Shown here: positions 1-64,000 of the stretch, piece after piece | Position numbering within the stretch: position 1 is the first letter of the stretch | Layout: each line of letters starts with the position of its first letter | Assembly (NCBI GenBank): GCA_025999275.1 | Contig: AP024680.1 | Span: 318,393-382,392 of the forward strand | Length of the DNA stretch: 64,000 nucleotides | Direction: 5' to 3' | From: Patescibacteria group bacterium | GTDB lineage: Bacteria > Patescibacteriota > Microgenomatia > UBA8517 | The notes under the pieces: generated by a model | What the model was told of the DNA's origin: nothing | The model's database searches: none | The model's input: only the letters and a program-made list of their open reading frames with translations | Made by a program: the position numbers and the translations under genes

Positions 1-135
1 GTTTGCTTTTTGCCATCTCTTTTGATGTGTCTTTTTTCGTATTCAGGTTTCCGTTCTGATAAGACAGGTTTTGAGCCATTTTTTGGCTCTTTTGGCAATA
101 TTTGGTTGTTTGCTTCTGTTTTTGGTCCTCCTTTT

Positions 136-1308
136 TTAAACTCTGCTGTCATTTTCTTTTTTGAAATAATACCTCTTTCCTTTTAATTTGTCAGGTAGTA
201 GAGAATCTTTTGTGTATTTTTCGTAACCTTTGCCATATTTTAGATCTTTCATTAATTTTGTTACTGGATTTCTTATTTTAAGCGGGACCGGAAGGTGACC
301 AAAGCGACGAACATCATCCAGTGCTCTCATGTATGCTTCGTATGCACTCCTGTCTTTTTTGGCAGTTGCCAAATAAACTGCTCCTGCAGCTAAATTTTCT
401 TGACATTCGGGTAGTCCTACCTCATGACAAGCTTGGAAGACAGAATTGGCAACAACTAGGGCAGTTGGTGTTGCCACATCTTCACTGGCAAAAATAATCA
501 TCCTTCTTGCTATGTACAAAGGATCTTGCCCTGATTCAACCATTCTTGCTAAATAATAAAGTGCGGCATCGACATCAGAAGCCCTCATTGATTTGATAAA
601 GGCAGAAATTAGGTTATAGTATTCTTCCCCTTTTTTATCAAAAAATAGTTGTCTTTTTTGAAAGGCTTGTTCGACAGTTGAAATGTTTATTGCTTCTTGA
701 TTTTTGGGAAGAAGGTTTTTGGCAACCTCAAGAGTGTTAAGCAGAATTCTGCCGTCACCACTTGAGCCTTCAATTAGAAAGTCTAATGCGTCTTTTTTTA
801 TTTTTGCTTTGAGAAAATTAAGTCCCTTTTGAGCGATTTTTTTAAGTTCATTTTTCTCAAGCTGGCTGAAAACCAAAACCTTGGTTCTTGAAAGAAGCGG
901 AGCGATAACCTCAAATGACGGATTTTCTGTGGTTGCTCCGATTAAGATTATTTTTCCTGTTTCAACCCAAGGTAAGAATTTTGCTTGCTGGGATTTGTTG
1001 AATCTATGTATTTCATCAATCACTATGACTGGTGATTTTTCTTCTTTTTTGACTATATTTTCTACCTCTTTGATTGATGAGGAAACTGCTGAAAATTCAA
1101 AATAGTCTCTCTTTAAGCTTTTGGCAATAATTCTTGCCAGTGTTGTTTTACCAACACCAGGTGATCCCCAAAAGATTAGCGATGGAAAGTTGGCGCTTTT
1201 ATCCTTAAGCAGAATTCTTATAATTCCGTTTTTGCCAACCAAATGTTTTTGTCCGACAAATTCCTCGATTTTCTGCGGTCTAAGTATTTCAGCTAAAGGT
1301 TTGTCCAT
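136..1308 (-). CDS. rarA: Replication-associated recombination protein A (RarA/MgsA), AAA+ ATPase
   Basis: 390-aa ORF with Walker A GSPGVGKTT and Walker B VIVIDEIHRF, followed by the MgsA C-terminal helical domain (DVDAALYYLARM, GLPE). Full length. Confidence 0.85.
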   Translation of the reverse strand: MDKPLAEILRPQKIEEFVGQKHLVGKNGIIRILLKDKSANFPSLIFWGSPGVGKTTLARIIAKSLKRDYFEFSAVSSSIKEVENIVKKEEKSPVIVIDEIHRFNKSQQAKFLPWVETGKIILIGATTENPSFEVIAPLLSRTKVLVFSQLEKNELKKIAQKGLNFLKAKIKKDALDFLIEGSSGDGRILLNTLEVAKNLLPKNQEAINISTVEQAFQKRQLFFDKKGEEYYNLISAFIKSMRASDVDAALYYLARMVESGQDPLYIARRMIIFASEDVATPTALVVANSVFQACHEVGLPECQENLAAGAVYLATAKKDRSAYEAYMRALDDVRRFGHLPVPLKIRNPVTKLMKDLKYGKGYEKYTKDSLLPDKLKGKRYYFKKENDSRV

Positions 1309-1360
1309 TGGCCTATTATAGCAATAGTTTGATTACATAATCTGATAAAATGCTTGTGAT

Positions 1361-1981
1361 ATGTTTTTTGAGAGAATTATAGAAAGTTGCCAATCTAACT
1401 TTAATGGCAAAATAGAAGTTGTTTCTTCTTTGGCATGGGGAAAATATATTCGTGTTGGGGGAATTACTCAATCTGGTGGTGTTGTTGAAAAAATTTGGAG
1501 GAGTGTTTTCAAAAAGATTAAAGGCGATTTTAGAAAAATTTTGATTTTAGGTCTTGGAGGAGGGTCTGTGGCAAAGGTTTTGTGCAGCAGGTTTAAAAAA
1601 GCCAAGATAACAGGGGTGGAGATAGATCCTTTGATGGTAAATTTTGGGGAGAAGTATTTAGGCCTTGATAACTCTAAATTAAAAATTGAAATTGATGATG
1701 CCAAAAAGTGGTTTTTAGATAATAAAAAGAAGTTTGATCTTATTATTGTTGATATTTACCAAGGCAAAACTTATCCCCCCTTTTTTGAATCAGATTTGTT
1801 CCTTAAATCTTTAAAGTCCCATTTGGTTGTTGGGGGAATTGTTGTTTTTAACAGGCTTTATAGTTCCGATCTGACGGTTAGAAAATCAGCGGTTAAATTT
1901 GGTGAGAAATTGGAAAAAGAATTTAAAGAAGTGAACAGGATTTATCCTCTTGCCAATCTTATCTTTGCTTGCAGGATTTAG
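1361..1981 (+). CDS. Spermidine-synthase-like / class I methyltransferase-fold protein
   Basis: Gly-rich ILILGLGGGS, then VEIDPLMV and DLIIVDIY, resembling the spermine/spermidine synthase family. Weak recognition from motifs only. Confidence 0.4.
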   Translation: MFFERIIESCQSNFNGKIEVVSSLAWGKYIRVGGITQSGGVVEKIWRSVFKKIKGDFRKILILGLGGGSVAKVLCSRFKKAKITGVEIDPLMVNFGEKYLGLDNSKLKIEIDDAKKWFLDNKKKFDLIIVDIYQGKTYPPFFESDLFLKSLKSHLVVGGIVVFNRLYSSDLTVRKSAVKFGEKLEKEFKEVNRIYPLANLIFACRI

Positions 1982-2373
1982 CGGTAGTAAAAAGAACACT
2001 CTCCTGTTATTGGATCACAGCGAAAGACTTTTGTTTTATTTTGCTGATAAAGCTTTTGCTGTGGGAGTTTTCCTTTAATGCCTTTCCATTGTGGAATTTG
2101 GCTTTCTATCCATTTGTCAAATGTGGGGGAAACAGATGCTATTGAATAAAGAAAGGCCAAAACTATCAAAAGAAAGCTAAAAAGGTGAAAAATTGAGTTT
2201 TTGCCAAAAGCAATTTTTACTCCCCAAAGAATTATAATTAATGGCCAAAACTTAAAGAGAATTTGCCAGACATTCCAAGGCAGGACACCAAAATTGTTAA
2301 GAAGCAAGACAATACCCACTAAAACAAGGATCAAAGCATCGAAGATATCTTTTTCATCTGTTGTTTCGTTCAT
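1978..2373 (-). CDS. Hypothetical integral membrane protein
   Basis: 131-aa ORF with 3-4 hydrophobic helices. Its stop overlaps the downstream pspC-domain gene start, so the two look co-transcribed. Confidence 0.4.
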   Translation of the reverse strand: MNETTDEKDIFDALILVLVGIVLLLNNFGVLPWNVWQILFKFWPLIIILWGVKIAFGKNSIFHLFSFLLIVLAFLYSIASVSPTFDKWIESQIPQWKGIKGKLPQQKLYQQNKTKVFRCDPITGECSFYYR

Positions 2374-2801
2374 TTTTTAAATATGATTCCAAAGGCGATG
2401 ATAATCAAAACAATTGGCCAAAGCTTGAAGATTTGTTCAAGTCTGAAAATCCCAAAATTTTCAAACAAGAATAATAAACCAATTAAAGCAAGCATTAAGC
2501 CAAAAAGATACCTTCCTTCATCTTTTTTGGCATAGCTTCTGCCTTTCTCAATTAGATCTTGTGCTTCTTCTTTTATTTCTTCTGCATTTTCTTTTACCGA
2601 AACTTTTGTTTTTTTATCAGATGGGATAATGAGCCAAAGAACAAGATAAAGAAGGATGCCCGATCCGCCAAAGATGGTGATGAGTATGAAAATTATTCTT
2701 ATTAAAGTGGCGTCTATATCAAAATATTCGCCCAATCCACCACAAACTCCGCCGATAAGTCTATTTGTTTTTGAGCGTATTAATATTTTTTCTTTTGCCA
2801 T
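2370..2801 (-). CDS. pspC: PspC-domain membrane protein
   Basis: N-terminal LIRSKTNRLIGGVCGGLGEYFDIDATLIRIIFILITIFGGSGILLYLVLWLIIP matches the PspC domain consensus. A second TM lies at the C-terminus. Confidence 0.75.
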   Translation of the reverse strand: MAKEKILIRSKTNRLIGGVCGGLGEYFDIDATLIRIIFILITIFGGSGILLYLVLWLIIPSDKKTKVSVKENAEEIKEEAQDLIEKGRSYAKKDEGRYLFGLMLALIGLLFLFENFGIFRLEQIFKLWPIVLIIIAFGIIFKK

Positions 2802-2868
2802 TGTTTTGATTTTAAGCTTTTGTTAATTTTCTTTCAAGATATGAATTGAGGGAGAGTAACAGTAAGAT

Positions 2869-2990
2869 TAAACTATAGACAACTATCAATACATCGATGT
2901 ATTGATAGTAATTAGAAGTGATAACCGGTCTCGTAGACTAGTACACGGATACAATGGTGTAGTTGAAAAATTATGAATAATGAATTAAGG
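2869..2990 (+). repeat. Dispersed ~125-bp intergenic repeat, copy 1, containing a perfect 22-bp palindrome ATCAATACATCGATGTATTGAT (2885..2906)
   Basis: About 90% identical to 59532..59657. Lies in the 460-bp divergent region between the pspC-domain gene and the VKOR gene. Confidence 0.7.
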
Positions 2991-3263
2991 GGTATGAATT
3001 ATGGGAAGATTGAAGATAGTAGTAAGTAGAATGTAGTAAGGGAAAAGGATATAGATTTAGGATTTAAGAATTATGAATAAAATAATTCAAAAGTTAAAAT
3101 TCAAAAGTCAAAATTACAAGTTAAAAGCCAAAAGTTTTCTTAGATAATTAAATAATTTTAAATTTTGAATTGTATTTTTGAATTTTGCCTTTTGACTTTT
3201 GACTTAGATCTATTAGGTGTCAAGCTGTTTTTGACGAAGGTGCCAACCTAAGACACCCTTAAG

Positions 3264-3728
3264 GTGCCCTTTAGATTTTTTATGTCTGTTATGATAAAAT
3301 TAACTATGGTATTGGGGAAAAAAGTTTGGTTTTATTTAATTACTTTACTTTCTTTGGTGGGGATTATTTTGGCTTCTTATCTTCTTTATAATTTTTACAA
3401 CCCCAAACCAGTTTTGTTTTGTGACATTAATGATAAAGTAAATTGTCAGGCTGTAATTTCAGGGTCTCTTTCAACTTTTGCCGGTGTACCTGTTTCTTTG
3501 GTTGGACTTATTGGATATGGGGTAATTTTATTTGCGGGGTTAACCAAAAGGGCAAAACTTGCCTTTGGAGCATCTGTTTTTGGGATGATATTTTGTCTTC
3601 GGCTTACTATTTTGGAGATTTTCTTTATTAAAGTAATTTGTCCTGTTTGTCTTGTTTGTCAAATTGTAATGCTTCTTATTTTTATTATTTCTTCTTATAT
3701 TGTTTTTTCTACTAGGTTAAGAAACTAG
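3264..3728 (+). CDS. VKOR (vitamin K epoxide reductase)-family membrane thiol-disulfide oxidoreductase
   Basis: Polytopic membrane ORF with the loop cysteine pair CDINDKVNC and a TM CxxC (ICPVCLVC), the VKOR arrangement. The real start may be an internal Met, e.g. 3306 MVLGKK. Confidence 0.5.
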   Translation: MPFRFFMSVMIKLTMVLGKKVWFYLITLLSLVGIILASYLLYNFYNPKPVLFCDINDKVNCQAVISGSLSTFAGVPVSLVGLIGYGVILFAGLTKRAKLAFGASVFGMIFCLRLTILEIFFIKVICPVCLVCQIVMLLIFIISSYIVFSTRLRN

Positions 3729-3871
3729 ATAGGCTTCATTCTTGTATTTTGTTTTTATTATTTTCCTAATTTTGTAATATTGGGCTTTTTTCTAAAAAAT
3801 AAAAAAATAAGCCCGCTGATTTGAAAAGTACCGGTAAATTACCAGTAAAATGAAAATCAGCGGGCTTTTGC

Positions 3872-5098
3872 TCAAGGGATTGGAGTTGGTTTTGCCAACA
3901 AAAAATTGACAAGTGTGGCAAAGCAGATTAGAAGTCCAATCCCCTCATCCCATTTTTCCCTCTCGAAATTTATTACTGCTGCTATTCCCCCAAGCAGTAT
4001 AAATCCGAAGGGGATAGACAAATGGGGCAACAGATTGGTAACAACTCCGAGGCCAATTCCCCCCGCAATTCCCAAGACCAGACTGGGTAGAGGGGTTGGC
4101 TTGGTTTTACCCAGTTCTCCCAAGAAAAGCAGGAGAGCAAGGAAAATTAGCCCCCAGACAACCAGTGTAAACTTGGCTTCTTCCCACATATTGTGAGAGA
4201 TTAAGTTCGCCAGGTCTCTAGGGTTCCAAATGACTGCTTTTTCAGCCTGGATTTTAAAGACATCTAGAAAGATCCCAGTGTTTTTATTAACCAGGTTTGA
4301 GTAAAGCAGTCCTAGGAACATGATTGGGCTGGCAATTAGGCTCAAATCTCCTTTTCCCAATAAGAATCCAATTAGAACTACTACCAGGATTCTTGCAGGG
4401 GGGTCAGGACCCAAAATCGGTGCAGCCCATTGTTTATCTCCCCATATGACCAATATGGAAGCCAAAGCTACTAAAATTGGGGAGAAGAAGTAGGCTATTT
4501 TGTTTAAATCTGTCCTGGCCCTTCTCCACCTTTGCCACGTATCGGCTAGGAATTGACCGATGCAGGCTAGCATCAGTGTCAGCTGCAACCACTGCGAGGG
4601 TCCTTTCCAGGGCGCCGATCCTGAATCTACACCTTCCTCAACGGAGGGTATAGGAGGCGGCTCTGATTTAAATGACTGTTCCTCAGGTGGCTGCTCCACA
4701 TTTTGGTAAGGCGGTATGGTGGCAGCTTCTTCTTGTGTTTTTGGTTCCTGTGTTTCCAGAGGGACTTTTTCTCCTTTTGATTCTAATCCCCTGAAAAAGA
4801 TTGGAACAAAAATCAAGATCAGAATCACAACAAGGATTGCCACCAATAGGAGTGCCTTTTTGCTTGTCGGTATGTGCACGGAGGAGATGAAACGTTGTAG
4901 TTTTTCCGATACTGTCTTTTTGACAGATGGGTTTTTTGGCGTTGCTTTTTCTTCCTCAGGCACTCTTGCTTTTCGAGCAGCAGAGATCATTTCAAACACT
5001 TCTCTTTTGCTGCTTGCCTTGCTAAGAATCTCCTTTAGCTGTTCGGGTGTCAGGTTTGCTGCGATTGCTGCTTGAATTATTCTATCGTTGATATCCAT
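3872..5098 (-). CDS. Hypothetical membrane protein with Pro/Glu-rich linker
   Basis: The long ORF runs to 5167. I place the start at the Met at 5098 (MDINDRII), which is preceded by GGAGG at the right spacing. One TM after about 100 aa, then a PEEQ/PP-rich segment, then a polytopic C-terminal half. Confidence 0.45.
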   Translation of the reverse strand: MDINDRIIQAAIAANLTPEQLKEILSKASSKREVFEMISAARKARVPEEEKATPKNPSVKKTVSEKLQRFISSVHIPTSKKALLLVAILVVILILIFVPIFFRGLESKGEKVPLETQEPKTQEEAATIPPYQNVEQPPEEQSFKSEPPPIPSVEEGVDSGSAPWKGPSQWLQLTLMLACIGQFLADTWQRWRRARTDLNKIAYFFSPILVALASILVIWGDKQWAAPILGPDPPARILVVVLIGFLLGKGDLSLIASPIMFLGLLYSNLVNKNTGIFLDVFKIQAEKAVIWNPRDLANLISHNMWEEAKFTLVVWGLIFLALLLFLGELGKTKPTPLPSLVLGIAGGIGLGVVTNLLPHLSIPFGFILLGGIAAVINFEREKWDEGIGLLICFATLVNFLLAKPTPIP

Positions 5099-5117
5099 GT
5101 TGCCTCCTCTTCTAGTT

Positions 5118-5636
5118 CTAGTCTTTAAAACCCGTTCGAATGTATCTGCTTTCTTTTCTTCCCCCATCAGAGGAAATTTCTATTCTTTCTCCGCTTGAGA
5201 AAGAGAAAGAGAAAGCCGCGAGGATTAGAAGGATAGATGCGGGTAACACAAAAAGATAACTGATCGGATTGAACGTGGCGACGTAGTACCCCGCCATCGT
5301 TCCTATAACTACACCCCCTCTTACAACATATTTTCCTTCTATGCCCAACTTAGCCAGAAGGACAATCGTCAATACTGCTGCGGTGATTGATACCACAAAT
5401 AGAGCAGTTTCAAAACCCCATTTTAAAATGAGGATCTTAATTATAGAATCAATTATGTTCGCGCCGGTGTTTGGAACTACGATTTCCTCTTCAGTGTCAG
5501 CAACAGTATTAGAATTTGTTACCGGGGTGGGAGGGGTGGTACCAACTAATTCTTGCCAGTTGCTTAGTGAAAAGATTGCTACCAAGCATAGTATAAATAT
5601 AACCCCGATCAAGGGATTGAGGGTTTTTCTTTCCAT
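5118..5636 (-). CDS. Hypothetical membrane protein
   Basis: 172-aa ORF with an N-terminal TM, a Thr/Pro-rich segment, and further TMs. No recognisable domain. Confidence 0.4.
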   Translation of the reverse strand: MERKTLNPLIGVIFILCLVAIFSLSNWQELVGTTPPTPVTNSNTVADTEEEIVVPNTGANIIDSIIKILILKWGFETALFVVSITAAVLTIVLLAKLGIEGKYVVRGGVVIGTMAGYYVATFNPISYLFVLPASILLILAAFSFSFSSGERIEISSDGGRKESRYIRTGFKD

Positions 5637-5915
5637 CTTAGTCTCCTTTCCTGGAAAAAGTTGTGGATTTGTTAAAGTGCCTTTAAATGCAGGTTAGTTG
5701 AATTTTATCTTATTTTATTCCTATAGTCAAATCTTAATGTACTAAATATATTTAATCTTGAATTTAGTTTATTACTCGTTTTTGTTTCTCTGGCTCAATT
5801 TTTATCATACTTATAGTTTTTTGTTCTGATTTATTTTATACTCCTTTTACTTTTTTGAAAGATTTAAAGATCCTTTCAAAAAATATAAAATAGGTATAAA
5901 CTAAAAGATTGTTTT

Positions 5916-8678
5916 ATGTTTAATTTTCTTTCCAAACTACTTGATCTTAACGCAAAAGAGGTTGATCGTTTAAAGAAGGTGGTTGAGAAAATCAATTCCT
6001 TTGCGCCGAAAGTAAAAAAGTTAAAAGATTCCGATTTTGTCAAAAAGACAGCCGAATATAAAGAAAGAATTAAAAAAGGCGAGTCTTTGGAGTCTATTTT
6101 ACCTGAGGCTTTTGCTTTGGTTCGTGAAGCCTCATTTAGGGCTATTGGTTTGCGTCATTTTGATGTTCAGATGATGGCTGCCGTTGCTCTTTTTGAAGGG
6201 AAAGTTGCTGAGCAGAAAACAGGTGAGGGAAAAACTCTTTCTGCTGTTCCTGCTTTATACCTTCGTGCTTTAATGGGGCGTGGTGCTCATTTGGTAACCG
6301 TTAATGATTATCTTGCCCGCCGTGATGCAGGTTGGAATGGGCCAACTTTTAATCTCCTTGGCCTTTCTGTTGGAGTGATAGTTCAGGAATCTAAATCTTT
6401 TGTTTTTGATCCTAACTTTTCTGATAAAAGCCATGGAGATGAAAGACTTGAGCACTTGAAACCTTCTTCTCGTCGGGAGGCTTATGAATGCGATATAACT
6501 TACGGGACCAATAACGAATTTGGTTTTGATTATCTTCGTGATAATATGGCTCAGTCTCTTTCTGAGATTGTTCAGTCTTCTCCTTTGGGTAAGGAAACAC
6601 AAGGCAAAAAAGGATTAGGAGAGCATTATTTTGCGGTAGTTGATGAAGTTGATTCAGTTTTAATTGATGAGGCACGTACTCCTCTTATAATCTCAGCTCC
6701 TGATACTGAGCCGACGCAAAAGTATTACCAATTTGCTCAGTTGGTGGAGAAATTAAATCCCGATACGGATTACAAAATAGACGAAAAACAAAGAACAGCA
6801 ACATTAACTGAGCATGGCATTGCCAGAGTTGAAAAGCTTCTTGGAATTCCAAACCTTTATGAGAAGGATTTTGAATCAATTCATCATATTGAAAACGCAC
6901 TTCGCGCCAAGACTCTTTTTTTGAAAGATCGCGACTACATAGTCAAGGATGATCAGGTGATAATTGTTGACGAATTTACAGGCCGTCTTATGTTTGGCAG
7001 ACGTTGGAGTGATGGTCTTCATCAGGCAGTTGAAGCAAAAGAGGGTGTTCCAATTCAGCAGGAATCAAAAACTTTGGCGACAATTTCTTTTCAAAATTAC
7101 TTTAGGATGTATGAGGTTTTGTCAGGTATGACTGGTACTGCAGCCACGGAGGCGGAGGAGTTTAAGAAAATTTACAAGCTTGATGTTGTGGTTATTCCAA
7201 CCCACAGGCCGATGATTAGAGTTGATCATCCGGATTTAATTTATAAGACTTTGCGGGCAAAATATGGGGCTATAGTTTCTGATATTGAAGAAAAGTACAA
7301 AAAAGGGCAGCCGGTTTTGGTTGGCACCACATCAATTGAAAAAAATGAAATAATAAGTGAGTACCTCAAAAGAAAAAAGATTCCTCATAATGTTTTAAAT
7401 GCCAAGAATCACGAAAAAGAGGCGCAGATTATAGCCAATGCAGGTAGAGTATCTGCGGTTACTGTTGCTACAAATATGGCTGGTCGTGGTGTTGATATTG
7501 TTTTGGGAGGTGCTGTTCCTGAAAGGCCGGCTGATGTTGCTCCTGAAAAATGGGCTAAGTCAAAAGAAATGGAAAAATGGCAAAAAGAGCATGATAAAGT
7601 GGTTAAGCTTGGCGGTCTTTATGTTATAGGAACAGAGAGGCATGAATCAAGAAGAATTGACAACCAGCTTCGAGGTAGGTCTGGAAGACAGGGTGACCCC
7701 GGCTCTTCTAGGTTTTATCTTTCTCTTGAGGATGATTTGATGCGTATTTTTGGTGGAGATCAGATTAAATCATTAATGGATAGGCTTTCTATTCCTGAGG
7801 ATCAGCCGATTGAAAATAAGTTGGTTTCAAAGGCAATAGAGCAGGCGCAAGTTAAGGTTGAAGGCTTTAATTTTGATATTAGAAAAAGCGTTGTTGAATA
7901 TGATGATGTAGCCAATCAGCAAAGAGAGGTTATTTACAGATTAAGACGTAAAGTTTTGATGGCTGAAAGTCTTAAAGATGAAGTTCTTGGAAAATTGAAG
8001 AAGAAGATTCAAAAAATTGTTGATTTTTCTTTCTCTTTTGCTGAAGGTAGGGAGAGTGAGATTGATTATGATTATATTTTATCTGGAGTCCTGGAAATTG
8101 TTCCTTTTGATGATGCTTCAAAAGAAAGTTTCAAGAGAAAATTGCTTGAACTAAAAAATGATTCTGAAATAAGAGAATTTTTGGAAAAAGTTATTCTTGA
8201 TATTTATGAGGCAAGAAGAAAACAGTATGGAGATGAGATATCAAATCAGATTGATAAGTTTGCTTACCTTTCTTCAATTGACCATTTTTGGGTTGAGCAC
8301 ATTGATTATTTGGATAGCCTTCGTGAGAATGTTAGGCTTCAGGCTTATGCACAAAAGGATCCGTTGGTTGAGTTTAAAAATGAGGCTTATAATTCTTTTG
8401 AGAATTTGCTTGAGAGAATTGATGACGAACTGGCAAGAAGGATATTTAGAATTGGTGTTGCTGAAAGGCCACAGGAGATTCCTATAGATCAGGCTCAGAC
8501 CAATGTTGATAGGTCAGATGCAATGGGTCTTGCTGGTGGAGAGGGTATTTTGCCGTCAAATAAGAGTTCGCAATCTCAAGTTACTCATTCGAGGAAAATT
8601 GGCCGTAACGATCCTTGTTGGTGCGGCTCGGGAAAGAAGTGGAAGAAATGCCACTATCCGCAATTGCCGACTGGTTGA
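5916..8678 (+). CDS. secA: Preprotein translocase ATPase SecA
   Basis: 920 aa. DEAD-motor motifs are present (MGRGAHLVTVNDYLARRD, VDEVDSVLIDEARTPLIIS, TNMAGRGVDIVLGG), and the C-terminal zinc finger is CWCGSGKKWKKCH. Confidence 0.95.
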   Translation: MFNFLSKLLDLNAKEVDRLKKVVEKINSFAPKVKKLKDSDFVKKTAEYKERIKKGESLESILPEAFALVREASFRAIGLRHFDVQMMAAVALFEGKVAEQKTGEGKTLSAVPALYLRALMGRGAHLVTVNDYLARRDAGWNGPTFNLLGLSVGVIVQESKSFVFDPNFSDKSHGDERLEHLKPSSRREAYECDITYGTNNEFGFDYLRDNMAQSLSEIVQSSPLGKETQGKKGLGEHYFAVVDEVDSVLIDEARTPLIISAPDTEPTQKYYQFAQLVEKLNPDTDYKIDEKQRTATLTEHGIARVEKLLGIPNLYEKDFESIHHIENALRAKTLFLKDRDYIVKDDQVIIVDEFTGRLMFGRRWSDGLHQAVEAKEGVPIQQESKTLATISFQNYFRMYEVLSGMTGTAATEAEEFKKIYKLDVVVIPTHRPMIRVDHPDLIYKTLRAKYGAIVSDIEEKYKKGQPVLVGTTSIEKNEIISEYLKRKKIPHNVLNAKNHEKEAQIIANAGRVSAVTVATNMAGRGVDIVLGGAVPERPADVAPEKWAKSKEMEKWQKEHDKVVKLGGLYVIGTERHESRRIDNQLRGRSGRQGDPGSSRFYLSLEDDLMRIFGGDQIKSLMDRLSIPEDQPIENKLVSKAIEQAQVKVEGFNFDIRKSVVEYDDVANQQREVIYRLRRKVLMAESLKDEVLGKLKKKIQKIVDFSFSFAEGRESEIDYDYILSGVLEIVPFDDASKESFKRKLLELKNDSEIREFLEKVILDIYEARRKQYGDEISNQIDKFAYLSSIDHFWVEHIDYLDSLRENVRLQAYAQKDPLVEFKNEAYNSFENLLERIDDELARRIFRIGVAERPQEIPIDQAQTNVDRSDAMGLAGGEGILPSNKSSQSQVTHSRKIGRNDPCWCGSGKKWKKCHYPQLPTG

Positions 8679-8865
8679 AATTGAAAATTTTGGGTTAAAA
8701 GGTGGTCAATTTCCAAAGTTGGTTTTTATCTTCAAATTAGTATAACAATGTTAAGTATTAAGATATTTTGGTTTGGGAATATAAAAATTATTATTTTATT
8801 GAAATAAGTAAAAGTTTTGATGTTTGAATTCAAGAAAATAATTTGCTATTTTATTAGAAAACTTT

Positions 8866-10128
8866 ATGTTTTCTAGAGAAAGATTATCTAGAGTTTCTTT
8901 AGAAGATCATCCTAATTCTTCTCGTGAACGAGAAAAATCTGTAATTTATTCGCCCTTTATCCATCTTCACGCTTATCAACCTCCAAGAAAGCTTATTGTA
9001 GAAGGTAGGATAATTTTCGATATTTCTGGAGAAAATATTTACCAAGGTGGTTTTAACCAAAAAGTTTGGAATGAAAGTTATCAACCTGTGTTAAATGCAG
9101 GAATATTGGACACCCCTTTTACTGGTTTTAATTTTTTTGGTTCTATTAGGGATTGGATAAAAGATAAGGACCCAGGTTCTTGGTTAAAAATAAGAAAGAT
9201 TGCGACAGACAGGAAAAATGCTGTTTTGGCTGACCCTTATCTTCATCCTATACTTCCACTTTTACCAGATAGGGATAAAAGATTATTGGTAAGAATAGGT
9301 ATTGAAGCCTTTAAGCAAGATTATGGTTTTGTTCCTCTTGGTTTTTGGCTTCCAGAAATGGCAGTAGACAAAAGTACCTTAAATATTCTTGCAGAAGAAG
9401 GAGTGAGATTTGTTATTTTAAGAAGAGATCAGGTTTTAACCGATACTAATACGTCAGTCTGTAAAGTTAAAACGAGGTCTGGAGATATTTTGGTCTATCT
9501 TTCTGATCTTGATTTGAGTGGCACTCTTGCTTTTGGTGATATTTCAAATGCAGATGCTTTTGCAGACGAGCTTGTTAGCAATCTTAACAGGAGGGGATCT
9601 TTGTTTATGGCGGTTGATTTTGAGACATTTGGTCACCATAGGGGTTGGGGGTCAGTAGAGTTTTTGCGATATCTTGTATCTAACTCTTTGCCCTCAAGAG
9701 GTGTTAGGGGTAATTTTGATAATACGGCAGGATATGCTTCTGTTGTTGATTATTCAAGCTGGAGCTGTCCACACTCTTTGGGTCGTTGGACAGGGAGATG
9801 TAATTGTGATGGAGCAAATGCATCAACAATGGAATTAAAGCAAAAACTTTATGAATGTTTAATAACAAATCTTGAAGAGACTAATAGGCGTTTAGATTCA
9901 AAGACCGAAAGTGATATTTGGCAAAGAGATTTTGTTTCTTGGTTTTTGTCTCAAAGACAAAGAATTTCAAATGGTAAATCAGTTGTTCTTGAAGGAAAGT
10001 ATAAAGAAGATTTTAAAAAGAAGCTTATTGCTCTTGTTGGTTTGACTAGTTGCGGATGGTTTTTTGGAAATAGTGATTCGATAGAAAGGAAAATCCCTAT
10101 TGAAACGCTTTCTTTTCTTAATCGTTAG
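8866..10128 (+). CDS. Glycoside hydrolase family 57 (GH57) protein
   Basis: GH57 conserved regions are present: HLHAYQP (region I HxHQP), GFWLPEMAVD (nucleophile Glu), and AVDFETFGHH (region IV). The conserved HQP motif lies ~33 aa from the ATG, so the true start is uncertain. Confidence 0.6.
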   Translation: MFSRERLSRVSLEDHPNSSREREKSVIYSPFIHLHAYQPPRKLIVEGRIIFDISGENIYQGGFNQKVWNESYQPVLNAGILDTPFTGFNFFGSIRDWIKDKDPGSWLKIRKIATDRKNAVLADPYLHPILPLLPDRDKRLLVRIGIEAFKQDYGFVPLGFWLPEMAVDKSTLNILAEEGVRFVILRRDQVLTDTNTSVCKVKTRSGDILVYLSDLDLSGTLAFGDISNADAFADELVSNLNRRGSLFMAVDFETFGHHRGWGSVEFLRYLVSNSLPSRGVRGNFDNTAGYASVVDYSSWSCPHSLGRWTGRCNCDGANASTMELKQKLYECLITNLEETNRRLDSKTESDIWQRDFVSWFLSQRQRISNGKSVVLEGKYKEDFKKKLIALVGLTSCGWFFGNSDSIERKIPIETLSFLNR

Positions 10129-10233
10129 AATTTCTTTTACTCTTTCGATTTGTTTTCTTTCGTTATTCTAAATTAGCATGGAGTTTGAAAATAGTTAAAT
10201 GTTGGGTTTTAAGAATAGGGTTTGAGAGTTTTA

Positions 10234-10860
10234 TTATTTTTTCTTTAGTGCACAGACATGATAGCAGCTGGTATATTCTTCGATTTTCCCATCCTTTTCT
10301 CTATAATTTTTTTCTACAATTACATTACAAAAGCCTTCTTTTTCCAGTTCTAATAATATTTCCAATAGTTTTTGGGGAAAATCAGAGTAAAAAGAGATGT
10401 CTTTGCTTGAGATTGGTTTTATTTCTCCATTCTTCTTGTAATAATAGCCGTTGGGATCAAAATCTATTGCAGCACCTGCTTGATGTGTGCTTATATCAGC
10501 TGCTATTTTTCCTTCTTCAATTAGCCTTTTTTGTTCTTCTTTTGTTCTATAAAGAGAGGTTACTGAAAGAAGAATTTTATCTCCATACTGTTCCTGCCAC
10601 CTTTTATCTATTAATTCTAATGTGTCAATAGCCTCTTTTCTTAAAAGAGGATATCTTTCTTTATTTCTTAGTCTGTAGATTAATCGATAGCCAGTTCCGA
10701 TTTCTGGCACTTCTGACAATTCTTCAGGTTTGGTGTTCTCTATTTCTTCTCTCCAGAAAGGGAGTTCTTTTTCTTCTACAATTCGGTTTACCCTTAGCCT
10801 TTCTGTTTTTCTTAATTCTTCTAAAATTGTTCTTTTTTCTACTTCTTGATTATTTTCCAT
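10234..10860 (-). CDS. Peptidase M15 (VanX/VanY-like D-Ala-D-Ala peptidase) family protein, apparently cytoplasmic
   Basis: STHQAGAAIDFD matches the M15 zinc-binding S-x-H-x-x-G-x-A-x-D motif, with a later His (CYHVC). No signal peptide or TM was seen. Confidence 0.5.
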   Translation of the reverse strand: MENNQEVEKRTILEELRKTERLRVNRIVEEKELPFWREEIENTKPEELSEVPEIGTGYRLIYRLRNKERYPLLRKEAIDTLELIDKRWQEQYGDKILLSVTSLYRTKEEQKRLIEEGKIAADISTHQAGAAIDFDPNGYYYKKNGEIKPISSKDISFYSDFPQKLLEILLELEKEGFCNVIVEKNYREKDGKIEEYTSCYHVCALKKK

Positions 10861-11548
10861 TTATCTTTAGTTTTATAATTCTTCCTTTGAAAATATTTTC
10901 AAACTCTTCCAACTTTATAAATTGCGATTTACCTTCCTTTTTGTAATTATAAGGGTTATGATACCAAAAGCCTTTTATTTCTTCATTTTTGTCTATTTCA
11001 AATCCATAAATAAGTATCAGATGCCCGCCCGTTAGGCTTTTAACCGATGACAAGATGTAGTTGTTGTTTAGGATTTCATTTGCTATTTCTTCTGTGGCAA
11101 TGACAGATTTTCTTTCCGATAAAATTCCATGTCTTTGTGCAATTTTGACTATTGCATCGTGGTACCAACCAACATCTCTTTCGAATTTATAGCCTTTTAT
11201 TTTTAAACCCTTTTTTACCAAGTCGTATATTTTTGTATTATCCTTTTTCCCTTCCTTTTTAGATTTTGTCTTTATAACAGAAAGTAAGCAGGCCAGGGCG
11301 CAAGATCTCCATACCCAGAAGCTAAAGTCTTTCTTGCTTTTGGCACCAAATTTTTTTTGAGCATTTCTGTCATTTATTTGGCCGTAGAATTTTTCTATAT
11401 TTTCCTCTTTTGCATTTGCCAACTGGCTTATGTAGACCGGCTTGGGATTAACAAAATATTTTCCGGGTTTTAATTTTTTGACCTTTTTCTTTATAGCTAT
11501 TTTTTTGAACAGGTTAATTTTTGCTATTATGTTTTTTATCTTTTCCAT
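10850..11548 (-). CDS. C39-like (papain-fold) cysteine peptidase domain protein
   Basis: WRSCALACLLSV (Cys in a C-G/A-A-C-L context) and a downstream GGHLILIYG His motif resemble the Peptidase_C39_2 family. The N-terminus is Lys-rich. Overlaps the downstream M15 gene by 11 nt. Confidence 0.45.
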   Translation of the reverse strand: MEKIKNIIAKINLFKKIAIKKKVKKLKPGKYFVNPKPVYISQLANAKEENIEKFYGQINDRNAQKKFGAKSKKDFSFWVWRSCALACLLSVIKTKSKKEGKKDNTKIYDLVKKGLKIKGYKFERDVGWYHDAIVKIAQRHGILSERKSVIATEEIANEILNNNYILSSVKSLTGGHLILIYGFEIDKNEEIKGFWYHNPYNYKKEGKSQFIKLEEFENIFKGRIIKLKINGK

Positions 11549-11599
11549 CCTTGGTAGATTTTACTATATTTTTGTTTTGTAGACCGAATTTAAAATGAC

Positions 11600-11664
11600 C
11601 CGAGGTTGGAATCAAACCAACTTCCGGAGTTTGGTGGTGGGTTGTGTTAAAATTGGCAATATGA
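11600..11664 (+). repeat. Duplicated leader/promoter-like element, copy A (upstream of EEP gene)
   Basis: CCGGAGTTTGGTGGTGGGTTGTGTTAAAATTGGCAATATG. The last 29 nt are identical to the tgt leader. Here the ATG opens only a 14-codon ORF. Confidence 0.55.
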
Positions 11665-11730
11665 CTCTATTGCAAGAGAAACATATCTTTTTTGGGAAAA
11701 AATGAATTGTAGCATTCTTCTAAAAACAAA

Positions 11731-12564
11731 ATGGAGTTGTCGATAATTACTTTCAATACAAAGGGTACGCCAAGCTTTAAAAATAGTACTCTTTATAGGT
11801 TTAAGAAAATAGCAATCGTACTAGAAGATTTAGGTGCGGATATAATTAATTTACAAGAGGTCTTTACCTATAGACAACTGCAAATTCTTAGGAATGAGTT
11901 ACGCAGCTACCCTTATTGTGTTTATGAGAAATCTATAATAGGTCCCAAAGGAGGAGTAGTTACATTCTCAAAAATAAAAGTTGTGAATAAAAGATATCTG
12001 CCTTATTCATATCCATGGAGTATGTTGATTAATTTTGTTAGTAAGGGTTGGTTAAAGGCAATTTCTAGAAATATCCTAACAGGAAAGGGAATCTTAATAT
12101 CAAAAATTCAATCAGAAATCTTGCTGGCTAATACTCACTTAATTGCAAACCCTACACACAATTGGTTGCCATCAAATAGTTTCACTAAGGTCTACAAGAA
12201 CTGCATAAATGAAATAGGGAAAATGATTAATAATTTAGAAGAAGATAAAACCTTTATATTGACTGGTGATTTTAACATACCCAAAGAGTCGTATTTATAC
12301 CCGGTAATTATCAGAAAATTAAAAGTCAGAGATGTATTTGGAAATTCTAACTCGCCAACTTTTATTAAAGACTTCTTACATTCAGGAGAAAAGGGTAAAC
12401 GTTTTGATTATATATTGGTAAGAAGTGGGAATAACAAAAGTTGTTTTGTTCGGAAAAGAGAGCACCTTTTTACTCAACCGTTAATAAAGAAAAGTATCAA
12501 CAAAGGGTTTCTATCTGATCATATTGCTTTAAGAGCAATTATAAGAATCAAATATAGTATATGA
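11731..12564 (+). CDS. Endonuclease/exonuclease/phosphatase (EEP) family protein
   Basis: EEP motifs LQEV (N-terminal Glu), TGDFN and the C-terminal SDH. 277 aa. Confidence 0.65.
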   Translation: MELSIITFNTKGTPSFKNSTLYRFKKIAIVLEDLGADIINLQEVFTYRQLQILRNELRSYPYCVYEKSIIGPKGGVVTFSKIKVVNKRYLPYSYPWSMLINFVSKGWLKAISRNILTGKGILISKIQSEILLANTHLIANPTHNWLPSNSFTKVYKNCINEIGKMINNLEEDKTFILTGDFNIPKESYLYPVIIRKLKVRDVFGNSNSPTFIKDFLHSGEKGKRFDYILVRSGNNKSCFVRKREHLFTQPLIKKSINKGFLSDHIALRAIIRIKYSI

Positions 12565-12589
12565 CAAATAAAGAAAGATTTTTTACAAA

Positions 12590-12682
12590 ACTACCCCGAG
12601 AACAAGAACTAATAAGAACAGTGGAAGCCAACTAACTCCCGGAGTTGGATAATAGTGGGGTTGTGTTAAAATTGGCAATATG
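12590..12682 (+). repeat. Duplicated leader/promoter-like element, copy B (tgt 5' region; ends in the tgt ATG)
   Basis: CCCGGAGTTGGATAATAGTGGGGTTGTGTTAAAATTGGCAATATG. Contains TTAAAAT and TTGGCA boxes. Confidence 0.55.
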
Positions 12683-13852
12683 GCTGAGTTTGAGTTTAAA
12701 TTGGTTGCTTCTGATAAAAAGACCAGGGCGCGATCTGGGGTAATAAAAACTCCTCATGGTAAGATTGAAACGCCCGCTTTTTCACCAGTGGCAACTAGGG
12801 CTTCAGTTAGATCTCTCAGTAATGACGATCTTAAAAATGCAAACTCACAAGTTGTCTTGGGGAACACTTATCATCTTTATTTAAAACCTGGGACATCAAT
12901 GATTTCTAAGTTTGGCGGCTTTGGCCCTTTTATGGGCTGGGACGGTCCGACAATTACGGATAGTGGTGGTTATCAGGTTTCTTTTTTGTGGTCTAAAGGC
13001 AATGATGAGGATAAACCAAGAGTGATTAAAATAGACGATAAAGGTGCGCTTTTTAGATCCCATCTTGACGGATCACTCCATCTTTTAACTCCAGAAAAAT
13101 CAATGGAAATCCAAAAAATTTTAGGGGCTGATATTATTATGGCCTTTGACCAACCTCAAGGATTGAATATGAGTCCAAGAAGATCAAAAGAGGCTTTTGA
13201 AAGGACTTTTTTGTGGGAAGAAAGATCGCTTAAAACTTGGCAGAAATTAAATAAGAAGGGAAATTTCCAAGCACTTTATGGAATTGTTCAGGGAGATTTG
13301 GATAAAGAATTGCGAAAAAAATCGCTTGATTTTGTCTTAAAGAATGGATTTTTAGGGATTGCTATAGGAGGGGAAGCTATAGGTTCAGATCCTAAAACTA
13401 CTTCGCTTGCCCTTGACACAATTGCTGATTATTTGCCTGATGATTTACCCGTCCATGCTTTGGGGCTTGGAGGTGGTCCTGAGGGTATTTTTGAGGCTGT
13501 AAGGCGTGGAGTTGATACTTTTGATAACACTGGGATAACCAGGATGGCCAGAACTGGTCTTCTTTTCATTTACCCGGAAGATGGGGGAAACAGAAAAAAC
13601 AAGTTTCGGATTGATATTAAGAAAAAAGAATTTGCAGATAAGAAGGGACCAGTAAGTAAGGTCTGTACTTGTTATACCTGTCAGAATTTTTCAAAAGCCT
13701 ATATTCACCATCTTTTAACTAGCGGGGAGGTCTTAGGTCTTCGTTTGGCTACAATTCACAATGTATTTTTTATTAATGATCTGATGGCAAGAATAAGAAA
13801 ATCAATTATGATGGGTGATTTTGAAGATTTAACTCAGTTTTGGTTAAGGTAA
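12680..13852 (+). CDS. tgt: Queuine tRNA-ribosyltransferase
   Basis: Tgt motifs are present (VLGNTYHLYLKPG, DSGGYQV, GLGGGPE). The zinc site is CTCYTCQNF with H in IHHLL. Confidence 0.9.
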   Translation: MAEFEFKLVASDKKTRARSGVIKTPHGKIETPAFSPVATRASVRSLSNDDLKNANSQVVLGNTYHLYLKPGTSMISKFGGFGPFMGWDGPTITDSGGYQVSFLWSKGNDEDKPRVIKIDDKGALFRSHLDGSLHLLTPEKSMEIQKILGADIIMAFDQPQGLNMSPRRSKEAFERTFLWEERSLKTWQKLNKKGNFQALYGIVQGDLDKELRKKSLDFVLKNGFLGIAIGGEAIGSDPKTTSLALDTIADYLPDDLPVHALGLGGGPEGIFEAVRRGVDTFDNTGITRMARTGLLFIYPEDGGNRKNKFRIDIKKKEFADKKGPVSKVCTCYTCQNFSKAYIHHLLTSGEVLGLRLATIHNVFFINDLMARIRKSIMMGDFEDLTQFWLR

Positions 13853-13862
13853 ATAGCCAAGA

Positions 13863-14393
13863 TTAACTATTTTGTAGGTTTTTTTGAGTAAATCTGAGAG
13901 AGTAACTTCCATTTTGGAAAGAGAACAGCATCTTTTTTAGTTCTTTTTCGATGGTTGAATCTGGCGGTACTAGCAGGTTCAATATCTTTTCTAGAGTATC
14001 GATGTCATCCTCGTTTATTACTAAGGAAACATTTGTGTTGTTAGGTCTTATCCCTCTTGGGTAGGAGAACATAAATACGGCCATTCTCAAGATACTACTT
14101 TTATCTTCATTATTAAAATTTCTATTGTCAATTGCTGGTTCTGGGATTTTAAGACCGCCCTTGGATAATCTGGCTGCAGCAGCAAGAACGTTTCCAGTTA
14201 TTAACTTTTTATAGGTTTCCTCGTTTATCTTGTCTGGAAAAGCACTTTTTATCTCGTCTGGCAACCTTTTTATTCCGTTCCAATTTTCAAGAGAGCCATT
14301 ATCAATTATGGTTAGTATACTTTCATTAATTCCATATTGTTTGGCAATTTCTCTAGGGTTTGTTTGGTTACTTAATTGTTCTTTTCCTTCCAT
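13863..14393 (-). CDS. Hypothetical protein
   Basis: 176-aa ORF convergent with tgt. No recognisable motif. Confidence 0.35.
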   Translation of the reverse strand: MEGKEQLSNQTNPREIAKQYGINESILTIIDNGSLENWNGIKRLPDEIKSAFPDKINEETYKKLITGNVLAAAARLSKGGLKIPEPAIDNRNFNNEDKSSILRMAVFMFSYPRGIRPNNTNVSLVINEDDIDTLEKILNLLVPPDSTIEKELKKMLFSFQNGSYSLRFTQKNLQNS

Positions 14394-14486
14394 TTTTTTT
14401 GATTATAATATTCCCTTTTTTGTTGGTCAAATTAGTTGTTGATTTTAACATGGTCTGCGGTGTTGGTTTTGTGATATTATAAATTA

Positions 14487-14951
14487 ATGCCTAGTTTTAA
14501 GAAGCTGGTTATTTCCTTTCTTCCACCCTTCTTGGCTGGTTTTTTAGGTTCTGTCTTTACTTTTCCTGCTATTCCCGGCTGGTATGAGGGTCTTAATAAA
14601 CCTTCTTTTTCTCCCCCAAACTTTATTTTTGGTCCTGTTTGGACTTTGCTTTATTTTTTGATGGGTGTTTCTTTCTATTTAGTTTTATCTTCTAAAAATA
14701 AAGACAAGAAAGAGTCATATTTTGTTTTTGCTTTACAGGTTGTTTTTAATACTTTGTGGTCTTTTGCCTTTTTTGGCTTGAGAAGTCCACTTCTTGGGGC
14801 TTTGGTAATTATTATTTTGTGGTTTTTGATAGTTTTGATGATTATTAAATTTTATCGTTTAAATAAGCTTGCTGGTTTGTTGAACTTGCCTTATCTTGCT
14901 TGGGTTTCTTTTGCCACCATCTTAAATCTTTCCGTTTACGCTTTAAATTGA
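14487..14951 (+). CDS. tspO: TspO/MBR (tryptophan-rich sensory protein) family membrane protein
   Basis: Five-TM protein carrying PSFSPPNFIFGPVWTLLY and Trp-rich helices typical of TspO/MBR. Confidence 0.75.
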   Translation: MPSFKKLVISFLPPFLAGFLGSVFTFPAIPGWYEGLNKPSFSPPNFIFGPVWTLLYFLMGVSFYLVLSSKNKDKKESYFVFALQVVFNTLWSFAFFGLRSPLLGALVIIILWFLIVLMIIKFYRLNKLAGLLNLPYLAWVSFATILNLSVYALN

Positions 14952-14970
14952 TATTGCAGTTTTTGTTATT

Positions 14971-15537
14971 TTGTGCAAATATTTTTGCGTGGAGGAAAAG
15001 CAGGAGGAATTAAAAGTTAATGTAGGTCTTTTGGTTTTTTTATTTTTGATTTTTGGGGCTTTTGTGGCTGTTATGATCGGCTTTGGTAGTAAGGGTGAAA
15101 GTCAAATACAGCCTTCGCCAACGCCAGAAAATGAATTGAAACTAAATCTTGGGGGACAGCAGGAATCGGTGTCTCAAGTCCCTCAAAATCAAATTGCAAA
15201 TCAGAATCAACTAATGGTGGGATTCAGAGTGGAAGATATGAAAATAGGTGATGGGGAAGAAGCTCAATCTGGAAAGAAGCTGACTGTTAACTATGTAGGT
15301 ACCCTTATTGACGGGACAAAGTTTGACAGCTCTTATGATCGAGGCCAGCCTTTTTCTTTTACCCTGGGTGCTGGGCAGGTTATTGAAGGTTGGGAAAAAG
15401 GCCTTTTGGGTATGAAAGTTGGTGGTAAAAGAAGGCTATTTATTCCCCCTGAAATGGGTTATGGGGAAAGACAGGTGGGAAACATTCCTCCAAATTCCGC
15501 TTTAATCTTTGAGGTTGAGCTTCTTTCGGTTGAGTAG
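14971..15537 (+). CDS. FKBP-type peptidyl-prolyl cis-trans isomerase with N-terminal membrane anchor
   Basis: C-terminal FKBP domain (VNYVGTLIDGTKFDSSYDRGQPFSFTLGAGQVIEGWEKGLLGMKVGGKRRLFIPPEMGYG). An N-terminal TM is present. A TAG stop sits inside the terminator hairpin. Confidence 0.8.
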   Translation: MCKYFCVEEKQEELKVNVGLLVFLFLIFGAFVAVMIGFGSKGESQIQPSPTPENELKLNLGGQQESVSQVPQNQIANQNQLMVGFRVEDMKIGDGEEAQSGKKLTVNYVGTLIDGTKFDSSYDRGQPFSFTLGAGQVIEGWEKGLLGMKVGGKRRLFIPPEMGYGERQVGNIPPNSALIFEVELLSVE

Positions 15538-15558
15538 GACAGGGTCGGACCCTGTCCT
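15536..15558. terminator. GC-rich palindromic hairpin, family A (AGGACAGGGTCGGACCCTGTCCT)
   Basis: Perfect 9-bp stem with a 3-nt loop placed exactly at the stop of the FKBP gene. The same 21-mer recurs at 18048 and 34672. Confidence 0.5.
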
Positions 15559-15586
15559 GATCATTTGTTGTGATATTATTTAATTA

Positions 15587-18046
15587 ATGGATTATCTAAA
15601 GTGGTATTATAGCCAGGGAATAAAGATTTTGGTTAAAAAGTGGTTAAATCTGGTTAAATCTGTTTATCGTTATTTTTCTCCTTTACATCTTTTGTCTAGT
15701 CTTTTTTCTCCTTGGAAAAGAATGGTTTTAGTTTATGAGACAACAGGATTTAATTTGCAGAAGTATATCGAGGTCTTAACTTTTAATTTTATCTCTCGTT
15801 TTATTGGTGCTATTGTTAGGTTTTTTCTGTTGATTACAGGAATTTTGGTTATCCTTTTGTTTTTGGTTTTGTTTATTGTTCTTATACCTTTGTGGATAAT
15901 TTTTCCGTTTTGGGGGGTGTTTGATTATCAAAAATTCCAAATGAGACCGGACATCTTTTTGTCGAATATATTTAAAAGGAATGATGGTGATATTTTAAGT
16001 AAGATTTTTAGGAGTCACGCCGGTGATTTTCTTTTGGTCCACACAGGAATTCCTTTTGAGGAGATTGTCTCGCAGGTAAAATTTAATTCAGATTTAGTTT
16101 CTTCTTTGCCTTCAGATTCTTTCGAAAGCCTTATTAGTTATTTGCTTTCTTCGAATGTTTGGAATGATGATCTTTTTATCAAATATAAATTGTCGAAAGA
16201 GGATTTTGTTAAAACTGCCAAGTGGTGGGATGATGTGCAAAAGATTAAGTTGGGTTTTTTTGATAGGCCTTACTATCCTTCAGGTTTGGCGCTTGAGCTT
16301 TTGACCGGATATACTCCTGAACTTGATAAATACTCGGTTGATTTAACTGCTCCACAGGATTTTAGTCATAGGTTAATAGGGAGAGGAGAGGTTGTTGACA
16401 GAATGGAGCGTTCTCTTTCCGTTGGGAAAAGTATTTTTTTAGTGGGTCCGGCTGGAGTTGGCAAAAAGACTATTGTTCTTGAATTTGCCCGTCGTTCATA
16501 TTTGGGCGAATTGGGAGAAAAGATGGCTTATAAGCGGATATTGGAATTTGATTATAATTCTTTGCTTGCTGAAAGTATTGACCTTAATGCTAAAAAGACG
16601 AAATTAAGCCAAATTCTTAAAGAGGCATCTTATGCTGGAAATATAATCTTAATGATCAGAGATATCCACAGAATTACAAATTCTGAAGTCGAAGGCTATG
16701 ATTTTACTGATGTTTTTGAACAAAATTTAGATAAAGGTAAGACGCTTGTAATTGCTGTTTTGGGCAATAAAGAATACGAAAGATTTGTAGCTCCAAATTT
16801 GAGATTGAGAAAACTTTTTGACTTAGTTGAGGTAGAACCTCCTTCGTTTGAGGAGGCATTTGAAATAATGATAAAGCTTGCAACAAAATATGAGAGGGAA
16901 AAGAATATAATTATTCCAATTTTTGTTTTAAGGAAGATTTTTGATGAGTCAGATAAGTATATTACAGAAACTCCGTTTCCTGAGAAAGCACTTGAGCTTC
17001 TTGATGCTGTGGTTTCATTTTCGCTACAAAATAAATCCAGCCCTGTTTCACTTGATGATGTTGATTCTGTTTTAACCGAGAAGATAGGAGTTCCTTTTGC
17101 AGATATTACTAAAACCCAGAAAGTAAAGCTTGAGAATCTGGAGTCAATTATTCATGAGAGACTGGTGGATCAAGAACTGGCTGTTAGTTTAATTGCCAAG
17201 ACATTAAGGTCAAAAACTGTCGGAGTGGTTAATGAGAAAAGGCCTATCGGTTCTTTTCTTTTTCTTGGTCCAACAGGTGTGGGTAAAACCGAAGTAGCCA
17301 AAATTTTGTCAAGGGTTTATTTTGGTAGTGAGGAAGAAATTATTAGATTTGATATGGCTGAATTTGCTGGTAAAGAGGGTTTGGAAAGACTGATAGGTTC
17401 TGTTTCTGGCAATCTCCCAGGAGAACTGGCAGTATCTATAAGGAAAAATCCAGCTGCCCTACTTCTTCTTGATGAGATAGAGAAGTCAAGTCGTGAGATT
17501 ATGAATATTTTCCTATCTCTTTTAGATGAAGGAGTTTTTACCGATGCTTTTGGAAATAAAGTTATTTGTCGAAATCTTTTTGTAATTGGAACTTCGAATG
17601 CTGGTGCAGAGTATATCAGGCAGCTGGTTGCTTCAAATACCCCAAAGGAAGAAATGCAAAGCAAAGTTGTTGATTATGTTTTGAGAGAGGGGTTTTTTAC
17701 TCCTGAGTTCTTGAATCGTTTTGATGGAGTGGTGGTTTTTAATCCTTTAAGTAAAGATGATCTTCTCAAGGTGGCTAAACTTATGCTTTTAGACTTAGCT
17801 GCCAATCTTAAGAAAAAGGGGATAACCCTTGAAATTACTGATGCTGCTATTGAGAAGTTGGCCAATGATGGGTATGAACCAGCATTTGGTGCTCGTCCCA
17901 TGAGAAGGATAATAAATGTGGTTTTGGGAGATCTTTTTGGTAAGGCAATTTTGTCTGGTGAGATTGCAAGTGGGGATAAAGTTCGCCTGTCGGTTGTTGA
18001 AGAGGTTGGTAGATCCTCTTTTGCGATTGAAAAAGTTGTGTTTTAA
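15587..18046 (+). CDS. ClpA/ClpB/ClpC-like double-AAA+ ATPase with N-terminal transmembrane domain
   Basis: The D2 module is intact: GPTGVGKTEVAK, LLLLDEIEKS, GARPMRRII. The D1 module is degenerate (GPAGVGKKT). The first ~115 aa contain 2-3 hydrophobic helices instead of a Clp N-domain. Confidence 0.75.
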   Translation: MDYLKWYYSQGIKILVKKWLNLVKSVYRYFSPLHLLSSLFSPWKRMVLVYETTGFNLQKYIEVLTFNFISRFIGAIVRFFLLITGILVILLFLVLFIVLIPLWIIFPFWGVFDYQKFQMRPDIFLSNIFKRNDGDILSKIFRSHAGDFLLVHTGIPFEEIVSQVKFNSDLVSSLPSDSFESLISYLLSSNVWNDDLFIKYKLSKEDFVKTAKWWDDVQKIKLGFFDRPYYPSGLALELLTGYTPELDKYSVDLTAPQDFSHRLIGRGEVVDRMERSLSVGKSIFLVGPAGVGKKTIVLEFARRSYLGELGEKMAYKRILEFDYNSLLAESIDLNAKKTKLSQILKEASYAGNIILMIRDIHRITNSEVEGYDFTDVFEQNLDKGKTLVIAVLGNKEYERFVAPNLRLRKLFDLVEVEPPSFEEAFEIMIKLATKYEREKNIIIPIFVLRKIFDESDKYITETPFPEKALELLDAVVSFSLQNKSSPVSLDDVDSVLTEKIGVPFADITKTQKVKLENLESIIHERLVDQELAVSLIAKTLRSKTVGVVNEKRPIGSFLFLGPTGVGKTEVAKILSRVYFGSEEEIIRFDMAEFAGKEGLERLIGSVSGNLPGELAVSIRKNPAALLLLDEIEKSSREIMNIFLSLLDEGVFTDAFGNKVICRNLFVIGTSNAGAEYIRQLVASNTPKEEMQSKVVDYVLREGFFTPEFLNRFDGVVVFNPLSKDDLLKVAKLMLLDLAANLKKKGITLEITDAAIEKLANDGYEPAFGARPMRRIINVVLGDLFGKAILSGEIASGDKVRLSVVEEVGRSSFAIEKVVF

Positions 18047-18047
18047 T

Positions 18048-18068
18048 GGACAGGGTCGGACCCTGTCC
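18048..18068. terminator. GC-rich palindromic hairpin, family A
   Basis: GGACAGGGTCGGACCCTGTCC lies immediately after the Clp-like gene stop. It was translated as the spurious N-terminus (MDRVGPCPV) of the next ORF in the track. Confidence 0.5.
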
Positions 18069-18075
18069 CGTTTGC

Positions 18076-18104
18076 TTGACAAAAAGTTTCTTTCCTTATA
18101 TATT
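18076..18104 (+). promoter_or_regulatory. Putative sigma-70-type promoter for the LytR_C-domain gene
   Basis: TTGACA at 18076-18081, a 17-nt spacer, then TATATT at 18099-18104, about 10 nt upstream of the ATG at 18115. Confidence 0.4.
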
Positions 18105-18114
18105 TCCTCTTACT

Positions 18115-18786
18115 ATGGAAGAAGTTCAGTTGGAAGAGCAACAACCAGTTTCTTCACCTTTGAATTCATCTCCTTTGTCTTCGGGTCAATTCCAAAGACA
18201 GTATTCAAAAGGAAGTAAAAAAACGGTGGGTTTGGTTTTGCTTTTGATTTCTCTAGTGTTGATAGGTGGAGCTGTTGTTTATTTTCTTTCTTTAAAAAAG
18301 AATGATAATAGTCAAAAACAGGGAACAATTTCTGAAACTCCTGTTCCTATTGTGGTTGAAGAGAACATGGAAAGTTCTCCCACACCAACCATTACCCCCG
18401 TTGTAGATAAAAAAGTTATTTCAATTCAGGTTCTAAACGGAACTGGAATTGTGGGTGAAGCGGCTTACCTTCAGGGTAAATTGGAGGATTTGGGTTATAC
18501 CTCTGTTAAAATTGGCAATGCTACTAAGCAAGATTATGAATCAACTGTTGTAACTTTTTCGCCAGATTTAGATCCTGCTGTGGTTGAGGAAATTACAAAA
18601 GAACTTGAAAAGATATATTCTAAGATAGAAACAAAGAAAAGTTCATCTATTAGTGGTGATGTGGAGATAATAACAGGTCTTAGGTCTGGACAAACCCCAA
18701 AAGTTTCATCTACATCAACTCCCAAACCAACAGTAACATCAACTCCAAAAGCTACAACTAGTTCATCTCCAACTTCTTCCCTTTAA
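18115..18786 (+). CDS. LytR_C (LytR C-terminal) domain membrane protein
   Basis: One N-terminal TM, then VISIQVLNGTGIVGEAAYLQGKLEDLGYTSVKIGNA, which matches the LytR_C domain, then a Ser/Thr/Pro-rich tail. The start is moved to the Met at 18115, past the terminator hairpin. Confidence 0.55.
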   Translation: MEEVQLEEQQPVSSPLNSSPLSSGQFQRQYSKGSKKTVGLVLLLISLVLIGGAVVYFLSLKKNDNSQKQGTISETPVPIVVEENMESSPTPTITPVVDKKVISIQVLNGTGIVGEAAYLQGKLEDLGYTSVKIGNATKQDYESTVVTFSPDLDPAVVEEITKELEKIYSKIETKKSSSISGDVEIITGLRSGQTPKVSSTSTPKPTVTSTPKATTSSSPTSSL

Positions 18787-18812
18787 ACTCAAATTTTGTG
18801 ATAATATGAGGT

Positions 18813-19286
18813 ATGGATTACTTGAGCAAGATTAGTTCAATTTTGCCTAAAGGTGGTTTTCATTACAAATTGGGCAATTTTTATTTTGAGCCATCTTATA
18901 TTCAAGTGGGTTTGATTATCTTTTTAATATTTCTTCTTCTTTTGTCTATTGCTCGGGTAAGGCATATGTTTGTCAGTTGGAGTTTGGGAAAACATTCGAT
19001 TGCTATTTTTGTTTGGGGTTTTATAGTTGCTCTGATTGTTGAGGGTTTCTTCGTTTTGGCAGGAAGAACAATGTTTACCGAGCTTTTGGGTTGGAAAAAC
19101 CCTCCCAAACCTATTGCCCACCTTTTAGACTTAGGTAGGAATAGGCTTGTTTATGTATTAGGTGAAAGTACAGAAATTAAGATTTCTCAGGCCAAAGAAA
19201 GTTCAGTGAATGAATTGATCAAAATTTTCTTTAGTTTAAGCATGGAGGAGAAGCAAAAAGTAAAAGCAGAAATTTGTAAACCTTAA
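18813..19286 (+). CDS. Hypothetical membrane protein
   Basis: 157 aa with two TMs, directly upstream of prfB. Confidence 0.4.
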   Translation: MDYLSKISSILPKGGFHYKLGNFYFEPSYIQVGLIIFLIFLLLLSIARVRHMFVSWSLGKHSIAIFVWGFIVALIVEGFFVLAGRTMFTELLGWKNPPKPIAHLLDLGRNRLVYVLGESTEIKISQAKESSVNELIKIFFSLSMEEKQKVKAEICKP

Positions 19287-19290
19287 AAAT

Positions 19291-20379
19291 ATGCCTGAAG
19301 TAAGACAAAGAGTAGAAGATGTTCAAAAAACTCTTAATGAGATTAAAAAATCTCTTAAAATTGAGGACAAAAAAACTCGACTTAAAGAGCTTGAAGCCGC
19401 TTCTCTTGATCCTGATTTTTGGAACGACCAGCAAAAGGCAAAACAAGTGATGCAGGAAATTGGCAATCTTCGTGATCTTATCGATAAGATTAAATCTTTT
19501 GAGGATGAAGTTGTTATTCTTTATGATCTAGTTAGAGAGAGCAAGGATGATGATGTTTTTGAGAAAGATGTGAGTTCTCTTGAAGAGAAGATGAAGGAGT
19601 TAAAACTAGCCTCTTTTCTTGATGGGCGTTATGATGAGAGGAATGCAATTGTTTCAATTCACGCTGGTCAAGGAGGGACGGAAGCAATGGATTGGGCCAG
19701 CATGCTTTATAGAATGTATCTTCGTTATGCAGAAAGAAAGGGTTTTAAAACAGAAACACTAGATTTAACTGAAGGTGAGGAAGCTGGGATAAAAAGTGTT
19801 ACTTTTAAAATAATAGGTCCTTATGCCTATGGATATTTAAAGGGAGAGTCAGGTACTCATCGTTTGGTTCGTCAGTCGCCTTTTAATGCAGATCATTTGA
19901 GGGAAACTTCTTTTGCTTTAGTTGGTGTTTTACCAGAAATTGGAGAAGTAGATGCTTCTGATATTAATTTTATAGATGAGGATCTTGAATGGCAGTTTTT
20001 TCGCTCTTCAAGCCAAGGAGGGCAAAATGTTCAGAAGGTTTCAACAGCGGTTAGAGTAAAACATATACCCACAGGAATAATAGTAACTTGCCAAACTCAG
20101 AGATTTCAGGAACAAAACCGTAAGATTGCTCTTGAACTATTGCGCGCCAAACTTTGGGCTCTTGAAGAAGAAAAAAAGAATAAAGAGGTCAAGGAAATAA
20201 AGGGTGAATATAGGCCTGCTTCATGGGGAAATCAGATAAGAAGTTATGTTCTTCATCCTTATAAAATGGTAAAAGACTTAAGGACTCAAGTCGAAACTTC
20301 CAATACTGAGGCTGTTTTGAATGGCGAAATAGATGATTTTATTGAGGCTGAAATAATGTCAAATTCAAGCTCTACTTGA
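19291..20379 (+). CDS. prfB: Peptide chain release factor 2
   Basis: SPF tripeptide (QSPFNADH) and the GGQ motif (SSQGGQNVQKV). The ORF is uninterrupted, with no +1 frameshift site. Confidence 0.9.
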   Translation: MPEVRQRVEDVQKTLNEIKKSLKIEDKKTRLKELEAASLDPDFWNDQQKAKQVMQEIGNLRDLIDKIKSFEDEVVILYDLVRESKDDDVFEKDVSSLEEKMKELKLASFLDGRYDERNAIVSIHAGQGGTEAMDWASMLYRMYLRYAERKGFKTETLDLTEGEEAGIKSVTFKIIGPYAYGYLKGESGTHRLVRQSPFNADHLRETSFALVGVLPEIGEVDASDINFIDEDLEWQFFRSSSQGGQNVQKVSTAVRVKHIPTGIIVTCQTQRFQEQNRKIALELLRAKLWALEEEKKNKEVKEIKGEYRPASWGNQIRSYVLHPYKMVKDLRTQVETSNTEAVLNGEIDDFIEAEIMSNSSST

Positions 20380-20411
20380 ATTTTCATTTATTGTAGTTTA
20401 AAGTCTTAAGT

Positions 20412-20897
20412 ATGGATGAGAATCAAGTTTCAATAAACCAATCAAATACTAATAACAATCAGTCGTCTGTTGAAAAACCGATGTTGGGGAAAGTTACTTC
20501 CAGTTCTTCTAAAAATTTGATTATGATTACGCTTGCAGTTTTTGTTGTTGGGATGGGAATCTTTACTGGTTGGATTATCTCAGGAGGTTTGAAAGGAAAG
20601 CCAAAAACATCAACTTCTGAAGGGCAAGTTGTCAAAACTAGTAAAGAAGCTGGGGTAAGCGACGAGAAAACTTTTAAAGATACAGCTACTGGTGTTTTGA
20701 AACAGGGAGGTGTTAATGGTGAAGGAACTCACCATTTGGAAAGAGAAGGTGGTCCTTCTCAATATGTTTATTTGACTTCTTCTGTGATTGATCTTGATTC
20801 TTTTATAGATAAAAAGGTGCAGGTTTGGGGGGAAACAATATCGGCCGCCAAAGCTGGTTGGTTTATGGATGTTGGTAAAGTCAAAGTTCTTGAGTGA
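20412..20897 (+). CDS. Hypothetical membrane-anchored protein
   Basis: Asn/Gln-rich N-terminus, one TM, then a ~100-aa exported domain. No known motif. Confidence 0.4.
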   Translation: MDENQVSINQSNTNNNQSSVEKPMLGKVTSSSSKNLIMITLAVFVVGMGIFTGWIISGGLKGKPKTSTSEGQVVKTSKEAGVSDEKTFKDTATGVLKQGGVNGEGTHHLEREGGPSQYVYLTSSVIDLDSFIDKKVQVWGETISAAKAGWFMDVGKVKVLE

Positions 20898-20915
20898 CAA
20901 GGTCCGTCCTTGTCA
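20895..20915. terminator. GC-rich palindromic hairpin, family B (TGACAAGGTCCGTCCTTGTCA)
   Basis: 8-bp stem with a 5-nt loop overlapping the TGA stop, followed by a T-rich run. The identical 21-mer recurs at 33039. Confidence 0.55.
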
Positions 20916-20963
20916 TTATTTCTCTTCTTGTTAAGCTTTCCAAAATTTAGTAATCTTAAGTTA

Positions 20964-21623
20964 ATGCTTGAAGTTGTCGATGTTAGCAAAACTTACGGTG
21001 ATATAGTGGCTTTAAATAAGATTTCTTTTAGTGCTGAGGCTGGTGAATTGGTTTTTATCACTGGAAAATCAGGATCTGGCAAGACAACTCTTCTTAAGCT
21101 AATTTTGAGGGAAATTTTTCCTGACAGTGGAAAGATTTTATTTGAGGGTAAAGATATATTTTCTCTTAAAGGCAGTGAAATTCCTTTATATAGGCAAAAG
21201 ATTGGCGTAGTGTTTCAGGATTTTAAGATTTTAACAGAGAAAACAGTACGAGAAAATGTAGAAATTGCTTTGGCTGTAGTAGGTGTTCCTTCTTCTGAAT
21301 GGAATATTCGTGTTGATGAAGTTCTAAAAATGACTGGCCTTGACAGACGAAGTGAGCTTTTTCCTCTACAACTTTCCGGAGGAGAATTGCAAAGAGTTTC
21401 TCTAGCCCGTGCCTTGGTAGTCAACCCCCAAATTATTCTTGCAGATGAGCCGACTGGCAATCTTGACTGGGAAACGTCGGAGGGTATTATGGAATTATTC
21501 AAGAAAGTGGTTGAATCAGGCAAACTGGTCTTGATGGCAACACATAATCTAGCTTTGGTAGATAAGTATTCAAAGGTTGAAAAAGGAAGTAAAATGAAAA
21601 CTAAGGTTATTAATCTTTCTTAA
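20964..21623 (+). CDS. ftsE: Cell division ATP-binding protein FtsE
   Basis: ABC ATPase with Walker A GKSGSGKTT, signature LSGGELQRV and Walker B ILADEPTGNLD. Start set at the Met at 20964 (MLEVVDVSK). Confidence 0.9.
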   Translation: MLEVVDVSKTYGDIVALNKISFSAEAGELVFITGKSGSGKTTLLKLILREIFPDSGKILFEGKDIFSLKGSEIPLYRQKIGVVFQDFKILTEKTVRENVEIALAVVGVPSSEWNIRVDEVLKMTGLDRRSELFPLQLSGGELQRVSLARALVVNPQIILADEPTGNLDWETSEGIMELFKKVVESGKLVLMATHNLALVDKYSKVEKGSKMKTKVINLS

Positions 21624-21625
21624 AA

Positions 21626-22543
21626 ATGGGAATTCATTTTAAGACAGCTATAAGAAATATAATTAGGTCTCCTTTTCAGGCTTTTGCTGCTGTTTTTGTT
21701 TTGGCAATTACTTTCTTTATTGTTAGTATACTTGTTGCTCTTCTTTACTCTTCAAGTCAAGTTTTACATTATTTTGAAACAAGGCCACAAGTTATAGCTT
21801 TTTTGAAGTCAGATGTTTCAGCCGGTGATATTTATAATCTTCAGCAAAAGTTGAGTTCTGATACTCGAGTCAAGGAGGTTCGTTATGTTTCAAAAGAAGA
21901 TGCTTTGAAAATTTACAAGGAGGCAACTTCCGAGACTCCTCTTTTAGCTGAATTAGTTAGCCCTACAGCTTTTCCTGCCAGTCTTGAATTGTCGCTTGTT
22001 AAGCTTGACTACGCTCAAGAATTAATTAGTGAGTTAAAGCAAGAGAAACTAGTTGATCAGGTTGGCTTTACTGCAAACTTGGGGGGAGAGGCAACTTTGA
22101 ACAATACCATAAACAGACTCAAATCCATAGTAAATTATTTGAGATTAGGAGGCGGAATTTTTACGGCTTTCTTGGCTGTCACTTCCCTTATGGTTCTTTT
22201 GGTGGTTATAAGTATGAGATTAATGGCAAGGAAGCAGGAGGTGGATATTCTTAATTTGATTGGTGCAACACCACTTTTTGTTGCAAGTCCTGTTATTTTA
22301 GAGGCGTTTATTTATGTTTTAGTTGGAGTTTTTATTGGTTGGCTTTTGGCTTTTGTTTTGGTTTTATATTTTGCTCCGTCTTTGATTTCTTACTTTGGGC
22401 AGATCGAAATTTTACCAAAAGATACATTTACTCTTTTTAAAATGTCGTTATTAGTTTTGTTTGCAGAATGGCTGGCTGGGTTTGTTTTGGCTTTTTTGGG
22501 GAGCTTCCTTGCAATATCTCGTTTATCCAAAAAGAAGGCCTAG
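21626..22543 (+). CDS. ftsX: Cell division permease FtsX
   Basis: Four-TM FtsX topology with a large first periplasmic loop. Immediately follows ftsE. Confidence 0.8.
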   Translation: MGIHFKTAIRNIIRSPFQAFAAVFVLAITFFIVSILVALLYSSSQVLHYFETRPQVIAFLKSDVSAGDIYNLQQKLSSDTRVKEVRYVSKEDALKIYKEATSETPLLAELVSPTAFPASLELSLVKLDYAQELISELKQEKLVDQVGFTANLGGEATLNNTINRLKSIVNYLRLGGGIFTAFLAVTSLMVLLVVISMRLMARKQEVDILNLIGATPLFVASPVILEAFIYVLVGVFIGWLLAFVLVLYFAPSLISYFGQIEILPKDTFTLFKMSLLVLFAEWLAGFVLAFLGSFLAISRLSKKKA

Positions 22544-22553
22544 TTGTTAAAAA

Positions 22554-23729
22554 ATGCGCTTGCTTTTAAAAAAATTTTTCTTTTTTGTTTTATTAATCTT
22601 TCTTTTTGTGTTTTTATTTTCTTCTTTTACTGTTAGAGCGCAAGATCAGGATATTTCTCGTGACCAAAAATTAAAGGAATTGCAAGATCAAATTGCAAAG
22701 TATGAAGAGGAATTGAGTCGTCTTCGCCAACAATCAGCAACCTTAAGCAATCAAATAGCCCAGTATGACGCTCAGATTGCCCTTGCTACTTTGCAGATTG
22801 AGGAGACACAAAGAAAAATAGAGCTTTTAGAGGGTAGGATTGGACAGCTCGAAAATTCTTTAGACGCTTTAACTAAGGCTTTCTCATCACGTGCGGCTGA
22901 GACTTACAAAATGGTTAAGCTGGGCGAGCCGATTTTGTTTTTAATCTCATCTCCTGATCTTTCAACGGCGGTTTCAAGATTTCATTATCTAAAACTTATT
23001 CAACGATATGATCAAGAGCTTTTGATTAAACTTCAAGCAACCCAAACAACATATCAAGATCAAAAAACGGATCAGGAGTCTTTACAGAAACAGCTTGAAA
23101 AGCAAAAGGCCAATCTTGATGCTCAAAAGGCAGCTAAGGCTAATTTGTTGGCAGCGAGTAAAAATGATGAGAGGTATTACCAAAGACTTTTAACTCAAGC
23201 CAGAAGTCAGCTTGCAGCTTTGAGGCGTTATGTCACAAGTCAGGGTGGAGCAACTATCTTGCAAAATCAAACCAAGTGCGATGGTTGGGGTTGCTATTAT
23301 AACCAGCGAGATAGCCAGTGGGGGACAATTGGCATAGGTGGATCTTCTTATTCAGTGGCTGAATATGGATGTCTTATTTCTTCAATTGCAATGATTAGTA
23401 GCCATTATGGCAAAAAGCTGACGCCAGGTGATATTGCTATTAATCCGAATTATTTTGTCCCCGGAACTGGTTATATTTACCACTCAGCAGAAGGAATGCC
23501 TTTTACAATTAGCACGGCTTCAGTATCACAACTTGATAGTCTTCTTTCTAAAGGCCCTGTAATTGCAGGTCTTTACTCTGGGCCTGATCATTTTATTGTT
23601 ATTTTAAGAAAAGAAGGGAACGATTATATAATGCATGATCCTTTTATGCCTGATGGGGCAAATCGCCGATTGACTGAAAAATATAAAGTTTCAGATATCA
23701 CAAGTCTAAGATTGGTAAGCTTTAATTGA
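22554..23729 (+). CDS. Coiled-coil protein with C-terminal C39-like cysteine peptidase domain (putative FtsEX-regulated peptidoglycan hydrolase, PcsB/EnvC analog)
   Basis: Signal/TM at the N-terminus, ~200 aa of heptad-rich coiled coil (LKELQDQIAKYEEELSRLRQQ), then a C-terminal domain with EYGCLISSIAMISSHYG (Cys) and GPDHFIVILRKEG (His). Position right after ftsEX supports the role. Confidence 0.6.
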   Translation: MRLLLKKFFFFVLLIFLFVFLFSSFTVRAQDQDISRDQKLKELQDQIAKYEEELSRLRQQSATLSNQIAQYDAQIALATLQIEETQRKIELLEGRIGQLENSLDALTKAFSSRAAETYKMVKLGEPILFLISSPDLSTAVSRFHYLKLIQRYDQELLIKLQATQTTYQDQKTDQESLQKQLEKQKANLDAQKAAKANLLAASKNDERYYQRLLTQARSQLAALRRYVTSQGGATILQNQTKCDGWGCYYNQRDSQWGTIGIGGSSYSVAEYGCLISSIAMISSHYGKKLTPGDIAINPNYFVPGTGYIYHSAEGMPFTISTASVSQLDSLLSKGPVIAGLYSGPDHFIVILRKEGNDYIMHDPFMPDGANRRLTEKYKVSDITSLRLVSFN

Positions 23730-23735
23730 GTCTAC

Positions 23736-23771
23736 TTCCACGCCGGGCTTGGAATAGCTTCGCAAGCCGGG
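23736..23771 (+). repeat. REP-like GC-rich imperfect palindrome, copy 1 (TTCCACGCCGGGCTTGGAATAGCTTCGCAAGCCGGG)
   Basis: Identical 36-mer to 36635..36670. Lies just after the stop of the FtsEX-associated peptidase gene. Confidence 0.7.
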
Positions 23772-23841
23772 ATTATTGAATTAAATTTCCTATCGTTTTA
23801 TTGCTGATTTAGGATGTGTTATAAATAAAGTAGCTAAAAAA

Positions 23842-25074
23842 ATGGCCCAAGTTTCAAAAGCTTCTAAGAATGTTTATCTAGAGATTTTGTGTACAAGTTT
23901 TATTTCGTTCCTAAAAATTAAAAAAGATAGTTTTTTCATTTCATATAAAAATTATTTTGCTCGATTCTTTATTTTTGTATTTATTTCTTTTGCTGTCTTA
24001 TTTTTGTCTTTTTCGGAAGTTGCCGCTCAAGTGGTGATTAATGAGTTTCATCCCAATTCACCTGAGTGGGTAGAATTTTACAATAGTAGTTCTGACGTCA
24101 TAAATCTTTCTGATTTTTGGTTTGATGATGACGATAATTTTGTTTCTGATATAGGTACTTCTTCTAAAAGAAGATTGTCTGGTTTATTGAGTGGTGGCGC
24201 AACTTGCTATTTGGATCTTAATAGTTATTTAAATGATAATGGAGACAAGCCAACTATTTTTAGCTTGTCGGGGGAGATAATTGATAGTTATTCTTATATA
24301 TCATCTTTAGGAGATAAAACTTACTCTAGAGATCCTGATGGTGGTGAATGGGCTTCGGCTGGTATGGATCCGACAAAATCTCTGACCAATTGTTTGTCTC
24401 TGGCCACTCCAACTCCTACTCAAACTCCCACTCCAACACCAGTTTCCACTTCATCCTCTAATTCTTCTAGTTCAAAAGCAACGGTTAAAATAAATAGTGC
24501 CAAAGATCAAAACGGAAACGAACTTTTAGGATCGTTGAAAATTTACATCGACGGAAATTATACTGGCAATTATGCTCCAGAGACTTATACATTTTGTAGT
24601 GATTGTAAGTGTGGTAGTAATAATGTCCCTTGTGGTTTTGGCAATCACACTTTTAAAGTTGAAAAGACTGGTTATAATTCTTGGACAAAAACAGCGGAAA
24701 TAAGTGCTGATAATAATTATGAATTTGATCCAGTTTTGACTTTAGTATCTTCTAGTCCTTCTCCAACTTTGAAGGCAACTCCCACCGCAACTGCTTCAGC
24801 AACGCCAAAATCAACAACTTTTAATCTTTCAACTTCTAGCGAATCAGCGCTTCTTGCTGAGGATGTTTTTTCTAATAATAAAGGGGTTTTGGGTGCTTTT
24901 TCTGAAAGCAAGACATCAACTCCTGTTCCCAACCAATCTGATTCAAAGTTTAAATTAGCAGCTCTGTTTTTTATTATTTCGGGTCTTTCTTTTTTGGGAT
25001 CGGCCGTTTATGCTTATCTAAAGAAAAAGAAAAATGCAAAACCAGATGAGTCTAAAAGTGAAGAAGCTGGTTAA
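23842..25074 (+). CDS. Lamin-tail-domain (LTD) cell-surface protein with PEGA-like domain and C-terminal membrane anchor
   Basis: VVINEFHPNSPEWVEFYNSSSDVINLSDFWFDDDD matches the LTD consensus. A TPTPT linker follows. The Cys-rich YTGNYAPETYTF...FKVEKTGYNSWTKTAEI region looks PEGA-like. C-terminal TM with a KKKK tail. Confidence 0.6.
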   Translation: MAQVSKASKNVYLEILCTSFISFLKIKKDSFFISYKNYFARFFIFVFISFAVLFLSFSEVAAQVVINEFHPNSPEWVEFYNSSSDVINLSDFWFDDDDNFVSDIGTSSKRRLSGLLSGGATCYLDLNSYLNDNGDKPTIFSLSGEIIDSYSYISSLGDKTYSRDPDGGEWASAGMDPTKSLTNCLSLATPTPTQTPTPTPVSTSSSNSSSSKATVKINSAKDQNGNELLGSLKIYIDGNYTGNYAPETYTFCSDCKCGSNNVPCGFGNHTFKVEKTGYNSWTKTAEISADNNYEFDPVLTLVSSSPSPTLKATPTATASATPKSTTFNLSTSSESALLAEDVFSNNKGVLGAFSESKTSTPVPNQSDSKFKLAALFFIISGLSFLGSAVYAYLKKKKNAKPDESKSEEAG

Positions 25075-25444
25075 ACTTTGGGCGCCGCCTGTTTTTTGGA
25101 TGGCGCTTATTTTTTTTCTTAGCTCTCGTCCTACACTCAAAACGACTCAAATTTACTGGCAGGATTTTATTATCAAAAAAACAGCTCATTTTATTGAGTA
25201 TGCAATTTTGGCTTTTCTTTATCTCCGTGGCTTTTTGGGAAGCGGTTTTCCAAAAAAGAAGTCGTTTATTTTTGCACTTGTTCTTTGTATTTTGTATGCC
25301 GCTTCTGATGAATTTCACCAGTCTTTTATTCCCGGTCGGGAGCCAAGAATAAGGGATGTGATAATTGATACCATTGGCGCTTTTTCATCTTTGTACTATT
25401 TTGTCTTTTATAGAAAAAAGCCCTTTAAGTATTTGCAATCTTAA
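25034..25444 (+). CDS. VanZ-like family membrane protein
   Basis: DEFHQSFIPGREPRIRDVIIDTIGA matches the VanZ signature. Overlaps the end of the LTD gene, and the exact start is uncertain. Confidence 0.6.
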   Translation: MQNQMSLKVKKLVKLWAPPVFWMALIFFLSSRPTLKTTQIYWQDFIIKKTAHFIEYAILAFLYLRGFLGSGFPKKKSFIFALVLCILYAASDEFHQSFIPGREPRIRDVIIDTIGAFSSLYYFVFYRKKPFKYLQS

Positions 25445-25468
25445 ATCAATCTGCACTATTATTAATTA

Positions 25469-26098
25469 ATGGCAAGGGAATCTGCTATTCAAAAAGAAAA
25501 GAAAAAGGTTTCTTCCTATCTTAATATTGCCGGTGAGGTCTTTATTCTTTTTTCAATCTTAATTTTGTTTTTCACCTATGGGCCGGTGACAAAAGAGGAG
25601 GTTTCCTATCAGATAAGACAAGTAGTTAAAAACAAAGAAGTCAAAGAAATCCAGCCTGTCAACACTCAATTTTCAATCGTTATTCCAAAACTTGAAGTTT
25701 CAGCGCCTGTATTTGCTTCTGTTGATCCTTTTAATCCAAGCGAATACTTGCCCGTCTTAAAAAAGGGAGTTGCTCATTCAAAATATTCCTCTTTTCCTGA
25801 CAGTTTTGGCAACACTTACCTTTTTGCCCATTCAACCGACGCTTTTTATAATGTTGGCAAATATAACGCTGTTTTTTATCTTCTTGGAAAATTAGAAAAG
25901 GGAGATGAGATAGATGTTTATTATAAGGACCAAAAATATGTTTATAGAGTATCTGATAAGAAAGTTGTTGAACCGAAGGACGTGTTTTATTTGGTCAATT
26001 CTGGAAAGGGAAATATTTTAACTCTTCAGACTTGCTATCCGCCAGGAACAACGTTAAAGCGTTTGATTGTTATTGCTAATCAGGAAGTTGGGATATAG
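25469..26098 (+). CDS. Sortase-family transpeptidase
   Basis: N-terminal TM, conserved His (YLFAHSTD) and the catalytic TLQTC (TLxTC) motif near the C-terminus. Confidence 0.75.
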   Translation: MARESAIQKEKKKVSSYLNIAGEVFILFSILILFFTYGPVTKEEVSYQIRQVVKNKEVKEIQPVNTQFSIVIPKLEVSAPVFASVDPFNPSEYLPVLKKGVAHSKYSSFPDSFGNTYLFAHSTDAFYNVGKYNAVFYLLGKLEKGDEIDVYYKDQKYVYRVSDKKVVEPKDVFYLVNSGKGNILTLQTCYPPGTTLKRLIVIANQEVGI

Positions 26099-26265
26099 TA
26101 AAATTGAACAGGCTTTTTTAGCTAAATATTGACTTTTCCTATAGCAAGTGTTATAAAGCATTTGGGTAGCCTAGCCTTATATAGATGCACAAAAATAAAA
26201 GACGGCTAATTGCCTTAATATCTGCCTTTTCGGTTTTAATTAACTCGCTCTCCTTTTAGTCTCCT

Positions 26266-29200
26266 TTGGTTGTTTTAGCTCAAGAAACACAGGAAGGGAC
26301 TCCTGTAGTTGAAAATCAGCCGCAACAGACAGAAACATCTACACCCCAGCCAACAGAATCAGTAGCTGAGACAAGTACTCCAAATCCTAGTGTTAGCCCT
26401 TCTTTAGAGCCAAGTCCTGCACCTAGCCTAGAGCCTTCTCCAATAAACAATCTTCAAACTGAAACCCCTACACCAACAGCAACACCAGCTCAGGAAGTTT
26501 TGGGAGCAGATACAAATACCACCACTCCTTTTCCCTCAACGCCGGCAAGCGAAGACAAGAATAAAGATGCTCATATCAATGCTGTGGTTTTAAGTGATGT
26601 TAGCGCCTCAAGTATTGATGAAGCTGATTTATCCTATCTTGAAAGTGCCACTAGCGCCACTTTGAGAACTGATAAATTTGACTATTCGCCGACTGATGCT
26701 GTTGTTATAACTGGCGAAGGATTTGCTCCAAATACCGAGTATGAATTGGTCATTACTTCTGGTACTGGTAATTTTAGATTTTCTGATCGTGTCACCTCTG
26801 ATGAATCAGGTGGGCTTTTCTATACCTATCAACTCGACGGCACCTACAGGCCGGAGTATAAGGCGGAAGTGTTTGATTTGTTGGGTGGTGTAGCTGCTTC
26901 GGTCAATTTTTCAGATAGTGATAAAGTTCGTCTTTGCCATCGTACCAAATCTGATAGTAACCCATATGTTTACTTAGAGGTGAATATTAAAAATAACGGA
27001 GATTTGAAAGGTGGCCACCTTAATCATACCGGACCAATATGGTATCCTGGCATTCAAGGCAAATGGGGAGATATTATCCCTCCCTATTCCAGTGGTAATT
27101 TTAACTACTCTGGGATGAACTGGGATGCTAATGGTCAAGCTATTTGGAACAATGGTTGTAAGTTGCAAATAGCTTGTCAAGAAGGTCCCAGTTGGACAAG
27201 TGATGTGATCTCTTTTAATCAAGGTAAGAATAAAGATGGTTCTGATGTACCAGAAGAAAGATCTGATCCCTATAATGCATTAGGAAAACCTGACAGTTTT
27301 GGTAATGATGTTAATTTTGTTAGTCTTGGTAAAGGTGGCTCCATTGTTCTGGTTTTTCTTGGATGGGTGAAAGATAAAGAAGGTAATGATCTTTCCTTCC
27401 ATGAGGTTACTTGGGGTAGAGAAAACTATCCTGAAGAGAAAGCAAAAGTAGAGGTAAGCCAAGATGGCGATAGTTGGTATGGAGATTGGATTGTAAGCAG
27501 TAAAGCTACAAATGGTATTGGTTATATTGATTTTTCTTCAACTAGGTTGTCTTGGGTAAAATATGTAAGGATTACCGATACTACAGATTTTAGTCTTCAT
27601 ACTAATGATGCTGATGGATATGATCTCGATGCGTTAGATGCGGTTTATCAGCTGTGTAGTTTACCTTCTCCTTCACCGACTTTATCTCCTTCTCCTACTC
27701 CAGCTCCTTATTGTGGAGATGGCGTCAAGAATGGTCAAGAACAATGCGATGGGTCTGATGGGGTTGGTCAAAATCAATTTTGTACCAAAAATTGCAAACT
27801 TATTCCAATTTATGATGGATTTCATTCTTGTCCCGCTGGAACGGTTAAAAGTCAAAGTCCTGTTTTATCAAAGACAATATCCGCAACCGATTCTGATGGA
27901 GAAACTTTTAACCTGACTGCTGGAGGAAAATATCTTTTTGAAGTTAGTGGTGTTTACAGCTATGATAAGAGCAATTCTGCTAAATGGGCCGATGCTGCCT
28001 ATGCTACTGACAATAATTGGTCTAGCGCTAGATCTGATATTGGTATTTGGGAAACAAATAGAGGTGTAACTTCTCTACTTGCTGATTTTGGTAAGGGGGT
28101 GGGTGTTGTTGAGTGGGATGATAATCAAGTATATAATTCTGACCATACTTATCAAAAGTATTATTCTCCAACTACCAATTCAGTTAAGTTCTTAATAAGC
28201 GATTGGTACGATGAATGGTACAGCTCGCCATATAATAATCAATCAGCAATGTCTGATAATTCTGGTAGCTTAAGTTTAGATGTTTATGAATGCCAACCTG
28301 TATCAGAAGTTACTGTCTGTAAATATGACAATGAAGAACACCCTTTGAGTGATTGGCGAGTTTATCTTTTAGGAGATAAAGTAGGAAATACTATTTCTGT
28401 TCCTTCTAATGGCACTGTAGTTAACGCTGGTTCTTATCCAAATGATAATTATGTTCTTTTGGCCTCGGGTACTTATAACTATGGGAATGATCGGATGAAT
28501 GCTGATGCGGCTAATTCTTATCGTTATGTTGGACTTCCTTGCAGTGGGCCAACTGATGGGTGGGTGAGTGGAGAGTCTTCTTGTATGGGAAATTATCTTT
28601 CTTTGAATTTTTCAACTAGCGGGGGGCCAACAGCTCCCGGATGGGGAGATTACTACAACCCCGATCATATATATGCAAAATTTTTTGCCGGCGGCGGTTT
28701 GAATTTAAAAGTTTGGGATAGGTGTAGTAGTAATCAAGTGGAAGGATGTTATGGTGATAATGAAGGATCTTTAAGTCTTGATATTTATAAAGGTTTTGTT
28801 GGCGATACAGGGGAAAATGGATGTGTAACATTTACTAACGTTCCTTATGGGGCATATCAATTAGGTGAAATTTTACAGGAAGGATGGCAGAAAGTCAGTG
28901 GTTCGGGTGAGGTAGTAATTGACAGTGATGAGGAAAATTTTGATTTAATTAATAATGAATTGCCTAAAAAAGGCAATCTAAAAGTTTCCAAAGTCGTTGA
29001 CTGGAAAAATGTTACGCCAGACACTTCTAAAACTTTTGAAATTTGTATAACAGGACCTTCTTATCCTAATCCTGATTGTAAAACAGCTGATTATGATGGT
29101 GAAACACTTGAATGGAAAGATATTTTAGCTGGTGATTATACTGTAACAGAAACCACTCCAACAGGCGGTTGGATAGTAACAGGGTCAGGTCAAACTGTAA

Positions 29201-32200
29201 CTGTTAATAAAGATCAGACTTCTTCTGTTGAAATAAAGAATGAAGCAAATTCGATTATCATTAAAGCCTATAAGGTGGTTTGTGATAGCGAGCAATATTT
29301 GCCAAACTGGGGAAACCATGGAAGCGTGATTGGCGCTAATACAGCTCAAAGTTTTGTTAATAATTCTCAAGGCCATTGCCGGCTTGAGGATGGATGGAAA
29401 TTCCAATATGCACCTAAGGGTTCTGGTAGTAATGGTGCATTTCAAACCAACACACAGGAGTTGGGAACTCCTTGGACAACTTTCGGTCCTACTGTTGGCG
29501 GCGAAGCAGTAGCTGTAATAAATGATATTTCTAATTTTGATGGTCGAATTGAAACGAGAGAAGTTTTTAAAGACAATACCTATATTCCTTTTTCAAACAG
29601 TAGTAATAATGTAAGTGCGGAATTTTACTGCACTGGTGATACGTATAATTATGACAACTGGGAGTGGATAAATAACCCGCAATACGGCAGCACCTACTAT
29701 TGTGTTGCTTTTAATGCCAAGAAAAGCACTGTAATTTCAGGGAGGAAGTTTAATGATTTAAATTACAATGGTAAAGATGATGAAGAGCCTGGCCTTGAAA
29801 ACTGGAAAATTTTGGCGGCTCAAAAGGTAGATGAAGTTAATGTTTCGGCAAAAGATATGCCAACAGTTTCTTCAAATATTCCTTTGATCTCTGGTCAAGA
29901 GTATCTTTTAAGAGTTTCCGGGACTTATCAAGCCGGAGATAATATTACAGCCGATGCAAAATACTCAGTTCGTAGCCCAAATACTTACTGGACTGATTAT
30001 GTTCAAAATTATCAATCTTATGGACCAACTCTTTTAGATTTGCAAATTAATAATAATTCTTATGACTGGGGAAGTTATAATCCAAATCATGTTTATTGGT
30101 TAATTCTTTCTGGTGGTGGTTCGCCAATTAATTTTAGGCTTAATGATATTTATCCATCAAATAATTCAGGATCTTTAAATGTTAAAATTTATAAAGTCAT
30201 TTCCGAAACAACTACCGCAAACGATGGAAGTTATCAGCTAACTTTAACCAGTGATCCTGGATCAGATATAATTGTGGCTGAAGAAACTCAAAGCGGTTAT
30301 ATGCAAATCACTCCAAATGGCGAAAATTTTGGTTACTGCAATGTCACTTCATACCAAGAAAATAAATGTAATTTCGGTAATGCTTTAGCTTATGGTTCAA
30401 TTTATGGTTATAAGTATGATGAAGATAGAGAAACTGGACTTGGTGGCTGGACTATATTTATAGATGATAATAATAATGGTATTTTGGATCAGGGTGAGAA
30501 AGACGCTACCACAAGTGATGATGAAAAAAACAATGGCTATTATGAGTTTAATGGTCTAACGGCAGGGACATATTCTGTTTGTGAGGTAGAGCAAGAAGGC
30601 TGGCAGAGGATGTATCCCCTTGGTTCTAACTGTCAATCTGTGACAATTACTTCTGGATCTAAATTTGAGGTTGATTTCCAAAACAGGAAAGTTGTTTTGG
30701 GGCTTAGTCTTACAAAGTCAAACGATGCCGCAACTGCCTTGTCTGCTGGAAGCCAAGTTAATTATACTTTAAAGATTAAAAATACAGGTAATCAGAAATT
30801 GACTGGAGTTATTATCAAAGATGCTCCTGCTGGTGGATTTACTTATGTTGATGATAGTGGCATTCTTGATAGCAATCCGATTAATCCTACTCAATTGGGG
30901 GGCTATCTTGACTGGTATATTGGAGATCTTGATGCAGGAGAGGAAAAAGTGTTGTCTTACAAGATGTCAACTAATAGTGGCATGATCTCTGGCATTTATC
31001 CAAATGTTGCCATAGCGACTGGAATTTATACACCGTCTGAATATCAACCTGAAGAGGTGGTTACAAATAGATCCTTGGTAGTTGAAGCATTGGCTGTTGA
31101 TGGTGACTCTGGGGAAGAAAGGGTTGAAAGCAATGCCGGTGTTCCCGTTAACTCTCAGGTTGAAATTAAGGCTCCTTTGGCTTACTCAACTGGAGTTGGG
31201 GGAACAGGGGGGCAAGTTTTGGGCGCATCAACTGAGGCCGGTGAAGTTTTGCCTGCTGCTGGTTCTGATAGCCGAATAGTTTTGTTTGCTCTCTTGGGTC
31301 TTATTTTGGGAGCTTTGCTTAAAGTTTCAGGATTAGCTCTAGAGAGAAACTGGGTAGATTATAGGAAATTAAAGAAAAATATTAAAAGAATGGGTAGTTT
31401 TATTGCAGTCTTGATTTTCCTTCTTGGTTTTGCCCCTTCTGCTAGGGCTTTCTCTGACTATGTTTATATAACTCAACTGCCAGCTTATCTAAACAAGGAA
31501 GATTTCAAAATTTCCTATTCCGCTCTTTCTGAAAACCCAATTTCTGCTCAGTTTTATATTAGGAAAGACGGGGATTCAAGCTGGAGGACTCTTGGTTCTT
31601 CTTTGTCTGGAGCCTCGGGATATGTGCAAGTTCATGGCGGGGATATTTACAATGGTGATGGTAAATATTTCTTCAAGGTGGTTATAAATAGCGGGTCGGC
31701 TGAAGATCAAACTTCAACCATAATTGACAGACAGTCTCCTGATCCAGTTCGTGATTATTGGAAAGAGAAGTTAGGGGATGGACATTACAAGCTTCATTGG
31801 AGAAATCCTGACAATGAGGATTTTGATAAGGTAATAATTTATCGCTCGGATAGTACCAATTTTACGGCTGATTCCTCAACTGAGATAGCCACAGTTTGGG
31901 GGTCAAGGAATTCTGAAATGACTTATGAGAATGCCGCAGTAGCAGGAAAAGAATACTATTTTGCCATTAGGGCAATTGATAAGGCGGGAAATGCATCAAG
32001 CGTTGTTGCTGATCCTGAGACACAAGTTTCAGCAGGTGCTGTGTTAGGTGAGTCAACGGTGGCAACCGGTTCTCCTAAAGCAGAGGTGGTCAAGATTTTG
32101 CCAAAAGAAGAAAAGAAGGGTGAGGTTTTAGGCGAGGAGAATAGAGAGGAGGAGCCAGTTTCTTCTCCAACACCTGAAGTTCAAGAACAATCAGGCGGTG

Positions 32201-32319
32201 TTTTGGGCCAGGCAATAAAATTTGCCAAAGATAGAACAAAAATTACTCTTCTTATCGCTCTTGGCCTTGGGATTGTTTCTTATTACCTGTCTCGTCTTTG
32301 GAAAAAGAATAAGAATTAA
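26266..32319 (+). CDS. Giant (2017-aa ORF) multi-domain surface adhesin; possibly two in-frame fused genes
   Basis: Thr/Pro-rich N-terminus, a Myxococcus-type Cys-rich repeat (CGDGVKNGQEQCDGSDG), several SdrD-B/CnaB-like Ca-binding folds (DDNNNGILDQGEKD, GTYSVCEV), a DUF11-like repeat (VNYTLKIKNTGNQKLTGVII), and a fibronectin-III-like module near the end. An internal LPAAG + hydrophobic + basic segment at 31248..31389 is followed by a second signal-peptide-like Met at 31390. The track start is TTG; an in-frame signal peptide ORF lies upstream at 26185, separated by a TAG. Confidence 0.7.
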   Translation: MVVLAQETQEGTPVVENQPQQTETSTPQPTESVAETSTPNPSVSPSLEPSPAPSLEPSPINNLQTETPTPTATPAQEVLGADTNTTTPFPSTPASEDKNKDAHINAVVLSDVSASSIDEADLSYLESATSATLRTDKFDYSPTDAVVITGEGFAPNTEYELVITSGTGNFRFSDRVTSDESGGLFYTYQLDGTYRPEYKAEVFDLLGGVAASVNFSDSDKVRLCHRTKSDSNPYVYLEVNIKNNGDLKGGHLNHTGPIWYPGIQGKWGDIIPPYSSGNFNYSGMNWDANGQAIWNNGCKLQIACQEGPSWTSDVISFNQGKNKDGSDVPEERSDPYNALGKPDSFGNDVNFVSLGKGGSIVLVFLGWVKDKEGNDLSFHEVTWGRENYPEEKAKVEVSQDGDSWYGDWIVSSKATNGIGYIDFSSTRLSWVKYVRITDTTDFSLHTNDADGYDLDALDAVYQLCSLPSPSPTLSPSPTPAPYCGDGVKNGQEQCDGSDGVGQNQFCTKNCKLIPIYDGFHSCPAGTVKSQSPVLSKTISATDSDGETFNLTAGGKYLFEVSGVYSYDKSNSAKWADAAYATDNNWSSARSDIGIWETNRGVTSLLADFGKGVGVVEWDDNQVYNSDHTYQKYYSPTTNSVKFLISDWYDEWYSSPYNNQSAMSDNSGSLSLDVYECQPVSEVTVCKYDNEEHPLSDWRVYLLGDKVGNTISVPSNGTVVNAGSYPNDNYVLLASGTYNYGNDRMNADAANSYRYVGLPCSGPTDGWVSGESSCMGNYLSLNFSTSGGPTAPGWGDYYNPDHIYAKFFAGGGLNLKVWDRCSSNQVEGCYGDNEGSLSLDIYKGFVGDTGENGCVTFTNVPYGAYQLGEILQEGWQKVSGSGEVVIDSDEENFDLINNELPKKGNLKVSKVVDWKNVTPDTSKTFEICITGPSYPNPDCKTADYDGETLEWKDILAGDYTVTETTPTGGWIVTGSGQTVTVNKDQTSSVEIKNEANSIIIKAYKVVCDSEQYLPNWGNHGSVIGANTAQSFVNNSQGHCRLEDGWKFQYAPKGSGSNGAFQTNTQELGTPWTTFGPTVGGEAVAVINDISNFDGRIETREVFKDNTYIPFSNSSNNVSAEFYCTGDTYNYDNWEWINNPQYGSTYYCVAFNAKKSTVISGRKFNDLNYNGKDDEEPGLENWKILAAQKVDEVNVSAKDMPTVSSNIPLISGQEYLLRVSGTYQAGDNITADAKYSVRSPNTYWTDYVQNYQSYGPTLLDLQINNNSYDWGSYNPNHVYWLILSGGGSPINFRLNDIYPSNNSGSLNVKIYKVISETTTANDGSYQLTLTSDPGSDIIVAEETQSGYMQITPNGENFGYCNVTSYQENKCNFGNALAYGSIYGYKYDEDRETGLGGWTIFIDDNNNGILDQGEKDATTSDDEKNNGYYEFNGLTAGTYSVCEVEQEGWQRMYPLGSNCQSVTITSGSKFEVDFQNRKVVLGLSLTKSNDAATALSAGSQVNYTLKIKNTGNQKLTGVIIKDAPAGGFTYVDDSGILDSNPINPTQLGGYLDWYIGDLDAGEEKVLSYKMSTNSGMISGIYPNVAIATGIYTPSEYQPEEVVTNRSLVVEALAVDGDSGEERVESNAGVPVNSQVEIKAPLAYSTGVGGTGGQVLGASTEAGEVLPAAGSDSRIVLFALLGLILGALLKVSGLALERNWVDYRKLKKNIKRMGSFIAVLIFLLGFAPSARAFSDYVYITQLPAYLNKEDFKISYSALSENPISAQFYIRKDGDSSWRTLGSSLSGASGYVQVHGGDIYNGDGKYFFKVVINSGSAEDQTSTIIDRQSPDPVRDYWKEKLGDGHYKLHWRNPDNEDFDKVIIYRSDSTNFTADSSTEIATVWGSRNSEMTYENAAVAGKEYYFAIRAIDKAGNASSVVADPETQVSAGAVLGESTVATGSPKAEVVKILPKEEKKGEVLGEENREEEPVSSPTPEVQEQSGGVLGQAIKFAKDRTKITLLIALGLGIVSYYLSRLWKKNKN

Positions 32320-32321
32320 GT

Positions 32322-33041
32322 TTGGTAAGAAAAAAATACAAAAGAATACTTCTTAAACTCACAGGTGAATTGTTTGGTGACAAGTTTGGTAAAGGCCTTG
32401 ATTTTGCCTCAGTTGATAGAATAGCTAGACAGATTATAAATATTCACAAAAATACCGGTCTTGAATTGGCTATTGTTGTTGGTGGTGGGAATATTTTTAG
32501 AGGAAGAGAGAGGGCATCTGATGTTGATGAGGTCACTGCTGATTATATGGGTATGCTTGCAACTGTTATTAATGGTTTGGCTTTGCAGGAGTCTTTGGAA
32601 AGACAGGGAGTTGAGACGCGAATGATGACGGCTTTTGAAATAAAAGCGGTGGCTGAGCCTTATATTAGAAGAAGAGCAATTAGGCATCTTGAGAAGGGTA
32701 GAATTGTTATTCTAACTGCAGGTGTTGGCAGTCCATTTTTTACTACAGATTCAGCTGCTGCTTTGCGTGCGGTTGAGCTTAAATGTGATATTGTTTTCAA
32801 AGCAACGGATGTTGATGGTGTGTATTCTGCAGATCCTCAAAAGGATCCCAAGGCAAAACTCTACAAGAGAATTTCTTTTGATAAGGCTCTTAAAGAGGAC
32901 TTGCAAGTTATGGATGCAACTGCTTTTGCGATTTGTCGTAAAAATAAAATGCCAATTTTTGTTTTTAATATTAAAAAACTCGATAAAATTTCCTCTATCG
33001 TTTTAGGAAAAGAGGATGTCTTTGGTACTTTAGTTGGTTGA
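32322..33041 (+). CDS. pyrH: UMP kinase
   Basis: KRILLKLTGE at the N-terminus, IVVGGGNIFRG, and DSAAALRAVE, matching the amino-acid kinase fold of PyrH. Confidence 0.9.
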   Translation: MVRKKYKRILLKLTGELFGDKFGKGLDFASVDRIARQIINIHKNTGLELAIVVGGGNIFRGRERASDVDEVTADYMGMLATVINGLALQESLERQGVETRMMTAFEIKAVAEPYIRRRAIRHLEKGRIVILTAGVGSPFFTTDSAAALRAVELKCDIVFKATDVDGVYSADPQKDPKAKLYKRISFDKALKEDLQVMDATAFAICRKNKMPIFVFNIKKLDKISSIVLGKEDVFGTLVG

Positions 33042-33059
33042 CAAGGTCCGTCCTTGTCA
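33039..33059. terminator. GC-rich palindromic hairpin, family B (bidirectional position)
   Basis: TGACAAGGTCCGTCCTTGTCA incorporates the pyrH TGA and sits between convergent pyrH and the GT-C gene. Confidence 0.55.
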
Positions 33060-34538
33060 GTTGATAATTTGATATAAAAGTAAGGAATCTGTTGGGTTTT
33101 CTTTCCATGGAGGCTTGGGAATCTCTTTTATTAAGTTTAGATTGGGATTTTGAACAAGGTTTGATTTGTGGATTACAAAATAAACAGGTTTTTCTTTAAG
33201 TTTTTCATAAACATAAGATTCGATTTGTGAGCTACTATACCAAACTTCAATATTTTTGTTTTTGCCGATATAAATCTCAAGTCCGTCAGGCAATGTTCCA
33301 AAGGCACCAGCTGTAACAACTAAAATTTTTTGATCTTTTGCTTTCTCTTTTAGAAAATTAGCCATTTCTTTTATTCCATAACCTGCTGTCCATCCTTCAA
33401 AGTACCCATCTTTTTCTTTTTTAGGTAGATTGGCTTGCCATGGTTTTGTAATAAGCTGATAATCAAAAATTATTGCTGGGATTAAGACCAGAGTGGTTAG
33501 AGTGCTAAAAACAGCCTTTCTGTTTTTGGCTATTTTTTCTGATATTTCTGCAAAAGACCAACTGGCAAGAAAGATGAATGTAACTATACTTGGTAGAATA
33601 TATCTTGCCGTGTAGGTTTTAAGAAGAGCAGTAAGTATAATGAAAGGAATAGCTCCCCAAAGGAAAATTATTATGTTTTCCTTTTTCTTTTTGTAAAGGG
33701 AGAGAAAAATTGCAAATATAAAAGTTAAGAAAACAGGCCAAGTCATCAATTTGGTAAGAAAAACAAAACCTTCTTTGGTGTTGCCTATAAATGGATCAAG
33801 TGGTTTCTCCCAGAGTCGCGATATGGGGAAATGATAATACTCATTTCTTTTTCCAAGTTGTTTGAAATAGGGGCTAATTCTAAGTGAATTGTATAGGCAC
33901 AATCCTATTATTGCTGATAAAGTAAGTCCCAAAATTGATTTTGTTAGTTTCTTTTTATTTTTAAAGTCGGCTTTTATTAAAGCTAGTGGAAGTAGAAAGA
34001 AATTAAACATTCCGGGTGTTTTGGTTAGTATTGAAGCTCCTAAGATTAGTCCTAGAAGTATTATATTTTTGGCTGACGGTTTTTCTACCGTCTCAAGAGC
34101 AAGAATTAGTGACCAAAATGAAAAAGCAGCAAGCATCGAATCGGTTAATGCCATTCGATCAAAAAATACCAAAAATGGAGTAAAGGTAAAAAATAGAGCA
34201 GCAACCAAAGCTGTTTTTGGTTGGAAATACCTTTTGGAGAGATAGTATGCTCCATAAAGTGTGAGAAGGCTTATTAAGATTGAGACTATTCTTCCTGCCA
34301 GAAGAGGATCGGATATAATTTTTAAGCTTGGCACAACCAACCACATAAATAGTGGAGTTTTACCATCGACAAGTGGAATAAATAAATTAATTTTGGGATT
34401 TTCGATGATTTTTTGCGCCCAATGGATATAGATTGCCTCATCACAAAATACTGGCTGTAGATTGAGGTTGTAGGTTCTGATCAGAAGGTAAAATGTGATG
34501 ATTAAAATGGCAGATAAAAAAAGTTTTTTGTGCTTCAT
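33057..34538 (-). CDS. GT-C-fold glycosyltransferase (ArnT/PMT family, GT39/GT83-like)
   Basis: Polytopic, with the N-terminal loop motif VFCDEAIYIHWAQKI (DE..Y) characteristic of ArnT/PMT-type lipid-linked-sugar transferases. 493 aa. Confidence 0.6.
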   Translation of the reverse strand: MKHKKLFLSAILIITFYLLIRTYNLNLQPVFCDEAIYIHWAQKIIENPKINLFIPLVDGKTPLFMWLVVPSLKIISDPLLAGRIVSILISLLTLYGAYYLSKRYFQPKTALVAALFFTFTPFLVFFDRMALTDSMLAAFSFWSLILALETVEKPSAKNIILLGLILGASILTKTPGMFNFFLLPLALIKADFKNKKKLTKSILGLTLSAIIGLCLYNSLRISPYFKQLGKRNEYYHFPISRLWEKPLDPFIGNTKEGFVFLTKLMTWPVFLTFIFAIFLSLYKKKKENIIIFLWGAIPFIILTALLKTYTARYILPSIVTFIFLASWSFAEISEKIAKNRKAVFSTLTTLVLIPAIIFDYQLITKPWQANLPKKEKDGYFEGWTAGYGIKEMANFLKEKAKDQKILVVTAGAFGTLPDGLEIYIGKNKNIEVWYSSSQIESYVYEKLKEKPVYFVIHKSNLVQNPNLNLIKEIPKPPWKENPTDSLLLYQIIN

Positions 34539-34671
34539 TTTTATAATAATACCATTTTATAAATCTGCAACCCAAAAATTTTGGGGTAAATTAGACAAGA
34601 TAGATCTGGAAATTGTGGCTATTAACTTGATATTTATTTGTAGTTTATTGACAAGGTCTGTTCTTTTCAAT

Positions 34672-34692
34672 GGACAGGGTCGGACCCTGTCC
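34672..34692. terminator. GC-rich palindromic hairpin, family A, preceded by a degenerate family B copy
   Basis: GGACAGGGTCGGACCCTGTCC at 34672. At 34649..34671, TTGACAAGGTCTGTTCTTTTCAA is a decayed B-type copy. Located between the GT-C gene start region and tRNA-Ala. Confidence 0.45.
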
Positions 34693-34698
34693 AATTTG

Positions 34699-34769
34699 TG
34701 GACTTACCGAGAATCGAACTCGGATCTCGCCCATGCGAAGGGCGCGTTTTGCCATTAAACTATAAGCCC
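34699..34769 (-). tRNA. tRNA-Ala (anticodon CGC)
   Basis: The reverse complement GGGCTTATAGTTTAATGGCAAAACGCGCCCTTCGCATGGGCGAGATCCGAGTTCGATTCTCGGTAAGTCCA folds as a cloverleaf. It has the G3:U70 Ala identity pair, an anticodon loop TTCGCAT, and a T-loop TTCGATT. No CCA is encoded. Confidence 0.8.
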
Positions 34770-34830
34770 TCTTTGGTATTATACCATTTATTGCTTGAAT
34801 TAAACCTTTTTTGAAGTTAATATTTAGATA

Positions 34831-35826
34831 ATGTCTATCTATAATTTTTTAGTTCATCTTTTTATACCTCATTATTCCAATAATCAAAAACCAAAGCTTT
34901 TACATCCTTCGACTTTGTTGGTTTTTGCTTTTATCTTGTCTTTTTTGCAGGTCTTATTGCATTTTCTTCCCAAAGCTGGAGTTCGGGTTTTGGGGTATGC
35001 GGCTAATATTTCAGTTGATGAGGTTTTGCGTTTAACAAATCAAAAAAGGCAGGAAGCAGGTTTACCTCCTCTTAAACTTGATCCGGTTTTAAATCAAGCT
35101 GCCAAAAACAAGGGGGAGGACATGCTTGCCAAAGATTATTGGGCTCATGTTTCTCCTGACGGAGTTGAACCTTGGAAGTTTTTTCTTGATGCTGGTTATA
35201 AATACCGGTATGCAGGTGAAAATTTAGCGCGTGATTTTTCAAACGCCGCTTCGGCTGTCGATGCTTGGATGGCTTCACCTTCACACCGAGAAAACCTACT
35301 TTCGCCAAAATATGAGGATGTTGGTTTGGCTGTAGTTGAGGGTGATTTGGGTGGGGTTGATACAACTATAATAGTTCAGCTTTTTGGGACAAGGTTGGCA
35401 GGGAGTGGAGAGGTTAGTCCAGTTGCTAAGAAAGAAGAGCGGACTCTATTGTCTGCAAAGGCAAAGGTTCAAGAGCAAGAAATAAAACCAACCCCTATAC
35501 CTGATGAATATAAAAAATCAGAAATTGAGCTTTCCCCGATTCCTGTGTTTGAGGTTGGTAAACCAGTAGTGCTTGAGGCGGGTAGCGCCTTGGGTGAAAA
35601 CAATTTTGCAACACCACTTCCTGCATTTTTAATTTCTCCATTTGGTTTATTTAAGAGTCTGTCTTTGTATCTAACACTGGTATTGATTCTGGTATTTACA
35701 ATTGATGCAATAATAGTATCAAGGAAGAATATTACAAGGGTCTCGGGTCGTTCTTTTGCTCATATTTCTTTTTTGGGAATGATTTTGGCAGTGATTTTAA
35801 TTCTTAGGGCAGGAAAAATATTATGA
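34831..35826 (+). CDS. CAP/SCP/PR-1-like (YkwD-type) secreted domain protein with C-terminal membrane segments
   Basis: The CAP domain reads RLTNQKRQEAGLPPLKLDPVLNQAAKNKGEDMLAKDYWAHVSPDG...ASPSHRENLLSPKYEDVGLAV. N-terminal TM, and two C-terminal TMs. Confidence 0.7.
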   Translation: MSIYNFLVHLFIPHYSNNQKPKLLHPSTLLVFAFILSFLQVLLHFLPKAGVRVLGYAANISVDEVLRLTNQKRQEAGLPPLKLDPVLNQAAKNKGEDMLAKDYWAHVSPDGVEPWKFFLDAGYKYRYAGENLARDFSNAASAVDAWMASPSHRENLLSPKYEDVGLAVVEGDLGGVDTTIIVQLFGTRLAGSGEVSPVAKKEERTLLSAKAKVQEQEIKPTPIPDEYKKSEIELSPIPVFEVGKPVVLEAGSALGENNFATPLPAFLISPFGLFKSLSLYLTLVLILVFTIDAIIVSRKNITRVSGRSFAHISFLGMILAVILILRAGKIL

Positions 35827-36080
35827 AATACAATTTAAGACATTTACCACATTATTTTGGGTTAATTGGAATTTTTATTGTAGGTATATTTGGCTTTTTA
35901 ATTTTTTCCTATGACAGAACTTTTCAGGCAGCTGTTTTGGTTTCTGTTGCGGTTTCTTATGTTGTTTGGGGAGTGATTCATCACAAAATCCACAAAGATT
36001 TTTATATTTCTGTTTTGTTTGAATATATAGCTGTAGCCATTTTGGGATTGATTATTATTTTTTCCCTACTTTTCGCCTAA
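35823..36080 (+). CDS. Small hypothetical membrane protein
   Basis: 85 aa with two or three TMs. Its start overlaps the stop of the CAP gene. Confidence 0.35.
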   Translation: MKYNLRHLPHYFGLIGIFIVGIFGFLIFSYDRTFQAAVLVSVAVSYVVWGVIHHKIHKDFYISVLFEYIAVAILGLIIIFSLLFA

Positions 36081-36124
36081 TTTAGTTTGCTTCAGAAGGC
36101 ATCTTGGTAGTATAATTTCTTTAT

Positions 36125-36631
36125 ATGAAAGATAAAAAGGATATTATTTTTATAAGTCCGACGAAGGGGCAGGTTGGAATTCAAGATCTAGTCAAAGAGT
36201 TGGCGGATTTTGTAGAAGATGATCCTATGGCTTTTTATCGGTTGGTAATTGGGACAGATTCACAAGTCCATAGAATTAATGGTAAATCAGAGGTTGATTT
36301 TGTGACTGCTGTTGTGGTTCATCGACAAGGCCGTGGAGCAAGGTATTTTTGGCATAAGAAAAAAGTTTTTGTTAAGCAACCGGTATTAAGAGACAGGATT
36401 TATACAGAAACCTTGATGTCTTTGGATTTGGCTCAAAGAATAGTCCCTGAGGTTAGGAAGTTAATTACGGCAGCGAAATATGATCTTGAGATACATATTG
36501 ATGTTGGTGCTTTGGGCCAAACCCGAGAAATGATTAAGGAAGTTGTGGGGATGGTTAGTGGCAATGGTTTTGTAGCAAAGACTAAACCTGAAAGTTGGGG
36601 AGCCTCTTCTGTTGCCGACAAGCACACTTGA
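36125..36631 (+). CDS. Hypothetical protein, possibly RNase-H-like fold (YkuK/DUF458-like)
   Basis: LVIGTDSQ...VDFVTAVVVHRQGRGARYFW...IHIDVG pattern. Identification is from memory of the family and is weak. Confidence 0.3.
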   Translation: MKDKKDIIFISPTKGQVGIQDLVKELADFVEDDPMAFYRLVIGTDSQVHRINGKSEVDFVTAVVVHRQGRGARYFWHKKKVFVKQPVLRDRIYTETLMSLDLAQRIVPEVRKLITAAKYDLEIHIDVGALGQTREMIKEVVGMVSGNGFVAKTKPESWGASSVADKHT

Positions 36632-36634
36632 CAA

Positions 36635-36670
36635 TTCCACGCCGGGCTTGGAATAGCTTCGCAAGCCGGG
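36635..36670 (+). repeat. REP-like palindrome, copy 2 (left flank of RAYT gene)
   Basis: TTCCACGCCGGGCTTGGAATAGCTTCGCAAGCCGGG, identical to copy 1 at 23736. Confidence 0.7.
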
Positions 36671-36680
36671 TTTTTGCATT

Positions 36681-37352
36681 TTACTGCACTAGAAGATGCT
36701 TTATTTTTTCCAGTTTCTTCTGATATTCAGCGTGATTAAATGTAAATTCTCTAAACTTTTCGATGTTTCTGAAGTTTGATAGAACTATTTGTTTGAGGTC
36801 GCATATGTTTGATTCGTTTTCGGAGTTAAGATACTCTGCTAGCGAAGACCATGTATATTGTTCCAGTTTTTTCAGATCCTTAATTATCCCCGAAGAGTAA
36901 GGGTTAAGGTGGATATATCTTGAAAGATGTTTTATTTGTTCATCTGTTTCTACCAGAACAGATTTGAATCTGTTTTCAAATAAAGGGCCGGTTCTTTTGT
37001 GTTTAGTATTGAAGAATTTTGTGTAACTTGTTAGGAATCTGTTCATGAATGAACTTATACCATTATCTTCTTCTTGCCTAAGAATAAAATGGAAGTGATT
37101 TGGCATTAGACAGTATGCTACAAAGGAAACGGATTTGTTTTTTAGTGTGGATTTTATCTCTTCTTTTATTTGTGGTTTTAGTGATCTGAAAGAGGAGAAT
37201 TTGACTGGATAGTCTGAAAATCGGCAATAGTCAATTATGTCTATAAATCTTTGGTAATCTCTTTTATCAAGAAATATCGGAGCTCGGTTTATTCCTCTGT
37301 TGAAGATATGATATATGTGATTTGTAACAAGAGGAGTTTTTCTTATGGGCAT
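36681..37352 (-). mobile_element. REP-associated tyrosine transposase (RAYT / TnpA-REP, IS200/IS605-like Y1 HUH transposase)
   Basis: HUH motif MPNHFHFIL and the catalytic-Tyr region RYIHLNPY. 223 aa. Flanked by inverted REP copies at 36635 and 37367. Confidence 0.7.
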
Positions 37353-37366
37353 GTTTATTTATTTTG

Positions 37367-37403
37367 GTATTTAAAACCCGGCTTGTCAACATATTTCCAA
37401 GCC
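37367..37403 (-). repeat. REP-like palindrome, copy 3 (inverted; right flank of RAYT gene)
   Basis: The reverse complement reads TTCCACGCCGGGCTTGGAAATATGTTGACAAGCCGGG. Both arms match copies 1 and 2, and the central loop has diverged. Confidence 0.65.
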
Positions 37404-37439
37404 CGGCGTGGAATTGATATGTTTGGTATAATAGTCTTT

Positions 37440-38189
37440 ATGAAAGGAGTGGTTTTGGCTGGAGGGTTGGGGACCAGGCTTTACCCTCTGACTTACGCTA
37501 CCAATAAACACCTTCTCCCGGTTTATGATAAACCGATGGTTTTTTACCCAATTAATACCTTGGTAAGAGCAGGAATTAAGGAAGTTTTGGTGGTTACAGG
37601 TGGGCCTTATGCTGGTCATTTTGTTAGAGTTTTAAAAAATGGCAAGGAGTTGGGTCTGAAGCATTTGGAGTATGCATATCAGGAAGGTGAGGGTGGAATT
37701 GCAGCTGCTCTTTCTTTGTGTGAAGATTTTGCCGATGGTGATTCTTTGTGTGTTATTTTAGGTGATAATTGCACAGATGCTGACATTTCAAAACAGGTTA
37801 AAGGTTTTAAAGATGGCGCTATGGTATTTCTCAAAAAAGTTCCTGATCCAGAGCGTTTTGGAGTGCCGGTTTTTAATGAGAATAGAGAAATAATCAAAAT
37901 AGAAGAGAAACCTAAAAAGCCAAAATCAAACTTTGCTGTTACTGGGCTTTATATGTATGATTTTTCTGTCTTTTCTAAAATTAAATCTGTTAAACCTTCT
38001 GCTCGAGGAGAATTGGAAATTACAGATGTTAACAATCTTTATATAAAAGAGAAGAAACTAAGGTGGGCGATTTTAAAGGGTTATTGGCGTGATGCTGGAA
38101 CTTTTCAAACTCTTTTTGAGGCTAATAAATATTGGGCTAGGAAGGCAGCTTTTAAGGACCGAATCTTTAAAAGTAGTCGCACAATTTAA
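37440..38189 (+). CDS. rmlA: Glucose-1-phosphate thymidylyltransferase-like sugar nucleotidyltransferase
   Basis: MKGVVLAGGLGTRLYPLT is the nucleotidyltransferase G-loop, and a heads the dTDP-sugar operon. A TATAAT at 37424 suggests a short or absent leader. The alternative start is 37419. Confidence 0.8.
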   Translation: MKGVVLAGGLGTRLYPLTYATNKHLLPVYDKPMVFYPINTLVRAGIKEVLVVTGGPYAGHFVRVLKNGKELGLKHLEYAYQEGEGGIAAALSLCEDFADGDSLCVILGDNCTDADISKQVKGFKDGAMVFLKKVPDPERFGVPVFNENREIIKIEEKPKKPKSNFAVTGLYMYDFSVFSKIKSVKPSARGELEITDVNNLYIKEKKLRWAILKGYWRDAGTFQTLFEANKYWARKAAFKDRIFKSSRTI

Positions 38190-38192
38190 TAC

Positions 38193-39206
38193 ATGAAATT
38201 ATTAGTAACAGGTGGCGCTGGATTTATAGGTAGTAATTTCATTAGCTATTGGTTGAAAAATAACCCTAAAGATAAAATTATTAATTTTGATAAATTAACT
38301 TACGCTGGCCATTTGTCTTCTACTTCCGATTTTGCTTCTAATAAGAACTATACTTTTGTTAGAGGTGATATTTGTAATTCCAAATTGGTTGATGAGGTTA
38401 CCAAAAATGTTGATATAATAGTTCATCTTGCAGCTGAAAGCCATGTTGATCGTTCTATTTTTGGCCCTGCCACTTTTATCAAAACTAATGTTTTAGGTAC
38501 ACAGACTCTTCTTGATTCAGCTCTAAAAAATAAAATTAAGCTTTTTTGCCATATATCAACGGATGAAGTTTTTGGTGCCCTTCCACTTGATAGTAGGAAG
38601 AAATTTAATGAAAAAACTCCTTATAATCCTCGTTCTCCTTATTCTGCAAGTAAAGCTGCTTCAGATCACTTAGTCCGTGCCTATTTTACGACTTATGGCT
38701 TGCCGGTTGTTATTACCAATTGTTCTAACAATTTTGGTCCTTACCAGGATCCTGAAAAATTTTTGCCAAGAATGATTACCAATTTAATTGATAATAAGCC
38801 TATTCCTATCTATGGGGATGGTAAGTATGTTCGTGATTGGCTTTATGTTCTTGACCATTGTCGTGCAATTGAGATGGTTATTAAGAAGGGTAAGGTTGGA
38901 GAAACTTATTTAATTGGTGGTTTAACAAAAGATATCAGTAATTTGGAAGTGGCAAAGATGCTTCTTAAGATCTTTAATAAAGACAATTCTTATATTCAGT
39001 TTGTAAAAGACAGGCCTGGTCATGACAGACGCTATGCAGTTGATTGGAGTAAGATTAAAAACGACCTTGGTTTCAAGCCAGAGTTTGATTTTAGTGTTTG
39101 GCTTGAAAAGACAGTTGAATGGTATAAGGCTAATGAGTGGTGGTGGCGGCCTCTTAAGAAAAAAGCGGAAAAATTTTACCAAAAAACAAACAATAACCGA
39201 AAATGA
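38193..39206 (+). CDS. rmlB: dTDP-glucose 4,6-dehydratase
   Basis: Extended SDR with TGGAGFIGS, the catalytic YSASKAASD, and DWLYVLDHCRAI. 337 aa. Confidence 0.9.
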   Translation: MKLLVTGGAGFIGSNFISYWLKNNPKDKIINFDKLTYAGHLSSTSDFASNKNYTFVRGDICNSKLVDEVTKNVDIIVHLAAESHVDRSIFGPATFIKTNVLGTQTLLDSALKNKIKLFCHISTDEVFGALPLDSRKKFNEKTPYNPRSPYSASKAASDHLVRAYFTTYGLPVVITNCSNNFGPYQDPEKFLPRMITNLIDNKPIPIYGDGKYVRDWLYVLDHCRAIEMVIKKGKVGETYLIGGLTKDISNLEVAKMLLKIFNKDNSYIQFVKDRPGHDRRYAVDWSKIKNDLGFKPEFDFSVWLEKTVEWYKANEWWWRPLKKKAEKFYQKTNNNRK

Positions 39207-39775
39207 AGCAAATTTCCGAACATATTTACGAAACAAGTTTAAATGGTCTTTACAAAATAGAGATGCCGACTTTCAAAGACGAAAGAGGTTTCTTCCATGA
39301 AGTTTTTCGTTTAGATGAACTTAAGAAAGCAACCGGAGTTGATTTCAAACCAGTTCAATGGAATCATTCGCTTTCCAAACCAAAAGTAATAAGAGCTATT
39401 CACACGGAAGGTTGGAATAAACTTGTTTATCCGGTAACTGGCAAGATGTTTGCTGTCATTGTTGATGTTCGTGAAGAAAGTCCGACTTTTGGGAAATATG
39501 AAGAGTTTGTGTTTGATAATACTTCTTATGATTCTTCTCATTTTGCTCTATTTATATCCAAGGGGTTGGGCAATTCTATTTGTGCTTTTGGCAGCCAACC
39601 TGTTAATTACATGTATTTGGTTGATGAGTATTGGGATAATAGCAAGGCGCAAGGTATAGCTTGGGACGATCCTGATATTGGTATTAAATGGCCTGTTGAA
39701 GATCCTATTATTTCGGAAAGAGACAAAAATAATCCTCGTTTGAGTGATCTTTTTCCTCATAAATATGGCAAGTAA
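39203..39775 (+). CDS. rmlC: dTDP-4-dehydrorhamnose 3,5-epimerase
   Basis: Cupin-fold RmlC: FHEVFR...VQWNHS...RAIHTEGWNKLVYPVTGKMFAVIVDVR. 4-nt overlap with rmlB. Confidence 0.85.
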   Translation: MKQISEHIYETSLNGLYKIEMPTFKDERGFFHEVFRLDELKKATGVDFKPVQWNHSLSKPKVIRAIHTEGWNKLVYPVTGKMFAVIVDVREESPTFGKYEEFVFDNTSYDSSHFALFISKGLGNSICAFGSQPVNYMYLVDEYWDNSKAQGIAWDDPDIGIKWPVEDPIISERDKNNPRLSDLFPHKYGK

Positions 39776-40673
39776 AGTGTATGTTACTGGTTCTTCTGGT
39801 TTGGTAGGTTCTAGGTTTGTTGAGTTATACTCACAAAAATACAAACTGTTAACTCCAGAGATTGATAGGCTTAATATTTTAGATTTTAACTCTCTTAAAG
39901 AATTCATTTCTGTTAGAAAACCTAATGCTGTTGTTCACTTTGCTGCTTTTACTGATGTTTCTGCAGCTGAGAATCAGAGAGGAGATGAAAATGGCGACTG
40001 TTTTGGGATCAATGTCTTGGGAACAGAGAATTTGGTCAAACTTTGTGAAGAAAATAAGATTTTTATGATTCACATTTCAACAGACATGGTTTTTCCGGGC
40101 AGCGAGGAATATAAAGGGCCATATGATGAGGACGACAAGCCTGAAAATACTCCTGATAAATTAACATGGTATGGCTTTACCAAAAGCGAGGCTGAAAGAA
40201 GACTTTTGTCAATATTGCCTAACAATTCTGCCATCTTAAGAATCATTTATCCTGTTAGAGCCAGTTTTGAAAGAAAACTTGATTATTTGAGAAAGCCGCT
40301 TTCTCTTTTTGATCAAGGCAAACTTTACCCTCTTTTTGACGATCAACAAATTTCTGTTTCTTTTATAGACGAGGTGGCTTTGGCGATCGACAAAATCCTT
40401 GAAGATAGGATTTCTGGTGTTTATCATTGTTCTTCAGTTGATACAACCACACCTTTTGAAATTGTTTCTTATCTAATAGAAAAAGCAAGGGGAAAAGGGG
40501 CAGAAGTTAGGAGGTCTTCTTTGGCTGAGTTTCTAAAAAGGGTGGGTAATTCTTTAAGGTATCCTCGCTGGGGAGGTCTGAAGGTTGAAAAAACTCAAGG
40601 AAAGCTAAATATTAAATTTAGTACTTGGCGTCAGATTGTGGATAAACTTATAGAGCAAGGTATTCGAGCTTAA
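39765..40673 (+). CDS. rmlD: dTDP-4-dehydrorhamnose reductase
   Basis: VYVTGSSGLVGSRF Rossmann motif at the N-terminus and RmlD-like length. Start at MASKVYV, overlapping the rmlC stop. Confidence 0.75.
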   Translation: MASKVYVTGSSGLVGSRFVELYSQKYKLLTPEIDRLNILDFNSLKEFISVRKPNAVVHFAAFTDVSAAENQRGDENGDCFGINVLGTENLVKLCEENKIFMIHISTDMVFPGSEEYKGPYDEDDKPENTPDKLTWYGFTKSEAERRLLSILPNNSAILRIIYPVRASFERKLDYLRKPLSLFDQGKLYPLFDDQQISVSFIDEVALAIDKILEDRISGVYHCSSVDTTTPFEIVSYLIEKARGKGAEVRRSSLAEFLKRVGNSLRYPRWGGLKVEKTQGKLNIKFSTWRQIVDKLIEQGIRA

Positions 40674-40685
40674 TTATGACTAACT

Positions 40686-41351
40686 TTATTTCAGTTTTCT
40701 AGACTTTTCAAGAGCCTTTTCTTTTCTCCACTTTTCGATTTCTTTGTGATTGCCTGAAAGTAATATTTCAGGTACTTTCCACCCTTTGTAATCTCTTGGT
40801 TGCGTGTATTGAGGATAATCAAGCTCGTCTCCTTTTGAAAAAGACTCATTTTCAATTACTTCCTTTTCCAAGACTCCTGGCAGAAGTCTTACAATTGAGT
40901 CAACTAAAACCATAGCTGGTATTTCTCCCCCTGTTAAAATATATTTTCCAATCGAAATCTCCTCGTCTATCAGGTGATCTATTATTCTTTGATCAACTCC
41001 TTCATAATGCCCTGCAATCAAAATAAGATGATCAATTTTAGATAAACTTTTGGCCATTTTTTGGTCAAAAACTTTTCCCTGTGGACTTAAAAGAATAATT
41101 TTTCTTTTTTTGGCTTTAGTCTTGTTTTTGATTTTCTCTAAGGCCTTGTCTATAGGTTCGACTTTTAGTATCATCCCAGGGCCGCCACCAAAAGGCCTAT
41201 CATCAGTGGTTTTGTGTTTGTCAGTTGCCCAGTCTCTTATGTTGTGAATGTTAATTTTTACTGCTTTTATATCCTGTGCTTTTTTAAGCATTGATTGGCT
41301 AAATGGGCCATCAAACATACGAGGAAAAAGTGTTAGAATATCAATTATCAT
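40686..41351 (-). CDS. trmD: tRNA (guanine37-N1)-methyltransferase
   Basis: [18 protein letters not shown]-terminus, and the SPOUT-fold motifs [10 protein letters not shown] and [12 protein letters not shown]. Confidence 0.9.
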
Positions 41352-41391
41352 ACCCTTATTTTATATTTTTTGAGCTCTAAAAGCCATTTTT

Positions 41392-42939
41392 ATGAAATAT
41401 AAGAATTTTAATAACTTTATTTTTATTTTTCTTATTTTTATTTTTTTATTTTTACTCCGTTTTAATTCTTTTGAGATGCCTTTTGAAAGAGATGAAGGGG
41501 AGTATGCTTATTCGGCTTGGATTTTAAGGCAAGGAATTATGCCATATGAGAATTCTTTTTTGCAAAAGCCACCAATGATAATTTATACCTATTTATTGGG
41601 ACAAATTTTTTTTGGAGATTCAATCTGGCCGCCGCGTTTCTTGGCTTTTATTTCAGTTTTTTTAACAGCACTTGTTATTTATTTTGTGGTTAGAAAAAAT
41701 TATAGTCAGAAAGTTGCTTGGACAAGTGCTTTTTTGACCTCTCTTACTTTGAGTTTTCCTCATTTTACAGCACTTGCTGCCAACACCGAGATATTTATGA
41801 TTTTATTTTTGGTTGTTTCTTTTGCTCTTTATTTTTATTATCAAGAAAAGGCTTCTTTTTGGGTTTGGTTTCTGTCAGGGGTTTTTTCATCTATTTCAGT
41901 TTTTTATAAGCCAATTGCTGTTTTTCCTTTTTTATTTTTGTATTCTTTTTGGATTTATAGATTATTAAAACAAAAAATTTCTTTTACTACTATTTTTATT
42001 AATATTTTTGCTGCTTCTTTTAGCTTTTTGTTTACTTCGTTATTAATTCTCTTGCCATTTTTGATTTCTGGGAAAATTAATTTTTTGGTTGAAAGTGTTT
42101 GGCAGTTTAATTTATCTTACAGCCAGGTTTGGAAAAGTTATGGACTGTCGGGTTTTTATTTGCAAATGGGCAAATTAATTCGCGTTTGGTGGATTTTAAT
42201 TCTATTATTTTTGTTTTTTCTTTTTTCAAAAAGCAAAGATAAGAATCTTATTTTAGGTCTTATTATTAGCTCTATTTTTTCAACCTTTAGGACTACGATA
42301 GGCCATTATTACCTTACTTTTATGCCATTTTTATCTATCGCTGCCGCTTTGGGTTTGTCGGAGTTGTATTCTCTTTTATCTAAGAAATTTAGGGTTAATT
42401 TTGTATATATTTTTTTAATTGTTTTATTTTTAATGCTTTATCCTTTAAGAGTTCAGTTTGGATTGAAACCAGAAGGATTAAGTCTTTGGATATATGGTTT
42501 TGAAAATCCATTTAATGAATCAAAGTTAATGTCAGAGAAAATAGTGGAAAACAGTTTACCTAGTGATTACATTTTTGTTGTTGGAAGTGAGCCGCAAATT
42601 TATTTTTACAGCCAAAGGAGATCGCCAACTAGGTTTGTTATAACCTATCCTTTAAATATTTATTCTCCCAAGAGGGAAGAGTATCAGTCTGAGGTGGTGG
42701 AAAATTTAAAAAATTTGAGGCCAAAATTTATAGTTTATTCAAATAAAGAGGCTAGTGGTGTTTGGGAAAAGGATTCTCCAAGAATCTTTATTGATTATAT
42801 TAATAATCTTATTTCTAAAGATTATTATTTGATTGGTGGATCTGTTTGGGGTAGGAATAAAGTAATTTGGCAAGATAAGTTGACAGACGAAGAAAAGAAA
42901 GAATCAAGTTTGCTATTATACAAATTGAGAAATGAATAA
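41392..42939 (+). CDS. GT-C-like polytopic membrane protein (putative glycosyltransferase)
   Basis: At least 10 TMs, with the early loop RDEGEYAYSAWILRQG (DE..Y-type motif) as in ArnT/PMT-like enzymes. Confidence 0.45.
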   Translation: MKYKNFNNFIFIFLIFIFLFLLRFNSFEMPFERDEGEYAYSAWILRQGIMPYENSFLQKPPMIIYTYLLGQIFFGDSIWPPRFLAFISVFLTALVIYFVVRKNYSQKVAWTSAFLTSLTLSFPHFTALAANTEIFMILFLVVSFALYFYYQEKASFWVWFLSGVFSSISVFYKPIAVFPFLFLYSFWIYRLLKQKISFTTIFINIFAASFSFLFTSLLILLPFLISGKINFLVESVWQFNLSYSQVWKSYGLSGFYLQMGKLIRVWWILILLFLFFLFSKSKDKNLILGLIISSIFSTFRTTIGHYYLTFMPFLSIAAALGLSELYSLLSKKFRVNFVYIFLIVLFLMLYPLRVQFGLKPEGLSLWIYGFENPFNESKLMSEKIVENSLPSDYIFVVGSEPQIYFYSQRRSPTRFVITYPLNIYSPKREEYQSEVVENLKNLRPKFIVYSNKEASGVWEKDSPRIFIDYINNLISKDYYLIGGSVWGRNKVIWQDKLTDEEKKESSLLLYKLRNE

Positions 42940-44578
42940 GAATTTGAGTTTTTCTAAAATCTTTTTAGATGGTAAAAGGCCATTTCTTTGGATTTTTGGT
43001 TTTGGTTTTGTTCTTTATTTGAGAGGGCTTTTTTTTGGTTTTAGTTATTTTGATGACAATGTTTTAATTTTAGAAAATTTGTTTTTTTTGAGGGATTTAT
43101 CTAACTTGCCAAGGGCTTTTACCACCGAGGTCTTTCATATTCTTCACTCTTCAGCTGCTTATTATCGTCCGCTTTTGACTATTTCCTATATGTTTGATGC
43201 GGTTGTTTCAGGTGAGAATCCTTTTGTTTATCACTTGACTAGCATTCTTATTCATCTTTTTGTTTCAATTTTTGTTTTTATTTTCTTTGAAAAGTTAAAA
43301 ATAAAAAGATCTGTAGCTTTTTTGTTGAGTTTTATTTTTCTAGTTCATCCGGTTTTGGCGCAAGCTGTAGTTTGGATTCCTGGTAGAAATGATTCGTTGC
43401 TAGCTTTTTTTGTTTTGCCGACTTTTATTTTCTTAATCAATTTTCTTGAGAATAAAAAATTAAGAGATCTCTGGCTTTCGATTTTGTTTTTTGGGTTTTC
43501 TTTGTTTACTAAAGAATCTTCTGTTTTTATTCCATTTTTAATTTTGTTTTTTGGGTTTTCTTTGTCTGAGAATAAAAAACTATTTATTAAGACTTTGCCA
43601 GTCCTATTTTTTGGCTGGGGGGTTATCTTTTTACTTTGGTTTTATCTAAGAAGCATTGCTCTTTCTTCTAGTCCTGTTCCATATACATTTTTTGGTTCAA
43701 TTAAAAGCATTTTAAATAATATGTCTGCTGTTTTTCTTTATTTGGGTAAAGTTATTTTGCCTTTTAATCTTTCTGTTTTGCCCACTCTTCAAGACTCAAT
43801 TTTGTGGTATGGCTTTATCTCTGTGTTTTTAATTATTTTCTTTTTTGTTGTTTCTAAAAACAAAAATTATTGGATAATTGCCTTTGGAATTGCTTGGTTT
43901 TTAGTTTTTCTTCTGCCTTCTTTTATTAGGCCCACTTCTTATGTTTCTGATTTCTTAGAACATAGAATATATCTGCCTTTGGTGGGTTTGTTTTTGATTT
44001 TTAGTCAGTTTAGTTTTGTTAAGAATTTTGACTTTGAAAAGAAATCAAACTTATATTTGTTTTTTTTGATTGTGTTTTTTTTCTCGACAATTACTTTTTT
44101 GCATATTGGGAAGTTTAAAGATAGAGTTACTTTTTGGTCGTTTGCGGTTAAGACTACTCCACACCACCCCCTTGCTCATAAGAATTTAGGGGCTATGTAT
44201 TATCTTGAAGGGAATTATGACTTAGCCAAAAACGAGTTTATCAAAGCTGCTGAGCTTAATTTCCAGGAGCCGATGATTCACAATAATTTGGGGCTAATTT
44301 ATATGAGAGAGGGAAAATTTGATAAAGCTGAGGATGAATTCAATTTGGAGCTTAAAGTAAACCCTAATTATGATAATGCACTTTTTAATTTGGGTCTTTT
44401 GTATTGGAATCAGGATAAAAAAGACAAAGCGGCAGAGATGTGGATTAAGACAATCTCTGTTAATCCTGATCATAAAGATGCGCTAAAAGGTCTGGCTGTT
44501 TATTATAGCGAGATTAAAGATTCGACTAAGGCAAATTATTTCTATCAGGAGGCTTTAAAAAGGGGAGTTAGATTCTAG
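42932..44578 (+). CDS. TMTC-like membrane glycosyltransferase with C-terminal TPR repeats
   Basis: N-terminal polytopic domain with the YYRPL motif (DUF1736/TMTC-like). The C-terminus has 4-5 TPR units, e.g. NLGAMYYLEGNYDLAKNEF and NLGLIYMREGKFDKAEDEF. Confidence 0.5.
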   Translation: MNKNLSFSKIFLDGKRPFLWIFGFGFVLYLRGLFFGFSYFDDNVLILENLFFLRDLSNLPRAFTTEVFHILHSSAAYYRPLLTISYMFDAVVSGENPFVYHLTSILIHLFVSIFVFIFFEKLKIKRSVAFLLSFIFLVHPVLAQAVVWIPGRNDSLLAFFVLPTFIFLINFLENKKLRDLWLSILFFGFSLFTKESSVFIPFLILFFGFSLSENKKLFIKTLPVLFFGWGVIFLLWFYLRSIALSSSPVPYTFFGSIKSILNNMSAVFLYLGKVILPFNLSVLPTLQDSILWYGFISVFLIIFFFVVSKNKNYWIIAFGIAWFLVFLLPSFIRPTSYVSDFLEHRIYLPLVGLFLIFSQFSFVKNFDFEKKSNLYLFFLIVFFFSTITFLHIGKFKDRVTFWSFAVKTTPHHPLAHKNLGAMYYLEGNYDLAKNEFIKAAELNFQEPMIHNNLGLIYMREGKFDKAEDEFNLELKVNPNYDNALFNLGLLYWNQDKKDKAAEMWIKTISVNPDHKDALKGLAVYYSEIKDSTKANYFYQEALKRGVRF

Positions 44579-44582
44579 TTTT

Positions 44583-46220
44583 ATGATTTCTCAAAGATTA
44601 ATTTTTATTTTAAGATTTTCTTTTTTCTTTCTAGTTTTTGTTTTTGGTTTGTTTGTTTTCAAAAATGTAAAGTACGGTGTCTTGTGGAATGATGAAGCAG
44701 AAACAGTGATGTATGCAAAAAGCATAATTAAGTATGGATACCCCAAGGTTCATTACGGCAAGAATATACTCAATGTTTCTGAAACAAAAGATCCTAATAT
44801 AGGTGTCAAAAATACAAACGATGCCTGGATTTATATTTCTTCTTGGGGTTCTTATTATTTTGCAGTACCTTTTGTAAAGATAGCTGATAGATTTTATGAT
44901 ATTTATGTTAAGACAGGAATTCTAAGAGCAGCCTTTGCCTTTTTTGGTTTTTTGGGAGTCCTTATCTTTGGCTATACCGGTTCTTTGTTTTTTCAGGATA
45001 AGTTAAGGAAGCTTTTGTTTATTAACATCTTTTTAATTCTGGAAATTTTATCTACACCTTTGCTTTTACATATTCGCCAAGTGAGACATTACCCAATAAC
45101 CATCTTTTTGGTATCTCTAATTTTCCTTTTGTTGGTTAGAAAAAATGTTTTTAGTGAAAAAATAAACGGTTTTATTTATCAGACATCTCTGTTTTTATTA
45201 TTATTTTTATTGATGAATGTTTATTTTCCTGCCTTTATTTCTATTTTTATATTTATTACTTTTTTTTATTTTTTAAAATTCGTTGTCTCGCCAGTAAAGA
45301 TTAATGTTGTTAAAGAGAATGTTTTTATTGTTTTAAATACTATAATTTTGGTTCCCTATTTTTCTTTCTTTGAGTTTTTTAAAATATCAAGCATTATCTC
45401 TTCTGAATTTGGTTATAATTTTTCCAGGTTTATTTTTAATTTTAAGACAGCCTTTTTATTTTTTGTAAAATCTGAGTATCTTCTATTAGTCTTTTTGCTC
45501 TTTTTGATTATTTTAATTTTTATTAAGAGAGATAAAAAACTATTAGAGGATAAATTGGTAGTTGTTTCTTTGGGAATTTTTTTATACCTTTTTATTGCTT
45601 TAGTTGTTTGTTCAAGAATTCCTTATTTTTTTGAGAGATATTATATTTTCTTGCAGCCGTTTATTGTTCTTGCCTTTTTGTTTTTGTCTTTTAAAACTTA
45701 TGATTTATTTGATCAAAGAGGGACAAAAAACAGGAATTTTCTATTTTTTTATTTTTTGTTTTTGGCTTTAATCCTCAATCTCGTATTTAAGTTTGAGAAT
45801 ATAAAAGGCTTTTTATATGAGATTAATCATCCTTATCGTGGTCCAATGGATTATTTAGTTGGATACATTATTGAAAACTACAAAGAACCAAGCTCTCTTG
45901 TTATAGCAACCAATTATGAAGAATATGTACTTATGTATTATTTAGATAGTAAGGTTGTTGTTGGTTATGTTGGTAACAACCTTGATGAAGATAAAAAATC
46001 TAACCCTGATATTGTTGTGATTAGGAAAAATAGGCCTAATTTTGTTTCTGAGCTTAATGATTTTTTGAAAAAAGGAAATTATAAAGAAGTTATCTTAAAT
46101 GTTTATGATTATCAGGTTAATAATATTCCAGAAACAACTTTACCCTTAAAGCATCTTTTTAAATTACCAGAACCAAAGGATAATTCAGAAAGGCTTAGTC
46201 TTTTTGTGCGTCAAGAATGA
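44583..46220 (+). CDS. GT-C-like polytopic membrane protein
   Basis: WNDEAETVMYAKSIIKYGYP loop motif after TM1. At least 12 TMs. 545 aa. Confidence 0.4.
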   Translation: MISQRLIFILRFSFFFLVFVFGLFVFKNVKYGVLWNDEAETVMYAKSIIKYGYPKVHYGKNILNVSETKDPNIGVKNTNDAWIYISSWGSYYFAVPFVKIADRFYDIYVKTGILRAAFAFFGFLGVLIFGYTGSLFFQDKLRKLLFINIFLILEILSTPLLLHIRQVRHYPITIFLVSLIFLLLVRKNVFSEKINGFIYQTSLFLLLFLLMNVYFPAFISIFIFITFFYFLKFVVSPVKINVVKENVFIVLNTIILVPYFSFFEFFKISSIISSEFGYNFSRFIFNFKTAFLFFVKSEYLLLVFLLFLIILIFIKRDKKLLEDKLVVVSLGIFLYLFIALVVCSRIPYFFERYYIFLQPFIVLAFLFLSFKTYDLFDQRGTKNRNFLFFYFLFLALILNLVFKFENIKGFLYEINHPYRGPMDYLVGYIIENYKEPSSLVIATNYEEYVLMYYLDSKVVVGYVGNNLDEDKKSNPDIVVIRKNRPNFVSELNDFLKKGNYKEVILNVYDYQVNNIPETTLPLKHLFKLPEPKDNSERLSLFVRQE

Positions 46221-46966
46221 GAGATAAAAAATTGTCTAAAATTTTGGTACTAATTCCTACATATAACGAATTTGACAATATTGGTGTTTTGATAGGGGAG
46301 ATTGAGAGATTAAAAATTCCAAATCTTGATATTTTGGTGGTGGATGATGGTTCAAGTGACGGTACAGATAGATTGGTTATCAAGCTTTCCAAAAAGTATA
46401 GGAACATTTTTTTGTTTGAGAGGGGTAAAAAAATGGGAATAGGTAGTGCCCATATTGATGGGATAAATTGGGCATATAGAAAGGGCTATGAGAGGCTTAT
46501 TTCTATGGATGCTGATTTAACCCATTCGCCTAAGTATTTTAAAGATTTAATTATAGCTTCTTATAAATATGATGTTGTAATAGCGTCAAGGCATCTTGCT
46601 AGAAATAGTATGATTGGTTGGTCATTTAAGAGAAAAATTATAACTTTTTTGAATCACAATTTAGTTAAATATATTCTTGGCTTAAACTACGACACATCTA
46701 ATTCTTTTAGAATTTATAGGTTAGATAAAATTCCAAGAAAAATTTTTAATCTTATTTCTTCTTCAGGTTATTCATTCTTTTTTGAAAGCCTTAAGATACT
46801 TAAATTAAATTGTTTTACAATTGGCGAAGTCCCTGTTGTTATGAGAGAGAGGCAAAAGGGGGTTTCAAAACTTTCTTTTCGTGATTTTTTTCTGCATTTT
46901 TGGTTTATGATGAGACTAATTTTTATGATTTTGTTTAGGAGAAGTTGTTTGTTGGCAAATCAATGA
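46217..46966 (+). CDS. GT2 polyprenol-phosphate glycosyltransferase (dolichol-P-mannose synthase-like)
   Basis: GT-A motifs ILVLIPTYNE, VVDDGSSDGT, the DXD ISMDADL, and a C-terminal TM pair. Confidence 0.8.
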   Translation: MRDKKLSKILVLIPTYNEFDNIGVLIGEIERLKIPNLDILVVDDGSSDGTDRLVIKLSKKYRNIFLFERGKKMGIGSAHIDGINWAYRKGYERLISMDADLTHSPKYFKDLIIASYKYDVVIASRHLARNSMIGWSFKRKIITFLNHNLVKYILGLNYDTSNSFRIYRLDKIPRKIFNLISSSGYSFFFESLKILKLNCFTIGEVPVVMRERQKGVSKLSFRDFFLHFWFMMRLIFMILFRRSCLLANQ

Positions 46967-47625
46967 ATTCTAAAGACTGGGATTATTACTGGTCTGGTGA
47001 AAGAAAGCGTATTTGGTATGATTTTTTAGCCTGGTTTTATAGAAAGTTTATAATTTCTCCTTCAGAGAGATTCTTTTTGAGAAAGCATTTTAAAAAAGGA
47101 TCAATTTTGTTGCATGCTGGTTGTGGTAGTGGTGAGACTGATAAATGGATAAATAATTTTTTTAAAATAGTTGCTGTTGACTTTTCCAAGAAAGCTCTAG
47201 AAAAGTATAAGAAAAACAATCCTTATGTTTACAAAATTATTCTTTCAGATATTGAAAAAATGCCGTTTAGAGAAAGTACTTTTGATGGTATTTACAATCT
47301 TGGAGTTTTTGAGCATTATTCCAAGCAAAATGTCTTAAAAATATTAAAAGAATTTCATCGTGTTTTGAAAAAGAACGGGAAAGTTGTTATTTTTTGGCCA
47401 CCAGAATTTGGTTTTAGTGTTTTTTTCTTCAAAGCTCTTTTCTTATTCCTAAAAACTTTTGTTCCTTATCAAAAAGTTAAACTTTATCCTGATGAGGTGA
47501 ATCGTCTAAAATCAAAAAAAGAGGCTGAATTTTATATGAGGAAATCTGGATTTAAACTTATAGATTATTATTTTGGAGTTTGTGATCTTTTTACTTATTG
47601 TGTTTTAGTTGGGCAGAAGGCCTAA
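46963..47625 (+). CDS. Class I SAM-dependent methyltransferase
   Basis: Motif I LLHAGCGSGE, then DGIYNLGVFEHY. Start at the Met forming an ATGA overlap with the GT2 stop. Confidence 0.55.
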   Translation: MNSKDWDYYWSGERKRIWYDFLAWFYRKFIISPSERFFLRKHFKKGSILLHAGCGSGETDKWINNFFKIVAVDFSKKALEKYKKNNPYVYKIILSDIEKMPFRESTFDGIYNLGVFEHYSKQNVLKILKEFHRVLKKNGKVVIFWPPEFGFSVFFFKALFLFLKTFVPYQKVKLYPDEVNRLKSKKEAEFYMRKSGFKLIDYYFGVCDLFTYCVLVGQKA

Positions 47626-48878
47626 TTTCTAGGATAGATCTCCATTTTTGGTAGAGGGAAGATAAATTTTCCTCCCTTTTTGATAAAATCTTTTTCCCTT
47701 TTTATAAATTCTTCTTTGAAATACCAAGGAAGTGCAAGAAAATAATCCGGCATTTCTTTTCTAGCTTCATCTTCAGAAATTATTGGAATATCTGTTCCAC
47801 TTATTGTTTTTCCCCACTTGAAAGGATTTTTGTCGGCGGCGGCTTTTATGAGTTTGTTGTTTAACTTTAGATAACTAATTATAGTATTTCCTCTGGTTGA
47901 AGCTCCGTAGATATATATTTTTTTGCCCTTTTTGGTTTCCTTTTTTAGGAAATCTTTAATTTTGTTTAGATTTTTGGAAGCTCTTTCTGCGAAACTTTTG
48001 TAAGTTTCTAGTTTTTCTAGATATTTTTCTTTTTTAATTATGCTTTCTATAAATTTCAGATGTTTACTACCTCCAACACTACTACCTCTTTTTCTTATCC
48101 ATGTTCTAAAACTTCCTCCATTTACATTGTTAAACTTGATGTCAAAAACCTCGAAACCATTTTTATCAAGTATAAAATTAAGTGATTTTAGAGAGTAATA
48201 TTCTAAATGTTCGTGAACAATGTTGTCTATTGCATTTTGTTCTAACATTTTTCCCAAGTAATTTTGTTGAATTATAAATATTCCGTTTTCATCTAGACAG
48301 TTATAAACATCTTTAAGGAATTTATTTGGGTCTGAAAGGTCGTAAAACATGGCTATTGCTGTAATGATTTTTGCTTTTTTGTTGGTCTTTTCTAAGAATT
48401 GTCTTTTATTGAAGAAATTATTTATCAAAAAGAATTTGTTTTTATTTAATCTGGTTAACTTTTCTTTTGCAATTTTGATGGTATTTGATGAAGGATCAAA
48501 CCCAAAAAGATTTATTCCCACATCTTTGTAAAACGATAGGAGCGTACCATCATTACAACCAATATCTATAACAGTGTCACCTTTTTCAAGTTTTATTATT
48601 TTTTCCGTCTCTTTCACTATTTCTTTAAGTTCCCTTTTCATTTGATTGTTAATGCCTGAGAGATATCCATAATTTTCATTCCACAATAATTTTGGATTTG
48701 TATTTTGTTTGAGCTGTAAAAGTTTGCATTTTTTACAGAATACAAGTTCAAGGGGGATTTTTATATCTCTTCTTTTACTTGAGAAATTAGGAACATTTAT
48801 TTTACCTAGCGAAATTATCTCCTCGAGTACTGGGTTGCCACAAGACCTACAAGATTTAATATTTTTGTAACACTCCAT
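47622..48878 (-). CDS. Sugar C-methyltransferase (TylCIII/NovU-like, Zn-ribbon + class I MTase + C-terminal domain)
   Basis: N-terminal CRSCGN...CKKCKLLQL zinc ribbon, motif I VIDIGCNDGT, and a long C-terminal domain. Start placed at the internal Met MECYKNIK; the ORF extends to 48971. Confidence 0.5.
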   Translation of the reverse strand: MECYKNIKSCRSCGNPVLEEIISLGKINVPNFSSKRRDIKIPLELVFCKKCKLLQLKQNTNPKLLWNENYGYLSGINNQMKRELKEIVKETEKIIKLEKGDTVIDIGCNDGTLLSFYKDVGINLFGFDPSSNTIKIAKEKLTRLNKNKFFLINNFFNKRQFLEKTNKKAKIITAIAMFYDLSDPNKFLKDVYNCLDENGIFIIQQNYLGKMLEQNAIDNIVHEHLEYYSLKSLNFILDKNGFEVFDIKFNNVNGGSFRTWIRKRGSSVGGSKHLKFIESIIKKEKYLEKLETYKSFAERASKNLNKIKDFLKKETKKGKKIYIYGASTRGNTIISYLKLNNKLIKAAADKNPFKWGKTISGTDIPIISEDEARKEMPDYFLALPWYFKEEFIKREKDFIKKGGKFIFPLPKMEIYPRN

Positions 48879-49167
48879 TTGGTTATTATAGCGTGTACTT
48901 AATTTTATATAAATTAGAAGAAAATTGTTAACCAGATTCCAATATAAACCAGTGTTAAGAATTTTATCCAATTAGTGGTGGTTAAGGTCCATTTAGCCTT
49001 TAGCATTTATTTTTATTTGTTTATTGTATTTATTTGTCAGGTTTTATTATTTCTGGTGACAGGTCAAAAATCTTCTAAATATATGTATTTTGGGTAAACT
49101 ATTGATTGACTTTTAAATTTTTTACATGTAATAATAATTTAATTTTTGAATTTAAATTACTTGAATT

Positions 49168-49896
49168 ATGAATATGGAAGATAAACAATCATCATTGAGC
49201 CAAGATATGATTATTGCAGAAGAAAAATTGCAAAAATACAAATTAAGCAATTTTAGACTTTTAATAATTGTTATAATAACCTTCTTGTTGACGATACTGC
49301 TTTTAGGATTGAATGTTTACTTTTGGCAAAATTCAGCAAGTAAGGAAATGGTTAATAATCTGGATCAGAAAATTTCCTCTTTGGATGAAGAGGTTTCAGC
49401 TATAAAGAATATGATGGGTGTGTCGCAACAAGATTTGTCATTAGTTTCTTCTCCTATACCATTATCATCTAAAGATATTAATGTTGATTGGAAAACTTAT
49501 GAGAATGAAAAATATGGAATCAGATTCAAATACCCAAGTTCAATGGTGATAAAAAAATTAGTTACGAACCCTGATCAAGGAGTTCCTGTTCGCTTTTATC
49601 TTGACGATCGTTTGCAAATTATTATTAAAGACCCAAAGTTATCAGAAGAAGAAATTACTAGGAGTTGGGTTGATTTTGAAACTTTAGAGGTTAATGGTCT
49701 GAGGGTTTTGAAAGAGCAGTCTAAAGGTTCTGCTGAAGGAGGCAACCCACCATATCTAATAAGTGTGCAATACGCGGTAGATTTACCAAAAGCAAACTTA
49801 TTTATTATTTATATGGAGCCATCAGAGGGTGATTATAAACAATTTTCTGCGGTATTATATAAAATTATTTCCACCTTAGAATATATAGGGAGTTAG
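49168..49896 (+). CDS. Hypothetical membrane-anchored protein
   Basis: 242 aa with one TM after ~40 aa, then a soluble domain. No motif recognised. Confidence 0.4.
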   Translation: MNMEDKQSSLSQDMIIAEEKLQKYKLSNFRLLIIVIITFLLTILLLGLNVYFWQNSASKEMVNNLDQKISSLDEEVSAIKNMMGVSQQDLSLVSSPIPLSSKDINVDWKTYENEKYGIRFKYPSSMVIKKLVTNPDQGVPVRFYLDDRLQIIIKDPKLSEEEITRSWVDFETLEVNGLRVLKEQSKGSAEGGNPPYLISVQYAVDLPKANLFIIYMEPSEGDYKQFSAVLYKIISTLEYIGS

Positions 49897-50089
49897 TTTT
49901 TTTATAGAAAATCAAAACCTCAAAGATAAATGAGATTTTTCTCAAAACATATCTTCAAATGTGTATAATTTATTTTTGCTTATAAAAAAAATAAAGAATC
50001 AAATACTAAATAAAATTTTCACTTAAGGCAAAAATATTTATGGACTTTTGGTCAGTTTATTGTAACTGGTAGATTATAAGATTGTTAAT

Positions 50090-51295
50090 TTACTCGTATC
50101 TTATTGCCTCAATTGGCGGTAGTTGAGCAGCCCTTCGGGCTGGGAAAACCCCAAAGAAAATACCAATTGCTGAGGAGACTGTTAATGTTACTACAACAGA
50201 CAAGAGGTTAATAGAAAGCGGAAAGAATGGTCGAACTAGTATTACGATAATGCTAGCCAGTATTAATCCAAGTACTCCCCCAAGAGCAGATAGAAGCACT
50301 GCTTCAACTAGGAACTGAACTAAGATGTCTTTTTCGGTGGCGCCAATTGCTCGTCTTATTCCTATTTCTTTTGTTCGCTCGGTAACTGAAGCGTACATTA
50401 TATTCATAATTCCAATACCACCAACAAGAAGAGAGATTGAGCCGATAGCTACAAGAACAGCATTAAGAATATTGAATATCTGGTTTATAGTGGAAAGTAT
50501 TTCTGCTTGTTCTGCTACTGAAAAGTCATCCTCTTTGTATCTTTTTAAGAGAGCTTCTTTTATTTTCTTTTTGGCTGTTTCTATATCTGTTTCTGATTCA
50601 ACACCGATATTGATTCCCCAAAATGTTTTGTCTGGGTTTATACTCCCGTAAGTTGATCTATAGGGAACAACAACTCCGGAATCTTGTTCATTGTTTCCGC
50701 TCTTTTCAATTACTCCTATTACCTCGAACCTTTGCTTTTCGAATCTGATAGTTTTGCCGACAGCGTTATCTGGATTTCCAAAGAGTTTCTCAGCGATTGT
50801 GTATCCAATTACGGCCACTTTTGCTTTTGATTGATTTTCCGATTGGGTAAATTGTCTTCCTCTTATAGTTTTTACATTTCTTAGTTTGAAAAACTCTTCG
50901 TTAACCCCTCTAATATATGCAAACTCTTTTTTGCCGTTTGCTTCAACTCTTGATGTTTTGAAAAAAACTGGAACAACATATTTTAATTCTGGAATTCTTT
51001 CCAACTCCTTAAGATCCTTTTCATCAAATTTGGTCCCGCCTATTAAACTTGCTCCAAAACCACCTCCAGGTCCGCCAAATCCGCTTCCTGGCAGAACTGT
51101 AATTAGGTTTGCTCCCAGGCTTTCAAACTGCTCTCTTATGTAGTTTTTTATTCCCAATCCGAGAGCAATAAGCATAACTACAGCCAAGACCCCAATTGTT
51201 ATTCCAAGGGATGTTAAAAAAGTTCTGACTTTGTTTCTTTTAAAGTCAGATAAAGCAGCTTGAATTAAGTCTTTGTATCCGTTTAACATATTCAT
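50090..51295 (-). CDS. ABC transporter permease, MacB/FtsX-like
   Basis: TM1, a large periplasmic domain, and three C-terminal TMs with the FtsX-type signature ERTKEIGIRRAIGAT. Start at MNMLNGY, overlapping the ATPase stop. Confidence 0.75.
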   Translation of the reverse strand: MNMLNGYKDLIQAALSDFKRNKVRTFLTSLGITIGVLAVVMLIALGLGIKNYIREQFESLGANLITVLPGSGFGGPGGGFGASLIGGTKFDEKDLKELERIPELKYVVPVFFKTSRVEANGKKEFAYIRGVNEEFFKLRNVKTIRGRQFTQSENQSKAKVAVIGYTIAEKLFGNPDNAVGKTIRFEKQRFEVIGVIEKSGNNEQDSGVVVPYRSTYGSINPDKTFWGINIGVESETDIETAKKKIKEALLKRYKEDDFSVAEQAEILSTINQIFNILNAVLVAIGSISLLVGGIGIMNIMYASVTERTKEIGIRRAIGATEKDILVQFLVEAVLLSALGGVLGLILASIIVILVRPFFPLSINLLSVVVTLTVSSAIGIFFGVFPARRAAQLPPIEAIRYE

Positions 51296-51296
51296 A

Positions 51297-51974
51297 TTAA
51301 AGATATTTTTTGACAATCTTTCCGTCTTTGATAAATATTTTTCTTCTGGTTTTTTCAGCGACATCTTTTTCGTGGGTGACTATAATTATGGTTATTCCGA
51401 GGTCTTTGTTTAGCTCTGATAATAATTTGAGGATTTCCTCACCAGTTTTTGAGTCAAGGTTTCCTGTTGGTTCATCGGCAAGAATTAGTTTTGGTTTTAG
51501 TATCAATGCTCTTGCTATTGCTACTCTTTGTTGTTGGCCCCCTGAGATTTTATTTGGGAAGAAATCTTTTCTATTATAGATATTAAATCTTTTCATTAAA
51601 TCATCTGCTCTTTTTTCAACGTCAAAATCTATCTTTTCTTTTGAGTATTTGGCAGGAAGGAGTATGTTTTCTCGTACTGTGTAGCGGTTTATTAAATTAA
51701 AGGATTGGAAAACAAAGCCGATATACCTGTTTCTTAGTTTGGATAGCTCTTCATCTGAAAGCTTGGAAACATCCTTTCCGTCAAGAAAGATTTGCCCGTG
51801 AGTTGGTCTATCAAGAAGACCTATCAAATGCATTAAAGTTGATTTTCCTGAACCAGAAGATCCAAGAATGCTAGTGAATTCCCCTTCTTTTATTTCTAAG
51901 TTTACATCGCAAACTGCCTTGACCTCTTCTTCACCAAGCTGGTAATTCTTGCAAACATTGACAAGTTTAATCAT
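51297..51974 (-). CDS. ABC transporter ATP-binding protein (MacB/LolD-type)
   Basis: Walker A GSSGSGKST, signature ISGGQQQRVAIARAL, Walker B LILADEPTGNLD, and the H-loop VTHE. Confidence 0.9.
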   Translation of the reverse strand: MIKLVNVCKNYQLGEEEVKAVCDVNLEIKEGEFTSILGSSGSGKSTLMHLIGLLDRPTHGQIFLDGKDVSKLSDEELSKLRNRYIGFVFQSFNLINRYTVRENILLPAKYSKEKIDFDVEKRADDLMKRFNIYNRKDFFPNKISGGQQQRVAIARALILKPKLILADEPTGNLDSKTGEEILKLLSELNKDLGITIIIVTHEKDVAEKTRRKIFIKDGKIVKKYL

Positions 51975-53025
51975 ATAAAATATCACCCTCTTTTACGCCC
52001 TCTTCAATTTCTGTGTATTCATCTCCCTCTATGCCTGTTTTAATGTAGGTTTTGTTTTTTATTGATCCGAGGTTTACATATTTTCCTTTTCTATCAGCTT
52101 TAATAAATTGTGATGGAGCATAAAGGACATTTTCCTTGCTTTTTATGGAGAATCTAAGATCTCCGGTCATTCCAATCTTGATTTTTTCCAATATTTCTTG
52201 GGGAAGTTCAAGAGAAATTTTGACTTTATAATCCGTGCTATCAGCTCCAGTAGTAGGTGTTAAGCTTATGAATGTTATTTTTCCTTCAAATTCTTGATCT
52301 TGGAAAGCATCAAGTTTAACTTTAACTTTAGCATCTTTTTGAAGTTGAATCACTTCGTTTTGGTCTGCTGTTGCCTCAAAGTAAATAGTTTGAGGATTTA
52401 CTATTTCTATTTGCATTTGGGAGAAAGAAACATTTATTCCAGCAAAAGGGTTGGCAACAAAAGTAACAATTCCTGAAAATGGAGCAATAAGGGTTGAATT
52501 TTTAAGGTTGTATTCAGCTGCCTTTAGGGCGTCGTAGGCATTATCTTTTGCAACTTCACTTGCTGTTCTTGTGGCTTTTTGAGCAAAAGTCTCGCTTTTA
52601 TCTTTTCCTTGAAGGGAGTCGTAAGTTGCCTCAACATTTGCCTCATACATTCTGACATTATTTAAAGCCTGCTGGTAGGCAGCGTTAAGAGTGGTTTTGT
52701 CAAGAGAGGCCAAAGCCTGGCCTTTTCTGACATAATCGCCTTCTTTCACCCCAATCCAAGCCAATTTCCCTGAAGTTGGAAAAAAGAGTTGTGAGCCTTC
52801 TTCTGCTTTAATGCTTCCTGAAAGAACTAGATCTTCTGAAACAGTTCCTCTTTTAACTGTAAATTTTTCTGCTGTTTGTTCCTTTTTTCTGTTTTGTAAA
52901 TAGTTTGAGACCACAAAAAATCCGGCAACAGCAATTAAGATGATCAAAGTGAGTCTAAATATTTTTCTTGCCAATAATTTTTTGGTGCTTTTTATGATTT
53001 TTGCAATTTTGTTTTCCTTTTTCAT
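51967..53025 (-). CDS. HlyD/MacA-family periplasmic adaptor (membrane fusion protein)
   Basis: N-terminal TM, a coiled-coil hairpin, and a beta-barrel/lipoyl-like segment (GSIKAEEGSQLFFPTSGKLAWIGVKEGDYVRKGQALASLD). Confidence 0.7.
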   Translation of the reverse strand: MKKENKIAKIIKSTKKLLARKIFRLTLIILIAVAGFFVVSNYLQNRKKEQTAEKFTVKRGTVSEDLVLSGSIKAEEGSQLFFPTSGKLAWIGVKEGDYVRKGQALASLDKTTLNAAYQQALNNVRMYEANVEATYDSLQGKDKSETFAQKATRTASEVAKDNAYDALKAAEYNLKNSTLIAPFSGIVTFVANPFAGINVSFSQMQIEIVNPQTIYFEATADQNEVIQLQKDAKVKVKLDAFQDQEFEGKITFISLTPTTGADSTDYKVKISLELPQEILEKIKIGMTGDLRFSIKSKENVLYAPSQFIKADRKGKYVNLGSIKNKTYIKTGIEGDEYTEIEEGVKEGDILYD

Positions 53026-53120
53026 AACGCTGGTATTATATTCTTTTTTGAAGTAAAAATAAAGGAGCGGGTGTTGAATTAATAAGCATTGGTTTTATTA
53101 ACCAACACCCGCCTTGGTGC

Positions 53121-53501
53121 TTAATAGGTCTTGGTTATACCTGTTAGATACAATATCTCTTCATAAAAAGCAAATTTTGTCGCTTTCAAAAGCTTTTCTC
53201 CTCTTCCCCCATCCCACCTGGCTAGGCCAAGCCTTATTAGTATTTTGCTTGGACAGCCATCGGCTGGTCTTTCCCACCCAATTCCGTTGCAGCTATTTCT
53301 TAATTTATTCAGGAGTTCTCTCTCATCTTCTCCGATTAGTCTATTAATGATTTCTTTTAGTTTTCCTTCTGCCTCGATGGATAAATAATCCCCATCTACT
53401 TGGCCAATTACGCGATCAATATTTGGTGATAATGAGGGGTCCATTGCACACAACCATTCATTGATTGACCACTTACTTATTAGCCTTTGTCTTGTGATCA
53501 T
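53121..53501 (-). CDS. Hypothetical protein
   Basis: 126 aa with four Cys (C...C...C...C). No recognised domain. Confidence 0.3.
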   Translation of the reverse strand: MITRQRLISKWSINEWLCAMDPSLSPNIDRVIGQVDGDYLSIEAEGKLKEIINRLIGEDERELLNKLRNSCNGIGWERPADGCPSKILIRLGLARWDGGRGEKLLKATKFAFYEEILYLTGITKTY

Positions 53502-53618
53502 TTTATTCTCCTTCAGGAAAAAAGATTTGAATGTGCGAACAGGGCTTTATTTTATACATTTTTGAATCTAAATTCAATAGTTGTTGATTTGATAATTTCT
53601 TTGAGATAGATTAAGGGT

Positions 53619-54293
53619 ATGTTTTTAATTATCAACAAGCCTGTTGGTGTTACTTCTCATGATGTTGTTGATAGAATCAGAAAGATTACTGGGGAGAAAA
53701 GAGTTGGGCATTCAGGAACCCTTGATCCTTTTGCAAGTGGCCTTTTGATTTTGGCTGTTGGTAGAGTTTCAACTAAAAAAATTTCTAAATTTGTTGGTCT
53801 TGATAAAGAGTATGAGGCTGAAATTACCTTGGGTGAGGAAAGAACGACAGACGATCTAACAGGGGATTTAAGAAAAGATGGGATTGTCTCCTCGCGTGTT
53901 CCTTCTGAGCAGGAAATTATTAGTGTTCTTAAAAGTTTTGTTGGCAAAATTAAACAGGTTCCGCCTTATTTTTCAGCTATTAAAAAAGAAGGTAAGAAGT
54001 TTTATGAATTAGCGCGAAAAGGCCAATTCATATCTCCCGAAGCAAGAGATGTGGTGATTTATTCAATTAAACTGCTTGATTATCAATATCCGAAGCTAAA
54101 GATTGTTTGCAAAGTTTCATCAGGCACTTATATTAGAGCTCTGGCTCGTGATATTGGGAGGAAATTAAAAACAGGAGCTTATCTTTCTTCTCTTAAAAGA
54201 ATTTCTATTGGCAATTTCAAAATAGATAATGCTGTCGATTTGGAAAAAATTAACTCTGAGAATTGGCGTAGTTTTGTGAAAGAGAATTTGTGA
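53619..54293 (+). CDS. truB: tRNA pseudouridine(55) synthase
   Basis: Catalytic GHSGTLDPFASGLLIL motif, with KRVGHSGT at the N-terminus. Short TruB form. Confidence 0.9.
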   Translation: MFLIINKPVGVTSHDVVDRIRKITGEKRVGHSGTLDPFASGLLILAVGRVSTKKISKFVGLDKEYEAEITLGEERTTDDLTGDLRKDGIVSSRVPSEQEIISVLKSFVGKIKQVPPYFSAIKKEGKKFYELARKGQFISPEARDVVIYSIKLLDYQYPKLKIVCKVSSGTYIRALARDIGRKLKTGAYLSSLKRISIGNFKIDNAVDLEKINSENWRSFVKENL

Positions 54294-54305
54294 TAGACTA
54301 AAATT

Positions 54306-55043
54306 ATGAATTTTCTAAACAGTCTGTTTCTAGGAATTGTCCAGGGCTTTACTGAATTTTTACCCGTTTCCTCATCGGCCCATCTTGCCTTGATTCAGTC
54401 ACTCTTGCCGTCGTTTTCTCAGCCTGGAGTTTTGTTTGATGTTGTTCTTCATTTGGGCACTCTTTTGGCGGTCCTTTTTTATTTTAGGAAAGAGTTGTTT
54501 GGCCTTTCTTTTTATTATTTGAAATATATTGTTATTGGCACAATTCCGGTGGTCTTAGTGGGCTTTTTGTTTTCTGATTTTTTGGAGTCGCTTTTTGGCA
54601 ATATTAAACTGGTGGGATTGGCCTTATTTTTAACGGCTGCTTTTAATTTTTTAAGTGATAAATTGAACAAGACTGATGGTGAGATTGATGAAAAGAAATC
54701 TTTTTTGATTGGTGTTTTTCAGGCGCTGGCAATAACGCCGGGTATTTCTCGTTCTGGTTCAACTATTTTTGGAGCAATTTTTTCTGGAGTTGAGAAGAAG
54801 AAGGCGGCAACCTTTTCCTTCTTGCTTTCTGTTCCTGCTATTCTTGGGGCTTTAATTCTGCAAGTTTATAAATATGGAACTAGTATAGAGTCTCATTACT
54901 ATTTTTATTTTTTAGGTTTTTTGGCTAGTTTTATTTCCGGTTTATTAGCCATAAAACTGGCTTTTAAATTTTTACTCTCTAACAATTTCAAACTTTTTGG
55001 CTTTTACTGCCTTTTTTTGGGAATTATTTGCTTATTGATTTAA
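54306..55043 (+). CDS. uppP: Undecaprenyl-diphosphatase
   Basis: GIVQGFTEFLPVSSSAHL N-terminal motif and PGISRSGSTI, both BacA/UppP signatures. Eight TMs. Confidence 0.9.
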   Translation: MNFLNSLFLGIVQGFTEFLPVSSSAHLALIQSLLPSFSQPGVLFDVVLHLGTLLAVLFYFRKELFGLSFYYLKYIVIGTIPVVLVGFLFSDFLESLFGNIKLVGLALFLTAAFNFLSDKLNKTDGEIDEKKSFLIGVFQALAITPGISRSGSTIFGAIFSGVEKKKAATFSFLLSVPAILGALILQVYKYGTSIESHYYFYFLGFLASFISGLLAIKLAFKFLLSNNFKLFGFYCLFLGIICLLI

Positions 55044-55405
55044 AGAAGAAGCTTTATTTTTGGCAAGAATAGTAAACCTCCAACTAATAGAGAAAACAAA
55101 GCTGAAACTAAAACTGCTGCTGCGGAGACATCTTTTGCCTTCTTTGCTGCTGATTTTATTTCAGGACTAACCAAATCAACCAGAGCCTCAAGCATAGTAT
55201 TTATTAATTCGAGAGTAATTACAAGGCCAATAGTTAAAAGCAGTATGGCAAATTCAGATGTTGACAGTTTTAATAATAGTCCTGTGAGAATTGCTGCGAT
55301 GCCAAAAATAAAATGAATTCTTAGATTGGGTTCATCTTTTATTGCTTTGTTTAGCCCTTCAAAGGCATAGTAAAAACTCTTGGGTGTTGAGTGGGTTTTG
55401 CTCAT
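55040..55405 (-). CDS. dgkA: Diacylglycerol kinase / undecaprenol kinase family protein
   Basis: Three-TM 121-aa protein with the DgkA motif ITLELINTMLEALVDLVSPE. Confidence 0.8.
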   Translation of the reverse strand: MSKTHSTPKSFYYAFEGLNKAIKDEPNLRIHFIFGIAAILTGLLLKLSTSEFAILLLTIGLVITLELINTMLEALVDLVSPEIKSAAKKAKDVSAAAVLVSALFSLLVGGLLFLPKIKLLL

Positions 55406-55433
55406 ACTTTTAAAATGTTATCATTAATAAGTT

Positions 55434-56105
55434 ATGAATTCAAAGAGGTTTTTGCTTTTCTTTTTACCTTTGGTTTTTCTCTTTCTTGCAGCATTTGCTG
55501 TCTGGCAGAATAAAAAGCTTTTGTATCAATTTGGTTGTTGCAAACAGATAAATTATTCAGGCCAGCTTGATTTAGCATCAAGAAGAGGTGTTTTTGATGG
55601 CAAAGAAGTATCTGTGCCTGATGAGGTGTTTAAAGAAGATAAGTATTATGCTCAGGTTTTGGGAGCAACAAGTGGAGAAAAAAGAATTGAGGTAAGCATT
55701 AATGAACAAAAATTAAGAGCTTGGGAGGGTGATAAACTCTTTTTAGAAACACCTGTTTCTACAGGTCTTCGCTTTTGGCCAACACCTAAAGGTGAGTTTA
55801 GAATCTGGATTAAATTAAGAGCAACAAAGATGGAGGGGGGAGTGGGAAAATATTATTACAATCTTCCCAATGTTCCCTATGTAATGTTCTTTGAGAATGA
55901 TGAAATTCCTGGATGGCGAGGTTATGGCATCCACGGAGCTTATTGGCATAATGACTTTGGTACTCCCAGAAGTCATGGCTGTGTAAATTTGCCAGTTGAT
56001 GTAGCAAGACAGCTTTATTATTGGGCAGACCCTGTTTTGCCGGAAGGTAAGACTTCTGTTATAACTACAACTGAAAATCAGGGAACGAAAATAATTATAT
56101 ATTGA
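55434..56105 (+). CDS. L,D-transpeptidase (YkuD fold)
   Basis: Signal/TM at the N-terminus, and a catalytic His/Cys region with YGIHGAYW followed by SHGCVNLP. Confidence 0.75.
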   Translation: MNSKRFLLFFLPLVFLFLAAFAVWQNKKLLYQFGCCKQINYSGQLDLASRRGVFDGKEVSVPDEVFKEDKYYAQVLGATSGEKRIEVSINEQKLRAWEGDKLFLETPVSTGLRFWPTPKGEFRIWIKLRATKMEGGVGKYYYNLPNVPYVMFFENDEIPGWRGYGIHGAYWHNDFGTPRSHGCVNLPVDVARQLYYWADPVLPEGKTSVITTTENQGTKIIIY

Positions 56106-56605
56106 TAAATATGGATTTTGTTTTGAAAAGAATTTATGGTGGTGGTGTAGTTATTTTTTTGGCCAGTTTTTTAATCTGGGTGATGTATTTTGGTTTAATT
56201 TTTATTTTTATTTTTAGAAAAAGGACAAAAAAAGAGATGGCTTTTATTATTCTTTCAAGCGTACTAAGTTGGTTATTGGCCCAGATGACTAAGGATTTAT
56301 TACCAACAGTAAGGCCATTTTTGTTAAATGGAGAAAACCCTCTAACTTTAACTGAACATTTTGATAATTCTTTTCCATCTGGGCATTCTGCGACAGCTTT
56401 TGGGTTGGCAACTTCTCTCTTCTTGGTGGATCGTAATTTGGGGATTTTTTATTTTGTTTTGGCTGGTTTTGTTTCTTGGGGTAGGGTTTTAAGTAGGGTT
56501 CATTTTTTAGTTGATGTTTTGGGTGGGGCTGTTATTGGTATTTTTGTTTCTCTTTTACTTGAAAATTTCTTTTTTGTTCAAAGGCACTCAAGTAGTAAAA
56601 GATAA
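56102..56605 (+). CDS. PAP2-family phosphatase (putative undecaprenyl-diphosphate phosphatase)
   Basis: The three PAP2 motifs are present: KDLLPTVRPF, PSGHSATAFG, and SRVHFLVDVLGG. Confidence 0.75.
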   Translation: MINMDFVLKRIYGGGVVIFLASFLIWVMYFGLIFIFIFRKRTKKEMAFIILSSVLSWLLAQMTKDLLPTVRPFLLNGENPLTLTEHFDNSFPSGHSATAFGLATSLFLVDRNLGIFYFVLAGFVSWGRVLSRVHFLVDVLGGAVIGIFVSLLLENFFFVQRHSSSKR

Positions 56606-56655
56606 TGCCTCTTGACTTTTAGCAGACCATGATTTAGACTGCTAAATTACAAAAT

Positions 56656-59064
56656 ATGAATAGTAAATCTATAAAGGTTTTAAGGCAGATTCCCGTGGTG
56701 GCCATTCGAGACTCGGTGGTTTTTCCGCACACTGACAACATCCTTTCTTTTGGAAGGCAAAAATCTGTCTTGGCTGTAAATTCCGCTTTTCAATCTCAAA
56801 GAGTTGTGGCCATATTTACACAGAAAAATCCGGAGATATTAGATCCTCAGTTCAAGGATTTGTACGAAGTTGGGACAATTGCCACTATTGCTCAGATGAT
56901 GTCTTCAGATGAGGATGTTCACGCTTTAATACGAGGCCAAGCTAGAGTAAAGATTGAAAGTTTGGTAAAGACAGAGCCTTTTTTGGTTGCTGATATAGTC
57001 GAAGTTTCCGAAACTAGGGAAGATAAACCAGAGGTTGATGCTTTGGCTAAAAGAATAGTTGATCTTTTTAAAAGAGCAATAAAGTTAGGTAAACAAGCTG
57101 AAATTGTAACGGTAATGAAGATAGTCTCGGGTCAATCAACTCCAGTTGAACTAGCGGATCAAGTCGCCTCTTTGCTTGAAATTAACACGGAGGAAAGGAT
57201 GAAATTTCTTGAAGAGACTTCGCTTTTAAGGCGATTGCAGATGGTTTTTGAGGCTTTGTTGCGAGAGGTAAACGTTCTTGAAATAGAGAGAAGTATTAGT
57301 TCAAAAACCCAGAAGAAATTTGAAGATCAGGTGAGAAAGGCGATGCTAAGGGAGAAAAAGAGAGCGATTGAGGAAGAACTGGGCGAGGAAGAATCTGAGA
57401 TAGATTCTGATGAAGTAAAAATGTACAAGAAGAAAATCAAAGAAGCAAAAATGCCGAAAGACGTTGAAGAAAAAGCCATGAAAGAACTTAAGAGGTTGAT
57501 GCAGATGCCCATTCAGAATCCAGAAAGTGGTTATATCAGGAATTATTTGGATTGGCTTTGCGATATGCCTTGGAGTAAGGAGTCTCCAAACAATATTTCT
57601 ATTAAAAAGGCTGCCTCAATTTTGAAGAAAGAACATTATGGACTTGATAAAGTGAAAGAGAGGATTCTTGAATATCTTGCTGTTATGAAAATTAAAAAAG
57701 GCAAAAAGTCTCAGGAAGCTCAGCCAACCATTCTTTGTTTTATAGGTCCTCCTGGTGTTGGTAAAACCTCAATTGGTAGATCTATTGCTAAAGCTTTGGG
57801 AAGGAGTTTTGTTAGAGTATCTTTGGGGGGAATAAGAGACGAGGCTGAAATTAGGGGTCATAGACGAACTTATGTCGGCGCTTTGCCAGGAAGAATAATT
57901 CAAGGAATTAAAAATGCAAAAACAAAAAATCCTGTTTTTATGCTTGACGAAATAGACAAACTTGGAGTTGACTTTAGAGGCGATCCTTCCTCGGCACTTC
58001 TTGAAGCTCTTGATCCTGAGCAAAATAAAGAATTCTCTGATCACTATTTAGAAGTTCCTTTTGATCTTTCTAAGGTTATGTTTATTGCCACAGGCAATGT
58101 GGCTGAGAATATAATTGACCCTTTACGTGACAGGATGGAGATAATTCGTTTTCCTGGTTATACCCAGGATGAAAAACAGAAAATTGCTGAGGAATTTTTG
58201 TGGCCTAAACAATTAAAACTTCACGGTCTTGAAGATAAAAAGATTAAAATTTCTAAGCTTGCTTTGGATGAAATTATAGAAAGATACACTAAGGAGGCTG
58301 GAGTGCGTGAACTTGAGCGAATGTTGGCAACAATTTGTCGAAAGTTAGCCAGAAGTGTCGCTGAAGGTAAAAAGTATCCAAAAACTATTAAGGTGTCTGA
58401 TGTTAAGAAGTTTTTAGGCCCAAGAAAGTTCTCTTCAGCTTTAGCCGAGAAAAAGGATGAGGTTGGGGTGGTTACTGGTTTAGCTGTAACACCAGCTGGT
58501 GGTGAAATACTTTTTGTTGAAGTGGCTCTAATGCCTGGTAAAGGCAAACTTTACTTGACCGGCCAATTAGGAGATGTAATGAAGGAATCAGCCAAGGCTG
58601 CCTTTAGTTGGGCTAGATCTCATTGGCAAGATTTTGGTCTTAAGGCTAATTTTGGGAATAAAACCGATGTTCATATACATGTTCCAGAAGGAGCTGTACC
58701 TAAAGACGGCCCTTCTGCGGGTGTAGCTTTGGCTACCGCTTTAGTATCAGCTTTAACGGGCATCTCGGTTAAGAAAGAGGTGGGAATGACAGGGGAAATT
58801 ACATTAAGAGGCAAAGTTATGGAAATAGGCGGTGTTAAGGAAAAAGTTATAGCTGGATATAGAGCTGGATTAAAGGTTATTATCTTACCAAAAGGGAATA
58901 AAAAGGATATGGAGGATGTACCAAGTGAGGTGAAGAAAAACATAAAGTTTGTTTTTGTTGATAATTTGGAAGATGTGCTAAAAGTGGCTTTGACCAAAGA
59001 TGCTTTTAATAGTAAATTTTCTAAAACAACATCAAACACTATTTCGCCAGCTTTTGCTGCCTAA
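56656..59064 (+). CDS. lon: ATP-dependent protease Lon
   Basis: Lon N-domain, AAA+ module (GPPGVGKTS, Walker B FMLDEIDK), and a protease domain with the catalytic Ser in DGPSAGVA and Lys in KEKV. Confidence 0.95.
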   Translation: MNSKSIKVLRQIPVVAIRDSVVFPHTDNILSFGRQKSVLAVNSAFQSQRVVAIFTQKNPEILDPQFKDLYEVGTIATIAQMMSSDEDVHALIRGQARVKIESLVKTEPFLVADIVEVSETREDKPEVDALAKRIVDLFKRAIKLGKQAEIVTVMKIVSGQSTPVELADQVASLLEINTEERMKFLEETSLLRRLQMVFEALLREVNVLEIERSISSKTQKKFEDQVRKAMLREKKRAIEEELGEEESEIDSDEVKMYKKKIKEAKMPKDVEEKAMKELKRLMQMPIQNPESGYIRNYLDWLCDMPWSKESPNNISIKKAASILKKEHYGLDKVKERILEYLAVMKIKKGKKSQEAQPTILCFIGPPGVGKTSIGRSIAKALGRSFVRVSLGGIRDEAEIRGHRRTYVGALPGRIIQGIKNAKTKNPVFMLDEIDKLGVDFRGDPSSALLEALDPEQNKEFSDHYLEVPFDLSKVMFIATGNVAENIIDPLRDRMEIIRFPGYTQDEKQKIAEEFLWPKQLKLHGLEDKKIKISKLALDEIIERYTKEAGVRELERMLATICRKLARSVAEGKKYPKTIKVSDVKKFLGPRKFSSALAEKKDEVGVVTGLAVTPAGGEILFVEVALMPGKGKLYLTGQLGDVMKESAKAAFSWARSHWQDFGLKANFGNKTDVHIHVPEGAVPKDGPSAGVALATALVSALTGISVKKEVGMTGEITLRGKVMEIGGVKEKVIAGYRAGLKVIILPKGNKKDMEDVPSEVKKNIKFVFVDNLEDVLKVALTKDAFNSKFSKTTSNTISPAFAA

Positions 59065-59344
59065 AGAGTTAATAAACGATTTTTTGAATAATTAGTTGGT
59101 GTATATTTGATAACTATATTTCACCATTTTAAAAATGTAATATTTTAGATTTGTGGATTTGGAGTTTTCTTTTGCAAACTGTTTTGAGTCTTTTGGTTTA
59201 TCAGCCGTTAATTTTCTGAGTTTAGGAATAATCAAGAATTGATTTTACTGTGGTATTATTTTTAAGTTTTGTCTTTTGTAGCTTTGCAGTTGGTAAAATT
59301 TTTACCTTTCACCTTTTAACTTTTAGCTCTTGCCTTATTTGTTG

Positions 59345-59417
59345 TGACCCCACCCGGATTCGAACCGGGGTTTGCAGGATGAGAACCTGCCGTCCTGGGC
59401 CTCTAGACGATGGGGCC
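59345..59417 (-). tRNA. tRNA-Glu (anticodon CUC)
   Basis: The reverse complement GGCCCCATCGTCTAGAGGCCCAGGACGGCAGGTTCTCATCCTGCAAACCCCGGTTCGAATCCGGGTGGGGTCA has a Glu-type D-arm, an anticodon loop TTCTCAT, and a T-loop TTCGAAT. No CCA is encoded. Confidence 0.8.
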
Positions 59418-59531
59418 GATAGTTTATTTTAGCATAAAGGTGCTAATAAGAAAAAAATGAATTATGAATTAAGGGACATGAATTATGGGTGTAAGGTATA
59501 GAAACCTCGTATCTAACTAATACCTATAAAC

Positions 59532-59657
59532 TAAACTATAGACAACTATCAATACATCGATGTATTGATAGTAATTAGCACATAACCGGTTCAGTAGACT
59601 AGTACACGGATACGATAGTGTAGTTAAGAATTATGAACTGTGAATAATGAATTAAGG
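59532..59657 (+). repeat. Dispersed ~125-bp intergenic repeat, copy 2, with the 22-bp palindrome at 59548..59569
   Basis: Same orientation as copy 1. Lies in the 670-bp divergent region between tRNA-Glu and greA. The GAATTATGAATTAAGG sub-motif is additionally repeated at 59457..59495. Confidence 0.7.
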
Positions 59658-60138
59658 GAAATGGGAATTAAAATATCTAGATTCTAATTTCTAATATCTA
59701 AACAGAAATTAATAATTCAAAAGTACTAGACCTAGGCTGGTTGTCTTTGGGTTAACAATTCAAAATTTAAAACTAATTATAATTATCTAAGTGAACTTTT
59801 GACTTTTAACTTGTAATTTTGACTTTTGAGTTTTAACTTTTGAATTATTAAGTTTCGTTTAGAGTTTAGTGCTTAGAATTTAGAGTTTCTAGATTATTTC
59901 CCTTTCTAATAATTTGAAACTTTTACCTTCTTGCCTTTACTTTGTTAGTAGGTGCCCTAGCTTTATTTTTTGGATATTATTTGATATAATATTGCAAGCT
60001 AGTGAAGTCAGGCTTCTTTTTAATTGTTTCTTTTTGATATTTTTTGAAGTATTGACAGTAGCGTAACTAGCTTTTACAATCCCTTTGTATTATTGTTCAG
60101 CCGTTTTTCAAAGCGGCATTATTTTTTTAAAAGTATTT

Positions 60139-60603
60139 ATGTCTAATTTAAAAGCAACATTTACCAAGGAGGGTTTTGAGGCTCTTAACAAGGAGCTTAA
60201 GGTTTTGGTGGAAGAAAAGCGACCAAAGTTAGTGGAGAGGTTGGCTAATGCTCGTTCTCAAGGAGATCTTTCTGAAAATAGTGATTATCAAAATGCAAGG
60301 GAGGAGCTTGATTTTTTGGATGGAAAAATAGCTGAGTTGGAAGAGTTAATTAAAAATGCAAGAATAGTGGATTCTAAGACTGATTCAAAAACTGTGAGTG
60401 TGGGTAATTCAGTTAAAGTAAAAATAAATGGACAAGAGACTGTTTTTTCTATTGTTGGAGAGTGGGAAGCAAATCCGGCTGAAAAGAAAATTTCTTTATC
60501 TTCTCCTTTGGGTCAAGCTTTAGCAGGTAAGACTAAAGGGGATAAAGTTGAAGTCGAAGCTCCAGCAGGAACAATGATTTACGAGATTGTTGATATAAGT
60601 TAG
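60139..60603 (+). CDS. greA: Transcription elongation factor GreA
   Basis: N-terminal coiled coil (LTKEGFEALNKELKVLVEEKRPKLVERL, SENSDYQNAREEL) and a C-terminal FKBP-like domain. Start at the Met at 60139. Confidence 0.85.
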   Translation: MSNLKATFTKEGFEALNKELKVLVEEKRPKLVERLANARSQGDLSENSDYQNAREELDFLDGKIAELEELIKNARIVDSKTDSKTVSVGNSVKVKINGQETVFSIVGEWEANPAEKKISLSSPLGQALAGKTKGDKVEVEAPAGTMIYEIVDIS

Positions 60604-60651
60604 CTTTCTTCTTGTAAATTTAAGCTCCTCAATTTATACTAGTCTTGTTTT

Positions 60652-62115
60652 ATGCCGGCAAGGATAGAAAAAATCAGGTCAGATAGATTAAATAAAAAGG
60701 AAGAGCTTGTTAGATCAGGCATTAATCCTTATCCTTCTTCTATTTCTATCACTGGCAAGAGAATAACAATTTCTCAGGCCCGTGATTCTATGGGTAAAGA
60801 GGTTCTAGTTTCAGGAAGAATTAGAGCCATCAGAATTCATGGTGGTGCTTCATTTTTGGATCTTGAAGATTTTTCAGGAAAAATTCAGCTTCTGTTTCAA
60901 AAAAATGTTTTGCTTGATAGTTATAATCAAATTGAGCTTTTTGATACAGGCGATTTCTTAGCAGCTAAGGGCGAGGTTATTAAAACTCAAGCGGGGGAAA
61001 TTACTGTTCGGGTTTCTGAATTTCAGTTTTTGTCTAAAGCTTTAAGGCCGTTGCCGTCTTCTTGGTATGGACTTAAGGATGTTGAGGAAAGATATCGCAA
61101 GCGTTATTTGGATCTTCTTCTTAATCCAGAGGTTAAGGAGAGATTTTTGATAAGGACAAAGCTTGTGCGTGAGATTAGAAACTATCTTGACAACCTTGGT
61201 TTTCAGGAGGTAGAAACTCCAACTCTTCAGCCTCTTTATGGCGGAGCTAATGCTAAGCCTTTCAAAACTCATCTTAATGCTCTTGATTGTGATATGTATT
61301 TGAGGATTGCAGATGAGCTTTATTTAAAAAGACTTATTGTTGGTGGGTATGAGAAGGTTTATGAGATTTGTAAAGATTTTAGAAACGAGGGTATGGATTT
61401 AACTCACAATCCTGAGTTTACAATGATCGAATATTATGAGGCTTATGCTGATTATCATAGGGTAATGGATGTAACTGAAGGTCTTTTTAAGCACTTGGCC
61501 AAGGCAATTTTTGGGAAGATGAAAATTAAAGTCGGGGATAAGGAGATTGATATATCCAAAAAGTGGCCAAGGATTAAGATGGTTGATGTAATTAGAGATA
61601 AAATAGGTCTTGATGTTTTGATCGAAGATGAAAAGACTTTAGCTGATTATTGTCGTAAGAATGAGATTGAGCTTGTTGGCGGGGAAAATAAGGGTCAGTT
61701 AATCTATACTATTTTTGAGCATAAAGTAACTGATCTTCTTATTGATCCAGTGTGGGTAATTGATTATCCCAGAGCTGTAAGTCCCCTGTCAAAGGCAAAA
61801 GAAGACAACAGCGAGTGGGTTGAACGATTTGAAGGTTATGTTGGTGGCAAAGAAATTTGTGATGGTTGGAGCGAGCTTAATGATCCTTTAGTTCAGCGTG
61901 AGAGATTTGAGGTTGACGTTAAATTAGCAAGGAAGGACAGGGAGGAAGCACAACAAGTGGATGAAGATTTTTTGGAAGCAATGGAATATGGCATGCCTCC
62001 TATTGGCGGAATTGGAATAGGAATTGACAGACTAACAATGTTTTTCACCAACACCTGGAGTATAAAAGAGGTAATTCTTTTTCCAACAATGAGGCCTGTT
62101 AAAAGGAAGAAATAA
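60652..62115 (+). CDS. lysS: Lysyl-tRNA synthetase (class II)
   Basis: OB anticodon-binding N-domain, class II motif 2 (FRNEGMDLTHNPEFT), and motif 3 (GGIGIGIDRL). Confidence 0.9.
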   Translation: MPARIEKIRSDRLNKKEELVRSGINPYPSSISITGKRITISQARDSMGKEVLVSGRIRAIRIHGGASFLDLEDFSGKIQLLFQKNVLLDSYNQIELFDTGDFLAAKGEVIKTQAGEITVRVSEFQFLSKALRPLPSSWYGLKDVEERYRKRYLDLLLNPEVKERFLIRTKLVREIRNYLDNLGFQEVETPTLQPLYGGANAKPFKTHLNALDCDMYLRIADELYLKRLIVGGYEKVYEICKDFRNEGMDLTHNPEFTMIEYYEAYADYHRVMDVTEGLFKHLAKAIFGKMKIKVGDKEIDISKKWPRIKMVDVIRDKIGLDVLIEDEKTLADYCRKNEIELVGGENKGQLIYTIFEHKVTDLLIDPVWVIDYPRAVSPLSKAKEDNSEWVERFEGYVGGKEICDGWSELNDPLVQRERFEVDVKLARKDREEAQQVDEDFLEAMEYGMPPIGGIGIGIDRLTMFFTNTWSIKEVILFPTMRPVKRKK

Positions 62116-62117
62116 TT

Positions 62118-62753
62118 ATGGAGGATTTGGGTATAGATAGAAAAAAGGCGCAGAAATTACTTGATGAGTACATCAAAAATCCAATAACTCGTTACCATCT
62201 TTTGGAATCAGAGGCTATAATGGCTGATTTAGCCAGGTTTTTATGTGAGAATAATCTTCTTGATGAAGATGAAAAAAATGGTTTGCCTTGCGATGAAATT
62301 GTAGAAAGATGGGCCTTAGTTGGTCTTCTTCATGATATAGATTGGGATGAAACTAAAGATAATCCTGAAAGACATTGCCTTAGAGCTGAGGAGATTTTAA
62401 AAGAAGCTGGAGCAACGCCATTTTTAATTGAAACTATTCAATCCCATGCCTGGGGTAAAGGTGGAGTGCCAGCTTTTTGTCATCTTGAAAGGTCTACTAA
62501 GCTTCAGCATGCTTTGGCAGCTTCTGAAACTTTGACTGGTTTAATTGTTGCTTCTGCTTTAGTTCAACCTGACAAGAAATTAAAAAGCGTTTCAATTGAT
62601 TCGCTTAAGAGAAAGTTCAAGATGAATAGCTTTGCAAGAGGTTGTAATCGAGAGATAATTAAGGAATCTGAGCTTTTAGGTATTAGTCTTGATGATTTTT
62701 TGAAAATTGGACTTGAAGCTTTACAGAAAATTTCAGATGAGATTGGTTTGTAG
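62118..62753 (+). CDS. HD-domain phosphohydrolase
   Basis: H...HD...D metal-binding pattern (LLESEAIMADL, GLLHDIDWDE, HAWGKGG). 211 aa. Confidence 0.6.
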   Translation: MEDLGIDRKKAQKLLDEYIKNPITRYHLLESEAIMADLARFLCENNLLDEDEKNGLPCDEIVERWALVGLLHDIDWDETKDNPERHCLRAEEILKEAGATPFLIETIQSHAWGKGGVPAFCHLERSTKLQHALAASETLTGLIVASALVQPDKKLKSVSIDSLKRKFKMNSFARGCNREIIKESELLGISLDDFLKIGLEALQKISDEIGL

Positions 62754-62768
62754 TATAATTCTTGCTAA

Positions 62769-64000
62769 ATGATAGATATTAATCTTTTGCGCAGCGATCC
62801 TTATTTTTTTAAAAAAGCTGCTCAAGCTAAAGGTTTTGATGCTTCAGTTGTTGATAAGTTAGTTGAGGTGGATAAAAAAAGAAGGAATTTAATTACAGAG
62901 ATTGAATCTCTTCGTGCAAAAAAGAATAAACTTGGAAAAGAAGGACAAGAGGAAGGTAGAAAGATTAAAAATGAGCTTAAAATTAAAGAAGAAGAATTAA
63001 AAGGAGTTGAAAAAGTCTTTGAAGAGTTGATTCTTAAGGTTCCAAATCCATCTGCGCCTGATGTTAAAGTTGGAGGTCCCCAAGAAAATGAAGTTATCAA
63101 GAAAGTTGGCACTCCTAAAAAGTTTAATTTTCCTGTTAGAGATCATCTTGAAATAGGCAAAATTACTCAAACTATTGATATTGAGCGTGGGGCAAAAGTT
63201 GCTCAGTCTGGTTTTTATTATCTAAAAGGAGATGGAGCCTTGCTTGAGATGGCTTTGATTCGTTTTGCCTTTGAAAAGCTTACTAAACATGGTTTTGTAC
63301 CTGTTATTACTCCAAATGTTGCCAAAGAGAGAAATGTTATTGGCTGTGGTTTTCAAGCAAGGAGTGAGAAAGAAAGGCAGATTTATCACATTGAAGGTGA
63401 AGATCTTGACCTAATTGCAACAGCAGAAATTACTCTTGTGGGGATGCACACAGATGAAACTTTTGAAGAAAAAGAATTGCCCAGGCAGTATGTTGGTTTT
63501 TCCTCTTGCTATAGAACTGAAGCGGGAAGCTATGGCAAAGATGTAAGGGGAATTATAAGAGTGCATGAATTTAGAAAGGTTGAGATGGTGGTTTTCTGCC
63601 TTCCTGAAGAATCTGACAAGTGGCATGATAGGCTTTTGTCGATAGAAGAGGAGATTTGGCAAGATTTAAAGATACCTTATCAGGTGGTAAAGATGGCAAC
63701 AGGAGATTTGGGAAATGCTGCCAGTCGTAAATATGATATTGAAGCTTGGATGCCATCTCAGGGCAAGTATCGTGAAGTGACTTCAACCAGTAATACCACC
63801 GATTTTCAGGCAAGAAGGCTGGGAATTAAGTTCAAAAGAGCTGGTAAGACAGAGTATTTGCATACTCTAAACGGGACTGTTTTGGCTTTGGGAAGGGCGA
63901 TGGTGGCAATTTATGAGAATTATCAAATGGAAGATGGTTCGGTCGAGATTCCTGAGGCTATTCGTCCATATATAGGTAAAGATAGAATTTCGGTTTCTTC
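62769..64000 (+). CDS. serS: Seryl-tRNA synthetase (3' partial, runs off window)
   Basis: Not in the ORF track because there is no stop. My translation from the ATG at 62769 gives an N-terminal coiled-coil arm (LLRSDPYFF...KNKLGKEG) and a class II core (GFSSCYRTEAGSYGKDVRGIIRVHEF, TSTSNTTDFQARRLGIKF). Confidence 0.8.
   Translation, partial: MIDINLLRSDPYFFKKAAQAKGFDASVVDKLVEVDKKRRNLITEIESLRAKKNKLGKEGQEEGRKIKNELKIKEEELKGVEKVFEELILKVPNPSAPDVKVGGPQENEVIKKVGTPKKFNFPVRDHLEIGKITQTIDIERGAKVAQSGFYYLKGDGALLEMALIRFAFEKLTKHGFVPVITPNVAKERNVIGCGFQARSEKERQIYHIEGEDLDLIATAEITLVGMHTDETFEEKELPRQYVGFSSCYRTEAGSYGKDVRGIIRVHEFRKVEMVVFCLPEESDKWHDRLLSIEEEIWQDLKIPYQVVKMATGDLGNAASRKYDIEAWMPSQGKYREVTSTSNTTDFQARRLGIKFKRAGKTEYLHTLNGTVLALGRAMVAIYENYQMEDGSVEIPEAIRPYIGKDRISVS

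Follow-up and report, generated by a model that had tools for sequence, protein, structure and literature searches.

About 25% of species, spread over many phyla, are known to carry RAYTs. RAYT/REP systems, which have been studied mostly in Proteobacteria, have been argued to be domesticated and beneficial to their hosts. In the related IS608-type elements, the left and right ends are direct on one strand. REPINs, as Bertels and Rainey reportedly described them in 2011, are inverted REP doublets with a short spacer. The tyrosine motif Y---NP is the signature of class 2, or TnpA_REP, proteins (Quentin et al. 2018, PMC6006769). The TIRYT proteins (Di Nocera et al. 2013, PMC3733652) correspond to subclass 2.1 (PMC6006769) and to the Group 1 RAYTs (Bertels et al. 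2017, PMC5581495), which are associated with terminal inverted repeats or with no typical REPs, and whose flanking 16-mers are found in about 12 copies per replicon (PMC3733652, PMC6006769, PMC5581495). Table 1 of Quentin et al. lists, for subclass 2.1, the motifs NH[YF]H and Y[IV]HLNP, FQ at the "W" position, an "SS" tail, and a median length of 238 amino acids (PMC6006769). TIRYT/subclass 2.1 proteins have been described mainly from epsilon-, beta-, and deltaproteobacteria, whereas the locus described here belongs to a Woesebacteria-like member of the CPR/Patescibacteria, and a literature search for RAYT/REP systems in CPR/Patescibacteria found no paper. The locus is best labeled a REPtron/TIRtron-like system, Group 1/subclass 2.1-like, and represents a low-copy, noncanonical member of a kind already known.

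The gene, here called RAYT-1, is an open reading frame of 223 amino acids on the minus strand (36681..37352) of the window, the whole 64-kb stretch of DNA that was analyzed. An earlier note on this DNA had recognized HUH and catalytic-tyrosine motifs in the ORF, and this was borne out by a match to Pfam Y1_Tnp (PF01797) of 46.9 bits (cutoff, 23; E value, 3.7e-12). The translation contains ...CLMPNHFHFIL... and ...SRYIHLNPYSS..., and the codons of the HUH motif, His86-Phe87-His88 (within N85-H-F-H88), and of Tyr146, the presumed catalytic tyrosine of R-Y-I-H-L-N-P, lie at 37089..37097 and 36915..36917, respectively, both on the minus strand. Residues N85, H86, and H88 were invariant in 28 of 28 homologues, as were R145, Y146, N150, and P151 (R-Y-x-x-x-N-P). 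The only NCBIfam match for RAYT-1 and four relatives was REP_Tyr_transpos (NF047646, an equivalog model), which RAYT-1 matched with 58.3 bits and the relatives with 45 to 58 bits; as this sole match falls under the cutoff of 80, RAYT-1 is related to the curated RAYT set but is not one of its equivalogs.

Structural comparisons led to the same class of enzyme. The best PDB sequence-profile match was 4ER8 (E value, 0.005), the E. coli TnpA_REP (RAYT, YafM), with whose Y motif Tyr146 aligns. An AF2 model of RAYT-1 (pLDDT, 88.5) was compared with known structures using Foldseek, and the top match was again 4er8_A, the E. coli TnpA_REP-REP complex (E value, 1.7e-7; TM score of 0.67 on the target), ahead of the TnpA structures of IS608 and ISDra2, with which RAYT-1 has the Y1 HUH fold in common. 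The HUH and Y---NP motifs are likewise common to RAYT-1 and E. coli TnpA_REP, although identity between the two is 14% and RAYT-1 carries about 60 extra C-terminal residues. This C-terminal region is helical in the model (residues about 160 to 222), and Pfam found no helix-turn-helix or other C-terminal domain in 28 members of the RAYT-1 family (E ≤ 0.01), whereas TIRYT proteins have a C-terminal HTH-like domain (Bac_DnaA_C, HTH_23, or HTH_28-like). Together, the Pfam match, the Y---NP motif, and the structural match to 4ER8 support the assignment of RAYT-1 to the RAYT class of the Y1 HUH transposase family, to which its modeled fold also belongs. In a comparison with the published motifs of subclass 2.1, RAYT-1 shares NHFH, YIHLNP, the tail (W168-S-S170), and a similar length (223 amino acids), and carries F125-E126 where, by our own placement of the "W" position, the table gives FQ. 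Databases hold more than 5,300 homologues, many from CPR metagenomes and labeled "transposase"; the matches in a plasmid collection, also labeled "transposase", were only 24 to 30% identical and are uninformative for subclass assignment.

RAYT-1 is flanked by inverted copies of a bipartite module, which consists of a 19-nt hairpin-forming palindrome, an 8- to 9-nt spacer with a CTAY core, and a 9-nt repeat of the 5′ arm of the hairpin (pattern, TTCCA[AC]GCCGGGNTTGGAA-N8-9-CAAGCCGGG). The downstream, D-type module is the 36-mer TTCCACGCCGGGCTTGGAATAGCTTCGCAAGCCGGG on the plus strand at 36635..36670, divided into hairpin (36635..36653), spacer TAGCTTCG (36654..36661), and motif CAAGCCGGG (36662..36670). 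Inverted relative to it, the upstream, U-type module occupies 37 nt on the minus strand at 37377..37413 (reverse complement, TTCCACGCCGGGCTTGGAA-ATATGTTGA-CAAGCCGGG), with the 19-nt hairpin palindrome at 37413..37395, the spacer ATATGTTGA at 37394..37386, and the repeated-arm motif CAAGCCGGG at 37385..37377. The two modules have identical arms and differ in the 8- to 9-nt center. The earlier note had placed the left copy correctly and had rightly described the right one as inverted, with identical arms and a diverged center, but its coordinates for the latter (37367..37403) were 10 nt too low, so that an end at 37403 cuts a repeat that truly ends at 37413. It was also correct that the repeat is GC rich, the 36-mer having about 64% G+C by our own count against about 36% in the surroundings.

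The D-type module is followed by TTTTT and lies at a convergent gene junction, between the end of the RNaseH-like gene (36631) and that of RAYT-1 (36681). A Logan assembly contig from the same organism breaks inside this module, at window position 36645. The 19-mer hairpin of the window has a C·T mismatch and folds no better than shuffled sequence (z, about −1.6). A terminator scan called neither module, and no known RNA family explains the repeats, as Rfam returned two tRNAs only. A GT[AG]G tag was not conserved at the hairpin foot, where TTCC is preceded by ..CAA, ..TAC, etc. By inspection of the window and the homologous loci, GGGGWSAS, which is common to some though not all TIRs of TIRtrons, fits no module sequence.

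The arrangement resembles the E. coli REPtron in that a single-copy gene lies between inverted cognate palindromes, and the palindromes are found at gene ends, as in E. coli REP/BIME. However, E. coli REPs have a GTAG guide, for which the module here has a hairpin and a repeated arm instead, and they number hundreds of copies compared with a few to perhaps tens here. The description of the locus in the earlier note as a canonical REP-RAYT-REP arrangement is thus accurate for the bracketing inverted copies only; the absence of GT[AG]G, the bipartite plan, the low copy number, and the score of 58.3 against 80 bits are not canonical. TIRtrons are flanked by long terminal inverted repeats, as is RAYT-1, for which these are 36 and 37 nt long and partly self-complementary. 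For subclass 2.1, Quentin et al. did not find structures resembling REPs (PMC6006769), whereas the hairpin here is conserved with compensatory changes.

This conservation became apparent from the RAYT flanks in relatives, a comparison that the earlier note had proposed. Inverted copies of the same bipartite module flank homologues in eight further lineages and five genomic contexts, and the U-type architecture was found upstream of homologues in eight other lineages. The module sequences are lineage specific, with the 3′ motif tracking the 5′ arm (CAAGCCGGG, CACCTAGGG, and CAACCTCGGG) and with stem types that differ between lineages (TTCCAAGCC versus TTCCACCT). Compensatory changes were present in six of eight stem pairs, and 89.8% of cells were paired compared with 72.8% in shuffles (reached in 0 of 500), a figure biased by an alignment that was centered by hand on the palindrome. 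The module is therefore conserved, and its sequence covaries with the protein lineage; the covariation within the palindrome is ambiguous, as a dimer that binds double-stranded DNA at this site would explain it just as well. In 7 of the 7 other lineages folded, the 19-mer hairpin was the minimum-free-energy structure and the motif was unpaired. A switch between two alternative hairpins was considered from the window sequence, where the downstream motif is the partner of the 3′ arm in the minimum-free-energy fold, and was rejected since this was not so in the seven lineages; their folds identify a hairpin with a single-stranded repeated arm, not a switch, as the conserved feature.

The best promoter-like match in positions 36000..38000 is TTGACA-17 nt-CAAAAT on the minus strand (37361..37389), with the TTGACA inside the upstream module and the match lying 8 nt before the ATG. 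The upstream module thus overlaps the putative −35 element of RAYT-1 itself. A TTGACA-like hexamer with 16- to 17-nt spacing was present in 10 of 11 homologous loci. No Shine-Dalgarno sequence was visible at the start of RAYT-1.

RAYT-1 is single copy and without a paralogue in the 64-kb window, where its neighbors are rmlA on one side and an RNaseH_like (PF04308) gene on the other. Both neighbors are kept in relatives with 64 to 73% identical RAYT-1, one of them the complete genome CP058602.1. Synteny at this level of identity, together with the single copy in the window, argues that RAYT-1 is vertically inherited and not an insertion sequence, and a single-copy, vertically inherited gene is a feature shared with TIRtrons. 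In distant lineages, homologues were found in different genomic contexts. Viral contigs contained only three distant relatives, which argues that the family is not phage borne.

The earlier note had also reported a perfect third copy of the 36-mer after a peptidase gene, and this copy was confirmed at 23736..23771 on the plus strand. It is a solo D-type module, identical at 36 of 36 positions, and starts 6 nt past the stop codon (23727..23729) of an FtsEX-associated peptidase ORF (22554..23729). Identity of this extent was reached in 0 of 100 dinucleotide-preserving shuffles. Counting the two flanks, the 64-kb window holds three copies; a search that allowed the 19-nt arm up to four mismatches found no further ones there. 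About 4.4 kb beyond the window was covered by short Logan contigs, whose ends fall at repeats, and contained no more modules, and the 20-kb loci of CP058602.1 and relatives held only the flanking two. The relative L094/L095, with an 87% identical peptidase, has no counterpart of the copy at 23736 in the orthologous spacer, which is too diverged to define insertion ends or a target duplication.

In a metagenome scan that returned 72 loci, about 45 were discarded as chance or coding matches in contigs of 45 to 71% G+C. Full modules away from any RAYT were identified at no fewer than eight distinct intergenic sites in related low-GC metagenomic contigs, one 130-kb contig carrying four of them, and one copy was located inside aroA of a Levyibacteriota genome. 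A search of GTDB species genomes with the 19-nt arm, in a collection that does not include the source genome, was set aside, as its four matches were in unrelated high-GC taxa and close to chance expectation. Extra module copies are thus present elsewhere, and the dispersal of the module is modest. A moderate to low number of extra repeat copies is common to TIRtrons and this system. As with REPINs, the repeats are short and palindromic, and the single-copy RAYT that they flank is presumed to copy them; a REPIN is an inverted doublet, however, whereas the extra copy at 23736 is a singlet.

We consider it probable that the locus comprises a Y1 HUH endonuclease of the RAYT class, single copy and vertically inherited ("domesticated"), and its cognate repeat, in a REPtron/TIRtron arrangement. 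An autonomous IS200/IS605-type insertion sequence spanning 36635..37413, with the repeats as its end hairpins, would also encode a Y1_Tnp family protein and have ends that form hairpins, and could account for homologues in differing genomic contexts in distant lineages and for the extra DNA that adjoins a module in one relative. Such an element is nevertheless very improbable here. IS200/IS605 elements are multicopy, with a Y---Q tyrosine motif and often a tnpB gene, whereas RAYT-1 is single copy in the window, has Y---NP, is without a tnpB partner, and occupies the same chromosomal site in species differing by 27 to 36% in the RAYT-1 protein. In addition, its end structures are inverted, unlike the direct ends of the IS608 type, and the module spreads without the gene. 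Less probable still, and effectively refuted, is the reading that the repeats have nothing to do with the ORF and are intrinsic terminators of the ordinary kind or G+C-rich palindromes that arose by chance, as their location at gene ends and the T-run after the left copy might suggest: shuffles never reached the identity of the 36-mer, the association with the gene is kept in nine lineages, with the sequences changing together with the protein, and the terminator scan called no module.

A more serious, though unlikely, alternative is that the modules are double-stranded operators, each a palindrome with a third half-site, and perhaps bidirectional terminators, for a Y1 protein adopted by the host to control its own promoter or to do some other chromosomal job. 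Extra copies would then have arisen through recombination or gene conversion and not through RAYT transposition. The −35-like TTGACA that nearly all lineages have within the upstream module would fit such a role, as would a module that amounts to one half-site occurring three times, twice inverted and once direct; palindrome covariation is likewise expected of a protein that binds double-stranded DNA as a dimer, and the low copy number and the TTTTT after the left module at a convergent gene junction point the same way. However, the catalytic HUH and Tyr residues are invariant, a helix-turn-helix domain was found in 0 of 28 members, and neither module was called by the terminator scan. Identical modules at many distant intergenic sites, even in aroA, would also be needless as operators of one gene.

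For the preferred reading, that of a domesticated RAYT with its cognate repeat, we infer single-stranded DNA recognition, a cleavage site, mobilization by RAYT-1, and autoregulation. By analogy with E. coli TnpA_REP and IS608 TnpA, the enzyme would bind the hairpin of the module on transiently single-stranded DNA, and recognition of a hairpin beside the cleavage site, as in IS200/IS605 elements, is the likely mode for RAYT-1 too. The adjacent single-stranded tail could then be cut and rejoined via Tyr146 and a metal held by His86 and His88, and, again by analogy, this cutting and rejoining may occasionally copy the module to new extragenic sites. Since the upstream module overlaps the putative −35 element, binding there would also repress RAYT-1 itself.

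These observations show a RAYT whose chromosomal position is conserved among CPR genomes that are very small and densely packed with genes, and there are signs of a second system. It is possible, although we propose it only tentatively, that the streamlined CPR genomes (about 0.8 Mb) of the Woesebacteria/Microgenomates type have one or two RAYT systems that are stably maintained by vertical inheritance, that each system has a repeat family of its own, and that these families combine into BIME-like mosaics between genes. The repeat of RAYT-1 would then represent a recognition architecture not described before, in which a hairpin is followed by a CTAY spacer and by its own 5′ arm repeated in direct orientation; the copy nearest the gene would include a promoter, and the spacer would be the likely site of cleavage or integration. 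If so, RAYTs would have a host-beneficial role in genomes that otherwise purge selfish DNA. That the repeat sequence changes with the protein supports enzymes kept for a cellular function over tolerated parasites. With a 223-amino-acid enzyme, a 36-nt putative substrate, and a handful of copies, the system is compact enough for its activity, and the rules by which it recognizes DNA, to be established; its practical value is modest, the kind of system being already known.

Signs of a second system were seen both in the window and in relatives. Six copies of a second hairpin family, TGACAAGG.../GGACAGGG... (pattern, GACA[AG]GG-N5-CC[CT]TGTC), are scattered through the window. In relatives, hairpins of this family flank a paralogous RAYT, and one lies inside the ORF of the paralogous RAYT itself. 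The two repeat families are combined in mosaic intergenic clusters in relatives, and a coexisting second repeat family is also a feature of E. coli REP/BIME. A module and a different-family hairpin about 130 to 147 nt apart form a repeated unit in relatives, which therefore pairs unlike repeats where a REPIN pairs two REPs. One relative carried a 2.3-kb insertion whose junction falls directly behind the ...TTCTA of a partial module that is duplicated there.

RAYT-1, the 223-amino-acid product of the minus-strand ORF at 36681..37352, carries both the HUH motif (CLMPNHFHFIL) and the catalytic-Tyr region (SRYIHLNPYSS) that had been read from its sequence. It matched the Pfam family Y1_Tnp with 46.9 bits (cutoff, 23). 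REP_Tyr_transpos was the sole NCBIfam family matched (58.3 bits, under the cutoff of 80), and relatives of RAYT-1 likewise matched only this family and fell below its cutoff. The nearest named relatives belong to Candidatus Woesebacteria, Levybacteria, and Shapirobacteria. When 28 homologues (47 to 73% identity) were aligned, Y14, H15, R19, N85, H86, H88, Q93, R145, Y146, N150, and P151 were among the residues that never vary, and a W/Y-S-S motif around residue 169 is also kept. The profile of this alignment identified E. coli TnpA_REP (4ER8; E value, 0.005) as the best solved relative, followed by ISDra2 TnpA. The AlphaFold model of RAYT-1 was confident (pLDDT, 88.5; pTM, 0.85), and its top Foldseek match in the PDB was 4er8_A, a complex of a RAYT with a REP hairpin (E value, 1.7e-7), with the IS608 and ISDra2 transposases ranking lower. 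Subclass 2.1, which has been equated with Group 1 of Bertels et al. and with Di Nocera et al.'s TIRYT, is characterized by NH[YF]H, Y[IV]HLNP, an 'SS' motif in the tail, and proteins with a median of 238 amino acids (Quentin et al. 2018, PMC6006769). The motifs of RAYT-1 agree with this set; since the comparison was one of published motifs, and since no HTH-like C-terminal domain was detected by Pfam, membership in subclass 2.1 is only probable.

The GC-rich 36-mer reported to the left of this ORF, TTCCACGCCGGGCTTGGAATAGCTTCGCAAGCCGGG, was found at 36635..36670 (the downstream, or D-type, module). The earlier note was right that an inverted copy with identical arms lies on the other side but placed it at 37367..37403; the true position of this upstream (U-type) module is 10 nt rightward, at 37377..37413 (reverse complement, TTCCACGCCGGGCTTGGAA-ATATGTTGA-CAAGCCGGG). 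The two copies differ only in an 8- to 9-nt center. The third copy described after the FtsEX-associated peptidase gene is indeed perfect; it occupies 23736..23771, 6 nt past the stop codon of the peptidase ORF (22554..23729), and such a match was obtained in 0 of 100 shuffles. No further copies were found in the window, allowing up to four mismatches in the 19-nt arm.

All homologues whose flanks were compared, namely those of the window and of related loci L007, L010, L011, L014, L015 (two genes), L016, L018, L053, and L066, carry an element of this kind on both sides, with the two copies inverted. Each module begins with a palindrome that could fold into a hairpin around a 3-nt loop and whose stem depends on the lineage (TTCCAAGC/GCTTGGAA, TTCCACCT/AGGTGGAA, GTCAACCT/AGGTTGAC, CCACCT/AGGTGG, or ACACCC/GGGTGT). 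This is followed by a spacer of 7 to 11 nt with a CTAY core and by a 9- to 10-nt motif repeating the 5′ arm of the hairpin (e.g., CAAGCCGGG, CAACGCGGG, CACCTAGGG, or CAACCTCGGG). The two flanking copies have arms that are alike within a genome and different between genomes and have therefore evolved in concert with the enzyme. A RAYT is indeed bracketed by inverted cognate repeats, but the arrangement is not the proposed canonical REP-RAYT-REP one: the modules are bipartite, those inspected across lineages have no GT[AG]G tetranucleotide 5′ of the hairpin, and they are far less numerous than classical REPs. On L065, the flanks of a remoter RAYT (41% identical) have the same 19-nt core, at 2103-2121, 2256-2274, and 2979-2997; the core is extended outward into a palindrome of ∼35 nt (GAAACCAT-TTCCAAGCCGGGGTTGGAA-ATGGTTT) without the 3′ repeated-arm motif, giving three copies in 4.1 kb. 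Similar extended palindromes occur in two other loci, L063 and L078.

The two module types differ in their spacers. The U-type spacer (..CTATTGACA..) yields a TTGACA −35 hexamer, followed by a 17-nt gap, a −10-like hexamer, and, 3 to 21 nt downstream, the start codon. This TTGACA site is the top promoter-like match in 36000..38000, and a TTGACA-like hexamer with 16- to 17-nt spacing is present at 10 of 11 loci. The RAYT start codon has no Shine-Dalgarno sequence before it, either in the window (37353-37376) or at the equivalent positions of L007, L014, L015, and L018; with the −10-like hexamer so close to the start codon, the RAYT mRNA may therefore be leaderless or almost so. The D-type spacer is TAGCTWYG-like across lineages, and that of the third window copy is of this downstream type.

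In a window with a G+C content of ∼36%, RAYT-1 lies between rmlA on one side and, on the other, an RNaseH_like gene, an 85-amino-acid ORF, and a CAP-domain gene. The same neighbors are kept in relatives with a 64 to 73% identical protein, including CP058602.1, the complete genome of a Woesebacteria bacterium. Remoter homologues (∼50% identity) are single and lie amid housekeeping genes (pheT|PBP, uvrC|SBP, murG|ftsW, and beside ribosomal-protein operons), a placement matching the 'housekeeping-like' pattern described for RAYTs; on viral contigs, only three remote relatives were found. Judged by these comparisons, RAYT-1 is inherited vertically. An IS200/IS605 insertion sequence, as a Y1 enzyme could suggest, is effectively excluded by this constant chromosomal setting and by the Y---NP motif of RAYT-1, which is the class 2 (TnpA_REP) signature, in place of the Y---Q of IS200 (Quentin et al. 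2018, PMC6006769). In one relative, L015 (17278-17922), two RAYT genes lie 7 kb apart, each with its own bipartite module; the stems differ (TTCCACCT.. versus ACACCC..), which shows one-to-one matching of enzyme with repeat inside one genome.

Across 11 lineages, changes on both sides were seen in six of the eight stem pairs, and 89.8% of cells were paired, against 72.8% after shuffling (0 of 500 as high) and at most 57% with the partner slid; a caveat is that the alignment was centered on the palindrome by hand. When single-stranded DNA was folded, each of the seven other lineages tested gave the hairpin as its minimum-free-energy structure, leaving the 3′ motif unpaired. The window copies have an A-to-C change that creates a C.T mismatch in the hairpin; here the 3′ arm pairs in preference with the motif, and the fold is no better than that of shuffled sequence. 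That the repeats are chance occurrences or terminators is effectively excluded. The main rival, which we regard as unlikely, takes the modules for operators or terminators acting as double-stranded DNA and not mobilized by the enzyme; a double-stranded palindromic binding site would show the same stem covariation.

What the comparisons show is a catalytic core of the RAYT class, cognate modules that are inverted and covary with the enzyme, vertical inheritance, and extra copies elsewhere. Mobilization is proposed by analogy with E. coli TnpA_REP and IS608: RAYT-1 would recognize the hairpin on single-stranded DNA, cleave and religate the adjacent single-stranded tail via Tyr146 and a metal bound by His86/His88, and now and then seed new module copies. 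Binding to the U-type module would also repress RAYT-1, because this module overlaps the −35 element. In one lineage (L012, also L011 and L013), at least 2.3 kb of foreign DNA has been inserted between rmlA and the RAYT, with a gene for a dockerin-domain protein and part of an rve-type integrase. TTTCAA, hairpin, and TYCTA are directly duplicated at its two ends (L012 1964-1994 and 4309-4350), and the left duplicate is broken exactly past ..TTCTA, which suggests the module spacer as a breakage or integration point.

The orthologous spacer of a relative with an 87% identical peptidase has no module, so the third window copy is lineage specific; this spacer is too diverged for the insertion ends to be placed. 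Searches with the 19-mer in GTDB representative genomes, which do not include the source genome, gave four chance hits only. A metagenome scan with TTCCAMGCCGGGNTTGGAA returned 72 loci, ∼45 of them chance matches in high-GC contigs and ∼27 in contigs of 36 to 40% G+C. The latter held full modules with both spacer types at at least eight distinct intergenic sites remote from any RAYT, and allowing mismatches revealed additional, more diverged copies. In one sample, the RAYT and its two flanks were on a 194-kb contig, with four more copies on a 130-kb contig and two on a 17.7-kb contig. The 20-kb loci around the gene of CP058602.1 and relatives had no modules beyond the two flanks. The claim that the repeat is dispersed is thus borne out, but copy number is low, given the lone extra window copy, the metagenomic sites, and the flanks-only loci. 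Similar copy numbers characterize TIRtrons (Di Nocera et al., PMC3733652) and Group 1 RAYTs, whose flanking 16-mers have ∼12 occurrences (Bertels et al. 2017, PMC5581495). A full U-type module (TTTCCACCTTAGAGGTGGAAACCTATTGACACCTTTGG) lies in frame within the aroA (EPSP synthase) ORF of L014 (1010-1047; CP066685.1, Levyibacteriota); it is 35/38 identical to the module upstream of that genome's RAYT and encodes SFHLRGGNLLTPL. This region is presumably no longer than its counterpart in E. coli AroA, so the aroA copy is only a possible insertion.

RAYT-1 with its flanking cognate repeats is a REPtron/TIRtron, a known kind of system; RAYTs are known from about one-quarter of bacterial species, and thousands of RAYT-1 homologues are already deposited as 'transposase'. 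In agreement with the earlier note, no published description of RAYT/REP systems in CPR/Patescibacteria was found in the literature, and the host group is new, as are the conserved module of hairpin plus repeated arm, its embedded promoter-like site, and the presence of two RAYT-repeat families side by side in ∼0.8-Mb genomes.

The second family comprises six 21-nt G+C-rich hairpins at gene boundaries of the window, with an 8-bp stem and a 5-nt loop: TGACAAGG-TCCGT-CCTTGTCA at 20895-20915 and 33039-33059, with a degenerate copy at 34641-34674, and GGACAGGG-TCGGA-CCCTGTCC at 15536-15558, 18048-18068, and 34671-34693. Distant relatives have exactly the same 21-nt core. Two related contigs, L026 and L035, encode a paralogous 230-amino-acid RAYT that is 36% identical to RAYT-1 and matches only REP_Tyr_transpos. 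Its gene (minus strand of L026, 5076-5768) has second-family hairpins at about 5041, 5280, 5776, and 5843, i.e., two of them upstream, one downstream, and one within the ORF itself, in frame. The intragenic hairpin of L026 (TTGACAAGGACGGACCTTGTCA) encodes LTRTDLV right behind YIHLNP and is reminiscent of subclass 2.4 RAYTs, for which intragenic REPs have been reported. Because they flank this paralogue, the hairpins are probably the REPs of a second RAYT; no gene for it was found within the 64-kb window.

On metagenomic contigs of relatives, a second-family hairpin comes after each dispersed RAYT-1 module at a fixed distance of ∼129 to 147 nt, the two forming a ∼170-nt composite unit within mosaic intergenic repeat regions of 300 to 600 nt (L083, L021, L039, L044, L026, L042, L057, L087, L072, and L023; e.g., L083 5600/5453 and 11562/11433). 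The solo window copy at 23736 has no such partner. The window has two long intergenic composite repeats, at 2802..3263 and 59418..60084, the latter adjoining tRNA-Glu (59344-59417). Both contain a perfect 28-nt palindrome, ACTATCAATACATCGATGTATTGATAGT (2882-2909 and 59545-59572), with an adjoining 49-nt repeat, and they share inverted arms of 70 nt (3081-3150 versus 59780-59849). Neither matched Rfam, and both are places where this organism's Logan contigs are interrupted. Pieces of both match the relatives' mosaic regions bearing RAYT-1 modules, the organization of which resembles the mosaic BIMEs of E. coli REPs.

Follow-up and report, generated by a model that had tools for sequence, protein, structure and literature searches.

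A Patescibacterial gene cluster encoding a dTDP-deoxysugar pathway, a polyprenyl-phosphate glycosyltransferase type GT2 and three GT-C fold proteins as a candidate extracytoplasmic glycosylation system

In three-component glycosylation systems, a membrane-associated GT-A enzyme of the GtrB/CsbB/GacI type makes a polyprenyl-P-monosaccharide, a GtrA or Wzx flippase forms the second component, and a GT-C enzyme with an outward acidic motif (YfhO, GtlB or GacL) transfers the sugar outside the cell (PMC8035078). The Pgf system of Streptococcus mutans (PgfS, PgfM1, PgfM2 and PgfE) comprises a single GT-A, two GT-Cs and an enzyme that modifies the sugar, and it glycosylates adhesins and membrane proteins in their Ser/Thr-rich regions; such regions are glycosylated by the streptococcal pairs PgfS/PgfM1 and GtrB/PgtC2 (bioRxiv 10.1101/2024.05.05.592596). 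In the Arn system, a dedicated nucleotide-sugar modification pathway feeds the lipid-linked donor, which is handled by ArnC (undecaprenyl-phosphate-L-Ara4FN synthase, GT2) and ArnT (lipid A L-Ara4N transferase, GT83). In actinobacterial Ppm1/Pmt and mycobacterial GT-C assembly, a polyprenyl-P-sugar synthase feeds several extracytoplasmic GT-Cs modifying glycoproteins and glycolipids (PMC5982138).

The locus analyzed here occupies positions 37440–48878 of a 64-kb stretch of DNA, hereafter the window, from the 786-kb MAG of an ultrasmall bacterium of the Patescibacteria (CPR). It shares with the above systems the pairing of a polyprenyl-phosphate glycosyltransferase type enzyme with GT-C proteins, but differs from the three-component systems in that its GT-Cs are ArnT-like, TMTC-like and uncatalogued rather than of the YfhO type, and in that the locus carries no flippase gene; a domain scan of the ORFs detected none of the GtrA, Wzx or EamA type in the 64-kb window. 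Moreover, a complete dTDP-deoxysugar pathway together with a C-methyltransferase is found only here and not in those systems, including S. mutans Pgf and S. pyogenes GtrB/PgtC2, and the sugars carried by the known ones are Glc, Gal, GlcNAc or GalNAc. The likeness to Arn (the GT2 to ArnC, the profile of the first membrane protein to ArnT) does not go beyond the level of family or clan, and homologues of ArnA, ArnB, ArnD and ArnE/F are absent; to our knowledge, neither an outer membrane nor lipid A is expected in the Patescibacteria lineage.

All eleven ORFs of the locus were uninterrupted, with no internal stops and with preserved catalytic motifs, and every gene that the initial annotation had named was found at the coordinates given there; Pfam, NCBIfam and PDB matches support the gene identities. 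As that annotation had described, rmlA to rmlD follow one another without interruption, all on the + strand and with their stops and starts overlapping, and trmD is convergent with them. The rmlA-like gene (37440–38189) encodes a short, 249-aa form of glucose-1-phosphate nucleotidylyltransferase with a GGLGTR motif (PF00483, NTP_transferase, 182 bits), which covers model positions 1–235 of 286 in TIGR01207 at 243 bits (cut-off 361) and is 72–86% identical to its counterparts in L002, L007 and L009. RmlB, the dTDP-glucose 4,6-dehydratase (38193–39206; GDP_Man_Dehyd/Epimerase), possesses the TDE and Y150xxxK motifs and, at 463.5 bits against TIGR01181 (cut-off 365), is the only one of the four products that reached its NCBIfam equivalog cut-off. 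The rmlC-like dTDP-4-dehydrorhamnose 3,5-epimerase (39203–39775; PF00908, dTDP_sugar_isom, 144 bits; TIGR01221, 122 bits) and the rmlD-like dTDP-4-dehydrorhamnose (4-keto) reductase (39765–40673; PF04321, RmlD_sub_bind, 131 bits; TIGR01214, 130 bits; Y136xxxK motif), whose ATG start at 39765 was taken from the L001 gene call, scored below theirs. The complete four-step dTDP-6-deoxyhexose pathway is encoded at the locus; the exact specificities of RmlA, RmlC and RmlD are not certain given their sub-threshold scores. An IS200-type transposase is inserted beside rmlA.

The trmD gene for tRNA m1G37 methyltransferase (40686–41351, − strand; PF01746, 202 bits) lies between the rml block and the GT-C block. 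Its position is unchanged in all of the CPR relatives, even in those lacking the flanking sugar genes, and is an embedded housekeeping gene outside the pathway. Beyond it, the genes for three membrane proteins (MP1, MP2 and MP3), the GT2 and a SAM methyltransferase form one translationally coupled + strand run (41392–47625) with overlaps of 4–8 bp, MP2 and MP3 being separated by a 4-bp gap. The GC content drops to 28–30% across 42–50 kb; since GC3 is uniform (0.23–0.33), this dip is an effect of amino-acid composition and gives no sign of foreign DNA. At 5 kb downstream of the locus lie conserved genes for polyprenyl-phosphate recycling (bacA, dgkA and PAP2).

The gene on the − strand at 47622–48878, convergent with the SAM methyltransferase gene, had been assigned to the Zn-ribbon sugar C-methyltransferases of the TylCIII/NovU type, and this assignment was substantiated by a full-length match to MtmC (4rv9; 3.6e-52, residues 6–416) and by alignment with TcaB9 (2e-40). 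The protein contains the Zn-ribbon domain Methyltransf_13 (PF08421), PF13489 and Methyltransf_14 (PF08484), four Zn-ribbon Cys residues in two CxxC pairs and an H222EH motif, and is 64% identical to its L009 counterpart; for such a TylC3/MtmC/TcaB9 family enzyme, only an NDP-4-keto sugar can be the substrate. The locus resembles the pathways to C-methyl-branched 6-deoxyhexoses, namely noviose, mycarose (TylC3/MtmC/EryBIII) and Coxiella virenose, in its set of nucleotidylyltransferase, 4,6-dehydratase, RmlC-type epimerase, C-methyltransferase and 4-ketoreductase, and the noviose pathway NovT/W/U/S comprises the same enzyme set. A 2-deoxy product of the mycarose type is unlikely, because a 2,3-dehydratase and a 3-ketoreductase are absent. 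The known sugars of this class differ in being used straight from the nucleotide by cytoplasmic glycosyltransferases and not via GT-Cs; virenose (GMD or RmlB with the TylCIII-like CBU_0691) provides a precedent for an envelope glycan that contains a sugar of this kind (PMC3539893). The class I SAM methyltransferase (46963–47625; Methyltransf_11, 72 bits) has a GCGSG motif and is presumed to be a sugar O-methyltransferase. Its gene adjoins that of the GT2 both here, with a 4-bp overlap, and in L009, L039 and L061, with short overlaps and 42–54% protein identity.

MP1 (41392–42939), MP2 (42932–44578) and MP3 (44583–46220), all on the + strand, are three different GT-C fold glycosyltransferases. 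An acidic pair located 5–12 residues past TM1 (the EL1 motif) was invariant in each of them in alignments of 38–48 homologues; with these acidic loops conserved, the alignments did not refute the initial proposal. MP1, whose start was set at 41392 as required for TM1 to be included, is ArnT/GT39-like: it scored 41 bits against PMT_2 (gathering cut-off 26.1), its family profile matched ArnT 5ezm (E = 1.4e-4) in an alignment that brings the DEGxYA and KPP motifs into register, and E32, R33, D34, E35, G36, E37 and Y38 as well as K59, P60 and P61 were invariant in 43 sequences. It shares an ArnT-like, extracytoplasmic C-terminal alpha/beta domain with MP3. For MP3, no Pfam match was obtained and no Pfam or NCBIfam model of its family exists; its initial assignment came from motifs alone, so that a structure model was needed, and this model confirmed a predicted GT-C fold of an uncatalogued family.

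MP2 (PMT_2, 28.9 bits, plus TPR matches), the product of the conserved core gene of the locus, had been described as TMTC-like with a YYRPL motif and four to five C-terminal TPRs; the motif and approximately 4.5 TPRs were indeed found. This number, about four, is lower than that in TMTCs. Like the eukaryotic protein O-mannosyltransferases TMTC1–4 (GT105), MP2 joins an N-terminal GT-C part to C-terminal TPRs, and it bears most of the TMTC motifs, namely M1 (DD), M2 (SSAAYYRP, like SHKSYRP), M3 (RxD), M4 (KES, like KE(T/Q)) and M7 (EHRIY, like ERxxY), as defined in PMC7801869, which are invariant or nearly so in 38 homologues. The likeness lies in motifs and architecture. No TMTC structure was among the PDB matches listed, and DUF1736 gave no Pfam match in MP2 or any listed homologue. 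The top structural neighbors of MP2 and MP3 were Pmt4 and Pmt2, respectively, recalling the actinobacterial Ppm1/Pmt and mycobacterial systems, although here a MIR domain is absent, mannose is not known to be the donor and the enzymes are not orthologues. A fourth GT-C, earlier flagged as ArnT/PMT-like, is encoded outside the operon (33057–34538, − strand). It was corroborated by its PMT_2 score (69 bits; PMT, 39 bits), approximately 10 TM segments and a DE motif after TM1, and it occupies the same position with 56–64% identity in L007–L011.

The GT2 (46217–46966, + strand; PF00535, Glycos_transf_2, 71 bits) had been proposed to be of the polyprenol-phosphate sugar transferase type, in line with its nearest PDB matches: P. 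furiosus DPMS (5mlz; 8.4e-17, residues 7–234), ArnC (5e-8, residues 6–224) and the GtrB-type sll0501 (7e-7). It contains the D98AD/DADLTHSP motif, its NCBIfam matches, with PgfS among them at 4e-11, were all far below the cut-offs, and the hydropathy of its C-terminal hydrophobic stretch was too weak for a TM segment. Judged by its sequence, the protein is a nucleotide-sugar-dependent GT-A of the polyprenyl-phosphate glycosyltransferase (DPM1/ArnC/GtrB) type. The gene neighborhood favors a dTDP-(C-methyl)deoxyhexose as the sugar it would load. The characterized polyprenyl-phosphate GT2 enzymes that we know of, including the solved relatives of the DPMS, ArnC and GtrB types, take UDP- or GDP-sugars. 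Polyprenyl-P-rhamnose did not turn up in a phrase search of the literature, and in Haloferax, rhamnose is joined to a dolichol-phosphate-linked glycan rather than borne by the carrier as a monosaccharide.

This donor preference and the lack of precedent in that search are consistent with a less likely alternative, in which two pathways run abreast: the rml and C-methyltransferase products would feed a cytoplasmic glycosyltransferase encoded at some other site of the 786-kb genome, which might, for instance, build a wall polysaccharide containing rhamnose, and the GT2 would provide the GT-Cs with a common sugar (Glc, Man, GlcNAc or GalNAc) on polyprenyl phosphate, the clustering of the genes reflecting a general envelope-glycan neighborhood. 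The opposite-strand trmD, which stands between the rml genes and those for the GT-Cs, fits such a separation, as do relatives with the GT-C trio and an incomplete rml set (rmlA and rmlB only in L003, rmlA only in L033) and L008, which has MP2 without any intact rml gene. Against it, the window holds no GT-A or GT-B other than the GT2 among the ORFs of at least 120 aa scanned, and the close relatives L007 and L008 show a joint loss: rml genes, MP1, MP3, the GT2 and both methyltransferases were removed by three separate deletions that spared trmD and MP2, located between the deleted segments. L007 retains rmlA with a 43-aa rmlB fragment and an 84-aa rmlD fragment; in L008, the rml genes are reduced to the 35 initial codons of rmlA. 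Also against it, a cassette of C-methyltransferase, dTDP- or GDP-type dehydratase, GT2, methyltransferase and MP3 recurs in Bacteroidota and other CPR. In the Bacteroidota L039 and L061, MP3 is adjoined by the C-methyltransferase, a 4,6-dehydratase-type SDR, the GT2 (44% identity) and the methyltransferase (42–47%); the C-methyltransferase, GT2 and MP3 also occur together in L013, L017 (dehydratases of the GDP-mannose type), L022 and L050. Counting against a single pathway, only 9 of 80 MP3 loci have a C-methyltransferase within 10 kb, and 8 have an rmlB-like gene.

The integrity of the locus in relatives gave a mixed but largely supportive picture. In three independent metagenome contigs (L009–L011), the order PMT_2(−)-CAP-small ORF-PF04308-rmlABCD-trmD(−)-MP1-MP2-MP3-GT2-MTase-C-MTase(−)-MacB is collinear at about 56% identity, with proteins at 53–86%, and in the distant CPR L002, L003, L023 and L033 the cluster is permuted yet still linked or contiguous, whereas it is deleted in L007 and L008. 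Since close relatives lost the locus, its accessory genes might be on their way out and no longer functional, and this erosion, with the transposase beside rmlA, would suit a decaying remnant or non-catalytic GT-C scaffolds like PIG-U/GAB1, a reading made very improbable by the intact ORFs and motifs, the EL1 motifs invariant across families and the conservation in L009–L011.

As to the acceptor, the same enzymes could instead build or decorate, stepwise from polyprenyl-P-monosaccharides, an extracytoplasmic glycopolymer or glycolipid, comparable to the action of YfhO/GtlB/GacL towards teichoic acids and rhamnan, of ArnT towards lipid A and of the mycobacterial Emb/Aft/PimE/Mpt enzymes towards arabinan and mannan; we regard this as rather improbable. 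Three or four different GT-Cs at one locus would fit initiation, elongation and branching, MP1 is nearest to a lipid-acceptor enzyme, the C-terminal domain of MP1 and MP3 is ArnT-like rather than a protein-binding module, and a LytR_C protein and the recycling genes lie close by; multi-component systems are also best documented on wall polymers (PMC8035078). On the other side, polymer-export or ligase genes were not seen in the locus, and the TPRs of MP2 constitute a protein-recognition module that is also present in TMTC and OGT (PMC7801869). Proteins as acceptors are likewise favored by the conserved position of the upstream PMT_2 gene beside a giant sortase-type surface protein and by envelope proteins of the window (the adhesin, the LTD protein and the LytR_C protein) with Ser/Thr/Pro-rich segments like the streptococcal GT-C targets.

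We therefore favor, with somewhat better than even confidence, a route from an NDP-deoxysugar via a polyprenyl-phosphate carrier to outer-face GT-C transfer, mainly to proteins, for which the GT-A, flippase and GT-C systems offer precedent (PMC8035078). RmlA and RmlB would produce dTDP-4-keto-6-deoxyglucose, the C-methyltransferase would introduce a C3 or C5 methyl branch, and the RmlC-like and RmlD-like enzymes would epimerize and reduce it to dTDP-L-rhamnose and/or a C-methyl-6-deoxyhexose, following the scheme by which noviose, evalose or virenose is made, with an O-methyl group possibly placed on the sugar by the SAM methyltransferase. The GT2 would transfer the sugar from the nucleotide to polyprenyl phosphate at the cytoplasmic face, and a protein encoded outside the window would flip the product. 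At the outer face, MP1 and MP3, the latter being the GT-C that in other phyla accompanies the C-methyltransferase/GT2/methyltransferase cassette, would use this lipid-linked sugar, while MP2 may act independently, probably with a different lipid-linked sugar, on protein acceptors bound via its TPR domain. The most probable acceptors would be Ser/Thr-rich extracytoplasmic segments of surface or membrane proteins, with wall polymers as the alternative. Of the interpretation initially offered, the gene identities were upheld by matches, motifs and alignments, whereas the loaded sugar and the adhesin or LTD protein as acceptors are what we infer. The strategy itself is already known, and the locus is a well-formed version of it, not a new kind of system; it encodes the synthesis of an unusual deoxysugar and very probably loads a sugar on a lipid carrier and attaches it outside the cell via GT-C enzymes, an envelope glycosylation capacity in which the PMT_2 gene outside the operon likely shares.

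Each gene named in the initial annotation was found where that annotation had placed it, as judged from the ORF listing and from Pfam and NCBIfam scans, and none of the locus ORFs contained an internal stop. The contiguous forward-strand genes rmlA (37440-38189), rmlB (38193-39206), rmlC (39203-39775) and rmlD (39765-40673) are met by the convergent trmD (40686-41351, reverse strand), beyond which a translationally coupled forward-strand run begins with three polytopic membrane proteins, MP1 (41392-42939), MP2 (42932-44578) and MP3 (44583-46220), continues with the glycosyltransferase GT2 (46217-46966) and ends with a class I SAM methyltransferase, MTase (46963-47625). A convergent sugar C-methyltransferase, C-MTase (47622-48878, reverse strand), closes the locus, and a fourth GT-C gene, assigned by Pfam to the PMT_2 family, lies upstream (33057-34538, reverse strand). 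The catalytic motifs GGLGTR, TDE/YxxxK, YxxxK, DAD, GCGSG, two CxxC pairs and HEH were present in the locus proteins.

RmlA, RmlB, RmlC and RmlD each carried the right Pfam domain together with the catalytic motifs. RmlB scored above its NCBIfam equivalog cut-off (463.5 against 365.1), and RmlA (243 against 361), RmlC (122 against 156) and RmlD (130 against 224) scored below theirs; RmlC and RmlD are divergent, and RmlA, with 249 aa, is of a short form. Since the rmlA forms of relatives measure 237-239 aa, the short RmlA was regarded as a lineage trait and not as damage. The longest rmlA ORF (TTG 37251) overlaps an IS200/IS605-type Y1 transposase ORF (36681-37352, reverse strand; PF01797, 47 bits) situated between the PF04308 gene and rmlA, and rmlA in fact begins with the ATG at 37440; the transposase does not occupy this position in the close CPR relatives L007-L011.

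C-MTase matched PF08421 (36 bits), PF13489 (81 bits) and PF08484 (143 bits), and displayed an N-terminal four-Cys Zn ribbon, a SAM Rossmann domain, a C-terminal domain and a catalytic His. It aligned over its full length with MtmC (3.6e-52), both CxxC pairs and the HEH motif being matched, and end to end with TcaB9 and another sugar 3-C-methyltransferase (5t6b/5t64); the solved relatives so matched are 3-C-methyltransferases or TcaB9 by name, within a comparison set that holds no 5-C-methyltransferase. TylC3/MtmC-type enzymes act on NDP-4-keto sugars, and the only 4-keto intermediates available at the locus are the products of RmlB and RmlC, so that a C-methyl-6-deoxyhexose would be the logical product. 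Because no 2,3-dehydratase is present at the locus, a mycarose-type 2-deoxy sugar appears unlikely. Noviose synthesis is a parallel route to a C-methyl-6-deoxyhexose. A pathway to such a sugar has also been proposed for Coxiella virenose (PMC3539893). Next to C-MTase (48879-49896), a 289-bp spacer of 22% GC precedes a 242-aa ORF (49168-49896), which carries a TM segment at its N-terminus, matches no family and was found only in the window genome and the locus L001; in the relative L009, C-MTase directly abuts MacB.

Hydropathy indicated at least 7, 10 and 11 TM-like segments in MP1, MP2 and MP3, respectively. The initial annotation had tied the GT-C reading of these proteins to conserved acidic catalytic loops, and homologue alignments bore this out: the first loop after TM1 (EL1) contains an invariant acidic pair in MP1 (D34 E35, 43 sequences), MP2 (D41 D42, 38 sequences) and MP3 (D37 E38, 48 sequences), and the upstream PMT_2 protein shows DE near residue 32. 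The pair follows the first hydrophobic segment by 5-12 residues in each of the four GT-C proteins, and on the basis of homology is taken to face outward. Against a Pfam gathering cut-off of 26.1 bits, PMT_2 scored 41.0 in MP1, 28.9 in MP2 and 69.1 in the upstream gene product. MP1 homologues bear the NCBI names GT39 or ArnT-family, and a profile of 43 of them matched ArnT (5ezm) with an E value of 1.4e-4, aligning the ArnT active-site DEGRYA with the invariant RDEGEYAY of MP1 and the phosphate-binding KPP as well.

In MP2, where PMT_2 only just passed the threshold and Pfam identified approximately four TPRs, we found invariant equivalents of the TMTC motifs M1 (DD), M2 (YYRP), M3 (RxD), M4 (KES) and M7 (EHRxY), as these motifs, M1-M7, are defined in PMC7801869; M5 (DW) was doubtful, with only D288...W292. 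The KES motif aligns with the phosphate-binding position of TMTC as the KPP of MP1 does with that of ArnT. Searched against PDB, MP2 matched only TPR proteins. DUF1736 (PF08409) was absent from MP2 at E<=0.01 and from the precomputed Pfam lists of 120 homologues, and MP2 is thus TMTC-like in architecture without being filed as a TMTC; assignment as a true TMTC (GT105) was not adopted, the PF08409 segment being missing.

MP3 had no match in Pfam, NCBIfam or PDB sequences, and none of 48 family members matched a GT-C Pfam model, even at E<=0.1. Nevertheless these 48 sequences share an invariant W35, D37 and E38 in the loop that follows TM1, and an hhalign comparison of the MP3 and MP1 profiles gave a probability of 95% (E 2.8e-8) with the C-terminal alpha/beta domain included. 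The link of MP3 to the PMT_2 clan runs through this profile-profile alignment and through a PMT_2-annotated MP3 paralogue of 25% identity in the Omnitrophota locus L004; the MP3 profile gave no signal against single MP1 or PMT_2 sequences in hhalign, and PDB sequence searches with single MP1, single MP3, the MP3 profile and the upstream PMT_2 protein returned nothing useful. The MP3 family is, on this evidence, a distant paralogue of the MP1 family, and MP1, MP2 and MP3 are predicted GT-C glycosyltransferases of three different kinds, which by analogy would use a polyprenyl-(di)phosphate-linked donor.

The seven PDB sequences closest to GT2 were DPMS, ArnC and the GtrB-type sll0501, led by P. 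furiosus DPMS (8.4e-17, residues 7-234), and its DxD motif is D98AD within DADLTHSP, which carries the DADLxxxP signature (DADLQxPP-type). Since its best solved relatives are all polyprenyl-phosphate glycosyltransferases, GT2 belongs with this subgroup by GT-A type, DxD motif and closest similarity, and is a predicted polyprenyl-phosphate glycosyltransferase of the DPM1/DPMS, GtrB, ArnC and CsbB group. Its NCBIfam equivalog matches were all far under their cut-offs, so the donor sugar is not readable from the sequence. The GT2 C-terminus contains a hydrophobic stretch (approximately residues 224-241) that stays under the KD 1.6 hydropathy threshold; in distant relatives GT2 is fused to GtrA_DPMS_TM.

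In known multi-component transmembrane glycosylation, a GT-A enzyme, a flippase and a GT-C enzyme cooperate (PMC8035078). By this scheme, GT2 as the GT-A enzyme would form a polyprenyl-phosphate-linked monosaccharide, a flippase would move it across the membrane, and the GT-C proteins would transfer the sugar outside. The locus fits the GT-A plus GT-C arrangement; unlike three-component systems of the Gtr/Csb/Pgf type, it does not encode the flippase alongside. No match to PF04138, EamA or Polysacc_synt was found among 51 scanned window ORFs, and a flippase gene may lie in another part of the genome. In streptococci, PgfS/PgfM1 and GtrB/PgtC2 attach O-linked sugars to disordered, Ser/Thr-rich stretches of adhesins and of membrane proteins, a LytR-family protein among them (bioRxiv 10.1101/2024.05.05.592596), and by analogy the Ser/Thr-rich segments in the window, namely the adhesin N-terminus, two LTD-protein linkers and the tail at the C-terminus of a LytR_C protein, are candidate acceptors for the GT-C proteins of the locus. 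The candidate stretches singled out are aa 36-75 in the adhesin, aa 177-216 in the LTD protein and aa 207-246 in the LytR_C protein.

The LytR_C-domain membrane protein (18046-18786, forward strand) closes with a tail of 40 aa that is rich in Ser, Thr and Pro (aa 207-246, 62% S+T+P), which resembles the C-terminal disordered regions glycosylated by streptococcal GT-C systems, that of a LytR-family protein included. A 2017-aa surface-protein ORF (26266-32319, forward strand) with SpaA and DUF11/CLIPPER domains and a C-terminal TM segment was listed from TTG, its true start being uncertain; a sortase is encoded nearby (25469-26098). A giant surface protein likewise adjoins the upstream PMT_2 gene in L008, L010 and L011, and L007 has a smaller CARDB/CLIPPER surface protein near PMT_2.

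Identical gene order was found in L009-L011, three independent metagenome contigs with 53-86% protein identity, as PMT_2(-)-CAP-85-aa ORF-PF04308-rmlABCD-trmD(-)-MP1-MP2-MP3-GT2-MTase-C-MTase(-)-MacB, and the locus was also present on a Logan contig from DRR290133. MP2 is 100% identical to a protein encoded on a 785,860-bp contig of a Patescibacteria MAG, which places the window in a small CPR genome. In the distant CPR loci L002, L003, L023 and L033, the flanks and families are retained in a changed order (...rml-trmD(-)-MTase-MTase-MP3-MP1-MP2-...-GT2); C-MTase is missing from all four, L003 has only rmlA and rmlB, and L033 only rmlA. L007 and L008, whose distance from the window is comparable to that of L009, have lost nearly all cluster genes: L007 keeps rmlA with a 43-aa rmlB fragment and an 84-aa rmlD fragment (8755-9194), L008 (complete genome CP055308.1) keeps only the first 35 rmlA codons at 97% identity (8943-9047), and both retain trmD and MP2, followed directly by MacB. 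These pseudogene fragments show the glycan cluster of a small CPR genome in the course of reductive loss. Three separate deletions (rml; MP1; MP3 to C-MTase) spared the intervening essential trmD and MP2, which implies that the full cluster is ancestral and that rml, MP1, MP3, GT2 and the two methyltransferases behave as a single dispensable unit; the survival of MP2 implies for it a function independent of that unit. The single, jointly assembled locus of the initial annotation thus holds as a collinear block in L009-L011, and gives way to permutation in the distant CPR loci and to deletion in L007 and L008. The manner of loss and rearrangement, read from gene content and order, argues for functional coupling of the cluster genes.

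Several features of the surrounding DNA were also recorded. A triad (34831-36631) made up of a CAP-domain protein that has two TM regions, a three-TM ORF of 85 aa and a PF04308 (RNaseH_like) protein directly precedes rml/trmD; all CPR relatives examined have it there, the distant L002, L003, L023 and L033 among them. The 85-aa ORF (35823-36080) was considered as a GacJ-like partner of GT2 and set aside as an idea only, since some 10 kb separate it from GT2 and it invariably accompanies the CAP gene. On the other side, a polyprenyl-phosphate recycling and wall block (54306-56605), consisting of bacA (undecaprenyl-diphosphatase), a dgkA-like kinase (reverse strand), a YkuD L,D-transpeptidase and a PAP2 phosphatase, is kept downstream in all close relatives. 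Over 42-50 kb the GC content dips to 28-30%, only codon positions 1 and 2 falling, as a result of Phe/Ile/Lys/Asn-rich membrane (and Lys/Asn/Ile-rich) proteins; foreign origin of this segment was rejected, GC3 being flat across genes (0.23-0.33). A promoter and terminator scan of 36-50.2 kb was uninformative, with counts equal to the shuffled expectation (53 against 52.9; 9 against 9.3).

The MP3 profile, searched against 1.84 billion representatives, retrieved 423 clusters (counted at 50% identity) at E<=1e-30 and 2,073 at E<=1e-3, and a scan of 185,579 species genomes gave 130 relatives. The 80 loci kept (L012-L091) all derive from MAGs or single-cell genomes, with zero isolates, and come from CPR, Bacteroidota, Myxococcota, Desulfobacterota, Nitrospirota, Omnitrophota and Margulis-/Saganbacteria; the family spans at least eight phyla. 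Homologues of the window proteins lay within 10 kb of MP3 as follows, many of the 80 loci being contigs that end early: GT2 in 29/80, MP1 in 22/80, MP2 in 14/80, MTase in 13/80, C-MTase in 9/80 and an rmlB-like dehydratase in 8/80. In the Bacteroidota loci L039 and L061, MP3 stands beside C-MTase, a 4,6-dehydratase-type SDR, GT2 (44% identical) and MTase (42-47%). In the Nomurabacteria locus L017 (12403-17768), C-MTase, GT2, MP3, MP1 and MP2 occur with two GDP-mannose-4,6-dehydratase-family genes (450 and 354 bits) and a NUDIX gene, in place of rmlABCD, and the same module is thus met on a different nucleotide-sugar route. The recurrent set is accordingly a 4,6-dehydratase, C-MTase, a DPM1-like GT2 and MP3, with either nucleotide carrier. 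When GT2 identity was compared with C-MTase presence across loci, only L039 and L061 stood out, and no general claim is made.

Other neighbours of MP3 varied. In L039 (4296-13741), large DUF7657/DUF7654 proteins flank the MP3 homologue, and in L006 (6559-8004) and L061 (8929-10353) its neighbour is a flavin amine-oxidase/NAD_binding_8 protein, which in L061 shows a weak UDP-galactopyranose-mutase (GLF) match; these may be further MP3 partners. In L004 (1679-9740), a block of neighbouring genes between pilin-like (N_methyl) and PilM/PilO genes encodes a PMT_2+TPR protein, the MP3 paralogue, a B12-binding radical SAM enzyme, a SAM methyltransferase and MP3, an arrangement that hints at a link of GT-C proteins with further methylation chemistry and type IV pili.

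The initial annotation read the locus as a route on which a dTDP-deoxysugar is loaded onto polyprenol phosphate and transferred at the outer face. Its gene identities, the GT-C nature of the membrane proteins (from Pfam, alignments and profiles) and the cluster linkage stand; the lipid-linked deoxysugar route has the standing of a proposal. We lean slightly towards a pathway in which GT2 would load the rml/C-MTase sugar onto polyprenyl phosphate for flipping and outside transfer by the GT-C proteins. The recurrent cassette is the best evidence joining the branched deoxysugar to the lipid-carrier route, and is correlative and confined to a minority of loci. Against this pathway, the GT-C trio occurs in some relatives without the full rml set, and the missing window flippase and apparently weak GT2 membrane anchor are among its weak points. 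A phrase search of the literature for polyprenyl- or undecaprenyl-phosphate-rhamnose yielded nothing relevant, and no polyprenyl-phosphate-6-deoxyhexose precedent was found; Haloferax dolichol-linked rhamnose was rejected as one, the rhamnose there being part of an oligosaccharide and not carried as a monosaccharide, and a Saccharibacteria pilus paper was rejected as a precedent for CPR glycosylation as it deals with host rhamnose. That rml and C-MTase instead feed another, cytoplasmic transferase while GT2 loads an ordinary sugar is a less probable account, which we would give something over a quarter of the weight. That the acceptor is a wall polymer or glycolipid rather than a protein seems improbable.

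Within the favoured lipid-carrier pathway, a bolder version, rather doubtful at present, holds both that the sugar which GT2 loads onto polyprenyl phosphate is a 6-deoxyhexose, C-methyl-branched (and O-methylated), derived from an NDP-4-keto-6-deoxyhexose, and that the MP3 family is the outside-face transferase dedicated to this donor; C-MTase, dehydratase, GT2, MTase and MP3 would then form a mobile cassette common to CPR bacteria, Bacteroidota and further lineages that are largely uncultured. If true, this would amount to a lipid-linked sugar donor of a new class and to a new family of glycosyltransferases.

CPR/Patescibacteria live as episymbionts, and their surface chemistry, of which next to nothing is known, is likely to be decisive for host recognition. 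The GT-A plus GT-C logic is known; what is new is the joining of three distinct GT-C families, one of them uncatalogued, to a branched-deoxysugar pathway that is variable between close relatives. The locus offers a concrete and testable inventory of a predicted branched deoxysugar pathway, one putative lipid-carrier loading enzyme and four transferases predicted to face outward, which varies between close relatives as serotype loci do. Neither Pfam nor NCBIfam has the GT-C family that MP3 defines, and a model for it would help to annotate many uncultured genomes. If GT2 does load a dTDP- or GDP-derived C-methyl-deoxyhexose onto polyprenyl phosphate, the repertoire of lipid-linked monosaccharide donors would be widened. 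The locus is of use to CPR surface biology and to annotation, and potentially of more if the lipid-linked C-methyl-deoxysugar is real.
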